From Lepidodermella squamata (taxonomy: Eukaryota; Animalia; Gastrotricha): a DNA stretch of 64,000 nt. Position 1 is the first letter of the stretch; the number at the start of each line of letters is the position of its first letter. The stretch covers positions 496,001-560,000 of the forward strand of contig JBLDXI010000029.1 of NCBI GenBank assembly GCA_047495785.1. The letters are read 5' to 3'. A program made the position numbers and the translations under genes. Shown here piece by piece: positions 1 to 64,000 of the stretch. Under the pieces are notes generated by a model, which worked only from the letters and a program-made list of their open reading frames with translations, did no database searches and was not told where the DNA came from.

Positions 1-394
1 ATACTGGCTGCATATATTAGAGGGGTGCGCGCCTAGTGGGTCGGAGACGCACCCCACGTTGGGACATGCGGAAAAAGTACCAAGTTGGTTTTCATACGCT
101 TTGCTACTCTATTAGGCACATATTTGCCGACGCTTCTTTAATTTTTGCGCTTAAGCGTAATTCCTAATTTATCGGCGGCCAAACTACACACACAACAGCA
201 AAGTCAGCTCGATATATTTGCTAAATCGACAATTAAGACTAGTTTACCCTTTACCTCGATCTACCTGTTTAACACATCAGAAATTACTGAAGATAGCGCT
301 AGTCGTCGCGATTTTTGCTGCTCATACATTTGAGAAAATTAAATTGGATGTTGGTATATTCAGACCCAATCCCAACCCTAAACTTAAACTCAAT

Positions 395-608
395 CCACTG
401 TAAAAGGCAGCTAAATAGCACTGAGCATAATTTTAGCTGCGGTTAGCTGCAAAATAAGAGCTATTTAAAGGGACATTGGACGGCTTATTACCAGATTCAG
501 CTAATTAGCCCAAATATCTAATAAACCCTCCTATGTTTCTCTTAATAGTTCATAAACCGCCGACTCCATTCTTTCTCCGAGCTAATTAGCTGCCTTTTTT
601 CTTAGTGG
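395..608. mobile_element. Small MITE-like element with imperfect terminal inverted repeats
   Basis: Left end CCACTGTAAAAGGCAGCTAAATAGC versus reverse complement of right end CCACTAAGAAAAAAGGCAGCTAATTAGC; no clear TSD. Confidence 0.5.
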
Positions 609-698
609 CCTGTTTGTGTGTTCGTGGTTGTTAACTATGGGTCACACTCGATGAGAAAATATGTGCTTACCTAGTTCATAATTTTAATAATATTAATA

Positions 699-2008
699 AT
701 GTTATTGCTGTTTCTAATTGACGTCGTTCCGTTTTTATCGTCGACTCGAGCAGAGGAAAATCCTATAATGAAGGCTCTGAACGACCCGGTAAAATTGAAC
801 CAAATGCAAGAGCGCTTCTTCGAGCTATGTCCCATCGCTAAAACTAGCAATTTGCCAGCAGCTAACCACTTGCAGACAAACAACTTTTCGAATGCAATTC
901 AAACCACCCTCGTTTCAAGAATATTACAAATTACTGAGGTCAGTGACTCCACGATGAGGTATGCACAGCAAGAGAAGTTGCATTAAGTTGCATCGATGTC
1001 ACTTCTCACCCGTAATTTTTCAGTGTTACTGTTACAATGACATTTCGAATACTTTGGGACGTTCCGTGTGGCCGTGACATTCGATCGGAATTGCTACCTG
1101 GCTACGAAAATATCTCTCAGAACATTCTAGACCGCATTCAATTCGAGGTGAAAAAAGAGGATGTCTGGTGGCCAGATATGCAGCACATCAATGCGATTGG
1201 TGACTCAAGACCACTGAGGAGGTATATTAACGCTTCTTGATTTGACTGCCAGCTTACAATTCAGCCTTATTTCAGCGAGATTTATGTGAAAATAAGGCCG
1301 TTTCGTGGTCCGAATCCGAACTTCCTTATCTACTGCGTTCGACCGTTCAAGTCCATGTGTTTCGGCTTCAAATACACAAAATTTCCATTTGACTCAGCTT
1401 CTTGCAATTACGAATTCGAGAATGAAAACACGAGGAATGAAGCAACAATTAAAATAGGAGAACTGACTGTTATATCGTCTTATCCCCCTCTGCGAGCTGA
1501 CGACATTTGGAGCTTTGTCAGTTACAATGGTTCCGTTTTCAACGCAGGTGGCTCGGATCACGCTACGTTGACGCTGATTCTCAACCGAAAGTATCAGTAC
1601 TACGTGGGAAACGTATTTCTTCCAACAGTGACTTTATTTCTTCTGCAAGTCGGCGGCCTTCTAATAGATCCAACCCAATCCGACAGAGCCACGTTTTGCG
1701 TTACTGTCAACCTCGCCATGACTGTTGTGCTGACTCTTGTTTTCTCGCTGATTCCTCGCACAGCTGAGGAAGTCTATCTAATCACTGTTGTCATATATTT
1801 GATGTTGATTTGCGTTGTAATTACGATTTACACTCTAGCTACTGGTGTTTATGCTAAGACGGAGACGATGAAGCGGATAATTCTCGAAAATGTGATTAGA
1901 GACGGTGTGCGAGTGGTTAGATTGATTGATTTAGCAGCTGCTTCGTTCGCATTTTCGTTTGGTATCACCGTCATTATTGTATACTTCAGCAAAATGACGT
2001 CATCATGA
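699..2008 (+). CDS. Cys-loop ligand-gated ion channel subunit (divergent, nAChR/5-HT3-like, non-alpha); exons 699-958, 1024-1221, 1276-2008
   Basis: Signal peptide; VWWPD (loop A, WxPD); Cys loop CFGFKYTKFPFDSASC; pre-M1 LILNRKYQYYVGNVFLP; four TM segments; GT-AG introns 959-1023 and 1222-1275 join the three ORFs in frame. Confidence 0.88.
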
Positions 2009-2827
2009 TAAAAGTTGTGAGCATTCTGAGAGGAATAATTCTCATTCCGAAAAATCGGTGCCTTCCGTATTTTAGCGAATAGCATCCTTGGATACTATTT
2101 ATTTTTCGATGCTACCGAAAGGAACTATAATTCCAGCGCAATTTTAATAGAATTTTTTGCATACCGAAAAATCGATCAGTTCAAAACTTGGCGCGCGCGG
2201 GAAAATTCTACGCCCATTTGGTAGCATAACGTCAAATCATCACTTCAACCGACATTTTTAGTCATTTTAGTCATCAGCTTGAATATAACTACCTCTTCGT
2301 CGCTTTAATTAAGCTTGACTTCACTCGCTATCGTCCTCGTTGTCGCAGTTTCTCTTCTCTACGTCCCAATCATTTTCTTCTGGCACGCTAGCCACCTTAC
2401 TCATTCTGCTCATCAGCTGATCATAGGCCTGATGCTAGTAGGTATTGCTATAACATTGCTATTATTATGATGGCTATTATTCAAGGCCGGCTATTATTAA
2501 CCTCCTGGCCCATTATCTAGATACATTTTTTGGGCTATTACTCGTGGGGGTTATGATTTGAGGTTGGATACTATTCGATAAAATACGGTGTTGTTCAGCT
2601 ATACTGCTTTGTCCCAATAATTGCATGTCTGAAGTTGAACAAAATAAAAGCCTATAGTTCATAGTTTCTTTTTATTACCAAAATCAATACAAATTATGTT
2701 AGATGCAACAGATACCTTCACATAAACTCATCAGGGCATGTCAGCAGTTCTCACAATGACATAGCGAATAGTTCTCTATGCACAAAGACTAACCAAACAA
2801 AAGCAAGGTTTCATGATGGAACTACGC

Positions 2828-4162
2828 TTAATCGCGTTCACCCTTGAGTGCATCTCTCGTCGCAAGACAGTGAGCTCGATGCGCAGTTAGGCTCCGAAGT
2901 TCAGCGAAAGTTTCAAGACAATTGCTACAGGTTGCATGTTGTATCTTGGCGGCAACCGTTGCATGCTTCGAGTTGTTATGTTTGATAAAACCTCTGGTAG
3001 ACCAAAATGTGGCTTTGCACACGAGGCATTCTAACCTGGGCGACTCAATATGCAACATTTTGATGTGATATTCCAGTCCCCCTGGGCTAGCGCATACTTT
3101 CGAACACGACTCGCAGGGATATCGGGGCATTGCAGCACGGCAATCCCTTTTGAACATATGCCGAAGTCGTTCCGCCGATGACTTGAATGCATCGCCACAT
3201 TCAACGCAAGGATAACGTTGCATGGCTGGATGAAGTATATGAACATGGCGGTTTAGACTGCGGACGTTCAAGAAATCTTTGTCGCAAAAACTACACTTGA
3301 TTTTGCAGCAAGAATGCTCCCTTTTGACATGCCTTTTCATGCTTTCCTCAGAAGCAAAAATAGAGCTGCAGACTTGGCACTTCACACATTTGTCCGGATG
3401 GCTACGGGTAATATGCTCGTTCATTCTATAAGCAGATGAAGCACGTCCACAGAATAGACATTTTGATAGAAGCTGCGAAGTGCGAGTGCAACCTCTTTTC
3501 ACGTGACCTGAAAGAGCTAAATTGGAAACGAATCTTCTGGAGCAATCCTTGCATTCGTATGGCAATTGCGAATAATGCTGTTTGCTCATGTGAAGAGTCA
3601 CATTAGCAATAGTGGCAAAGGAGGCAGCACATAGAGAACATGAGTAGGCCTTCTCTTCGTGACGCTTGGATTCGTGTATCTGCAGAATCTTTGAAGATGT
3701 CGCTCGGAAGTCACATTTCCCACAACTGAGTTCGGGTATAGTTCCATGAATTCGTTTTAGATGCCGTTTTACAGAGTAAGAATCATTCAAAGTTGCGTTA
3801 CACATCGAGCACTCTATTCGGTTAACCGATTTCTCAGAGCGAGCTCTGAATTTTCCATGCGAGCTCCGGTTACTACATTTCAACTCATGAATTTCGTGTG
3901 TTTTCTTCGATAAAAACGTGTGGTCGCATCGAGTACATTTCCAGTGAGCACGCTCAGGATGGCACTTTTTCACATGATGAGCAAGGGTGTAACTAGTAAC
4001 AACGCTTACGCCACAGAATGGGCATCGGAAGCCCTTAGCCACGCATTCTCGCTCATGATGACTCGACAAATGATTGCGGTACTCCATGTATAGGTTAAAA
4101 GATCCGCGGTCACAATATCTGCACCCGTACGTTTCGAATGACCGGTCTTCCATTTGCGTCAT
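2828..4162 (-). CDS. Multi-C2H2 zinc-finger protein (roughly 14 tandem fingers)
   Basis: Repeated CxxC-x12-H-x3-5-H/C motifs across the whole ORF; first ATG at 4162 (in-frame stop just upstream of the TTG used by the ORF track). Confidence 0.85.
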   Translation of the reverse strand: MTQMEDRSFETYGCRYCDRGSFNLYMEYRNHLSSHHERECVAKGFRCPFCGVSVVTSYTLAHHVKKCHPERAHWKCTRCDHTFLSKKTHEIHELKCSNRSSHGKFRARSEKSVNRIECSMCNATLNDSYSVKRHLKRIHGTIPELSCGKCDFRATSSKILQIHESKRHEEKAYSCSLCAASFATIANVTLHMSKQHYSQLPYECKDCSRRFVSNLALSGHVKRGCTRTSQLLSKCLFCGRASSAYRMNEHITRSHPDKCVKCQVCSSIFASEESMKRHVKREHSCCKIKCSFCDKDFLNVRSLNRHVHILHPAMQRYPCVECGDAFKSSAERLRHMFKRDCRAAMPRYPCESCSKVCASPGGLEYHIKMLHIESPRLECLVCKATFWSTRGFIKHNNSKHATVAAKIQHATCSNCLETFAELRSLTAHRAHCLATRDALKGERD

Positions 4163-4904
4163 GCCGTTATTCAACAATCAGTAAACCCTAATTATCAGTG
4201 GAAACAGAATTCAATCAATTTCACTTTATTATCATCAGACTTATACTTATATTCATAGCATCAATTGACGAGCGCGATATTGGCAAATCACAAAGGTGAC
4301 CCCAGACCCCTCAGCTCTGTTGTACGGCTGGATAGCCCCCAAACAGACAGAGTTCAAGGTCATTCGACAAATAAAATTCCTTTTGTTTTGCGGACCACAA
4401 TCACGCGCAGAACTCCTCGAATGTTCATGAAATTTGGCTAAAACCTGAGCGGATCCTAGCATATATGGGGCCGCGGGGTCAGCGGTATGTTTCCTTGCAC
4501 AAAAAGCATCACTTCATGTATCGGAACCGAATTCCTTCGCGTCACCGTCGAATCAGGATCATTTTGAGAGGGTAAGTGAACGTGAAATTAAATGTTCAGC
4601 TTCACTCTTGAGAAGCGCCGCTATCGACTGTGCCAAATGCGGGCAAGATTGCCCCGGATCTCGTGCAAAATACGTCTGTTATCGTACTACTAAATATAAT
4701 ATCCCGAAAGTTAGTCACAAAACATTTTTATTGTATAACGTCGTGTCGACCATTGTTATTATCATTTTTTCTAATATTACGTATATAAATTGCAGCAAAT
4801 GAAAACCGGAAAATTATCAATGGACTCTTAGAACGCTCAATAACACGCTGGCTGACTTGTCTCGATTTCCTTCATCATCTGAATGGAAATAAAGGAGTGC
4901 TCTG

Positions 4905-7900
4905 TTAGAAAAACACGCGCTTGAAGTCGTTGGCGCCAAACATGGCGTTGCACTTTGGACACTTGCGCTGGCGCGTTTCGTATCGCGTCTGCAGGCAGTT
5001 GATGCAGAATAAATGTGAGCATTTCGTCAACACCGCGTTCTTCTGCCGCACCTTACAGATCGGACACGCGAGCAGCTCCTTGTACTCGCGCAACTCCTCG
5101 GCCACGACTTGGTCGACGGGCGCCGACATCTGCTCGAGCCTGCGCAACCGCTCCAGGCGTTTATTCAACGACGTCGCCTCCTCCTGAGCCCGACGCTGTT
5201 GGTACAGCAGTTTTTCGACCATGACAGCCTTCTCGCCCAACAGCGTCTGCGCCTCTTTCGCCTGGCGTTGATATCGCTCGATAGATGCCGAGGTTTCGTT
5301 GAGTTTCAGCGTCAAATCTGTCGCCCGTCGCCGAGCAGCTTCGAGAGCCTGCGCTCGAATAGCTGATTCGCGTTCTGCAGATTGGAAAGCATTTTGCAGT
5401 TGCTGGTCTTTCTCGTCGAGTTTATGGCATAACACGCGTTGAGCTTCGAGTTGAGCTTGCAAGATTTCGACTTGTTCGACCAGCGCATCTTTTTCGTCGC
5501 GAAGTAACCGCACGATTTTCAACGCATCACCCCGCTCCTGAAACAAATTGAAACCAAATATAAGTTAGGAGCGAAGTTTATGAAAAGGAGTGTGAGTAAA
5601 AAACTGATAGGTGGGGTATCGAGAAGAGACTATCTAGATGCCAAACTTCCTTCGCAAAATTAAAAATTATCGAGGCCGCATTATTCCAACTTGATGTAAA
5701 AATTGCATCGAATGATGCATTTTCAAAAATACTAAGGAATCAAAAGAGTCCTCTTTTTTATACTGGGTCATTTTGTGTTAATGATATCCAGCTTTTAGCT
5801 CGAAAACGCTGAAACGCGTGCCAAAAGTAGCGAAGCTATTTTAACTACCTATCATTACTTGAACACCGCGTGGACTGCCCAAGTTTTCCGTTCAAATTTC
5901 GTAGTAAAAGCTCAATTGCGCGATTTCAGAGCAATATGATCGTCTTGAAGTTCAAACCATTTTTCCAATGAATTTTTCAAAATGGTCGCTTGAGCAGCCT
6001 GAAGATCCACTAAACAATTTTCAAATTGATCAAAATTTAAGTAACACGGATCCTCGTAAAAATAAACAATTCACGTAAAATAGTTTCCCCAGGATACAGA
6101 AAGAAAAATTGAGTAGAATGCTCACCTCAACGAGACGTAAAGCAGCTTCGTCTTTTTGGCGCACAACCTCCGTCAGCCGAATTGACGTCTCCTGCACTTC
6201 TTCGTACGCCTGCGTCGTAACCGTCAACTCGTTGACCAAACTCTCCTCACGTTGCCTCGCAGACGTCAACTGCGACTTGAAAGCACACGCATCGCCGGAA
6301 CAACTCGACGCAGAACCACCGGCGGCAACAGGCGATTTCACGTCGACGCCTGGCACCGGCGTGGAAGAAGACGGCGTCGGGGAAGCGATCGTATTGTCAG
6401 CATTACTAGTCGCACTCGAATTATTTGTCGTTTGATTCTGCTGTCGAACTCTAACAAGTTCCCGTTTCAATTGAGCATAATACGTCCGGAGACTCTCGAT
6501 CAACGCCCGCATTTCACGCGCAGCGGTCGCCGTCTGTTCGTGAGCAGTTCGCAACTGCTCGTAATTCGCCCGAACCTGTTCCAGTTCGTTCAAAGTCGCG
6601 GTTAGACGAGCGTTGGACGCGTCCAGGGCGTCTCTCAGCTCTTTTTGCACCATAACTTCAGCAGCCTCGGCTTCGGCTAATAAACGCTGTTTCTGCGCAG
6701 CTTGCAACGCTTGTTGAATCCTAGCTTCATCTAACGCGTTTCTAATCTCCATCAGTTCAATTTTGACTGCGGCGAGTTGGTTGCGAGCCGCCTCCAACTC
6801 TTGATGACTAGCAGGTTGAGAATTGGCGTTCTTTTCGGCTGATTCGCTCGACTCGGCTTTGAGGCGTTCGAGCTGGCCTAGAGCGTCTGTCAGCTTTGAG
6901 TGGACTTGTTGCAACTCGGATAACCGCTCAGCTGCGAGTTCTTTCATCTCGTTCAGCTCTTCGGCAGCATTCGAGGGCGACGAGGTCGATGAGGCGGCGG
7001 CTTGTTCTGACAGCTTGCCAGCTGCAGCTTCAGCGGCCAACTGCCCACTTTCGGCGCGGGCTTTCCATTCGCCCAATTCGCGGTCAAGTTTGATTATCGT
7101 TCGATTTGCGGCTGTCTAAAATTAAGAATGAATTTTTAATACGATCGACACTTCAATGAAGGCTTTAGGAACATTTCTTTTACATAGGTGGATAGATATT
7201 TTTGTTTCACTCAACTTGTAACTATAAATAAAATTCAAATTGCTACCGAAAAATACTGTCAAATTATTGAAACTGAGGTTCCAATGCCAAAATCTCCCGA
7301 TTTTCGCTGCTAAGAATTGTTGATCCCTATAGTGAATCCCACAAATCTCTAATTTTCTAATACAGATTGGTTTCAACCTCACGCAGCTATCACAATTCCT
7401 TCAATTAACGGTCACGTCGCCACCAGACGCGTAATTCGTGGAGCTCTTGAACTTTTCCACGTTTTTCATAACAAAAATGTACCAAAACAGAGATCTCATC
7501 AAAATTCTTCATCTCTCAAAATCTCATTGAAAACAGGCTTTAGGTACATCACTTGGGCGACAATTTGGCGAAAAATTGCCAGAATTGGCATCACTCAGGC
7601 CTTGAAGACTTAAACCAGTGCAAATAAGTATATGCAAGCAGGTGTTCAATTTTTAAATCTTCTTCACATAAAAAATTATAAAATATAGCCATCGTAAGGT
7701 CTAAAATGAGCTTATTGGGAATTTCAAAGCATAACAATTTTTCTACCATACAAACTCAACGCTCATTTTTAACGTTTTAGCTTTCAATTCAAGCATTGTT
7801 TTTTTCAACTATTTTTCACTTGACTTCAAAAGTCTCATACCAGGGTTTCATTGAGATCATCTGCCCGCACTTGCAGCTCGGACAGCCGCGCTTCAGCCGC

Positions 7901-9422
7901 AACGAGGCGATCGCCCAGTTTCGTCGCCCGCGACTCGGCAACATGCCGCTCCGACTGCAGCTTGTTACACAACTGCTGCAGGCGCGTATTCTCCGCCAAC
8001 AAACTCGACGTCTCCCCGCTGGCTTCGCTACTTTTCGCCGCAACTAGAGCGGCTAATCGATCTTGGCGTTGAATCAGCCTGTCAAAAGCTGTTAGAAGGC
8101 GCGAAACTGTTTCTTTCGTAACATGAACACGCTGATCCAGCCGCTGGTCCATTTCATCGCGATCGCCACTCGACAACATGCCTAGAAACGTCTGAGCTGA
8201 TTCAGTCGCGTCAGAGAACGAATCGATATTTGGCAGGTCGTTTTCAGACGAAGCTTGATTGCTGTTTTCATCGCCCGCGCCGTTGCTCGTTTTGTTGCCA
8301 GCCGAGCCATTCGCGGCGCCGTTTTCCTGATTCGACCCGGGCTGGTTGTCGAATCGCTGCAGCAACACGCGCAGTTCTTCGTCCAAACGGCTCCAATTCG
8401 ACGATAGCGCGAACAGCAGACTGTCATCGGCGGCTTTCCGCTCCTCGAGCTGCTCAGCTCGCCGGCGCAGCGCATCGGCAGTGCGTTGTGACAGCTCAAG
8501 TCGTTCAGTCTAGCGAAAATAACAAATATTAAGGACGAATTTTACCGAGTGTGAAAACACGCAATTTTTCCCGTAGGAAATAAACACGCGCTGAAAATGC
8601 ACCAGGGCATGAAATCTACAGGTGTCACGAAAATTCGGTAATTCCAGCATTTCCTAGCCGGGGTAGAATTATAATGCGGTTGACTAATTTTACGTAAAAT
8701 GAAGTAAAAATTGGGTAAATGTTAAATTTCGGTGCTCAACCCCATATACGAATAACAAGCCGACCTATATGGAATTAACGTTTAACCTCAATTAAATATA
8801 GATTCAAAGGAATAAAATTTACGAGTGCAATTACGCAAATTTGCTAAAAAAAAAAGATGAGTCTACAATAAAATTATTATCAATTTTTTTCAAGTTTTGC
8901 GAATATGAGATATTGAACAAAATGCCAGAAAATGCCAGTTAATTTTACTCATATAATATGGGCAAAAATTACGCATCAAAGCCCCAAATTTAAGATTAAT
9001 CCCCTTATTTATTTGGATAAGCATTGAACCACTCAGATACCGGTAAAAATTTGCAATTTCAACTTTTTTCTCGATTTTTCACCTAAGCCAACTTTTTAAT
9101 TACAAGGTTTGCGATGTTTATGCTCATTATTTGCCAAATAACATCGCAGGACTCGCACGGTAAAAAAAAAATAAAAATAAACAGCGCGTGTTTATCACTA
9201 TCGAGCATTTCATTATGGCTTTTGTTTATTTTCTCAAGTACTCACCAGGCGCCTGTTTTGAATGCGAAGCGTTTTTTCCGACAGCTCGGCCTGAGATCCG
9301 ACGCCACCGACGCATACGGCTCCTAAATTGGTCGCTTTTTCCCGCTTCGGCACGGTCGCCTGGTCGCCGTGAACCACCGGCGATCCTTCTGCCTGCTCAC
9401 TCTGCTGAGCCGACCTTTTCAT
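4905..9422 (-). CDS. Bre1: E3 ubiquitin ligase Bre1 (RNF20/RNF40 orthologue); exons 9422-9246, 8509-7841, 7115-6126, 5537-4905
   Basis: N-terminal KTLRIQNRRL..TERLE...WSRLDEELRVLLQRFD, long coiled coils, C-terminal RING CPICKVRQKNAVLTKCSHLFCINCLQTRYETRQRKCPKCNAMFGANDF; canonical splice sites keep frame. Confidence 0.95.
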
Positions 9423-9875
9423 TCACGCGAATAATCGATCGTTAAAAAAGGATAAAAAAATCTAAAATGAGAAAAGAAATTGCAGTTAGCCAACAGCAGT
9501 TAATACATTATTTTTGCTTTCTTCAAGAGAGAACAACAAATTTGCCGACCGAGCCTGATGGACGCGAGAAAGAAAACACGTGATAAAATACATAATTACT
9601 ATCAATTTTCATCCAACACAAAAATAGCACATCAGTCGATTTTGTTTCCAATCACCTGAAACAATCATCATGTTTCTGTTTCCATCTGGTCAGTACTTAT
9701 ATATCACCATGAAAAAACGAACAAGGCCCCATTGCTGGATTGCATAAAAATTGTGCCGATTTCAGTTTTCAGTTGTGACGTGGGAAATTTTTCACGTAAA
9801 AAATTGCAGATGAACGAACGAGAAAAGTGCTTTTGAAAAATTATTTCATGCTGTCTGTTTTTGCCAGCTAGCCAT

Positions 9876-12800
9876 CTAGCCTAGAAAATCTTCTCTAGGC
9901 CCAGGCGGAATTTCGTCGTCCATTTTCGTCGACGATTCCTCCGATTCTTCGGTTAGCTGCCGAGTTAATGTTCCGCTGCGAGCTGAAGATGACACGCAAT
10001 CGTCGAGACCGGACGAATAGTGGACGATTAGCAAGCATAACGAACGAATTCGTTGGTCGCACCGGCTCAGTTGCGCTTCACATTGCGCGGCTAGACTCGC
10101 CGGGGCGTTGCTATCATTCTACATTGATAAAGCACAAAGAGACATGAAAAAATTGAAGAAAAATTAGGCCATTTAAAAGTCAAATCAGGGTTCGATTTCA
10201 TTCAAAAAATGATCACGTGGGAATTTCAAGTAAAAAAAACGTGCCGTTTGCCATTGGCCTTCGCCACACTGACAGGGTTAACATTATTTCGTAAATTAGT
10301 TAAAAGCGGTTATTTTGGGGGTTAGGCACTCAATATTTAAAAATAACTCTCAATAAACCATTTTGGGGCCAAATTTCAAGTTCATTTCGTAAAACAAATT
10401 CAATTTTCATCAATTTTCACAATTTTTTCAGCTTGAGCATATTTTATAGATATGAAGAGGAAAATAGAAAATCTTGAAGGACGTGCGATTGCATTCCCTC
10501 AGGGCGAAAATCTCGTCTCGCCCGTCTAAATTTAGCCATCTATTTTCCAGAAAATCAGGAACAAAATATTCATAAAACCCTTTGGGATCGCATATTTTAG
10601 AAGAAGAAAATTGGACCTTGTCACAAAAATGTCCCGAAGAAAAGCAAAAAATGCTGTGCATTATGAAAATATAAGCGCCGTAATACCGCTTCCAAGGTTA
10701 GTTGTACAAGCGTATCTTATCAAAACCGCATCCTCGTTAATGTTTCAATACTTTAAAAAGCAAATTAACCAACCGAAAGAGCCTGAAAAAATAACCCACG
10801 ATATCACAACATATAAAATCATGCCGCTAGCTGAAATGAGCTGAAAATCTCAAACCTGTTTGAACTTTTTGATCAAATTGGAATTGTGGCTAGCCGAAAC
10901 TGCCTCGTCAGAACGCGCAACTTTGAGTTGAACTTTCAGCTCAGCGTGCCGCTCAGATTCTTCATCCAACTGATCGGTCAGTCGACTGATAACCGAATCA
11001 AGCCGCGATCTTCGCTCTTCTAAATCCAAATCGGCAAACAACTCCTTGCCGAGGTTTTTCAATTGAAGTAACAAAGAATCTGACTCGCCATTACTGACTA
11101 AAGCGTCGGCCAACGGGCCCTCCAGCGCTGCCGCAGGCGCCTCGGCCGCTTTAGCAGCCCAGGCCCGGATCAATTCTTCGGCTACAACAGTTTCATTCTG
11201 ATTGTTATCACTCGAACCAGCGGCGAAAGCGAGTAAAGAATCAACATCCTCGCCGATTTCAACCGTTTCATCACCAAGCGGCGTTGTAGCCGAGGCGAGA
11301 CTTGACGATGACGACGCGCTGGTGAACGTTCTAGTCGACCTGCCCTTCAAATCGCGCCATTTATTCGTCAATTTCGGCACAGCTTTCGCCACAATTTTCT
11401 GTTCCTTCTCCCTCGCCTGGGCTACAATATTTTTTGCCCGTGATTTCAGCTTCGACATCATTCCGTTATTGCTGCTCGACGATGACAGGCTCTCAGTGCT
11501 AGCGACTAGGGCTGAAGTTGACGCGGAATGCGATAGAGAATCAATCGAATCTGAAGGGGAGTCGCTGGGTTTTGTTGGTGAGGGTGGTTTCAAGGTGGTT
11601 TTCTTCTGCGGCGCGCACCGCGGGTGACACAACAGCCCACATCTCATGCAAGTCAACGGCGCATGAGATTTTGAAAGTCTTTGAAGTAACCCCAGCGATT
11701 TTCCGCAGATCGTGCAAGGCTGGGAACGGGATGAAATAGCAGGCAATAGGGTGTGCTCGCAATTTTCCCGAATTAGCTTCAACTTTTCAGTCACACCACG
11801 CAGAGATGCGTTTGATCTAGTTTGATTCGAATCGCCCTGCAAAGGCCGGCTTGAGTTATTACCATCAACACGGCGGTAAATAGTGAATGGGGCCTTTTCA
11901 CTAGGTGCATGCTTCACGTCATTTGAAGCTTGAGTGAAACCGATTGTTATATCGCCGAAACACAACTCAGGCGCGAAGCCTCGCATAGCCGACAGCTCCG
12001 GGGTCGAAGTTTCACTGTTATTCTGATTTACCGGCGTTATTGAGGCGAATGGGCGGAAATTAGCCGTTCGCCTCACGTAACAGTCCGCCGCAATTTTACC
12101 CGCATGGCTCAATTCATCGACCACGGTTGATAAGTCAAAACAGCAATATGAAACCGCATGTAGTTTCGCCCATTTAACCGGCCCAACCAGGTCTGAATTC
12201 GCTTGATCCGGCACGCCAATCCAAGCGACGACGTTCAGAAAAGCTTGATTTCTATCGTCACCCTGCGGCAGGTGGAATGTGAGCGTTTCATTCAACGACA
12301 CAGATTGGCCGTGGTTTGTTGGGTACGGCCGGTTTTTCGTCCAGAAAACATCGCCGACCACCAAATCTTGGTCCTGGTCTTCGGCTGGACCAGCGTCGTT
12401 GTACCGCAGAACTACACATTCTTCAACAGATGGCGGCAGATTAGCCGCGTGTTGCAGCGGTTTTTCTGCCAGAAAATTGGCGTCCTTCGCCTGTTTCGGC
12501 TGGTATAAAGTATTCGGCCGCAAGTCTATCAGCGGCTTCTTACTGTCAAAGGCAAGATTCGTATCTGAAGAAGACCTCGAAATCGTAGCTGGGTTCGATT
12601 CTTCAAACGCAATTTTCTGCATCGGCGCCATAGGTAACGTGCGATTAAGATCAGTCGCAACGATCGCCGAGCAGTTGCTCAAATTCTTACGATGTCTCAT
12701 TCTCAACGTGCCATTAGGCGATACAGGTAAGCTCGAATCAACAACTTCAAACGAGCTCATATTGCTATCAGTGCCAGATTTTTCGATCGAAGAATTAGAC

Positions 12801-14330
12801 CCAGACAACAGGTCTTTATTTGTATCTATAGGCGATGATAGGGCATCGAGAAACGGGATCAACTGGCATGGTGGGCAGTCTGTATTGCAGATTTCGAGTC
12901 GAACTATGCCGTTTTTACAAGTCGACACTGCTTTCCGCAGCAAATTATCAACTCCAGCGGTTTGATTGGCTAAGTTCAGCCCATCCACTGAGACTAATAT
13001 GCCACCAGGTCGAATTCCGGCCTTCTGAGCCGGTGATTCAGTCACAACAGCTGAGATGTAGTAGCCTTGAAAAACAGTGAAGCGTTGTTTGGTTGAATCA
13101 ACGCCATCAACGGAGAACAAAGTTGAGACGAAAACGATGCCTAACGCTTCATTCGGGTCGGTTATCGTCACGGGGAAAGACTCGATGTGGGAGAACTGGT
13201 TGATAAGAGGTGTCGAGTCAAGGGTTAGGGTAAAAAATAGCAGTGCGTTCGGCTCATTCGACGGTGGAAGACGCGAAAACGAAGCAACGTGAATGTTCAA
13301 CGGCATCGGTGGTTGTAAATTCAGACCTTCCGGGGTGGTCCTACCCTTGCCACCATCGATATCTATCACTGGGTTTTGTTGTTGCTGATTGCTTGTCTGA
13401 AGATTGATAACCGGACCTTGCGTGGTTGGTCGAGGAAAGAAAGGTGGGAAGCGAATTTTGAAATTCGGCAAAACATGCCGGCGTCTGATGGTCCGCTTAA
13501 TCTTAGCAACTATAATATTGGCCAGCTGAGGAACAGCGCGGCCTTGCACCTGGGTTACCGCGTCGATAACAGTGTGAGGTTCATCGGTGAATGTCACTGA
13601 CCAATGCGTGAAAGGCTGCCTTGAGAACCGTATTTCAATATTGCCAACTAGCTGTCGCAGGCGGATGAAGACGAAAGCGTCTCGTCCGATTGGAAGACCA
13701 ACATCGAGGGAAACATAAAATTCTCCTGCATAACGCAAGTCACATCGTATTGCCACTTCCTATAAAAAAGAACACCGATTTCACCCATCTTGAAAGTGAA
13801 CAAATCTCTTTACCTCAACAATGTCTTTAGACTGATTGGTTTTCCAGTGAGATAGTTTAACGTTAGATATGATTGGAGGTTGATTGCCAAGGCCAAATTT
13901 GTTCAAACGGACGTCTTTGATTAGACGCGAAGGTAACTTCTCCTTCAGCTCTTCCACTTCAATTATAAGCTTTTCACGAAACCATCTAAAAAAGGGGTGG
14001 TTATACGCGGAAAATACATAAAAACCTTTAATAATTCTTACTTTTGCACCTTCTCGGTGTCTTTTAGTTCTGCAAATAAAAACTGGAGGAGGCTACCAAG
14101 CCAAACTTTTGGGTTATCAGCGTCATGAACATCGAGGTCCTAGAATAATAGCACGTGTTAAATTCCAACAATGCAAAATTGTTCTTTAAACTTACAATAA
14201 TCTTAGGAGTTTCGTGCCGCTTCTCAGGCGGTAGTAATATTCTCTCGACAAGGGATTGCCAATACAAAATAATGATCAAGGTCAAGAAAGATCCAATGAG
14301 GCCTCCGAGGCAAAATACAATTAATAGCAT
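9876..14330 (-). CDS. PDZD8: PDZ domain-containing protein 8 (N-terminal TM, SMP, PDZ, C1, C-terminal coiled coil); last exon 10118-9876
   Basis: TM MLLIVFCLGG..; SMP-like region ending RRHVLPNFKIRFPPFF; PDZ SPAQKAGIRPGGILVSVDG; C1 HTL..CTICGK..CMRCGLLCHPRC; GKELFADLDLEERR; last exon (absent from ORF track) reads DQRIRSLCLLIVHYSSGLDDC. Exact donor near 10856-10903 uncertain. Confidence 0.92.
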
Positions 14331-16530
14331 TGCCCTGTGGTCAGGGCTGAAAGGAAACCTTTAAAACAAACAAACTCCATAAAATAGGCTTTATCATCTG
14401 ATATAAAAGGGGATATCATGTTTCATGTTTCTGTGCAAAGTTAGCGTTATGTGTCAAGTCGCCAACGATCATTCTTCATACTCTTGTTTAAAATTCGATG
14501 TTTAAAATATAACTAGAGTAACCCGTAAACTGTTCCTTTTCACACAGTTGAAATCTGAAGAGCGCAAATTGCGACTAGTGATCCGAGAACGGACATACGA
14601 AAAGCAAGCTGGTTTCCTGTATTGAAAAATTGAACCGGCAAAATCAACGAATCGTCGCATTCGATGAGTCATGAGTCACCAGCCGCAAGGTAGGACGTGG
14701 AAAGAGGAAAACGGGAATCAGGGACAGCGGACAGCGCGTAGCAGGTAGCAGACGATACTAAATTCAGACACTAACCAATTCATCCTCAGCCTTCAGATGA
14801 TCATCGGCGACCAGCCGCGAAACTCGACTTTGGATTTTTGAGATTTTTCGCAACTTTCAAAATTCTTGTCACAAATAAAAATAAAATATGTAATATAAAT
14901 TCACTAAAAATATAACACACTAAATTATCTTTAATTACCATCTTCAAAACAATTTCTTAATATTGCCGTATGCATTTTTAGCATTTTTTTCGAGTTCGAT
15001 TGTCTTACGCGCACTTGCTTCGCAGTGCGACGTAATGGGCAGGTCCCAATCATTATCTCTCCTGGAATCTGGAACCCTTAACTGGCAATCATTCGAGCCT
15101 ATCATTTCGTTCGAATTAGGGACAAGCCGCATCGATTTTTACGTTTCAGAATCAATACGTTGGTGCGTCTTCTTATTCCTGGGCTGTGATGTCGAATGGT
15201 TTATAGGAACATCTTGAACATGAGATATTGGTCTCAATAAATCTTGCTGGAAAATGGCTTAACGATAGGATTAACGGGATGTCTACGGAAAAACGATAGG
15301 TCTAAATCTGATCTCATTTCGGAAGTGTATGGTAGAATTGACGCTGATAACAGTTTCATTGTAAAGATGCGCTGGACCAGTTCACTTGTGTTTCTTAAAA
15401 ATTGATCTACACCACTCCCAAAAAGCCAATATTCAAACATGTTACTAATATTGATTGATTATTCCTGTTGGCTAACATTCAAATTTTCCAGTTTCCAGCT
15501 GAAACGATTAGATGACTTATTGTTGCGGACCCAATGTTAAGATCATCGGCAGCGAAGAAAACGCTTAGTGATACAGGGTGTTCCTTTCAAAACCGAACAT
15601 CCTGCCGTAGTCGCGAAAAATAAATCTGCCGGCTATTTTACGAAAATTATTTTACTAAAATTATTTTTAAACACTATTAACAATAAACAATTCAATTGCG
15701 AAATGCCTTTGAATTTTAGCGCGCGTTACCACGTCGACGCGTTGGTTTTCAAATTTTATCCGTTAAAACGCCTGAAATCAGGGTTTTCTAATCCAGTTCT
15801 TAAGATAGTCTGCAAGCGCGCAGCTCCACGCCTGTCAAATTTCAAGTCAGTAAAGCGAGCCGAATGCAATAGCCGCGTCCTTTTTTCTTAATCTATCTCA
15901 GTTTTAGTAATGTGATATACCCAAAATCGGTAAAAAGAGCCTAAAGTTGCGCTTCCTTGCCGTGGAAATCCACTGCGTGTATTCAAAAGACGTCGGTGCA
16001 ATGAGGTTTTCTGCTGTCATTAAGAATGCTAATGGTATATCAAGCGGCCCTGATAAATTGCTTCTCAATTTTGAGTCCGCGGATCAGAGAACCGCACCCT
16101 TTTATGGCCAAAATGCACTGCTGTTAGCTGTTTCACGGTAAAAATGGTAGTGGCATCATATAAATGGACGGAAAGACAGGGAGAAAATGTCGAATTTACA
16201 TCTATGTATGTTGTAGATCCGCGTAAGACATTTGCTCCTTCTTCATTATCAATAGACCCACATCCTGGTGTAGGTACACCACGTCATCCGCAGTGATGCC
16301 GTAGTCCATTCTTACTAGCTGATCAAAGCTGATCTCAAAGGATTTTCTGCGGTTATATATCAAGCATGTTCTAATAGAACTGTTAATATAAAAAAGCAAC
16401 AAGGCAAGGCTATATCAGAGATTTCATTGGAAATCGAGCCGCTAAACTTAATGTTGTTTATATATTTCCCGTTCGTAACGTCGTCAAGTTAAACCTCCTT
16501 GCTTGGATTGTGGCTTATATGCGTTTTACT

Positions 16531-18225
16531 CTTGAGAGGAATAACGTTATGGAGACTCCACTCAAGGAAAATGCTGTTAACGCAAACTCGAAAATCGATA
16601 ATTTACGATCAAGGCAAAAAATGAGCAAAAAATGGTCGCTCACACAAATTAAATCACCATTTTTCAGCCACACGCCATTACGCACTAGAAAATGACCGGT
16701 CGCAGGTAAACTGCAGCGATTTTCACCTTGCTAGACTCAATTTATTCTAAATCCAAATACATATTCGGAAAGCTCAGGTCAGCGCGATTGGATCGGCCGA
16801 AAAACATATTTAAAAAATCGCAATATTAAAGATTGCAGTTGCGATTTACGCGAATCAAGATTATCTCCACCTTCACATTTTTATGCGCATCACAATTGAG
16901 ATTTGACGAGCTCATCTGATCTCCGTGGAGTTAATTTTCCGACCAAGATTAGGAAGTATAGTAAAGATTACATCCGTCAACATTTTTAATTTCCCAGGAA
17001 TAGTAAATCAAAAATAATGATAATTATTGCTCATAGACAATCATGTCATTGCTATTGCCATTACTATTATTTGTGACTTATGGAAATTCACAATTTCCCT
17101 GTTGCAGAACCAAATTTTAGATATAATTAAGAGAGATTATCTGCAATTACATGTATGTAAGCCTTATACACTATATGGCTAGCTGCCACCTATTACTTTG
17201 TGAACACGACTTGACCGTAATTTGTCAAAATTATTCCGTCATTCGATCTATGAATGCCTGGCCAACGAAGCTCAAGTCGTCTGCGATTCGCGATAAAAGC
17301 CCATTTTCGATATTTTCGATGGATTCCGATAAAATTGAATAGAAAGATTCCTCACCAGGAAACTATATGAAAATTTATACCGTATATGCCGAATTAATAT
17401 CCGAGTATCTTATTGTTTGAAAGCAACCGACAACAGGGGGCTTATTCAGGCTGGGGAATTAAATTGAGCTTTGGATAATAATTCGGCATATAGTTTATGT
17501 GAAACTATATTTAATTAGAGTACTATAGGTTTCATCGATTTCTGTTCGGAGCGTAAGCTGTCGTTCCAGCGAACTAAAATTATCGGTTTTGTTGAATTCC
17601 GTTTAATGTGGGATCTCCCGGAGTGAGACCGCATCACTCAGCGCATTAAGATATTCTGAAGGTTCAATTTAAAATACAAGCTCCCGGATCCGGTCCGTGG
17701 ACAGATCGAAAAGGGGAATCTGGGCAAGGGAAAGGGGCGAAATTAAATCTACGGTTAGAATTTAGAATTAGTACGGTTGGGATCGTGCTTGGTGTGTCGA
17801 GATATTAATATATTTGTGCCAAATCGCCAATATTTTCTCAAGTAATTCCACAATACGCTAGCGGAATTGCATGAATCGCTTGATAATCTAGATAATCATG
17901 ATTCGCGTAAATCGCAACTGCAATCTTTAATATTGCGATTTTTTAAATATGTTTTTCGGCCGATCCAATCGCGCTGACCTGAGCTTTCCGAATATGTATT
18001 TGGATTTAGAATAAATTGAGTCTAGCAAGGTGAAAATCGCTGCAGTTTACCTGCGACCGGTCATTTTCTAGTGCGTAATGGCGTGTGGCTGAAAAATGGT
18101 GATTTAATTTGTGTGAGCGACCATTTTTTGCTCATTTTTTGCCTTGATCGTAAATTATCGATTTTCGAGTTTGCGTTAACAGCATTTTCCTTGAGTGGAG
18201 TCTCCATAACGTTATTCCTCTCAAG
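16531..18225. mobile_element. Foldback element with 336-bp terminal inverted repeats (16531-16866 / 17890-18225)
   Basis: Arms are essentially exact reverse complements (CTTGAGAGGAATAACG... / ...CGTTATTCCTCTCAAG); ~1 kb non-coding spacer; no TSD found. Confidence 0.88.
17380..17494. mobile_element. Small pogo/Tc1-like MITE (CCGTA end) nested in the foldback spacer
   Basis: TA|CCGTATATGCCGAATTA versus TAATTCGGCATATAG; a similar relic lies at ~21260-21318. Confidence 0.45.
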
Positions 18226-19012
18226 GCCTTCCTAAGTATTTTAACTATGGACTGCATGCCGCGTCGTTTAAGGTGCACAGCTCCATCTGATATCAGTTCC
18301 TTAGATCGCTTAGACTTGAGGCGGCGAATTCCGAGTAAGGATCGTCTCAGTAAGCAACCCCTACTAAGCGGACCAGTGACACTGCATCCTTACTAGAAGC
18401 AATCTTGCTAAGGATGTCCTTAGCAAGTAACGCATAACAAATACAAGTTCTCCATAGCGTCTCATTAACTTACTTAGCATATCCTTAGCACCCTTAACAA
18501 GGAAATCAACATGGAATGACCATTCGAATCAAGTTAAGTGTCTAACAAAGCGTCATTTAAGCTATTGCATACTAATTGGTAGCATCCGGCGGCGGAGCAC
18601 GTCTTTAAAAGTGAGAAAATAGCATCATTTCAGTGAAGAATTGACTGATATCACCGGATCCGCCGAAGACTTTGGGCAGCCAGGAAAACTGAAACATCGC
18701 TTAGAGACTGACAACCGAGATCTAATTCGTCACAGTTAGATGTCAACTGTTTGCGGCGGCTGCGACCGGAGCAGTTTCATAACAATCAGTTATTTCTGTG
18801 TTCTAATTGATTTCCTTGCGGCAACATTCAAGGCGGGCATAACTGTTTGATGTATTACTGTGGTATCATTCCTAAACAAGTTCAACACCACGTCAGTCTT
18901 TGTCTTTTGATAGGCATCCTTTTGATCTCCGCTCGCGCATAGATGTTACGTTTCTTGTAAATATTTTTTGTGTTAAAACTATTTGAATGATAGAACTTCA
19001 CGACGCAATAAA

Positions 19013-19400
19013 TCTGAAATCGTTTGTTTTTGCTTACTCTTCTGCTTCTCTGGGAAATTCAGCGGGCGAGACGCGTTATACTATTGTAATTTAATACCCG
19101 TCTGATCAGCCAAACGGCGCCGTTTGGAAAACAGGCGGCCGAATTAGACGGCGCGGAAAATGGATAATGCCGCCTGATTCGGCCGTCTGATTTCGGCCGT
19201 CTGATTTGATGCATTTGGTGCATTTTTACAAAATTATACAGGGAAACTCTCCGTTGTTCAGCGGGCATGTTTGCCGGCTGCCCGCTTCAGCCGGCCGTCT
19301 GATTCAGGCGGCGGGCATGATCCTATAAATAGTATAACGCGTCTCGCCCGCTGAATTTCCCAGAGAAGCAGAAGAGTAAGCAAAAACAAACGATTTCAGA
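19013..19400. repeat. Perfect 73-bp inverted repeat (19013-19085 / 19328-19400) around a GC-rich core with CGGCCGTCTGATT repeats
   Basis: Direct reverse-complement match of the two arms. Confidence 0.9.
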
Positions 19401-19559
19401 CGACCTTAGCCCTAATGCGGCCGCTTGAAACTAGTAGTGGCTGAAACGAGTCAGCAGTGAATCGTTTGCAGAATTTTAACCCGATTGTAGCTAGGCATTC
19501 AAATAATGACTAAAATTCATGCATGGACCTCTTATGACCACATAAATGACGAAGGAATG

Positions 19560-20670
19560 CGGCTATAACGCGTTGAAACGTCCTTTAACCAGGATGGGTA
19601 TAGCATCAGAAAGCCGACCCAGCGCTCGAGTTAGGGCGGCAACATCAGCTTTTTTCTGCTTTATCGTCAAGCTGAAATAGTCTCTTAGCAAATTCAATTG
19701 TTATAGCCGCAATCTAACCGCTAAATTGTTAGCTTACATCAAAAATGTTCCGAAAAACCCGAAAAAACTCGAAAAATGCATGCCAAGCCACTGAAACTGA
19801 AAAACCGCGCCGATCAACCTAAAAATAATGGTAACTAAGAAATATACACTCTATTCTACAAGAAAGCGATGAGAAATATTGTTCTAGCCAGATTATTTCA
19901 AGAGCTGGACTATCCTTAAAGTTGTTGATCTGACCTGATGATGACGTCCAATCAGAACGTGCAGGGCAGTGAAAAGTCGATCCTGCGCTTGAGTTCGGTC
20001 GGCAACATCTGCTTTTTCCTGCTTAATCGCCATACTGATATGGTCTCTAAGCAAAATCAACCAATTTTACCCCAATCTGGCCGTTGCATTACTTCCTAAC
20101 ATCAATAAAGTTCCGATAAACCCGAAAAACTCCATTTTAACGTCCAAATGTGCCCTGAGCCATAAAACGTGAAAAACCACGGTGACCACTCAAAATGTCA
20201 TGGTAACTAAGAAATGCACACTCTATTCTACCAGAAAACAATGATCAAAAATGCTAATTAAGCAGATTTCATGACCTGGACCATCTTGAAGAGTGCTCAT
20301 CTGACCAGAGGTGAGATCTAGCGCAGCAGGCATGGCAGAAGGAAGTCAGTCCTGCTCGAGAGTTAGTATGGCAACGCCGGCTTTTTCTTGTTTTATTATC
20401 AAAGTATTTACGTCCCCTAGAAGATTCACTCATTTCAGCCCCCGTTTGACCGCTAAATGTTTGCTAAAAAATCATTAATGTTCCGAATATCCCGAAAAAC
20501 TCCATTTTCTCGACAGTATGGATCCATAGCAGCAGCAAGTGAAAAACCGCGGTGACCCCCAAAACTGTCACGGTAACTAAGTAGTATTTACTCTGCTTTA
20601 CAAGAAAACGATGAGAAACAGTGTTTTTGACGGGAGATTTGTTGGCATAGACCACCTTGAACATGGTGAT
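19560..20670. repeat. Degenerate tandem repeat, ~365-370 bp unit, about three copies
   Basis: GTTCCGA..A.CCCGAAAAA at ~19747, 20110, 20480 and GGTAACTAAG at ~19830, 20201, 20572. Confidence 0.8.
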
Positions 20671-21717
20671 ATTGTAGTCTTTGCTCTGAAAGACTGACTG
20701 GCTGTTCGGGCATGCGTGCTGAAAATAATCATTATCCTACAAGAAAGGCTGTGGTAATCTTGTAGAGAACACAAAACTATACTTAAAAACACTGTTTCCA
20801 CAAGGAATAACCGCGCTCAGATGGAAGTTTTCGCGGTTATACGCCTGAGAACCGCGAAAAATGTCACAAAAAAGGCTTGTTTAGGCTTAGCGGTTACATC
20901 TAACTGAGCCATATTTAGAAAAAAAGACGTCGGCTGCCTTATTATATGCTTGAAATGCTATCAGAAAAACATTGAGAGAGGTGTCGTCACCGGTGACAAA
21001 ATGCGGAATTACGGGGGAGAAGTTGCGCGCCGGGGAACTTGCGGGACGCGGAGCGGCTACAACGCGAAAACGGGCCGCATCGCGCAGCACGCTTTTTCGT
21101 AGCAGCAAAATTTTTATTTAAAAAAAATTATTAATATAATAAAATAAAAATATTTTTAAAAGGATATTTAATTTTGTGCATAAAATTTTGCGGTAGCACG
21201 CGATTTTCCAGCGCGCGCGGCGGATGTTCGGTTTTGAATGGAACACCCTGTAGCTTATGCCGTGTATTCCGAAATATAATTATAAGAACACGCTTTATTA
21301 TTATTTCGGAATATACGCTATCTATCTCTGATTAACAGGATGATTTTGCCGCAATAACTTGAAAAACTATCATCTCTTTTGCTAGGAAAGCAGAAAGCAG
21401 GGAGAGTGTAAGAGACGGAAATGATGATACAATAAACGACTGACGGCAAGCAGCGAAATTACTAATGCGAGTGGAGGCAAAAGAAAATGGTGAAAATGAC
21501 AGAAAACGAGACGCAGAAATGTTTCATCATGGAGAGGCTTTGTGCCTTCACACGTGCCTTCACAGTTCACCATTCACATGTGTTTCCTACACATGAATAG
21601 ATATCCAGACTGGTATAACGTTCATTGTTCAGCTGCACACATCTTTCGTAAACAATAACCACGATCGAAATATGACGGACCCTCCCATCAATTCATGATT
21701 TATCGATATTTATTTAA

Positions 21718-22093
21718 CCCTTAACCGCCGGCGCAATGACGTGTTAACTCGAGCACCTTTCAGAAAATCCCAGAAAATCAAGAAGAGGCTAAAATCAAAT
21801 TCCGAGTCGGCAGAAAGTCTCACATTTAGCCTAAGATTGAAAGCCGAACCTCTTTTTCAGAAGAAATTTACCTGGGTTGCCTATGACGTGTTAACAAGTC
21901 ATTTAGAAATTTTCTAACTATTTTCGACCTGGTCGGAATGGCTTTGAAAATGTGGATTTTCGGGGAGTGCATGTTTCTTGCTATTGATTTATCATAATTT
22001 ATAACGCAACAATGGGTTCGATAGCCCAAATCCTCCGACCACGGTGAATTTACTCCGGAATTAACGCGTGTACACGTCTTCGGCGGCTAAGGG
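21718..22093. mobile_element. piggyBac-like MITE
   Basis: TTAA|CCCTTAACCGCCG ... CGGCGGCTAAGGG|TTAC: CCC/GGG ends and a near-TTAA target duplication. Confidence 0.7.
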
Positions 22094-22099
22094 TTACGG

Positions 22100-22400
22100 C
22101 TCTATTATTCGACTTCCAAAAACATGAGCATCAGCTGGGGCCTAATCCTATAGGCCAGATTTTTATCCATCTCGGCCCATGTCGATTTACGCCCTTCGAG
22201 ATTTACGAGCCACTCTTCCTCCTCGCTTTAATCAATGTTTTAATGTTTGTTTAAGTCGCCTAATGCTTTGACAGAAAATTCACATATTTTGCAAGCGAAA
22301 GTGTCCTTAACTTCATCAAATTTCCAGTAAATATCCGGATATTCGCCCAATGCTGCTTTTTTCCAATTTATTTTGAGTAACACACTAGTGTTTTTTTTTT
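22100..22400 (-). pseudogene. Decayed zinc-finger (C2H2/BED-like) coding fragment
   Basis: FACKICEFSVKALGDLNKH followed by a stop/frameshift; abuts the piggyBac-like MITE. Confidence 0.35.
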
Positions 22401-23179
22401 CGTTTTTTCGTGCTGCAATGCTCCAACTTGTGCTCCAACGGTATAAGATATGTGAGAATCGGAGCCGAAATGACTGCGCTATGAAAACATAAAGTCGGCT
22501 CAACATTTATGCCCCATACTGTATAACAGAAAGCAACGCCTTTATTGCTTAATTATGGTTTAACTAGTTACTGGCCGCGCTAGTTTGAACCAAGGGGCCA
22601 GAGTAAAACATGACTCGCGCGCTAACCTAGTCAACGGCGTGCGTATTACCATTATGGCACCCTGCGAGTTACGCGCGCGTCTAATAGCGCTAGAGCCAAG
22701 TGCGTGCCAGGTGCTTAAATCCCTATAGGCGTACAACATATATAAGTCTTTCGGGCGCTCGTTAACAATAGAGTGACCATAGCAGATAGCAGGCGCGCCG
22801 TCTACACCAACACATTCCTGTCGTCACTAATAGCGTATAATATATAGCAAGTACTCGTAGTGACCCTTTTCCTTATTGCCGATTTAAAATCTCGTTGTGC
22901 GCATTCTTTACCCTATTCACATTAAAGCCTTTACGGACTTGTCAATATCATGGTGTTCTGATATTTTATTCTTGGACATCTCAATTTTGGAGCATTTACC
23001 ACACAAGTAGTCAAACAAAACATCTTCTGTCATAGACTTCATAGCTAGTTTCTCTGCTTCAATTCTATTGAAAGAAGGAGCTTATAGTCCTGAAGACATG
23101 AAAAATGATGCAGGTTTTTGGACATTGAATATCTTCTCTAATAGGTTAATACGTTCGTGTACGCCCAGTTTTGAGGGTA

Positions 23180-23707
23180 TACCTCACTTGCGCATTTATC
23201 ACTTGCGCATTAACGTTTTATAAAAATTTTCACTTGCGCATTTTATTCGAAATTATTCCCTAGTGAAAATCGGTTGCACAAAACTGACGAAAAATGCAGA
23301 TTGCACCAAAATGCTGCTTAATTTGGCACCTCCACTCTGAGGTATTTAGCAAAAACTTTCAAAATTGACCATTTTTAAGGCAAAAATTTTTGTAGAAAAG
23401 CGCATTGAGCAACTTATAAATGGTGAATTTTGAAAGTTTTAGCTAAATACCTCAGAGTGGAGGTGCCAAATTAAGCAGCATGCAACCGATTTTCACTAGG
23501 GTTTTCACTAGGGTTGGAATTTATTGCTGTTTCACAGGCACTGAGTATTATTATCATGAAAATGTTTAGTGAAAAATGTAATAACGTATTGGGCATCATC
23601 TTGCAAAACCTGTCTTTTCAATAGAAGTTTTCATAATAATAAGACTCAGTGCCTGTGAAACAGCAATATTTTCCTATAATTTCGCATTAAATGCGCAAGT
23701 GAAGGTA
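23180..23707. mobile_element. Foldback/MITE with outer TIR and two internal hairpins
   Basis: Outer TACCTCACTTGCGCATT / AATGCGCAAGTGAAGGTA; internal palindromes ~23258-23501 and ~23524-23667. Confidence 0.75.
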
Positions 23708-24491
23708 ATTCAGTTTTGAAATATCATTGGTCATTTTTGTAATTCAGCTTGGTTATTAACTAATCTAGAGAGTTCTTCAATATATCAATATTCTCAATTT
23801 TTCCTGGGAAATGTTCTCGTTTCAGCATTGCGACCTATCAAGTTTTCCGTTGTAAAATAATATTGCTATAGAAATATGCCGAAAGATAAGCCGAAAGATG
23901 CCGAAGAATTTTTAAGAATAAGCGCATTGCCTGAATATACTATTTGCGATTTCCTTATCAAGAAAAGAATTATTACCTAGTTAATTTGAATTAGATGAGA
24001 ACAGTCCTAGTGTTTAAACCGGCTTAAACCGAGCCGTCGCGCGCGAACGCCACACACCGAGTAGGGTAGTGTCAATTTTGTCCAAACCCTTAAAAATGTA
24101 AGTGTGCGTAGCAATCAGCCGCCTGGTATTAAAGCCCTCGTTTTGACGCAGTATTTCATAAATCGCGACGAGTAGACTTGAAAATTTGAAAAAACATTTT
24201 TTTAGGTAGGCCACGCCAGTAAATGGTAAGGGACCCTTACCATTTACTAAGGGTCCCCCGGTGGTCAAAGTACGCCAGACGTCATTTTGGGGGTGAAGAC
24301 TGCGGTCGCTCATCTACGTCACTGAACTGTCCTGCATTCTGAAGCCTTTTCCTTTACATACTTATGTTTACTGAGAGTGGGCGTTATGAAATTATAACGC
24401 TTGGTTGTATAGTTTCTCCAATAAGTCATTTGTTATTTGCATGTAGGAAACCAAATTAAAAAATAATTGTGTCCGTTGGGCTTTTTCAAGC

Positions 24492-26878
24492 ATGAGCCAG
24501 CAACAATTTTGTAACGGTGGATCGCCTGACAACCCATGCTCTTGTCTTATCACTCACGTGGAACTGCTTGATCGGAATATCGCCGTATGCCCAGACTGTA
24601 AGCACGGGGTTGGAAACCATTCCAGTTCAACAATATCTCCAGGTTTGGCTCTTTATTATTGTTTTGTTTTTAGTAATTTGAATAAATACTAGTTACAAGC
24701 TATCAAGCTATCAAGCTATCTCAAGTACAAGTCAAATTCATTCGATAATAGAGGATAGCTAGCCAATTGTGTTTGTTTATTTCAAATCTGTTCATATGAA
24801 ACAAATGCCTTCGATGTGTATGATATACGTAAGACGAGCGCTATCATTTTTAAATCTTCATCCAGTCGCCCCCATGTGTGATATTCATTCTCATGTGTTT
24901 TCCATAACGGAATGACAATAATGTAAGAATGTTTTAAATGCAGAAGTGTTAATTATGTCTCAATCTGACACATGTTCTGGCAATGAAAATGCGTGCAAGT
25001 GCCGAATCTATCGTCTACCGCCCAATGACAGCAATTTCAGCAGTTGGTTTGACCCTGGTACTCGCAAGTGTATAGAAGAATCCTGCCAGCATTCCTATGC
25101 GCTTCATCCAGCACCTCCGCCTGCACCAGTTGCACCTCCAGGTAAGTCTCTTTGCATTGATATTTACGATGAATAGCTTCAGCTTTGCCTCGCGCGTTGA
25201 TAGCAGTATTTTTAATTGAATTCAACACTGTGGTTATAATTAATCTGAGCCGGGTGATTTTTGGCCGTTACACAACTCGATGCAATATCGGCCGCTGATA
25301 TGAGCGCGAAGGCGCGCTCGCGCGCATGAGGGTCCCCCACGAAGCAGCAGGCTTCGAAGCAGGGTAAACGCACTAAGCAGTCCTATCAGTAGGCGCTCAG
25401 GCTTAGCCTCTGATTTTCAACCAATGGTCTAAAATGATGGTCAGCTATTCTAGCTTTCGACACCAAAATTTGAGGAACGTAAGTCATGAAAACTTCGTAA
25501 AGTAGCTCAGACCTAAATTTTGTCAACAAAGTCGTTTTTCGAAAATTTTCCAAAATTCTTAAGCCGGGGGCTCTTAAAGTTATGATGGGCCCATATTCAG
25601 AAAATTACGCAGAATTTTATTGTAATTTATTTGATTTATTGTTGCGTGGCGTTTGCACCGCTTTTTGGGTTTATCCTACTTTGAAGCCTGCTGCTTTGTG
25701 GGGGACCCATGCATGAACTACAACAGGACATTGGAAGAGATTGATAATTTAGTGCGTTAAACCGAAATTGTTTATATTCTGGGAGCTATTGTAATATGTT
25801 GAAACATTTATTGCATTGTACATAATATCGCATGTAGGTTTTGCCAAATCGCCTTTAAACATTTGTAAATTTTTCAATTTGCCTGTCCAAAATTACGCTG
25901 TGTTTTTATGTATTTAGCGCCACCTTCTGCCTATGTGCCAATGTTCCGCGACTCACTGAAGGAAGGTGGCATTCTCCGCCCAAGCGACGATGTTATCCGT
26001 GTTATATTGGAAAAATATGACAACAAGATGATTGCAGCAGCCGCAGACACAACTGGTTCAGTGAACCTTTATAAAAAAGTTGCAAATCTTCCTAAGTCTT
26101 CCACTCGAAATCTCCTGAGAGAATCTCTGGGTATCTGCATCGGTGAAAATCTGGATCCGAGTTATCCAAATCACATCTTCAAGGGTTTGGAAGGGATGAA
26201 GCCTATTATTTTGAAAAGGGCAAAAGAAGGTGAAATTAAAATGTATCAAGCCATTTTTGGTGATAAATCGAAAGAGGAAATGAGAGCTTTGCATCTTGTT
26301 CATTGCAAACCAATCAGTGTTCGAAAAGACGATGCGTTGCGAGCTGTAATGCAGCATTCTGAATGTGTGCCATTAAACAGTAAGCGTTTGAGGCTTTACA
26401 GATGGACTGGTACACTGTCACATTACGTGCATCGACACAGTTTGGTCGTCTTGACGACTTGTACACTGGCGCGTTGCAAATTGAAAAGGCTTTGAATTAT
26501 ATTCATTCGACGGGACATGTTCACATGGATGTGAAAGGCGACAACATTTTTTTGGACTCTAATGGACAATGGTTTCTGGGAGATTTTGACTCATGTGTCG
26601 CAGACGGCAAAAAAATTTGTTCAACTACTGAGTGTTATTACCCATTTCGTCTGTTGGGATTGCCCGCTCACTCTAAATTTGACTGGTATATGCTGGTAGT
26701 CGCTTTGGCATTCGAAGTTATCAAATCCGACGGAGAAGACGACGTGAATGAGAAGCTTTTCAGCAACGAATTTCTTCAGGTGGACAACGCGAAGCTGACG
26801 ACTCTCATTGAAGGTATTAGATCTCCCAAGCTGCGTGACTTTATGTTACATTATCAAGCTATTGGCTATTCTACGTAG
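24492..26878 (+). CDS. Atypical protein kinase with two N-terminal Cys/His modules; frameshift near 26386 (pseudogene, assembly error or weak 56-nt intron)
   Basis: Exons 24492-24642, 24944-25141, 25918-26878 join in phase 1; catalytic loop HMDVKGDNI, GDFDS in place of DFG, FDWYML (subdomain IX). Confidence 0.7.
25330..25708. mobile_element. MITE with ~40-bp imperfect TIRs in kinase intron
   Basis: GGGTCCCCCACGAAGCAGCAGGCTTCGAAGCAGGGTAAAC versus GTTTATCCTACTTTGAAGCCTGCTGCTTTGTGGGGGACCC. Confidence 0.75.
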
Positions 26879-27841
26879 TGCTACTGTATGATGTTTGCAG
26901 TTACTGTTAACTAACGAACATGTGATAGCCTCTCTTGTTCTAATCTCACTGTAGTCAACTTGTAATTAGTGTTTTCTCGTTTCGTAAATGAAGAGTGAGA
27001 AACTTTTTATTAAAAACATTTGTTATTGATTATCTCATTTCACTAATACTGCTCCTATTAATAAAAAATAGGACGAGTTAGAGCAGTGTAAATTGTTAGT
27101 TAAAACTTGAAGAAATAAAAATAATGTAGTGAGAACTGTGAATTTACAAAGTTCATACGAAAGTTTCTTATCTTTTACGAAACTCGCTACACAGCTGATA
27201 AAAAGGCTGGTTATTTCGAATGAACTGCTTATTCGTGCTTAGTCTACAAACAAGCGTTTTAGAGGAGGCCTTATAGCTGATTAGCGTTCTCATAAAAATT
27301 TATCTGCGATAGCTTTTCCTGGAGAACGCTGCAAAAGGTTTCGGAATTCGGCCAACCTGGCTTGGCTATCAACAATGCATAAAATAACACTCGATGGATT
27401 TTGATTGAAAAGCCCTTGTGTCTAGTGTCACATTCCACTTTATTTTATTCGTTCTTTTTCATCAAAAGTATTGCAACATTAGCAAACAGGCGATATAACT
27501 TCCAGTAGCCTCCATGATCAAGAGTGGACTTGGCCCTCTCTTCAAAGAAGAAAGTTTTAACCACTTTCAGCCAAATAATAATAATAATAATATGCGATCA
27601 CACTTGTCGTGAACAACTCAAAGGTAACAAAATTACAACAACCACTTTGGAAATTGTTGCGTTTAAGAGACATAAGCAGCATTCATTATTGAGCCTGGGC
27701 GCGTTTAGTCATTTTAATTCACCAAGACATTTTCCAATGTTATTACACAACCGCTGGGTTATTTTGTTTTGTTTCACATACATTTTATATGCTAAGCATG
27801 CAATTTAGATACATGTTGGATGTTTTCGAAGTAAAGTTAGA

Positions 27842-29170
27842 TCATTGTGTCCGAAGTTGGTAGTCACCGTTTTGCGTGATATAACGCACCCATGGCAACG
27901 CTTGATAGCCTGATTTTTCAATGATCTTCAGATAGCGAACTTGAATACCAGACACCGTGAAGTAGGGAATTTCAAATCTGACCAAAATCGGCGGCCGGCC
28001 TTCCGTTTCTTCCGATTCAACACTAGGCAGGCTGAAGTGAGCACGAAGCAAGAACTCCTTACCACCCGGGAAGCTGCGAATCGACCAGATAACAGAATTC
28101 GTCTCCGGCACGTACTTGGCCGAGCCTGCGGTTGATTTGAACTTCGGCGAGTCGACATCCGCCGGCACTGGGATCACGATTTCAACGTTATTGGCCGTCG
28201 AACGGCGCTTGAACTGACTCTTCGCCTTGACCATAAATTCGATACGCGAATGCGCGTGGCGTTCTACGATGGACTCGACCCAAATCAACGGCTTCACCTG
28301 AGCTGATAAACGGTAGGACATCAACTCGAAATCGCCATCGGGCGGAATGAAAGAAATGGTGCGATCGTTTTCAAAACGCGTCAACCTAACGCACTGATGG
28401 AATTTCGTGTCTTCCAACTCAACAGCCTTAGCACCCTGCCTGCCACTGGTTTCGAATAGAATTTTATCGTTGAGGCCTAACCGAAGTTCCGGCATGCCCG
28501 ATAGGCGGACGTTCATTTTAACGGAACCGACGATTTCACTTCGCAGCACTTGACCAGATGCTGACACTAGCAAATTGACTGACTCAATTACGTCTAGGAA
28601 AACTTCGTTTTTGCGATATTTAATGCCTTCCGACCGCCATGAAACGGCGTTTGTAACGGCCATAGGAGGGCGGGGTATAATTTCCAGTTTTTGACCCTCC
28701 TGTGTGATAAATTCTTGTAGGATTTTGGAGTCTGTGGTCTGCGGGTAGCCGAAGTCCATCAACTCATCGAGAAGTTCGTAGACTACGACGAAGTTATCGC
28801 GAATACTCTCCTCCTCGACTTCTTTGAAATACTCGCCAAAAACCTGCGTGATTTTGTGCAGAAATGAAAATGCCATGGCAACGTTGCAATTGTGGCTCGT
28901 TGTAGCTACGACTGGAATAATAAAATAAAAAGCGATGAAAAAATGTAGGAATAAATTATGGGAAAAATTACCATAAATATTATTAAATTTGATGTACATA
29001 AAATTCATTTCCCCATGCTGCAAAATCGGGTTTATTGAGCCATCTTCTTCACGCTCCATCAAGATCGGGTAGAATTTTTCGATGATATTGACGTCGAAAT
29101 CACCGCGGTAACCACGGTAAATCAGCACTTTGCCCTTCAGATCGAGAATAAATATTGCAGAAATCGACAT
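27842..29170 (-). CDS. AP1M1: AP-1 adaptor complex mu-1 subunit; one 60-nt intron 28971-28912
   Basis: MSISAIFILDLKGK.., NAVSWRSEGIKYRKNEVFLDVIE, C-terminus IIEKSGYQALPWVRYITQNGDYQLR. Confidence 0.97.
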   Translation of the reverse strand: MSISAIFILDLKGKVLIYRGYRGDFDVNIIEKFYPILMEREEDGSINPILQHGEMNFMYIKFNNIYGNFSHNLFLHFFIAFYFIIPVVATTSHNCNVAMAFSFLHKITQVFGEYFKEVEEESIRDNFVVVYELLDELMDFGYPQTTDSKILQEFITQEGQKLEIIPRPPMAVTNAVSWRSEGIKYRKNEVFLDVIESVNLLVSASGQVLRSEIVGSVKMNVRLSGMPELRLGLNDKILFETSGRQGAKAVELEDTKFHQCVRLTRFENDRTISFIPPDGDFELMSYRLSAQVKPLIWVESIVERHAHSRIEFMVKAKSQFKRRSTANNVEIVIPVPADVDSPKFKSTAGSAKYVPETNSVIWSIRSFPGGKEFLLRAHFSLPSVESEETEGRPPILVRFEIPYFTVSGIQVRYLKIIEKSGYQALPWVRYITQNGDYQLRTQ

Positions 29171-30202
29171 TTTCAACTGAGGATAAATACGAGTAACACC
29201 CTAAAAATAAAAACAAATCCCAGTTAAATCATGATCAAGCTTTGTTTTTTATTTATTAACTTCATTCAAATACGCGAGCGAAAATACGCATCACACTGAA
29301 AAACGAGAAATCACAACAAAAATGTAAAAAAAATCGATTAGAATACGAGATCGTGGGATGAAAGTTGTCACGAGAATAAAAAATTCCAGAGATAGAATGC
29401 AACCAGGGTCGCGGTTTATTTGCGAGAATTCAAGAAAGATCAAGCTTTCCAAAATGCAGAAAAATTATATCTATTTCTATACTTCATTGGGACGAGCTGG
29501 CGGAGCGAACCATCAGAAGAATATTGACTAGTCGGATCCGACAACTAGGCTCGTGTAGCTCCCTCGCACCGGTACCTGCACTACCGTACCAAATGCTGAA
29601 GGCAAGCGATGGGCGCGATTTGTTGTTGACTGTTTAATTGCAGACGACTTTCAATATACCAACCCAGAGACCATAAGTTGGCGTGCCGCTAAGGTCGAGG
29701 TAAATCAGGAGAACGATCTGATGGTCTATGCTCTTACCGATAAGGAGAGTAATCCTCGGAAATATGCTCAGACCGATCAGTTGGCCAAAGACACATGTCA
29801 TTTTCACACTTTACACAATATTCTTCTAAGGACATTCTCTGCGAGACATTTTCTATCTCTATTGGATATTTCGATCTCTCTGAGATCATTTCGATCTGAA
29901 TTAATTTTCCTAATTAACTATCCTAATTAACCTAATACTCATAACTAACATGGAAGCGTCGACGTCCCAGGCCAACGCCAGCATTGCATTTAACATCAAT
30001 GAAGTGGAGGCCATTGCTGCTCGAGCACTAATTCCTGTTTGCAGCAGCCTGACAGGTGGCATCAATCAAGAATCAGGTTTCGCCAGATGGAGTGGCAAAT
30101 TGCTGATTCGAACGATAAGGTGAAAGGAAAGAGACGCTGAAATAGCCCAACTTAGTGATTAAGTGATTAATTAATTTTTGACAATTTTTTTTCATCTCCG
30201 GC

Positions 30203-31020
30203 TTGCGGGTCAAAACGCCACTTCTGCAAGACAATCAGGCTCACATATCGTACGATAAGGATGCCGAAGTCGCATCGCCGGCCGGATTTCGACGGTGCAT
30301 CGCCGATGTACTCATCGACGTATGGTGCAATGTCGAGCGGCCCGAGGATATCCCGTTCGTAGCAAGAGATGCCGCCGACCGCGCCATGCGACGGATGATG
30401 CTATTCTCAATCAGTCGCGGCGTCCGAGCGATGTTCGACCTAGGAGACGACTTGTGGGTCAATACGGAGCACCCATTTAGGGAGGCAAACCGATTAACAA
30501 CCGATTTGGCCAACCCGTCGTTCGAGCGGCGGGAACCGTGTTCGAATAAAGCGAGCCAGATCCATATATAGTAACATTAATTATTGATATCTATGATTAA
30601 TTCTGTGACCAATAGATGTTTTTGCTGTGGAGGTTATTTAGAATGTAACCATTTCATCCTAAGTATCCAAGTTACTGAACACTATTCAAACCAGATGAGA
30701 ACTTTAATAAATATCCCTTGTGCGAACCTTGTAATTTTATCAGGTTATACGATGGGGTGATCGAGATCACCGAGGAGTTCCACGCCGCAGAGGAGGGGAA
30801 GAAGAGAAGTGGCCGAGACAAGAACAGGCCAATAATCGCCGAGGAAGAGAAGGGGCGCGGAGGAGCCAATCAACCGATCGAAATATCAGATAAAGAGGCG
30901 CCTAAGGAGGAGCCGAAGGAGTTTCGCCAGAGCGGGCGACTACGGCGACAGGGCATTCCGTATCCGAACTACGCGTTGGAGCCGAAGAAGCTGCGTGGTA
31001 TATTTTCGGAAACCCTTTAG
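30203..31020 (+). pseudogene. Unknown ORF ('ELAER..RR' family) with acidic SIM-like tail, split by an LTR insertion at 30539-30756
   Basis: Removing 30539-30756 joins ..FERREP to VIEITEEFHAAEE.. in frame; the paralog at ~31465-31748 shows the uninterrupted junction DERQEPVIEVAEEF. Confidence 0.7.
30539..30742 (+). mobile_element. Short LTR (copia-type) followed by the start of a PBS
   Basis: TGTTCGAA...TTTTATCA termini, followed by GGTTAT; homologous to 44198-44411. Confidence 0.75.
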
Positions 31021-31841
31021 CGCATCCCTTTAGCGCAAGTATCGTCCAAATTTAATAATTTGGGAAAGTTATACCCAAGTTGCTACTGCCGAACTAGTTA
31101 ATGCAGTCTCTTATGAGCTTTAATATTTTTTCCCACACCACACTTAAATTGTATTCTTCAAGCGAATTGCTCAAACTAACGCGCGTAGTTTGTGTGGAGC
31201 CCTCGTAGACTACATCTACATTTATTTTGATATTTCGATTTTCGATCAAGGAATACTTCAAGACCGGACAATAACGTATGGCCTTGTTCCATACTGTGAT
31301 CATCGACTGGCCTTCCAGTGGCTGGTGAGGAAGGAACGTCGTGACACGGCGATGGCGAAAGCGAGCCACAGCCGGGGCTGAACCAGGACGCCGGACCGAA
31401 TGAACCGCGCACGGAGACATCCGCAAACACGATAGCGGACGACTCTGCTCCGCAAGGAGACATCGTGACACTCGACGAGCGGCAGGAACCGGTGATCGAG
31501 GTCGCCGAGGAGTTCCATGCCGCGGAGGAAAGAAGAAAGAGGAGCGGCCGGAATAAGAACAGGCCGATAATCGTCGAGGAAGAAGTGGAGCGCGGAGCGG
31601 CCGGTCACCCGATCGAGATATTAGATGACGAGGCATCGAAGGAGGAGCCGCGGGAATGCTAGCCGAGCGGGCGACCACGGCGAAGAGGTATCCCGTATCC
31701 AAACTACTGGTGGAGCCAAAAAAGTTGCGTGGTATATTTTCGGGTACCCGATAGCGTAAATAGCATAAAATTTTTCATGATTGTATCTATGTTGTTATGA
31801 AAACTATTTGAGGACAAATAGGACAGTGGAGGGGGAGTTAT

Positions 31842-34170
31842 GTGACCCGACAAGGAAACAAAGATCGTCGATCCACCGACAAACCAAAGGCGAAGATAGC
31901 AGTTCAAGATTGCGAATACAGCCTGATGGTATGTCATTTGTCGTTGCGCAACAAGTTTGTTCTTGACAGTGGGGCAAGTCAGCATATGGTTGCTGATAAG
32001 GAACCCATCCAAGGTTTTGCCCGAAAACACGCAACTAGTGAAATTAGGCAATGGTGAATCGAGTCGAGTCGAATTCATAGCAGACGCAATCAAGTTACGA
32101 ATGAAGTCACTCTTCTGTGACCGGGATCATACGAGACTACTTGAACCAACACCGCGGTATGCCAACACATCCAACAGACGAGGCTATGCGTGAACTAGCA
32201 GTCAGAAGAGTGTGGCTATAGCGCATTCTCGCAATGGGCGGATGGGTCGACGCGCTACTGTTAACGCCAGATGTTAACGATGCAGAGTGATCGTTACACA
32301 ACCGTGCTCCTGGCTGATGTCTTATACGTGCCAGATTTACAGTGCCATTTGTTTTCAGTAGGTCGTCAAGCTTGAAATTTTTCATTTTCCCTGTGACCTC
32401 GTTCCGAGTCAACTAGGACAAGGATGCTTACGCACGCACTGACGTCAATTCCACGACGATAATTCACTTCGGGCGGATCATCCAGCACCTCCATCGGACA
32501 TATAAATAGACTCCGTAGTAATGACAAAGACACACTCACTGATTAATATTTATGCGTTCGATTCACACAATATACGGCATCGGTCGACTTGTGTAACAGA
32601 ACCCACTTACATCCCTTCAGCAGAAAGTGGCCTATTCGTTTGAAGGAGGCAACGCAGGCTTCGTTCGATACACTTGCGATGATAAGAACAATCTGCCTTG
32701 TTTTTCGGGAGTCAGTTATCTCAATTTGACAATAATTGGTTCCGGATCTTATTGCCACTGATGTGCCACTGATTTTTGCAACTCCCGGCATTCGCAAACA
32801 CAATGCATGAAACCTCGAAAGTTTAATGGGCATAAAATTTACAATTTCCAAGGGAATTTTGCTGGAAGAGGAAGAAAAAATTCTGTAAATCGAGAAAGGA
32901 ATTTTAGGTGTCCCGAAAAATCGGGCAGTGGCCCGGGCTCACAGGGCCGTCAGTCAAAGAAGCAGACGCCATCAAGTTACGAATGAAGTCACTCTTCTGT
33001 GACCGGGATCATCCGAGACTACTTGAACCAACACCGCGGTATGCCAACACATCCAACAGACGAGGCTATGCGTGAACTAGCAGTCAGAAGAGTGTGGCTA
33101 TAGCGCATTCTCGCAATGGGCGGATGGGTCGACGCGCTACTGTTAACGCCAGATGTTAACGATGCAGAGTGATCGTTACACAACCGTGCTCCTGGCTGAT
33201 GTCTTATACGTGCCAGATTTACAGTGCCATTTGTTTTCAGTAGGTCGTCAAGCTTGAAATTTTTCATTTTCCCTGTGACCTCGTTCCGAGTCAACTAGGA
33301 CAAGGATGCTTACGCACGCACTGACGTCAATTCCACGACGATAATTCACTTCGGGCGGATCATCCAGCACCTCCATCGGACATATAAATAGACTCCGTAG
33401 TAATGACAAAGACACACTCACTGATTAATATTTATGCGTTCGATTCACACAATATACGGCATCGGTCGACTTGTGTAACAGAACCCACTTACATCCCTTC
33501 AGCAGAAAGTGGCCTATTCGTTTGAAGGAGGCAACGCAGGCTTCGTTCGATACACTTGCGATGATAAGAACAATCTGCCTTGTTTTTCGGGAGTCAGTTA
33601 TCTCAATTTGACAATAATTGGTTCCGGATCTTATTGCCACTGATGTGCCACTGATTTTTGCAACTCCCGGCATTCGCAAACACAATGCATGAAACCTCGA
33701 AAGTTTAATGGGCATAAAATTTACAATTTCCAAGGGAATTTTGCTGGAAGAGGAAGAAAAAATTCTGTAAATCGAGAAAGGAATTTTAGGTGTCCCGAAA
33801 AATCGGGCAGTGGCCCGGGCTCACAGGGCCGTCAGTCAAAGAAGCAGACGCCATCAAGTTACGAATGAAGTCACTCTTCTGTGACCGGGATCATCCGAGA
33901 CTACTTGAACCAACATCGCGGCATGCCAACACATCCAACAGACGATGCTATGCGTGAACTAGCCGAGCGAGCAGTCAGAAGAGTGTGGCTGCAGCGCATT
34001 CTCGCAATGGGCGGATGGGTCGACGCGTTACTGTTAACGCCAGATGTGATCGTTACACAACCGTGCTCCTGACTGACGTCTTATATGTGCCAGATATACA
34101 GTGCCATTTGTTTTCAGTAGGAGCTGTGCTCAACAAGCAGAAGAGTCTAGCATTGAGTATCGTGAACCTC
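31842..34170 (+). pseudogene. Ty1/copia aspartic protease fragments, interrupted and triplicated
   Basis: FVLDSGASQHM (~31957), LVKLGNG, and LLTDVLYVPDIQCHLFSVG (~34070; also ~32310, ~33190); purine tract AGTGGAGGGGGAG at ~31825. Confidence 0.85.
32079..34121 (+). repeat. 882-bp tandem duplication (32079-32960, 32961-33842) plus a diverged partial third copy (33843-34121)
   Basis: Identical ORFs at 32137/33019 and 32543/33425; each unit starts AGCAGACGC. Confidence 0.95.
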
Positions 34171-35333
34171 AGTCTTTTAAATACATAACCCCACACGCAG
34201 GTTACATGCCCACTCTAATTCTAATTCTAATTATCCCTGTGATGGGATTCAAGCTAATTTCTTATCATGAGTGCGAGCGGAAGGAACTAAGATTAAGGCG
34301 CGGGATGTTGCTTTTACAGTCCTGGCCAGATCAGAGAGCTTTCCGTTTCGTTATTCGAACCAGGCAGGGCTGCGGACGAGATTCAGGCTAAATTTCAAAG
34401 AAATATGATCAACAAAATGGTGAGTTGTTGCACACTTACCGATCCGATCCGTATGATAACCATTCGCAACGCAGCAGATGTCAAATAAACTAAAATCCTC
34501 TAAAAATATAAAAAGATACAAACCCGAATCATAAGTCGCGTCTTCTTTTTATTTCAAAATTGTCTCGGAAAAAAACGAAAACATGATAAAACATTGAGCA
34601 TACAATCTCAGTTTAAACGTGAGAAAATCACGAATTGAGCGTGAGAATTTGCGATAGCATAGAAAATCATATTTTACAGAATAAACTTCATAAAGGAGTA
34701 GTGAATTCGTCCCGATCGATGAACAGAACGCGATTGCATATAACAAAACAAGCAGCTTGAAAATTTTCAAATGAATATTTCGGCATCTGTGCGATAAAAT
34801 GCAGCCGGAAATAAAAGCCTTGAGCGCTGCGCGAAAATCGATAATAATATGCCGACGTGGCCACATAAATTCAATTATAATTTCATGCACTAAATTGAGC
34901 TTTAGCCGCAGAAACACACCCACGTAAAAGAATCCCTTTAAGAGCAAATAACTACCGGCTATGATAGAATATTGAAAATAACCTAGATGTGATATTGCTG
35001 GGCTTATATTGCTGCTCACAGCCTAATCAGCCCCACCCAACCCGGCCGGCAGTTCAAGTTCCAGTCTATAACGCAGGGTTAATATTCGATCGCTTCAAAG
35101 CAACCTAGTCGCTTTTCCTTCGGTACTGATTTGCGACCTTGAATCTGTATATAATAACAAGGCTCTCTGCAGAATCAAAATCTGAATTGATCAATCTTGA
35201 TGAATCTGAAAGAATCCCTGAAAATTACCGACAATTAATAAACTACCTTGACGCGAAATACTGACACGAAATATATTTGCAAATTCTTTCGCACCAATAC
35301 ACTAATTCTAGAAGAAAGGTTCCTCCACCATCA

Positions 35334-36575
35334 ATGGCGATCTTTGAGATGAACAGTGAACAGGCTCATGCTGCCCAAGCTTCTCTTCCTGTTAGTGTGA
35401 CTGAGATTCTGATGATAATTACATCGGGATATTTCGCACTGGGCATACATATCATGGATTTAGCACCATACTCGGCTGCGTTCTTGGGCTAACAGGAGGA
35501 TTAGTAGAGTCAATTATCTACATGCCGATGAAATCCACGGCCTACAAGTTGACGCGCATCGCGGCCTCGCAATTCGAAGTGTTCACGTACTGCGATTGCA
35601 ACGTTCGACCACGTCGAACCGCTGCTGCTTTTCCAGCCTTGACTCCCGACCGTTCTATGCCGTCCCATCGCGTCCGATGTCGCGAATTGACGCTGCGCCA
35701 CCGACCATTGAATCATATATATCCGCGAAAAAACTACGGTTCGAATCCTCTCGATCGTTTCACTGGCTAATCTTGAACACTACACCAACATTTACGATTC
35801 AGGAAATTTCGAATTCGATGCTCTGGAATGGAATCAAGACTGCGATTCAGCATCATCTACTAGTCTTGATCAGCCAAGGATTTTCGATCCTATTTCATCT
35901 ATCTCTGATATGGCCTGTGAATGCTGTCTTTCAAAGTGCGAGCCATCAATTTTCCTTGACAACGACCAGCTCGCTAGCAGCTATAAATTTTTATTTTCAC
36001 GCTAACACCCTTCTCAACATTTTACGGAATATAATCTAGCTACATCTGCTTCAATCGTTGGACATGATTTATGGAAGAGCATCCTAAATGATAACACCAC
36101 GCTCCTTATCCGCCACGACGATTTATGGTCGTCCCTTTGCCACTCAATTATTTTTACTGAAAGTGATTACCTGTTGGATGATGGCCACGATGATAGCCCT
36201 AACCTCATTATGTCTGGCCTGGAAGAAAGTTTCTGGTATGGCCCAACGGCACATCCTACCAACACCGAAGGCCAATATAACTACATCCAACATTTATTTT
36301 ACGATTTGTTAAAAAACTTTAATGGTGTCAACGTAAACCTGCGGCACATATTCTACCTTTTACTTCGGGCAGGTCGTAGGGCCTCAGTAGATATGCAGAA
36401 CACCGTGCCTCCACCCGATCAACGCGCTAAGAAAATTCCATGGGCATCAGTCATCGATGTTCTTTTACAATTAACGCCGGATTCATGGGCGATGGGAAAC
36501 CATCCTTTTTGGGCAGCTAGCTATCCCCTGACGCTAAACGACGATATTAGCGGAACGCTTGGCGGAACGATATAG
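35334..36575 (+). pseudogene. Unknown 'ORF-X' family, copy 1 (fragmented)
   Basis: EGQYNYIQHLFYDLLKNFNGVNVNLRHIFYLLLRAGRR; homologous to 38748-39320 and ~39700-40050. Confidence 0.6.
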
Positions 36576-37171
36576 GGATACGATTCAAGATAGAATGATT
36601 GCAGCCCTCTATCGAGTACTGGTAGCCCTCGACGTACCGGAAATACCGATGGTTATCAGGAGGATTAGTTGAGTAAACATGCCGATGAAATCCACGGCCT
36701 ACAAGTTGACGCGCATCGCGGCCTCGCAATTCGAAGTGTTCACGTACTGCGATTGCAACGTTCGACCACGTCGAACCGCTGCTGCTTTTCCAGCCTTGAC
36801 TCCCGACCGTTCTATGCCGTCCCATCGCGTCCGATGTCGCGAATTGACGCTGCGCCACCGACCATTGAATCATATATATCCGCGAAAAAACTACGGTTCG
36901 AATCCTCTCGATCGTTTCACTGGCTCATCTTGACCACTACACCAACATTTATGATTCAGTAAATTTCGAATTCGATGCTTTGGAATGGAATTTTCAAGAC
37001 TGCGATTCAGCTTCTTCTACCAGTCTTGATCAGCCAGGGATTTTCGATCCTATTACATCTATCTCTGAGCGGCCTGTGAATGCTGTCTTTCGAAGTGCGA
37101 ACCACCAATTTTCCTTGACAACGACCAGCTCGCTAGCAGCTATACATTTTGATATTTCACGCTAACACCCT
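35493..37171 (+). repeat. ~515-bp direct duplication (35493-36011 / 36657-37171)
   Basis: Near-identical ORF translations at 35522/36679 and 35510/36547. Confidence 0.92.
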
Positions 37172-37174
37172 GCA

Positions 37175-38217
37175 CCCTGCATCCCAATTTTTTGTCTACT
37201 GTATTCCATCTTCGCCGGAGGCCTACGAACTGAGCCACTTATTTCATATCGACTGCGACATTAGTGCGCCCTCAAATAATGTAACAAGCGACGTGCTCTG
37301 CGGTCGTGCTCTCCGTCATCGCCATCGTTACTGTTGCGCTTCTAGCTTTCAAAATCCAGAAAATAACTCGCTGGCTCCAAAATTTCCGTAGGCCAACAAA
37401 TTTTGCAGAAGGAGAATTCGATGCGCATCAATTTAGTGAGCAGTTTAAAGAAATTGAGGAGTTCCATTAGCAAAAGAATGCTTAAAATTCTTCAACTTCT
37501 TGAAACTGCTCATTAAATTGATACGCATCGAATTCTCCTTCTGGCCATCCTGATTTCGATCTGAAAATATGAACGACCGATGATTGATTCTTGAATGACC
37601 TGCATAACACCTTCAGCTGAAGCCTACGAAAGGTGCCGCTTGTTGCATGTCGACTGCAACATTTGTCCGCCGTCAACAACCACCTCTATCATTACTTCTC
37701 CAAGCCCGTTGCCGCCTTCTCCTGCTGAGACGGGAATATCGAAGCTGGAAATGGGTCTCCTCTCAGCTGGGATCGTGGCAGCAGTGATCATTGTTATCAT
37801 TATTTCCACTGTTTTAATTATGTTTATTCGCCGACGAAGGCGTTATTCCCGAATTGAGCAAAGCCCCCCGCTATGCTTGTTCGCCTCTAACGAAGAGGCC
37901 GAGGGAAATGCCGAAGTTACGGCATAAAATTGTTATTTTATTACTTTTACTTGCCATTATTATCTTGCCGAGGATGCTTTGATCAAATGCCGTCTTGAAT
38001 TAAGCCCTGCGTTCCAATTTGTTGTCTACTGTATTCCATCTTCGCCGGAGGCCTACGAACTGAGCCACTTGTTTCATATCGACTGCGACATTAGTGCGCC
38101 CTCAAATAATGTAACAAGCAACGGGCGCTGCGGTCGTGCTCTCCGTCATCGCCATCGTTACTGTTGCGCTTCTAGCTTACAAAATCCAGAAAATAACTCG
38201 CTGGCTCCAAAATTTCA
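37175..38217 (+). pseudogene. Fragments of a small single-pass membrane protein family (three paralogous pieces; 37175-37387 duplicated at 38005-38217)
   Basis: CIPSSPEAYELSHLFHIDCDI (x2) and CITPSAEAYERCRLLHVDCNI, each followed by a hydrophobic TM (AVVLSVIAIVTVALLAF in a shifted frame; LLSAGIVAAVIIVIIISTVLIMFIRRRRR). Confidence 0.6.
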
Positions 38218-38242
38218 TTAGTCGAAGTCGGCTCAGAAAATA

Positions 38243-38381
38243 GTTGGTTCCGAACATTTTCAGGTTATGGGCCTGCGCTTCTATGGCTGATATATTTGCT
38301 TTTACTATCAAACGTTTGGCTCATGGGAGCGAATGGCGAGTTTGGGTGGTTCAGTTCCAATATCTGATAGACACTCATGAT
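38243..38381 (+). mobile_element. Copia 5' fragment: LTR end, PBS, gag N-terminus
   Basis: ..TTTTCA|GGTTATGGGCCT (copia-type internal tRNA-iMet PBS) at 38263, then MADIFAFTIKRLAHGSEWRVWVVQFQYLI from 38283. Confidence 0.75.
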
Positions 38382-38747
38382 ACACAATTGCTTAGCATCA
38401 TCTAATTTTCTCCATCTTCAATACAACTAATAAGGAAAACAAGCAAGTGCTTCTCGGAGCGTTAAATTCGTCGATTTCGGATCTGGCTAGGGAAATCAAC
38501 GTCACCCGGTCTTTACGGCAGAAAAAACCAACAGCTGAGAGTCAAAATTCAAAACCGAGGAAGTAAGCAAAGAATCCATCTATATTCCAAAAGTCGACAT
38601 TGATGAAATCTCATGGTCGGAATTTGGTCTAGCAATAGCAAGCTGCGTATTGCATTTATTCATATTCTTCAAATTCTTCAAATGCACTGTACCGGCAAAT
38701 CGGACAACTATCGAATTTTCAAATTATTTTCGAACCACCAACACAAC

Positions 38748-39320
38748 ATGGCCGAATACAACACCGCCTACGAAACCACGCACGAGGTCTTGCAAGGCAA
38801 ATCGCTGATTTTGGCCTCGTTTCCATCCAATATTCTTTCCGTTCACTTCTTAGGCGCAGGGATTTTGCTGAAAAAGCAATATATGATTTTTGGTCCTCGA
38901 TCACATGTTACTTTCATATATAACAAGCGCATTCTTCTATGCAGCATAGCGAATGGAGACGTATGCGCCCAAGACAATGAGAAGTATGATGTAAATCTGG
39001 CTTATCCCTTCCCTAGCGCGATTGAGATGTCAAAATGGGTCAGCCTCCTTAAAGACAACGATCCGTTCTATCAACGCACCGACAATCTGTGGTCGATTTC
39101 TCGCTATGCCATGCACTATGAAGACCAATACCTTTTCAACGACGACAAGGATTTGAACACATTTCAGATCACGCCGGGGCGTAATTTTCAATTCGACCAA
39201 GATTTTATCACTGCCTTGCGCGCCCACACCGGCCGCTATGTTTTCATTGAGTATCTGGTTCATGATTTCCTCAAAAATTTCAAGGGTCAACAACTGATCA
39301 TGCGAAACATGTTCTTCTAA
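38748..39320 (+). pseudogene. Unknown 'ORF-X' family, copy 2 (longest open copy)
   Basis: MAEYNTAYE...GRYVFIEYLVHDFLKNFKGQQLIMRNMFF; follows an env-tail-like fragment. Confidence 0.6.
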
Positions 39321-39699
39321 GAACGTGAATTGTCTAAGCATCTAAGCATTGTAGAGGAAATTGTGAAGAATTTTATACGTCGGAAAACGTGTCCCGTTTT
39401 CATCATCGATTCGGATTCACTCTCATCTGAGGAGGTCTACGAAAAAGCGGCCTCGTTTTTATAAGCGTTCATTTTTTCACGTTGATCAAAAACGAAGAGT
39501 AATGGATCCGAACGTTTCTCGAACTCGGACAATCGCTATATCGATACAGCATTATTAGAATGAGCAGTGTGCAAACATATCCTGTTCAGCAACACCTTCA
39601 AGATCGAAATTTGACTACCATATCGCAGGACGGGAAAGGCGACTCCAAAATACTGGCGTTCAGGCAGGAGGAATTTCAACTACGACAGCCATAGCTACG

Positions 39700-40050
39700 G
39701 ATTTTCTTATTTTCCGAGCAACGAACATGGAGAACAAGCAAGGGACCTTTAGTGAATCTCCAAGTCCTCAGTATGCCACTCGGTAGTTCTTCATGAATCT
39801 GATTACTTGATTGATGAAGGATTCCAGAATCCCCTACCTTAGTACGTGTGGTCTCGAGCAAACCTTTTGGTACAGCATAACAACACCCCTTAGTTATAAC
39901 GAAGGACAATATAGTTTCATCCAACACATATTTTATGATTTGCTCAAGAACTTCCAACGGCGACAGGATAACGCTGCGGCTCATCTTTTACTTGTTACAT
40001 CGGGCAGGTCGTAGGGTAACAGTGGAGATCGAAAACACCGTGAATCTCCA
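39700..40050 (+). pseudogene. Unknown 'ORF-X' family, copy 3
   Basis: GLEQTFWYSITTPLSYNEGQYSFIQHIFYDLLKNF. Confidence 0.6.
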
Positions 40051-40197
40051 AGTTATCGCCTAATGGATATGGTTCGAGCATTGCTTTTAATGGCCCTGTT
40101 ACCCAAGAGATTTTGGGCTGAAGCGCGAGCTACAAATTTTTTTGAGAAATCGAATTGTCTCCGTATTCAAGTGAGAAGTTCCGTATTTCAGATTATA

Positions 40198-40313
40198 CAG
40201 GGCGTTCGCGTAATAATACTCTGGGTGAGCTAAAAATAGCTACAAAAAAGCTCTAATGAATGCAAAAAGTAGCAAAGCTATTTTTAGAAGAGTATTATTA
40301 CGCGAACACCCTG
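40198..40313. mobile_element. 116-bp Tc1/mariner MITE
   Basis: TA|CAGGGCGTTCGCGTAATAATACTCT ... AGAGTATTATTACGCGAACACCCTG|TA (25-bp TIR, 1 mismatch). Confidence 0.9.
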
Positions 40314-40522
40314 TACCATCCACCCGATGATACAGATAACACTGCAATTTCATATAAAGCTTTGCTTAAACATTTTGAGCCGATGAATAATGTAACTAAG
40401 TCCATCTTTTGCCAATCACTAGCCAATATTCGGATGCGCATTAGCGACAAAATTCACGACTTCTATCTCGAGCATCAAGACCGTTTTTTTACGCCTCAGT
40501 ACCACGAAAATTCGCGACTGAA

Positions 40523-40963
40523 TTGCGTATAAACCGCCTAATTTTGAGTATCTTAACAATTACTACACTTTCATCCAAAGCGAAAAGCATGCTTGTGATG
40601 CTAGAAACTGAAATGGTAACACTAGGCAGCGAAATAAATGCCACGCGGTTGCAAATGAGTGACCTAAATCGCATATCTTCAGGCATCGTCTCCGATGCAG
40701 ACAATTTTATTACCAACTTCTATCAACCAAGTGTCGACACGATAGCATTAATTGCGTTTTCATTCTCTATCGCTTCTTTAGTAATGAATTTATGTTTCGG
40801 TACGCAGCAAGTTGTTCGTAATATTATTCCTTCTGATAATTTTGAGATGTTGGCAACAGAAATAAGCCAGCCAATAACGCCAGCCAATAACGCTATGCAG
40901 CTAAACATAGAACCAACAATTTCTACATTATTTCAGCCCCCCGCCCCCACGCTCCTCCGCTAA
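40523..40963 (+). pseudogene. Env-like C-terminal fragment (heptad repeat + TM + tail)
   Basis: MLETEMVTLGSEINATRLQMSDL heptads, then IALIAFSFSIASLVMNLCF TM; homologous pieces at 35139 and 38402. Confidence 0.5.
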
Positions 40964-41739
40964 TACCTTCTTTACCCTCACCCAGCAATCTCCAGGCCAA
41001 ATTCATAGGCCATTTTTCACAGCTAAAGCTCATTTTTAGCGAATGACAATACAGCATGATTTTATATATTTGAAGTGATACATTTCCGAAATCCCATTAT
41101 ATTGAGAAAACGACTAAATCTGTACCTATCTGTACCAAAATCAAATAATTTCATGAGATTTAAATCGCGCCGCAATTTTTTAATCGCGAAAAAAATCTGT
41201 TTTATGAAAATGATTTGCTGCTTAATTTGCCAAGTTGTTGTGTTCATCGCATTCGGTACGAATCTCAGTTCAGTTATAACTCACACCTACTGAAGGAAGC
41301 ATCGTAGAAATAAAAGGGCAGACCAGAATGAGAATGGCAATAAAAAGACTAGTAACAGAATAACATGTTCGCTAAGGCCAAAGGTCAAACTTGCCAAACG
41401 TGTAACGAAAGTTAGCTGGACTAATTACTACAGCAACAATCAGCAACCATATTCAATTGAGATCGAACGATGATTGATGATCGATTGATAAAATCCACGG
41501 ATATTTCAACGGCAAATATTGTTGCAGATAACTGCAGCAGTTAGAGCAAATTGAAAATGTCTCTGATCCAGAGGTTGTGAGCTGCTGAAATTGAACAATG
41601 CACAGTTCAAGTTCGAATTATGTTCAAGTCTTTCACGAAAATTACCTCGTATGTTCAATTTTCCAAGAGTGCTATTCCTTGGTTGCCACTCATTTTAGTA
41701 GCCATCGATCAGCACCATTCGAGATATTTTTGTAGGAGC

Positions 41740-42630
41740 AGAATGGCAGAATTGAGAAGTCATACTGGGACTGACAGACGTAATCCATTGGACGGAAAGA
41801 AGAAGGTAAAACATGTGTTAATCCATCTTTCAAAGCCTGTGAGCTGCTGTAAGAAAAATTGTCAGGATAAAATCAGCATGAATGCAAATAATGCGACTTA
41901 CAAGCATGTCAAAGCTCGGCGAGAAAATTCCGGGCAGCTATGCACTTCGCAATCAATAAATAAAACAGATTGCATCCGCCGTCCACGCAAATCGTTCAAA
42001 GTTAGGTTAACATCTAAAATTGAGGAAAAAAATGCAATGAATTCTTTTCATTAGTATTTTGAGAATTAGGTATAGCGTTTATCGCCAAAATTGAGCTAAG
42101 GCAACATATAAACACAACAGTTCAACAGTTTAAACAGATAAACAAAGTATCCATGTAGTAGTTTATTGATAAAACAATGTATCAGGCCTATAGACCCAAG
42201 TAAAATACGCGATGGATAAAATTTATTTCAGCCAGCTATCGGCAGATTGAAAAAGACCATTCTCTGACATTTCAAGGCATCGGCACATGCCCGTTTACCT
42301 ACATTTTCAAATTACGTGGAAAAGATATTGGCATCACTATCCGTCGTTAAATAATCTCAATGGTCAACTTTTATCTGGATTAAAGATATAAATTAACCGA
42401 AACTTGAGCGTAGCTTCAGCTTTAGATGGTAAACAAGCCGAATTCAATAGCAGGAGCAGTAAGAGATAGAATTCATTCCTTTTGTTGTATATTGTATGAA
42501 TCAAAGCATTTTGCTCCCAATAAAGATGTCTAAATAATAGATTGCAGTGGTGTTTTACAGCAACTCAGCGACTAATCAAGAACGATCACTGCTAAAAGTT
42601 ACATACAGATGCAAATCTGCCAAGGCTGCA
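41740..42630 (+). pseudogene. Possible decayed DNA-transposon (Sola1-like) ORF N-terminus
   Basis: RRNPLDGKKKVK...PVSCCKKNCQDKIS pattern; heavily degraded downstream. Confidence 0.3.
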
Positions 42631-42686
42631 GGACTGAATCCGCCAGTAAGGGAGGCGGATGCCATAAGGTCATTTTTCGTTGATCG

Positions 42687-43283
42687 TTGATCGCGCGATT
42701 TATGAGAAACGGCCGACCGAGCGACGATCCGGAGGCCAAAGCAGCGCTGGCAGATCTAGCCGGGCTAAAACCATCTGAAATTGAGGCTAGTTTGCAAATT
42801 AGATCAGCCTATCAGCAACCGAACGAGTCAGTGCGCGACTTTTACAGAGGAATCAGGCGCCTGCTAAGCCAATTCATGGCTCCAACCGCGGAGGGCTACG
42901 ACCGACAGCTCAAAAGAGAGTTCACGGCAGGCTTGCGAACACATCTGCGCGAAGCCTTACATCGCGGGGCACGACCGATGCCGTAAGCACAGATGTACTC
43001 AAACGATCAGTCGAAGAAGACCGCATCACAATCGCGAGGGTGCAACTGTAAACGCATGGACGTTCGAGCTGCTCTCGACCAGCTTAGCCGGCGGTTAGAC
43101 GAGGTATGTGACCACGTCAATAGCGTCGGCGAAATGGTCGCAAATCTTCGCGCCGGAGTAAGGGGAGACCGCGGCGGAGATAGGTACGAACAGCAAAGGT
43201 ATGATAATACAAACAAGAATAATCCTAGCGACTGATGTTTCTACCGCCAAAACCCGGGACATCTCAAGCAATGTGACTAACAA
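42687..43283 (+). pseudogene. Ty3/gypsy-type gag C-terminal half (capsid MHR-like motif + degenerate zinc knuckle)
   Basis: QQPNESVRDFYRGIRRL..FTAGLRTHLR; after the TGA ending at 43235, in-frame CFYRQNPGHLKQC. Confidence 0.75.
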
Positions 43284-43307
43284 AATTGTCGCGCAACAAC
43301 ACGACCA

Positions 43308-44959
43308 ATGAAAGCCGAGGAATCTGCACTGGAAACAATCGACGGGAAGTTTTCGATTCTCAGCCGCCAAACAGACACATTGGCGGGCGAACTGAAACGG
43401 TTTGAGGACGACATGCTAGCGGTCGTTAATGGCATTCGCGACCAGGGCGCGGAATCAGCCAAGCGTGACGCGCAGATGGTCGAGACATTATTCCGCATCA
43501 CCGAGCGAGCACTGCAACTCATCCGGTTCCAAAATCTCGGATTCATTGAAAAAGCGGCGAGGAGTTCAGCCTTAAGTCTGTCTGATCTCGAAATAAAAAC
43601 TAGGGAAGGAATCATCGACCATGTCATGACGCTGCAAGGGCCCAAAGTAGCAACATCAAATCTACTTTTAGACGGTGTTACATTGTTGGTGAAACCAACC
43701 ATAGTATTTCAATCGGACGGACTAGGAGTCGACGCCGAGCTCCAAGCGTTACTCTCTGCAAAAATTCCAATAATACAACAGGAATGCAGAATTTTCACAC
43801 TAGATTTCATGGCACTGCAAACGAACCAGTCCTGTCTGTCGTCGCCTAGATCAATCTATCAGGACATGGTAATCCTAGAGTGCCCAGAAATGGATTTATC
43901 ACTAATTCCAAGGACAAGTCTTCAGAGATGTCAGACCATAAAAGCAAACACATTGGTCTGCCCCACTGCTTTCAGCGCCATCAAGCTGAAACCAATGTGG
44001 CTGAACGACATCGATCCAACGGGCGACCGAATTGAGGTCGATACGCTTTCTCATCGCTCCGTCGATGATGAATGGTGCCGATCGATGCTCGACCTCGTTT
44101 ACATAGCGGACCACAAAGTGCTCGTAACAAGAAACACGAAGGCGACGAGCATGTGGGCAAGCGATAACACTTTCATAACCGACAGCAAGGGCATCGTTGT
44201 TCGAACATAGCGAGCCAAGATCAATACTTGGTAACATTATTGATTAGTGATTCATCCCGTGTATCCCAGAGATATGTTTGCTGTGGAGGTTACTTAGAGT
44301 GTAACCATGTCATTCTAAGTTTCTAGGCTACAAGTACTATTTAAGCCATGTGAAATATATTGAAAGTACCCTTAATAAAGTATCCCTTGTGTGAAACTTG
44401 CAATTTTATCATCGTAAATCTCAAAGCAGGCACTATCATTACTCTGCGCTGCGGCGATTACCTAGAAACGGCAAACTCGAAAGTGAAATCGCCACTTTCA
44501 TGCAAACGGGACATCGACCGAATGAGGGCAGAAGTAATAATGGTAACACAGGACGAATCGATCGCCATCACAACGATGGATCGTTCGGAAATCCCTGATC
44601 AGAGTCAAAAATTCGACCAGATAGCCGAACGACTCGCCAAGAAGCAATGGGCGAGAGATTTCGATGAGTCCAAGGAGCAATTGCGGAACTTGACCAGCGA
44701 AATGAAGCGCATAAGAGACAAAATCAGCCTGCAAAACGGCAGAAATGCAGCAGAGTTGCACAAAGTCCGGCAGCAAACCGAGGAAGAAAGCTGGTGGAGT
44801 AGATTTTGGACGGCGTTGACAGCTGGTTTTACGATTATCGTAACTCTGGTGGTCATCAGCCTGATAATACAGTTAATAATAAGCAAACTTCATCCTCGCG
44901 ACGTACGAACTTCAGTTGTCAGCTTATTCCGACCAGGCTCGTACCGTGGCCATCGATGA
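43308..44959 (+). pseudogene. Envelope/fusion glycoprotein-like ORF (N-terminally truncated) interrupted by a solo LTR
   Basis: Heptad region, Cys-spaced ectodomain, second heptad region, WWSRFW + TM + tail; excising 44198-44415 fuses the two ORFs (..SKGIV|NLKAGT..). Confidence 0.75.
44198..44411 (+). mobile_element. Solo LTR with target-site duplication
   Basis: TG..CA termini flanked by TCGT/TCGT (ATCGT if the terminal A is shared). Confidence 0.85.
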
Positions 44960-46629
44960 CGCAGTCACCAGAGCGTTCGGCAGCAATTATTGGCGCCCGA
45001 TCCGGAGTTGGAAGCTTTGGTTGAGTGGTTCGCGACGGCGCCCGTGATCGGAATGTGCCGCAGGATGACGCTGATGTCGCAATTATTCATACCGGTTACA
45101 GTTAGATCGCATTTTGCTTTCTCTTTGTTAGATGATTGAATCGGTTTATGATTCCGATATATTCGGCAAATTTCATCAAAATGTGCTCTGCGATGTAGCG
45201 CCCTTGAGCCTAATCCGATATCATCTACTTGATCCCAATCTTCCGATTCGTATGCGTCGGCTTGCTCATTCGCAATTTCTCCTGAATTATTATCGAGCGA
45301 ATCGTTTTAATCAAATCGTCCGAAGATCTGAAGTGTCCGGCTATCATGTCAATGACATGTCCTCAGATCAAATTTACATCTAGATCTAAATTTATGAGGC
45401 ATAAGCGAAATTCCTCGACTCGCTGACGGCGGGCAGTTGAAAGCTAACTTGTGAGTTGGTTTAAGCGAATTAGGAGACGGAGTTCCGATAATGGCCAATC
45501 ACATTCGACAATCACGAGTGCCGATGTGCACTTGAAGAATTCGTCATGCTCAAACTTCTCCAACGATATCACATACCTTGGCAAGAAATTTCCCAATTAG
45601 GAATGCAAAACATATTTGACAAAAACAACTTACAAGATGTCTCCATTCGGCCCAATGCTTCCAGGTGCAAAATGCTGAAAATCAGCTCATATTCTTTCAA
45701 AAATGTCTAAATAAGAAAATGAAACTTCAAGCATTGCAATACTTTACTGGTTTTTTCTCAGTGGCTTTAAATATAAAAAATTTAGAAGCAGAAGAATCAC
45801 AAGCAACCGATAAGTGTTCACCGAAATATCATAACAGTAAAATTGAGAAGATTACAAATATGTATGCCAGCATGGGATAGACGTCCTTTTCATTCACGAT
45901 ATTGGTACTGAGTAGCAAGCTGGTATTTCTAGGTCTAAGTATAAAGCCGAGGGTGATAATTCGAAAACGATCTTAAGCGATTCTGCGGTTTCAAATCTCA
46001 AACAGCTGCCTCGGCGTTATAGACAACAGAAAATGATATGGTATGTTAAATAAAGGGTTTTAGCTCTTGATTGATTCACGCTCTCCCATCCCCGTTCCAT
46101 CAATAACGCTATTTACTTCGCTTGTTCACCCTCCCATAGTATTAACTGATTCCTCAACAGCTAAGTTAAAAGAAGCGGTCAAGAGAGTTGGGGAGTAGCA
46201 AGATCAGCGATTTGGTGGGTTCGCGAAACATAGTGACTCTAAAGCCTCGCTGATTCTGCAAAATTCTGCAGCAGAGGAAGTAAAGACTGCCGTCATTGAT
46301 CTGTCTTCAAAAACTGGCTGATGACACCGAAGTGAGACTTCAACCACTTGCTAAACGTCGATTCGTCGGCTCCATAACTTACGTTATAAAATGTAGTGGT
46401 TGTGGGCCGTGGTACAGCGCAAATTCGGCCCTGATTCGTCAGTACACTACATCCCTTCCTTTAGAACACCGCATCGAGTCGTACAATGGCTTCCTTCAGG
46501 GCTCCACTTTCACAGCCCGTCGAAAGACTGTCAACGGATCGAAAGTACGCGATTACTTGACGTTGGACCGCTACGCTGGTGGAGGTCATCAATCACCTCT
46601 AGGGTTATTACCATACCCCTATATACCTG

Positions 46630-46866
46630 TGTGAGAGAAGTAATAAATACGCTATCAGAGTTATACAGAAGTCTTCGTTGGTTCCGAACATAACATTTTC
46701 AGCTTATGGGCCTGCTACGGCAGATAAATCTGCATTTACTATCAAACGTTTGGCTCATGTGAGCGAATGGCGAGTTTGGGTTGTTCAATTTCAAAATCTG
46801 CTACACGCTCATGAATTGTACGGCCCAATCTTCGGCAAATCCGTGGCTGAAACAGTCGTAAACTAA
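46630..46866 (+). mobile_element. Second copia 5' fragment: LTR end, PBS, gag N-terminus
   Basis: AATAAA at 46642, ..TTTTCA|GCTTATGGGCCT at 46702, ADKSAFTIKRLAHVSEWRVWVVQFQNLLHAHELYG. Confidence 0.75.
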
Positions 46867-47272
46867 AGTTGAAAATCTCCTATCCGTCTGTTCCCTAGTC
46901 TAAATTAGTCTAAAAGCTGGTATTCACGTCAGCCAAGAGGAAGAATTAATGATGACATTTTCAAGGCTTATTCGTGCTCGTTTTCTTTGTGTTTCAAAAA
47001 CAAATTACAATGCAAATTGTTGCATCGATTGAGGCAATGACCCCGACAAAGACGCTAAGCACGCGAGAACCGCAGAATCACATTAGATCAGTAAATTTGA
47101 TTAAAAATAACCAGTCGAGATTGATTTTCGCAACTGTCCTAAATCTAAGATAAATTCATCCCAATTTCTCTCGAACTAGTGAAAACAGAATCAAATGAGA
47201 TTTGACCAGAAATTCCATGATAAAACCCCAGCACCCCCCATTCCCCTCCTAAATATTCCCATAATGTTGACC

Positions 47273-48044
47273 CTAGTTTTGATGGCTTCCGCCAGCAACA
47301 GGTGGTGCGACAACGAATCGCCGCTGAGTGTACCATAGGAAAGCAGAAAGTGCGACGGTCGAGATTGAAACGACCGGTGCGAAAATGGCAGTTGGAAATT
47401 GGCCATGTCGCAGGCACTTGTAGCCGTAATAGCCCTCGGAACACGGGCATTCGAACAGAGCCGGACCTCGAGGAACGCAATAAGAGCTGTTCGGGTACTC
47501 GGCCAGCTCGATACACGCGTCCGAGTGGCGCTCGCAATAGGTAACTTGCGTTTTGCAGACCGTGTAAGTCATATCGGTGTTGTTTTTGACCGAGTCCCAG
47601 GCGAGGTATGTCGCACCGGGGCACTCAACCGGAATCGGTACAGTCAGATAGTTCAACATTGTGTAGTTGTAGAAATCGCTTTCATTTGCAGCTACGACTG
47701 AATTTCCATCCAGCAGCCTAAACATTAAGGAATCTATGTAAAATAAAATAGAAAAAATGCCTTGAAACTCACATGTACTCAACGGTCAAACGATTATCAT
47801 TAGGAATGGCAGTCTGAAGGATATGGAAAGTCGAAAGCTTGCAATTCGAATAGTCCAGGCCGAGAATGGTGTTATTCGACCCAACACAGCACCGGTTGGT
47901 GATCTGACCACTTTTTCCTGAGCAAAAGGTCGAAAATTCAGGCCGGTTCGACGTCAGCGGTTCGCAGGACTTTGTTGAACAAAAGTCTGGAGCAGCTTGA
48001 GCAAAACTAACGGCCGCGATGAGGAATGCAATGCCTTGCCACAT
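47273..48044 (-). CDS. ATRAID: All-trans retinoic acid-induced differentiation factor (APR-3); intron 47772-47718
   Basis: Signal peptide, RCC..ILGLDYSNC, EGF-like C..CVPRGP..CPCSEGYYGYKCLR.GQFP, TM ending LWYTQRR. Confidence 0.88.
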
Positions 48045-48477
48045 TTTAATCAACAAAAATTCTATCGAAAATCGAGCAAAAAATGAAGATCAAATCTTGT
48101 TTTAAAAACACAATAACGGAAAAAGCAACAAGCCATGTCATGATTCGGTGCGTCATGAAGAAATATATTTATAGGCGGTCGGTTTTCGCACGCCTAAAAA
48201 GTGTGAATTCCAAATGTACGCAACACGAGACTAGAAATTTGCATAATTAACGATCCGCATTACTCCATTCGCGCCCAGCGCTCAAATGCAATTAATCAAG
48301 TGTAAAACCACAGGTATGAGAGAAAGAGGGTGTTGAGAACAGCCAACGAGAAAGCGCAACTTGCAGTAGTAAAAATTACAAACAATTTCATTTCACCGCG
48401 TTATTTCGTAAATTTTTAATGAGAGCTAATAAGAGATGGTAAGTAGCCAAAAAAGTGACGGTAAAAACTGTCGCAAA

Positions 48478-51282
48478 TCACGAAAAATTCTGGCAAATCG
48501 TCTCGGCGTTGAAAAGCGGCCGATTCGGCCGGTTCAGCATACTGTTCGCCAACGATGTCAGCAAAACTTCGGGATTTCGACTACCATCAGGCATATTTTC
48601 TTTTCTGAAAACAAAATATTTATTTAAATGAGTGGAATAAAATAAAGAAATTGCTGAAATTTACTAATTTATAGGAAAAATTATAGAATGAAGAATAAAA
48701 TTACTTACAGCCTCAAATTAGCGGTTCCACCAAGTTGAACACTCGGAGCGCTGGCGAGCAGTTTCAAGTTCTCATGCGTAAACTCGGTCACGGTGCGTAA
48801 ATACTCGGCCGTGTTCGTGTTTTCCTCCTTAAACACGTAGTCTGGATGCAGCCGGTAGTCTGGCGCGAAAAACTGCATATACTCCGTCTGCGGCAAGTCG
48901 TCGGTCAAATCACGCCCGGTACACACGGCTGTTTCGTAGGTCCAACACCGGGCGACATTGCGAATCGTGTAGCCACCACCGCCTAGCACCAGGGTGGGCA
49001 CATTGAAGCTTTTGACGAATTTTACGCACTCCCCGTGGCCTTTAATCGTCATGTTGAAGCAGCCGAGGCGGTCGCCGCTCAGCGAATCGGCGCCGCATTG
49101 TAAGATGATGGCCTCGGGTCGGTAGAACGCCATGACGTCGCTGATAACCGACCGAAAACATTGCACATAATCGCCATCTGTGATGCCTTTTCGAAGTGGC
49201 ACGTTCACAGAGTAGTACCGACCATTATCAGCCCCAATTTCGTACATATCTCCCGTTCCTGCAAAGCAAGATAATAGTTTAGTCTAGTCAAACACTTATC
49301 TCTAAACGAGTTCGAAACACCAAATTTAATCTATTACTCGACCAATTAGTATCTTAGAGGAAGTAGACATCATATTACTCCAGGTCGTTTCTACTATTAT
49401 TCCAAGGTCATTATAGTTTGACTAGAACCATGCTAAAAAATGTAAACTAATATTTAAGCGATTTTTTGCGCTGTAAATTTGAGGTTTCAATTGATCCATG
49501 CCAGTTTTGTGCGATAAATAAAATTGCGGGAGATCTAAATCTTTAAAATTTTGAGATCAATAAGAATTTGATATAAAATCGCAAAATATTCATATAATTC
49601 GATTTTTGAAGACCTCATGGGTGATATAATCAAATTTGCCTTAAAGCATAATCGAAAATTGAAATTCTAGGGGTCAAAATGAGGGGAAAATACGCATATG
49701 CTCACAAGAACAACAAAATTATTATTTTCATAATTTAATTAAAATTCTCAAAAAAAAAATTACCAGGGAAAAACATTTCGCCGTATTTGTGAAACGAGAC
49801 GGTCATGACTCGATCGGTCAAGTAGAACGCCTCCTGGACGCCGTCGCCGTGATGCACATCAATGTCGATGTACAACACGCGGCTGAAATATTGCAGCAGC
49901 TCGAGGGCAGCTATTACGATGTCGTTGATGTAGCAAAAGCCGGATGCTTCACACTTTTTCGCGTGATGCAACCCGCCGGACCAATTTATCGCAATGTCAC
50001 ACTGTTTTGCATTGAGAAGCGTCGCGCCCCGCATCGAGCCGCCCGTATAGCGGCAGCAATAGTCGTAAACACCATCAAAAATCGGGCTATAGAAAATTGA
50101 AAATTGAAATTTGAACAAAAATCCGTGGATGCTTCCAAAAATTCAGGAAAAATTGAGAAAATAAACGAAAAATTCCGGTAACTAACCAGTCTTCTCCAAC
50201 GTTGAAAGTGCCGTGGTAGCCTTTAACTATGCCACCCGGGTGGGTAGGGGCTGTCGATAGCGGCTGGCCATTGCCGTTGGCTTTCGGGTCTGGACACGAA
50301 GCGCGTCGCAGAAAATCGATGTAATCATCGGCGTGAAACCGCAACAAATCGTAGGTTTGAGCAACAAACGGTCCATAAACCTAGCAGAAATTTTTGATAT
50401 AATAAAATCGATGAATTGCAGTGCAGTATATGAAAAAACTGCTGCATTATATTTCAATTTAACCAAGAAACTAGACTTTATCCACGTGAAAACTACGAGG
50501 AATGATAAGAAATTGCATGCGTGTAGCCTGCCATGCAAAATGTTTGAAAATATAGCACCGCTATTGACCACACATGTGTGTGTGTGTGTGTGCTAGTGGG
50601 CGAACTTCTACGATACGACTAGTAAGAGTAGCACTAGCAATGGACGGAACTGTTGCTTACTCAGCTTGTACGCCATATTGAGCGCTTACCTAATCCTATG
50701 CGTTTGTACTTGGCGCGCTTGCTTTTGACAACGCGAGAGCGCACGCGCGTAATCTAGTCAGGCCGTGAAAGCAGGCCGTCGGCGCCTGGTTACTCACAAT
50801 TACGCGGCGAAAGTGCTGAAAATCGTGTAACTCACGGCCAGGCACAACTTTCAGTAGCATCAAAAACATAAAAGCTAATGGCCAGATATTGACAAGGATA
50901 TGGCGATTTAAACCAATAAATACAACAGGCGCGCTTACACCAGCATTAGGAGCAAGAGCGAACAGGAGCGACAATTGCGCAATCACCACTGCGGGAGCGA
51001 GCAAGAGCCCGTTAATTCCCCGTAGACTTGAGAGCTTACATATGTTGGAATTAAATTGTGGGGAGGGCGATTTCGGATTAAGAAAACTCGTATAACCGCT
51101 CCTGATGCACCCATTTCCGATTTTGCAATTGAAATATTTACCTCCATATCCTTGTGAAGATCATAGCCGAAAACGAGGCTGTGGGTGAGTTGGAGACGGG
51201 TCGGCTTCATCGGGTGATTGGCGCCATAGTAGTAGTCCCCGACTTGGGGGTCGTAGATGTACGCCACGCGGGGATATCGCAT
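48478..51282 (-). CDS. HDAC3: Histone deacetylase 3 (5 exons; last exon ~48604-48478 inferred)
   Basis: [63 protein letters not shown] (HDAC3-type signatures). Confidence 0.93.
50575..50592. repeat. (TG)n microsatellite in HDAC3 intron 1
   Basis: tgtgtgtgtgtgtgtgtg. Confidence 0.9.
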
Positions 51283-51784
51283 TGTTCCAATTTCGACTAA
51301 TTATCGAATCATAATAATCTTAAATTAATTTCTAAAAACGAGAAAAATAGGCAATTAGGTTTCTGTTCTTCTTCTTTCATTAGATTCATTCTTCAGGGCA
51401 AGAAGATATATTATAATCACTACATAACCGGGTCTACTTATCTGCCAGAAATAACAGTTTATACCATCATTAAATTTGTCCATCAAACAACGGAATCGCT
51501 AAAAAATTCAGCTGTTTGTTATTTCAACAAAATATTGCACGGCATTCAATTTTTAGCCATCGTGTTGGCTCAAAAAAGCTAAAACAACTAGCAACGCACG
51601 ATTCAGATAGGCAGTATTGTACCGGGTGGTAGTTGGGCTGTTTTACAACTTTTCATCGTTAAAATGATGTATTACTCACGGGTAGTTTAATATATTTCGC
51701 ACCAATTCTTCAATTGATTAAATTGGAAAAAATAATTAGTAATTATAACAGTTCTTGAGGTTTCACAAAAAGCGTTTTTGGCCA

Positions 51785-53805
51785 TCATTCGCTCATGTAA
51801 GGATAACGCCAAGTTGTGAGTGGAACGTGAGTTTCTTTAACGGCTTGAGCCGAAACAAAGCGTAACAGGTAGTGAGGTCCGCCAGCCTAAAAATTAGAAA
51901 ATTGAAAAATCAATTAGAAATCCATATCTAAATAAGGAAAATTTCTTTAGGTGTCAAAGCAATTGAACCAAAAATCAACTGATTTTTCCAGAAAATTCAA
52001 AAAATTCGGAGTCGGCTAATCGATAAAGAATCTATCAAAAAATTTGAAAGAATTATCATGAGCCTTAAGAGTATCCTAAATCAGATATCAACTTGAAAAA
52101 TCAATTGCTCAGCGAATGAAAAATTGGAAAATTCAATTCCAGACTCGAATATGAATTGCCATGAAATTTGTAAAAATACCCAACAATGGTAGGGCAACGA
52201 TTAGAAATGTACCTTATCATTTGTTCCTGAATTGCGGCTGCCACCGAAAGGCTGTTGCCCAACAACGGCGCCCGTCGATTTATCGTTAATGTAGAAATTG
52301 CCAGCGGTATCTCTGAGGGCTTTCCTCACGTGAGCCAAGGCATCGGCGTCGCGGCAGAAAATCGCCCCTGTTAATGCGTAGGGGGTCGAGGTAGCAATCA
52401 AGTCCAATGTATCCGCAACTTTCGAATCTTCGTAAACGTAAACGGTCAAAACCGGACCGAAAATTTCTTCAGTCATCAATTTAACTTTCGGATTTTTCGT
52501 CTCAATCACAGTCGGCTGAACGAAGTAGCCCTGCGAGTCGTCTCCTGATCCGCCGGCCACAATTGTGCAATCACTCGAATTTTTCGCGAAGTTAATGTAG
52601 CTCATAACGCGATCGAACGACTTCTTATCGATCACTGACGAGAAAAACGACGAAAAATCGATAGGTGAGCCGATTTTCACTTGTTTCAACTCAGCGACAA
52701 GACCCTCCTTAATTTTAGGCCACAGCGAGGCTGGAACGTACATCCTCGAGCAGGCCGAGCATTTTTGACCCGAATATTCGAAAGCCGACAAAATCGTGCC
52801 ATTTACAACGGTTTGAATATCGGCAGATGGGTGGACGAAATGGTAATTTTTCCCGCCCAATTCACCGATTAACCGAGGTAACGATCGGTATTCGCCGACT
52901 CTCTGACCAACTTGGCCCCACAACCAGCGGAAAGTAGGCACGGAACCAGTAAAATTGATGCCGGCCAGATTTGGGTTAGAAGTTATGACCTGGCCGAAAG
53001 TTGGGCCGTCAGCAGGCACAAATTGAATAACATTTGGCGGGATTCCTGCCTCTCGAAGGGCCTTATACGTGATGTAATTCGACAGAACTGCGGTATCACT
53101 CGGCTTCCATAATGAGACATTGCCCATCAGAACCGGGGCTGAGGCGAGATTTCCTCCAATACTCGTAAAATTGAATGGGGAAACAGCTGCCCAGAAGCCT
53201 TCAGTGCCACGTAAATCCAACGAGTTCGTACTAGTTTGCGTACTAATCGGCTGATATTTCAGCAATTCACCGAGGAAAGACACGTTGAACCTTAGGAAAT
53301 CGATAAACTCCACAGATGCGTCGATTTCGGCCTGAATAACGGTCTTCGCTTGGCCAATCATTGTGGTCGCGAGAAGTTCTGGACGATATTTACCCGCGCA
53401 TAATTCGGCGGCTTTCAGAAAAATCGCTGCCCTTTCCTCATGAGGACGAGCCTCCCAGGCACGACGGGCTTCCAACGACTGATGAATCGCCTTTTCCAGC
53501 AAATCCTTGCTAGCGTAGTGAAATTTCGCGACCTTGTGCGAGTGGTTATAGGGTGAAAGTTGAAACTTTTCCTCTCCCGCATGAATTTCTTCATCACCAA
53601 TGACGATAGGCACAGAAATCGTTTGAGTCTTGTATTTTTCGATGGTTTTCAATAGCTCAGCTCGTTCAGGTGAGCCAGCTTTAAACGACAGAATTGGCTC
53701 GTTTTTGGCTTTGTAATTTAACAAATCTTGCCGGCTCAGCATTCTTTTGAATAGGGTGATGCGGGTGGTGGATGGGGTGAGGCAGATCAACTTGGTAAAA
53801 TACAT
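51785..53805 (-). CDS. ALDH4A1: Delta-1-pyrroline-5-carboxylate dehydrogenase, mitochondrial; short last exon ~51886-51785
   Basis: NEPILSF, GELGGKNYH, FEYSGQKCSA, INDKSTGAVVGQQPFGG, last exon AGGPHYLLRF..WRYPYM. Confidence 0.96.
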
Positions 53806-54159
53806 TGAAACCCTAAGAAAAATAGAAAATTAATTCCGTATAAAACGTAATTATTCACAAAATAGCGGCGAACAAGGTCGGGAGAACAATCGAACATCAC
53901 ATCATAATCACTGGCGGTTCAATTCATTTTTCTCATTTTGATAGATAAATCAAAGAGTATGCGTGCTTGAACATCTGTAATTTCAAATCATTTTGTTACA
54001 TAGTAATATAATCCAACAGCTTTGTTTGAAAAGAAAGAGACAGATAAAACACGAGAGAGAGTCAGAGAGAGAATACTTTCACCTTCCAAGCACATTTTGT
54101 GAAGCAAGCTTAAAATGGAAATGCTTTCAATTAAAAAATAGCGGTTTACGTCCGGTCGA

Positions 54160-55029
54160 TTAACACAAACACGACCATGATCCTTGGTCATTAGCATCAG
54201 ATCCTTGGGCGTAGTTATTAGTACTAGCACCCAGTCGAACCGTGTTGTTTTGTGAAAGCGAAGTGGACATCGGTTGTTGCCGAACGAGCTTGTGAGCGAG
54301 GGTCATGAAGATAGCATCCACATGATCTGTCCGCGAATCCAGCAGCGCTGAGGTCTCGAAGAGTGGCATGCCGTGGGTGTCAGCGAACTGCTGTGCTACG
54401 TATGTAGGGACTTGCCGGCGTGAATCGTCGAGGTCGACTTTGTTTCCAACGATGATTCTAGGAACTACTAGGGCGTTGTTGCCAGCGGATGTACTATACC
54501 GGTCATATTCTTCGATCCAATGAGCGAGGCTATTAAAGGAAGCAAGATTGGTCACGTCATATACGAATACTGCTGCGTGCACATTGCGATAGTAATGAGG
54601 GACCATACTCCGTCGAAAGCGCTCTTGGCCAGCGGAGTCCCACAGCTGCAATCGAACAAGTTGTCGAGCACTATCCGTGCTTTCAGGTGATGTCAAGTCT
54701 ATGGTTTTTTCTCTGAAGTCAACTCCAACGGTGGCATCAACCTTTTGAGGGAATCTACCTGAGGAATATAACAAGAATCAGGCTGTTATGAATATTTAGG
54801 AAGGTAACATACCAGTGACAAAGCGATAAGTCAAACATGTTTTGCCTACATTCGAGTCTCCAACAACAATTATTTTGTAAATTTTGGCCAAATTGCGCGG
54901 TTGAGGACCAGGATTGGCAGATGTAACTGGGAGAGAGGCAGAAACAGCCGGTTTTGTAGGCGTTGAAGCCTGTACTGGGCTCAGCGAAGCGGATGAGTCC
55001 CCAGCTGACCCTACTCTTGAATCGGCCAT
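54160..55029 (-). CDS. RAB33: Rab33 small GTPase; intron 54812-54759
   Basis: [46 protein letters not shown]-terminal CLC. Confidence 0.93.
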
Positions 55030-56018
55030 CAAAAAATCTATCACGATAAAATAATTATAATCTCGTTGTAAACATGACAGGCATAAGCAAGAAGCAAGAA
55101 TAAACAGGTAATATCTTGGGCAACGAATATGAAACCCGGGATCATTCTATTGAGTCTCCAACGCACGAAGTCTCACTGAGCGAGAAGAGAAAGAGGAAAA
55201 CTAGGAAGAGGAAGTATAGAGCTGTTTGGAGGAGTTCAGCGAGTGCTTCGTGTAGCATTTTGAACTCTCCAGGCAAAATCCACTCGACTTCGGAACGAGA
55301 GCAAATGGGCCAAAAAACTCAGTAAACAACCGGTCGCTCGGGCCCCGAACAAAGCATTCGATTTGATTAGGTTTTAAAAATATCACATATCTTTATTGCG
55401 ACGAGCGTAAAAGTATAACTTGCCACCTTTTTTGTTATTATTGATTTTTTAAGTCTGTCGTTAGCCAGGTTTTTTGTTTTCGTGCCATAGCTCATATTAG
55501 AGATCATAATAGAGATCATAGAGATCAAAATAGAGATCATAGCTCTATTTTTATAATTTATTTTTGTATTACATTGTGCCATCTCTGCGCCTAACATCGA
55601 ATCATCGGTGACAGGTATAACTTATCATCCCAAGCCCTGTTAAATCACCAGAAATGGTGTCAGGGTCTAACATCCATCCATCCATCCATCCATGCCGGTG
55701 GGTCGTCGCCAGCTCTTGAGTCGGTCTAGAGGGTTGTCGCGGATGGATCTTGACGCTCGCAGTGCGAAATGCAGAATATTCCGACCGCTTCTTCTATTTG
55801 AAGCTCCATATAGTATCTCAAATTGTGGAAACGTCGTGCTTATGTGCTCATATTTGCTGTTTCCACTATCCCACTTCCCACTATCCATGCTCGACCCATG
55901 CACATGACTGCCTCTTGCCTCTTGTTTCGAAGTTTTCATCCATTTTGACCTGATAAAGTCTCATTTGTGACGTTTCCACCATTTAAAGGTGTTATCTTTA
56001 CCGAATTCGCATTATTAA
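55030..56018. promoter_or_regulatory. Candidate bidirectional promoter region between divergent RAB33 and BDH2
   Basis: Head-to-head arrangement only; contains AGAGATCATA and (CCAT)n short repeats. Confidence 0.4.
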
Positions 56019-56820
<802 letters not shown>

Positions 56821-56988
56821 AAAGCAGGATTTTTCTAAAAATCTTGGACTTATAACAATCAGCTTCTTTCCACAATTTTCTAATCAATTATTTATCGATG
56901 CTCTATTTTTCAAATCAAATTTTTGATTATTGCAATATCTTTTGACTCTTTTTATAGGTTTTTTGAAAATGTGTTCATATCGCTTTTA

Positions 56989-59900
56989 ATGGAAGCAAGA
57001 TGTGGACCATTTGTGTTCTTCTCCAACTTCGACTCGGGAAATTTAGCCCGGGTTGAGAAAAATGAAGCGTATACAGCAGCCGCTGCTGCGGTCAATGCTG
57101 ATTCCGACGGCGAGAAGGAGGACAATGGACCTCAGGAGGTTAAAGCCGATTATGCCTTCAACGTCTGGGTGTCACCAGACTGTGCTGGAACTCAGTACCA
57201 GAACGGAAATCGAAGCTGGTTTCACTTCGGCATGCGCGGCTCACTGTCGTCGCATACAATTCGCGTAACTGTGATGAACATGAACCGGCAGAGTAAGCTT
57301 TACTCGCAAGGCTACAATGTGATTGCGAAATTCCACCCCGGTCGGCCTAATTGGGATCGGTTACGAATTAAACCTTCTTACAAGATTAACGAGGCTTCAT
57401 TCATGCTCACTTTTACCTGCACTTTCCCGCACAACTGCGATACGGCGTATTTTGCGTTCTGTTATCCGTGGTCGTACGAAGAGTCGCAAAACCAGCTAGC
57501 TCAACTCGAATCGCAATTTTCCTACTGTTCAACGCCGCTACCCGCCTGCCAGGACGCGATTTATTTCTATCGAGAAACGATTTGTTACTCACTACAGGGC
57601 AGAAAGATTGATCTGTTGACTGTTAGTGACTATAGCAACATGTTACCGGAGCCGGAACCGCGCTTTGATTCGCGATTATTTCCGGAGCGGAAAGAGCGGT
57701 GCCGTGCCTATAGGAACAAGCGTGTTTTCGTGCTGACCAGTCGCGTGCATCCGGGCGAGACGCCGGGCAGCTTCGTATTCAACGGCTTCCTCAACTTCAT
57801 CCTACGGCCGAATGATTTCAGGGCGAAACGCCTGCGCGCGTTGTACGTGTTCAAGCTAATTCCTATGCTGAACCCGGATGGCGTGTATTGCGGGCACTAC
57901 AGGACGGATACGCGCGGCGTAAATCTCAATCGCGTGTATTTGGACCCAAACTACGACCTGTACCCGTCGATTTACGCTGCGAAAGCGCTCATAGTCTTTC
58001 ACCACGTCAATAATCGCGTTAAAGCGAGTGTTCCGGAACCGCCATTTAATGGGTTAGTTTTTGCTAATTTCAGAAAACGAGGTCAACTCTTGTTTTGTTA
58101 TTTTGGTACACTTGGGCGAAATAGATTAATCATAGTCTAGAAATGATGAGAAACAGCGTGAATTCACAGTTAATAGCCTCGATTCGCCTTCGCAAGTGAT
58201 CGGCGCGATAATATTGAATTCTGAGTGTAATTGCGCTCACTGTCAGAAAAGTTATGAATAATTAATCGAAACTCAGACATTATTAAAATTTCATCACTTC
58301 GATGCAAAGAATCGAAAAAGCTTTTATTTCTCGATATTATGTGAAAGCATAAACTTATGGACTAATTTATATTCATGCAGGAATCCGCCGAGTAATGGCG
58401 AGCCCGATTCAAAAGTCGAAACTCTTTCGAGCTCGCCGGTCGAACGAGTCGCGTCGCCGTGCAACGAAGATGAAATTGAAGACAATAAAGAAGAAACGCC
58501 AAGAATAGTCAACGAATCTCTAGCCGAAAGTCGCCTGTTTAACGAGGAATTTCTGCGAAATGAACGCTGTAATTCAGACTTGAGAAAAAGCTCATCAGCC
58601 CCTCTGATCCGACCCCCGAGTTATGCGTCAATGGTCGAGCAGCAGTTGCGCCGATCTGGCATCACGGCTTCAAACTTAGCTCTCGATCAAGTCGATGAAA
58701 CTCTGGCTGAGGCGAAACGGCTGGGGAAGGTGCATTTTGAGCTGGGCAATGAGGGTTCTGATGAAGATGATATTGACTTCACGCCACCGACTGAAACTAT
58801 TCGCTACGCACCGCATTTGTGTGACAAATCGTTGTTGGAAATACCGCCATCGATGAGCGGCATTGCGTTCTACGTCGATTTGCATGGTCACGCATCGAAA
58901 CGCGGCTGTTTCATGTACGGCAATCACATCGAGGATGAAACGCTTCAGGTTAGCGAAAATTGAATTGATAGGGAAACAATTTGAAAATTTATTTTTAAAT
59001 TTAATTATTATTTTTTCAAATTTTTGACGAATTCATAATTTAATTCGAATAATTTTGAGAATTCAGCAATGCTCATTTGTGTTTATTAATTTTTAGGTGG
59101 ATAACGTGGCCTTTGCGAAACTCATCGCACTCAACAGTCAGCATTTCGATTTTGAAGGTTGCAATTTCACGGAGAAGAACATGTACGCAAGAGATCGGCA
59201 CGACAATTCGAGTAAAGAAGGCTCGGGCCGAGTCGCCATCTACAAAGCCATCGGCATCGTCCACAGCTACACGCTGGAATGCAACTACAACATGGGCAGA
59301 ACTACGAATGTCCTCAGCGCGGCTATGGGACCAGGCTCAGGCCGCACCACGCCACCCCCGGCCCCGTCGTACATGCCTATTCGTTATTCGCCAGCTCAGT
59401 TCGAAGAGGTCGGGCGAGGCGTTGCGATTGCGGCCCTCGATATGGCGATGGAGAACCCATGTTCGAGGCTGCCGAGTACGGAATTCGGGTGTCTGAGCCG
59501 GTTGAAGGAGTGGATTCGCTACCGGGTTTTAGCCGGCCGAGCCGAGGCTAGGATATACCGAACTTCAGTTTCAACCAACTCCGGAACAGCTCTCGCGAAA
59601 TCCAACGGCGGAACTGCCCCGAAACATCGATCAATGTCACTACCAGCGGCTAATATGGTCCAAAAATCTCCGATCAAGGCCATACCGCCGAAAGTGGCGG
59701 CGAACACCCGATCGCCTAGCACGAATCAAAACCAGCGAAATCAACCGCAAAAACCAGCCCCGCAGCCTCAACCTGGCTCGCCGACAAAACGAGCGTTGTC
59801 GTTCAGTAACAAAACAACATCGCCGTATTTCTGCAAGCCGCAGCTGGGCAATAACGGAAATGCGGTGAATTCACTGCTTAGCAGCAACTTGCAGGAGGAG

Positions 59901-61931
59901 GCGAATCAACAGGTGGTTGGCAATGAACCTGCGCTCAAATGGCCGTCGATTTCTGACGAGAAACGCCCGTCCTCCCCGTCGGTTGTTGCGCTGCCTGTTC
60001 GACCGCCTCAACAGTTGTTGAGTGTGACGAAAGTCGAGCCGTCTCTGGTTATTCCGATCCCGGCCTCTGGGCCATGGGTGTTGAGTAACGGCCAGCAGCA
60101 ACCGTCGCCGTCGTCGAATGGCTCCAACGCGACGACAACGAAATTTGTGTTGAATAAAAACGGAGTGAGTAATAACGGGAATAATGCGAATGGAAGGACG
60201 AATGGTGCGGATTCGGAGCGAAAATTGAATAATAAAACGCCGTCTGATCCTCAGTTCGATAGTATTCGACGAATGAGCAAGTGAGTTGATTCGCAAAACT
60301 TTCCCACTTCAAAAAGTGGGTGGTTATTGAAGGATGCGAAAAATATTGAATTTTGTTCGCAATTTCTACCTAAAATAATTTCGTAGGATTTCGGAAATTT
60401 CGAAATTTTTCATTTTTATAACAGTTTTCTAAAATAATTGAGTGTCTAATTTACGACGATAACTAGAGCTGAAAAAGCGGTCCAAACAACGCCTATTGTA
60501 ATTGCTACGAAAAGCAGTCTCACGCCAAGAAGGTGCTATATATATCATAATAACCCCAAAATTGATCCGATTCAAGCCCATTAACGCTCAGTTTCATCAT
60601 TTTTGCTTTGCTCTGATAATTTTCTAATTTTATTGAATCCTTTTTTTTTGTTCCAAATTCGGAAAATGCTGATAAATTTTTGGAATTTTTTGCCATCAGA
60701 ACGACCAAATCTGCCGTGAAATCGCCGCAAATTTCTGCGGCTCAGCGGAGTCTTAGCCCTAGAAGGTGTGAATAGTTGTAAATTTATAGATATTACCTAT
60801 CTCATTTCAGCCTATAATTTTCTCGATCCCAGTAAAATTTTTCATCGCTCAGCTTATGAGCTTATTTCCCTAACTTCTAAATAGATCCTTCATTCTTAGA
60901 CAACCTTTTTTCGAGAAGTACCTATCGATTCAGTTTTGCCTAATTTGCGTTTACATGTTAATTTTTCATGTAAAATAATTGGAAATATTCGAATTTATTT
61001 TAAATAGGCGACCTCAAAGTAAAGGCTACAATTTTTTCTCCAACTCTCACATCTACCCATCCTCGCCGGCCATGGTCAACAACCCGAATTCGGGCGTTTC
61101 TAAATCCTACGCGCCTCAGTCTGCCTCGTCGAACAATGGTCAACGGCAGATGTCGGCTGACGGGTCCTCGGTACAAATCCCACGCAACCAAGACGGCTCG
61201 CCCCCACCTGGGCAAACCGCATCGATGACCCTTTTCACAAAACAGAGGTAATATTTCCGCTATTTTTCGATTTTGTAGAGATGGAACAAATTAGGCACGT
61301 AATGCTCTTTGCTTTCACCCGATAATTTTTAACCTGAGAATTATTATTGACATTTTTCAATGAAAAGCCTCCGCCAATAATTCGAAAGGTTTGTAAAATC
61401 GAAACGAGTGTTTTTTCTGTCTTGGGTTTCATGAAGTGCTGTCTATCTTGGTCTGAAAATTCTGATTTTATTTCCATTTGATTTTTGGTTTTTACTAACA
61501 ATTTTGTGACTAGTATTTACAATTTCCCTTATTTGTACAGTGATGATGCCGATGTCGATGTGTTGGAAGTTCAAGACAGTACCGATGCAATTGTTGAAAT
61601 GTTCGAATCCTCCACACTCGAGATGCATTTCGGCGGAAACACATCAGCGCTGATGGAGCAAGAATTCGACCCGAGCCCGGCCATGTTTCCACCCATCGAA
61701 AGCTCCGGACCATCGATAGCGCGGCCTAGCATTTGCAGTGTTAATTTCATCATGCCTTTCAGTAGCACGGCCCCTAGTAGTAACGGCAGTAGCGGCAATT
61801 TGGTGAGAAATAGCAATTCGAACCACCTTAATAGCTACGCGAGGCGGCGCAATTTTCACCAGAGACCTGGCATTGTCCACCCTAGAGTCCACCTTCGATT
61901 AGCTCAGTCGCCTCCTCGGCGAAAAAAGTGA
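56989..61931 (+). CDS. AGBL5: Cytosolic carboxypeptidase-like protein 5 (tubulin deglutamylase); 3' exons at ~61009-61247 and ~61541-61931 inferred
   Basis: [85 protein letters not shown]. Confidence 0.92.
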
Positions 61932-62489
61932 TTGATTGCGAGCGATTTCTGATTTGTAAAATACTGATTTGTTGTGCTTTTGTTGTTGATTTTATTCAAA
62001 TGCCTGAAAAAACGATGATGTGATACTTGTTTGCCTCGGATAATCTGCAAAATTCGTAGAACGAGAAAGTATTACAGCTTTTAGTAACAATTTTTCACGC
62101 TTACTATTTACATTGCAAGGAATGAGCAAAAATTTTGCCCATTTTTTTATCACTCAATACTGCGCTAATATATGACTTTTTTACTGGATCTCGAGAAGAA
62201 CAACATGAACAGCCTTCTACAATCATTTTTCAATTAATATATCTATCAGCTACCGTGTGTTTTGTGCATATTATCTCTTTTGTTTTTCTCTCCTCACTTT
62301 GCCATTATTATTATGAAAATATTCATCGATACGAAAATGCTGGAAGCTATAAGCCTCACTAGTGTTTTTGAACAAAAAATGCAGCGAATTTTCGAGCGAG
62401 AAACAACGACGAATAAAATCAATCTTCAATGATGAAAAATTGCGTGATTTTTTCTAGAATATTGTTTTTGTCTTTTGGTTCGGGAATTA

Positions 62490-63892
62490 ATGGCGTTACC
62501 AGCTGGGTCGACGGTGGAAAAAGCGTTGCGGTTGTTGCGTGGACTGCCGCGCGTTGCCATGAATAATATCGCTGAGTTGCCGAATACGCCGCGGAAGCCG
62601 AGACGCGGCCGCGGCCAGCACCACGGCTATGAGTATGGCTTCGAGCCGAAACACTGTCCGCGGCACCGCAATGAAATGCACCCGTTAGGCTTCGAAGGCG
62701 GCTCCATTCCGTACTACATGCGCATGCCCAAGCAGCCGTACTACGCTGGACATCAGTAATTTTTTAGTTTTTTATTGTTCTAATACAGCGATCTCAATGC
62801 AAACAATGAGAATGCGGCAAAATGCCATTTTAATGTATTTACGAAGAATTTAAGGCTCCGGCGCAAGATTTGACCATTTTTCAGTTCTCGTTTTCATTGG
62901 AATTTCTGTTTTTCATTATCTCTTAGCGGCCAGTTTGCAATCATACTTGGGTCTGTAGAGACGATATCGAATACAATTATCGATGTTAAAAATCAGTGAT
63001 TTTTCCGATACCAAAAGTCTATGAAACGCGCATTTGGGATTCTACCAATTTGAGTGGACTAGTTTTAGCTGTGATTGAAATCTTAGGATCACATGTTTTA
63101 AATCTCGGTTTTCGGATTTTATTCATTAAATTCCGCGCCCAACAGTGGGTCTAAATTTATCTTGGAGTTCTATATCTTGGAATTGTTTCATGTTTTATCC
63201 ACTCATAGTGCAAAACAGCAATATCCGCCATTCACGCTGATGCAACTGCAACGAGCGTTGGATCTCGGCCGATTGGATCCGGCACAGCCGATTGACCTCA
63301 CAGCAATCTGCAACGCATTGGCGCTCCGTTTCGACATTCACGAGGAACGCCATGGTGGGATTATGCTCTCAGATGAGGTAAGTAAACAGGAAATAACTAG
63401 ATTCACTTGCATAAATACACGAATTTTCAGGGAGCCGACATTTTCGCCGCTAAGATCAACATCGAGGTGCAACGGGCGTCTGAATTGGCGATTGCGGCTA
63501 TTGAGCGCAATGGCGGGACCGTGACCACGCGGTATTTCGACCCGCTGGCGCTTGAAGCCGTCGTTGATCCCGCTGCGTTCTTCAAACGCGGCTCGCCGAT
63601 TCCCCGATGTGCACTTCCGCCAGCCAGCGAAATTCCGTACTACGCATCGGCGCGCAATCGCGGCTACCTGGCGAATCCTGCCGAAGTGGCTGAGGAACGG
63701 AAGATTCTGGCGCAGAAGTATGGCTACACGCTGCCGGATCTGGACCGAGATCCGGATGCGGCTATGCTGAAGCTGAAAAAAGACCCGCGGCAGATATTCT
63801 GGGGTCTGGAACCCGGTTGGGTGGTGAATCTTCGCGACCGGGCTGTTTACAAGCCGACGAATCCGGAACTGCTCAAATTCTACGCTGCTTGA
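62490..63892 (+). CDS. MRPL15: Mitochondrial ribosomal protein L15; exons 62490-62755, 63209-63377, 63431-63892
   Basis: LGFEGGSIPYY, YPP..L.QLQ...DLGRLD..QPIDLT, GADIFAAKINIEVQ.ASELAIAAIERNGG, KDPRQIFWGLEPGWVVNL. Confidence 0.95.
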
Positions 63893-64000
63893 TTACTTTA
63901 GTCTAGTCGAAACTGCTAGCGTTGTGCTTCAAGGTGCCATAAATAAAAAGCCTTAACAGTTTTTACTTTATTGCCAAATTGGCTTTTAAACTATTTGCAA

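What the first reader, a model, noticed from the sequence alone, without database searches (positions are those of the whole stretch)
29470..46870. 17-kb uni-strand archive of retroelement fragments, antisense to the flanking gene run (flamenco-like piRNA cluster candidate)
Seen: between ATRAID and AP1M1 (both minus strand) lies a mosaic of 0.1-1.6 kb pieces from several divergent elements: two copia LTR-PBS-gag starts, copia protease, gypsy-like gag, env, three env-tail-like pieces and several recurring unknown ORFs. Pieces are abruptly joined, no element is complete, and every piece I could orient is on + except one ~65-bp inverted fragment at 37479-37543. Known: uni-strand piRNA clusters such as Drosophila flamenco are dense, strand-biased TE fragments enriched for env-encoding gypsy elements. 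Inference: minus-strand transcription running out of the RAB33-ALDH4A1-HDAC3-ATRAID unit would read all fragments antisense, making this a TE-silencing memory locus embedded in a housekeeping (possibly polycistronic) transcription unit.
Basis: partly seen in the sequence, partly recalled or inferred. Interest (0 to 1): 0.85.

Follow-up and report, generated by a model that had tools for sequence, protein, structure and literature searches.

The report
Antisense retroelement archive inside an operon
In an intron-poor animal, 17 kb of broken retroelement pieces, whose orientable parts nearly all face backwards, sit between two housekeeping genes, and the upstream gene's RNA runs on into them, so the stretch likely supplies transposon-silencing small RNAs, which were not seen here.

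Summary
The mosaic is real. Short-read contigs reproduce 66% of it with 0-1 differences. The pieces I could orient (copia protease, two primer-binding-site starts, gypsy-type gag, F-type env, an unknown family) lie on +. The same leader is joined to ATRAID and AP1M1, which indicates spliced-leader trans-splicing. The ATRAID message enters the archive and has a poly(A) end at 45726. RNA continues to about 42057, antisense to env and gag. All 3 listed splices inside the archive are minus-strand introns. No small-RNA data or genome were available, so piRNAs and PIWI genes are untested. It is not flamenco: it is small, copia pieces share the bias, and no promoter of its own is shown. It matches read-through clusters downstream of genes (mammalian piC-DoGs, mosquito core clusters). 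The scan has noted such loci before in at least 18 other genomes. New here is the setting, a spacer of a trans-spliced gene run, with RNA evidence for the strand. Best reading: antisense small-RNA source (0.55). Main rival: a tolerated insertion site with no silencing role (0.3).

The parts
47273..48063 (-).
   Evidence: Leader loose end at 48063 and CT..AC joint 47716/47772 in one X2 contig; translation
45726..47272 (-). Main ATRAID 3' UTR; its last 1.15 kb (46870-45726) is archive read antisense; poly(A) end at 45726
   Evidence: X2 contig of 1666 nt runs from the leader to 46357; 18-nt T loose end at 45726, AGTAAA 17 nt upstream; X3 pieces 45731-46138, 46187-46472, 46656-46950
42057..45725 (-). 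RNA beyond the first poly(A) site, antisense to env and gag, with two small introns (about 44860-44909 and 45574-45630); likely distal 3' UTR isoform
   Evidence: X2 contigs 42057-43748, 43719-44734, 44972-45573; CT..AC joints at depth 50 and 59; contig stops on a 4-T run with GATAAA upstream, no tail listed
29250..34500 (-). Second RNA-covered stretch; likely a non-coding unit starting near a strong acceptor at 34500/34490
   Evidence: X2 contig 29897-31724; CT..AC joint 34387/34440 (depth 11.7, only 20 letters on the short side); top-scoring acceptor of 901 minus-strand AGs; AATAAA at 29248-29257
27842..29202 (-). AP1M1-like gene, trans-spliced at about 29202 with the same leader
   Evidence: 24-nt loose end; Pfam PF00928; intron 28912-28971 spliced
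46630..46863 (+). Copia-type LTR end, primer-binding site and gag start
   Evidence: Motif at 46702; 83% like 38243-38380; gag call is a recalled motif, no Pfam hit
43281..44956 (+). F-type (class I) envelope gene fragment, lacking about the first 200 residues of its relatives and interrupted at 44198-44411
   Evidence: second part matches the family at E 8e-4
44198..44411 (+). Solo-LTR-like element (TG...CA) with TCGT on both flanks: an insertion made in place
   Evidence: 73% like 30539-30742, which is followed by GGTTAT
42684..43232 (+). Gypsy-type gag fragment
   Evidence: PF03732 E 0.04, below the curated cut-off
40529..40960 (+). Coiled-coil plus membrane-anchor tail, family not established
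   Evidence: tblastn E 0.095 to P0121; profile E 0.16
40198..40315 (.). 118-bp inverted-repeat element flanked by TA, high-copy elsewhere
   Evidence: many X1 loose ends at 40196 and 40315
40054..40173 (+). Copia integrase-like bit
   Evidence: Recalled motif found at 40114; no Pfam hit
35405..40042 (+). Unknown 'U' family: related pieces at 35405-36572, 36651-37171, 38607-39500, 39765-40042, with membrane-anchor tails at 37175-37467, 37595-37927, 38005-38216
   Evidence: 32-63% amino-acid identity between copies in + frames; no database hit
38243..38405 (+). Copia-type LTR end, primer-binding site and gag start
   Evidence: Motif at 38263; gag call recalled
37406..37543 (.). Local inverted repeat (the one inverted fragment)
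   Evidence: 81% over 140 nt
31944..34121 (+). Copia protease pieces inside an 882-bp tandem duplication (97% and 88%)
   Evidence: PF22936; X1 depth about twofold at 32002-32668
30748..31756 (+). Two related charged ORF pieces (79% DNA identity), likely pol tails (recalled resemblance)
   Evidence: no Pfam support
30539..30742 (+). LTR-like element (TG...CA) followed by the first bases of a primer-binding site

Best explanation
The ATRAID message of a trans-spliced gene run carries retroelement fragments antisense in its 3' end and reads on past its first poly(A) site, and these RNAs likely feed a small-RNA pathway (piRNAs if the animal has PIWI) that would silence the matching elements elsewhere. 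Shown: fragment orientation, leader joining on ATRAID and AP1M1, poly(A) at 45726, spliced minus-strand RNA to about 42057, and RNA cover of 29.3-36 kb. Inferred: the locus grew by repeated insertion in place, then deletion and local duplication; trans-splicing lets AP1M1 keep its 5' end however long the spacer grows; antisense pieces were kept because they make guides.
For: 3 of 3 listed splices in the archive are CT..AC on +, that is GT-AG on the minus strand. One contig joins leader, spliced ATRAID and 514 nt of archive. The spliced minus RNA holds no convincing ORF besides ATRAID; the others overlap + strand ORFs or are 111 codons or shorter. About eight separately oriented pieces or families are all on +; if independent, the chance is about 2 x 0.5^8 = 0.008 (my count). 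A solo-LTR-like element with a flanking 4-bp repeat shows at least one separate insertion in the same direction. Two pieces have 92-94% identical relatives at 10-20 times the flanking depth in X1 (32622-32766, 36014-36464), so possible targets exist. The neighbouring 11-kb intergenic zone is full of inverted-repeat elements and has no long ORF, whereas the archive holds one small one. Host-type acceptors are enriched, not depleted, on the transcribed strand: 15 against 6-7 expected, 0 of 200 shuffles reach it; plus strand and control zone at expectation. The layout with a proximal and a distal poly(A) site matches piC-DoGs (PMC11615739, passages) and the Tirant 3' UTR cases (PMC13226689, abstract and Discussion).
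Against: No small RNA seen; PIWI genes untested (no genome). An earlier unchecked note calls this genome nematode-like, and most nematode lineages lack piRNAs (PMC4323106, abstract). The multi-copy relative of the U piece is abundant in the RNA run (depth 420-526), so it is not fully silenced there. The best-covered part (gag, env) showed no clear multi-copy relative at 90% identity or more (X1 depth 81-152). In mouse, read-through and antisense content also occur at genes that make no piRNAs (PMC11615739, passages). All strand evidence comes from one run's contigs; 16 of 31 joints and 5 of 11 loose ends were not shown. The RNA is only mildly U-rich (0.30-0.31).
Confidence: 0.55

Rival explanations
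1. The spacer is only a tolerated landing site: sense insertions are removed because their poly(A) and splice signals cut the host transcript, antisense ones stay and decay, and the read-through RNA does nothing.
For: Known for endogenous retroviruses in human introns (PMC1794541, abstract). Needs no small RNA. + has 16 AATAAA against 10 on -. Fragments are short and decayed, and the U relative is still abundant in RNA.
Against: Neither AATAAA count departs from shuffles (10 against 8.2 on -), and acceptors are enriched on the transcribed strand, where this model expects depletion. It does not explain 17 kb in a run whose other spacers are 0.1-0.9 kb, nor the scarcity of inverted-repeat elements, which have no strand.
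Confidence: 0.3
2. The archive is one composite mobile element (a non-autonomous LTR chimera made by template switching, or a capturing element) that inserted once, so all pieces point one way by mechanism.
For: Abrupt joints; no reverse transcriptase or RNase H piece found; a 9-bp microhomology at the tandem duplication joint.
Against: No terminal direct or inverted repeat, no shared 9-mer between the borders, no strong hairpin with CTRR end. Most of the archive is at single-copy depth in X1. One insertion in place with a flanking repeat. Pieces come from copia, gypsy-type and unknown families.
Confidence: 0.1
3. The mosaic is an assembly artefact.
For: No listed record spans the whole stretch, and X1 may be the source sample.
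Against: Seven X1 contigs match 11.6 of 17.4 kb with 0-1 differences across many joints, and X2, from another study, has contigs of 1.0-1.8 kb across joints.
Confidence: 0.03

Closest known systems
piC-DoGs, piRNA clusters downstream of genes in mouse, human and hamster (PMC11615739; 12 passages read)
   Same: Dense transposon fragments just downstream of a gene, antisense to it; spliced transcript from the host gene that passes the first poly(A) site.
   Different: piRNAs are shown there and not here. This locus is 17 kb, is closed by a second housekeeping gene and lies in a trans-spliced gene run.
Mosquito core piRNA clusters made by read-through (bioRxiv 10.1101/2022.08.22.504762; 12 passages read)
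   Same: No own promoter marks at the cluster start; read-through from an upstream gene; antisense foreign fragments; polyadenylated.
   Different: Enriched in non-retroviral viral pieces there, LTR-element pieces here; small RNAs untested here.
Antisense Tirant insertions in host 3' UTRs of Drosophila (PMC13226689; abstract and Discussion read)
   Same: Antisense retroelement sequence in a host 3' UTR, including a less abundant distal isoform.
   Different: Single recent insertions there; here many decayed pieces of several families, and part lies in the main 3' UTR.
Drosophila flamenco and flam-like unistrand clusters (PMC10643416; 12 passages read)
   Same: One-strand array with env-bearing sequence; spliced transcript.
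   Different: 227-1085 kb, discrete promoters and Gypsy-only bias there; 17 kb, read-through and co-oriented copia pieces here.
Antisense bias of intronic endogenous retroviruses (PMC1794541; abstract only)
   Same: Elements face against host transcription.
   Different: There they lie in introns and are spliced out; here they are in spliced, polyadenylated RNA.

Membership tests
flamenco / flam-like unistrand cluster | Dense transposon fragments antisense to transcription | tested here: met
   60% of bases assigned
flamenco / flam-like unistrand cluster | Discrete promoter of its own | tested here: inconclusive
   Right part is continuous with the ATRAID message; a second start near 34.5-35.3 kb is possible but not shown
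flamenco / flam-like unistrand cluster | Strand bias driven by Gypsy elements only | tested here: not met
   Copia protease and copia-type primer-binding-site pieces share the orientation
flamenco / flam-like unistrand cluster | Size of hundreds of kb | tested here: not met
   17.4 kb between two genes
piC-DoG / read-through piRNA cluster | RNA extends beyond the host gene's first poly(A) site | tested here: met
   Poly(A) end at 45726, spliced minus-strand contigs beyond it to 42057; that they are one molecule with ATRAID is inferred
piC-DoG / read-through piRNA cluster | Dense antisense transposon fragments right behind the gene | tested here: met
   First piece begins 410 nt behind the ATRAID stop
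piC-DoG / read-through piRNA cluster | Distal poly(A) site | tested here: inconclusive
   Contig stops at 42057 on a 4-T run with GATAAA upstream; no tail among the 6 of 11 loose ends shown
piC-DoG / read-through piRNA cluster | PIWI-bound, 1U-biased, phased small RNAs from the locus | not testable with these tools
   Only contigs of 4 runs were offered
piC-DoG / read-through piRNA cluster | PIWI pathway present in the organism | not testable with these tools
   No genome held; lineage unresolved
spliced-leader operon | Same non-genomic leader on separate mRNAs at AG acceptors | tested here: met
   Identical loose ends at 29202 (24 nt) and 48063 (14 nt), one contig each
spliced-leader operon | Short gap between upstream 3' end and downstream acceptor | tested here: met
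   HDAC3 contig ends at 48155, 92 nt from the ATRAID acceptor; no tail listed for that end
spliced-leader operon | One primary transcript from ATRAID through to AP1M1 | tested here: inconclusive
   All 30 bins have depth, but only 0.07-9 at 36.4-41.8 kb
spliced-leader operon | Leader RNA gene with Sm-binding site | not testable with these tools
   No genome held

The most novel reading that the evidence does not exclude
Trans-spliced operons carry transposon immunity as non-coding cistrons. The spacer between two housekeeping genes has become a string of poly(A)-and-acceptor modules (45726 then acceptor 45707; 42057 then acceptor 42014; acceptor 34500 to AATAAA 29250 then the AP1M1 acceptor), each releasing a leader-capped antisense RNA that is cut into silencing guides. 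Operon spacers would then be built-in transposon traps in leader-splicing animals.
Probability: 0.2. Interest if true: 0.8.

Novelty: new variant of a known kind. Interest (0 to 1): 0.52.

Why it matters
Read-through antisense clusters are known in mammals and mosquitoes. If this one makes small RNAs, it shows the same defence in a lineage with no named relative in the protein database, and inside a trans-spliced gene run, where the downstream gene may not be harmed by a growing spacer. At 17 kb, with mapped poly(A) and splice sites, it is small enough to test directly how a 3' UTR insertion grows into a cluster. I found no paper on a piRNA source inside an operon in two searches (2 listings each, none on this).

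Tried and rejected
No whole genome was held, so genome-wide strand bias, copy number and PIWI genes could not be checked. Run search: no RNA holder listed on record; X2 proved to be RNA by its spliced joints; X4 had nothing laid. No Rfam family or tRNA in the window. U family: no hit in Pfam, ESM Atlas, protein search among longer proteins (36) or viral contigs; its fold was unusable (pLDDT 37). Env: no relative in viral contigs, no sequence match in PDB (44), relatives unnamed and without Pfam hits; the model is low-confidence overall (pLDDT 52), though the top matches in both libraries are F-type or other viral glycoproteins. No full-length copia relative found. ATRAID relatives in metagenomes (6 loci, 33-42%) share no neighbours with this window, so there is no synteny test. 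The leader sequence was not found in the paper library and the lineage stays open; acceptors here end mostly in TAG, unlike the TTTCAG typical of C. elegans (recalled). My idea that 30572-30745 and its relative in env are + strand introns is rejected: X2 contigs cross both unspliced and they have LTR-like ends. The paralog-pair strand test favoured + in 6 of 7 pairs, but it also favoured + for the non-coding LTR-like pair, so it is weak. A six-frame Pfam scan reading through stops was not obtained, so short reverse transcriptase or RNase H remnants may be missed. The bacterial promoter scan does not apply to an animal. Depth figures from contigs are no copy number or expression level and are used only as hints.
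Full report
Setting. The window is from an intron-poor animal with no named close relative: the best match to its ALDH4A1 is an unnamed protein at 68%, and named animals of several phyla lie at about 59-63%. No genome was held. The other spacers in this run are 347, 904 and 92 nt. The ATRAID-AP1M1 spacer is 18 kb.

Is the mosaic real? Run X1 gave seven listed contigs that match 11.6 of the 17.4 kb with 0-1 differences, at depths of 74-95, like the flanking genes (the 66% is my sum of table 8). X1 may be the source sample and no listed record spans the whole. X2, from another study, has 114 of 126 records at 99% identity or more, with contigs of 1.0-1.8 kb across joints. An assembly artefact is unlikely.

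What the pieces are. Pfam found a copia-type protease and, weakly, a baculovirus F domain among 148 ORFs, all on + (3 of 86 against 0 of 62). A scan of 20 chosen + pieces added a weak gag hit. The 309-codon ORF at 43281 has 8 relatives of 476-769 aa. Those that are full length show a basic cleavage-like site, conserved cysteines and a membrane anchor, and the best one folds like F-type fusion proteins (top PDB match E 1.3e-9). The window's copy lacks about the first 200 residues and is interrupted by a 214-bp TG...CA element with TCGT on both sides. A relative of that element at 30539-30742 is followed by the first bases of a primer-binding site, which orients both on +. Two fuller primer-binding sites lie on + and none on -. 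An unknown family occurs in three diverged copies on + and has no database match. All 10 dispersed repeat pairs are direct. Against a clean picture: ORFs of 100 codons tie at 16 on each strand, 40% of the bases are unassigned, and several labels rest on recalled motifs.

How it grew. No terminal repeats or capture-element ends were found at the borders. The solo-LTR-like element with its flanking repeat shows an insertion in place. Local duplications of 882, 525 and 212 bp at 94-97% show rearrangement within the locus. I infer repeated insertion followed by deletion and duplication, not one composite element.

Transcription. X2 is RNA: it skips the AP1M1, ATRAID and HDAC3 introns. The same non-genomic letters are joined at 29202 and at 48063, both at AG acceptors just before a start codon, which indicates spliced-leader trans-splicing (one contig each). 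The HDAC3 contig ends 92 nt before the ATRAID acceptor. One 1666-nt contig runs from the leader through spliced ATRAID to 46357, inside the archive. An untemplated tail marks a minus-strand poly(A) site at 45726, so the main ATRAID 3' UTR already carries a copia-type start antisense. Beyond it, contigs continue to 42057 with two minus-strand introns, antisense to env and gag. A third minus-strand intron lies at 34388-34439, with weaker support (20 letters on the short side). No + strand splice is listed; 16 of 31 joints were not shown. Depth is 58-73 at 42.4-45.8 kb, 0.07-9 at 36.4-41.8 kb and mostly 17-42 at 29.1-35.8 kb. The tool warns that such depths do not rank expression, and the middle part may be DNA in the library. 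So two antisense RNA domains are supported and one 17-kb precursor is not shown.

Signals. AATAAA is not depleted on the minus strand (10 against 8.2). Acceptor-like sites, scored with a matrix from 13 host sites of which 8 were predicted from sequence, are enriched on it (15 against 6-7, 0 of 200 shuffles), but not on + or in the control zone 14.5-25.8 kb. Three of the 15 overlap at 34490-34500, and A-rich retroelement strands could add to the excess. High-scoring acceptors lie 19 nt after the 45726 site and 43 nt after the 42057 end. No leader was seen at them among the 6 of 11 loose ends shown, so this modular reading is a hint only.

Mechanism. The best fit is a read-through antisense locus that likely supplies silencing small RNAs (0.55). 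In Drosophila, antisense fragments in a host 3' UTR are enough to make piRNAs, and natural cases lie in less abundant distal isoforms (PMC13226689, abstract and Discussion). Mammalian piC-DoGs and mosquito core clusters have the same layout (PMC11615739 and bioRxiv 10.1101/2022.08.22.504762, passages). The passive model, selection against sense insertions only (PMC1794541, abstract), stays open at 0.3. It fits the strand bias but fits less well the size, the scarcity of inverted-repeat elements and the acceptor excess. Against silencing: the multi-copy relative of the U piece is abundant in X2, and gag and env show no clear multi-copy target at 90% identity. If the animal is a nematode outside the C. 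elegans group, as an unchecked note suggests for this genome, piRNAs would be unlikely and an RdRP- or Dicer-based route more likely (PMC4323106, abstract). I could not place the lineage.

Novelty. The kind is known, and the scan has 105 notes on flamenco-like candidates in at least 18 genomes. The variant here is the position in the spacer of a trans-spliced gene run, with strand, poly(A) site and splices read from RNA. Two literature searches for that combination gave nothing relevant. Supplements of the cited papers were not read. It should be filed as working like a piC-DoG, with membership unproven, and not as flamenco.

Noticed in passing
window 29202 and 48063: A spliced-leader-like sequence of at least 24 nt that two text searches of the paper library did not find; possibly an undescribed leader family. 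Similar acceptors precede the ALDH4A1, HDAC3 and RAB33 start codons (sequence only).
   Followed up: partly
window 35405-40042: Unknown membrane-anchored protein family with no database match; a 92%-identical relative has about 20 times the flanking depth in X1 and depth 420-526 in the RNA run. It could be an extra gene of an active element, a viral insert or a host gene family.
   Followed up: partly
window 37338-38004: Summed X1 depth of 6270 in this bin: a short, very high-copy piece that I did not locate.
   Followed up: no
window 35053-41689: Ten listed 'opposite strands' joints in X2 at depth 4-14, most of them short fold-backs; library artefact or double-stranded RNA, not resolved.
   Followed up: no
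window 14500-25800: 11-kb zone of nested inverted-repeat elements (336-bp arms at 16531/18225, 73-bp arms at 19013/19400, 31-bp arms 5.6 kb apart at 15572/21252) and a 370-bp satellite-like repeat; no long ORF.
   Followed up: partly
window 40198-40315 and 5796-5867: The small inverted-repeat element in the archive matches a stretch at 5796-5867 (74%), and its ends begin like those of the 15572-21252 element.
   Followed up: partly
window 24420-26880: A + strand kinase-like gene (PF00069) that appears to have a frameshift near 26400-26490; it ends facing AP1M1.
   Followed up: no
window 10853-13759 and 52204-53805: Long single-exon reading frames (969 codons with PDZ and C1 domains; the whole ALDH4A1), with introns elsewhere mostly 50-60 nt: a strongly intron-reduced genome.
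   Followed up: no
window 55030-56020: Divergent arrangement: the minus-strand run and a plus-strand run (short-chain dehydrogenase, carboxypeptidase) start about 1 kb apart, a likely shared promoter region.
   Followed up: no
L001-L006: ATRAID relatives in AT-rich metagenome contigs, apparently as one exon, beside an Ost-alpha transporter gene and an alcohol dehydrogenase gene in L005; no synteny with this window.
   Followed up: yes
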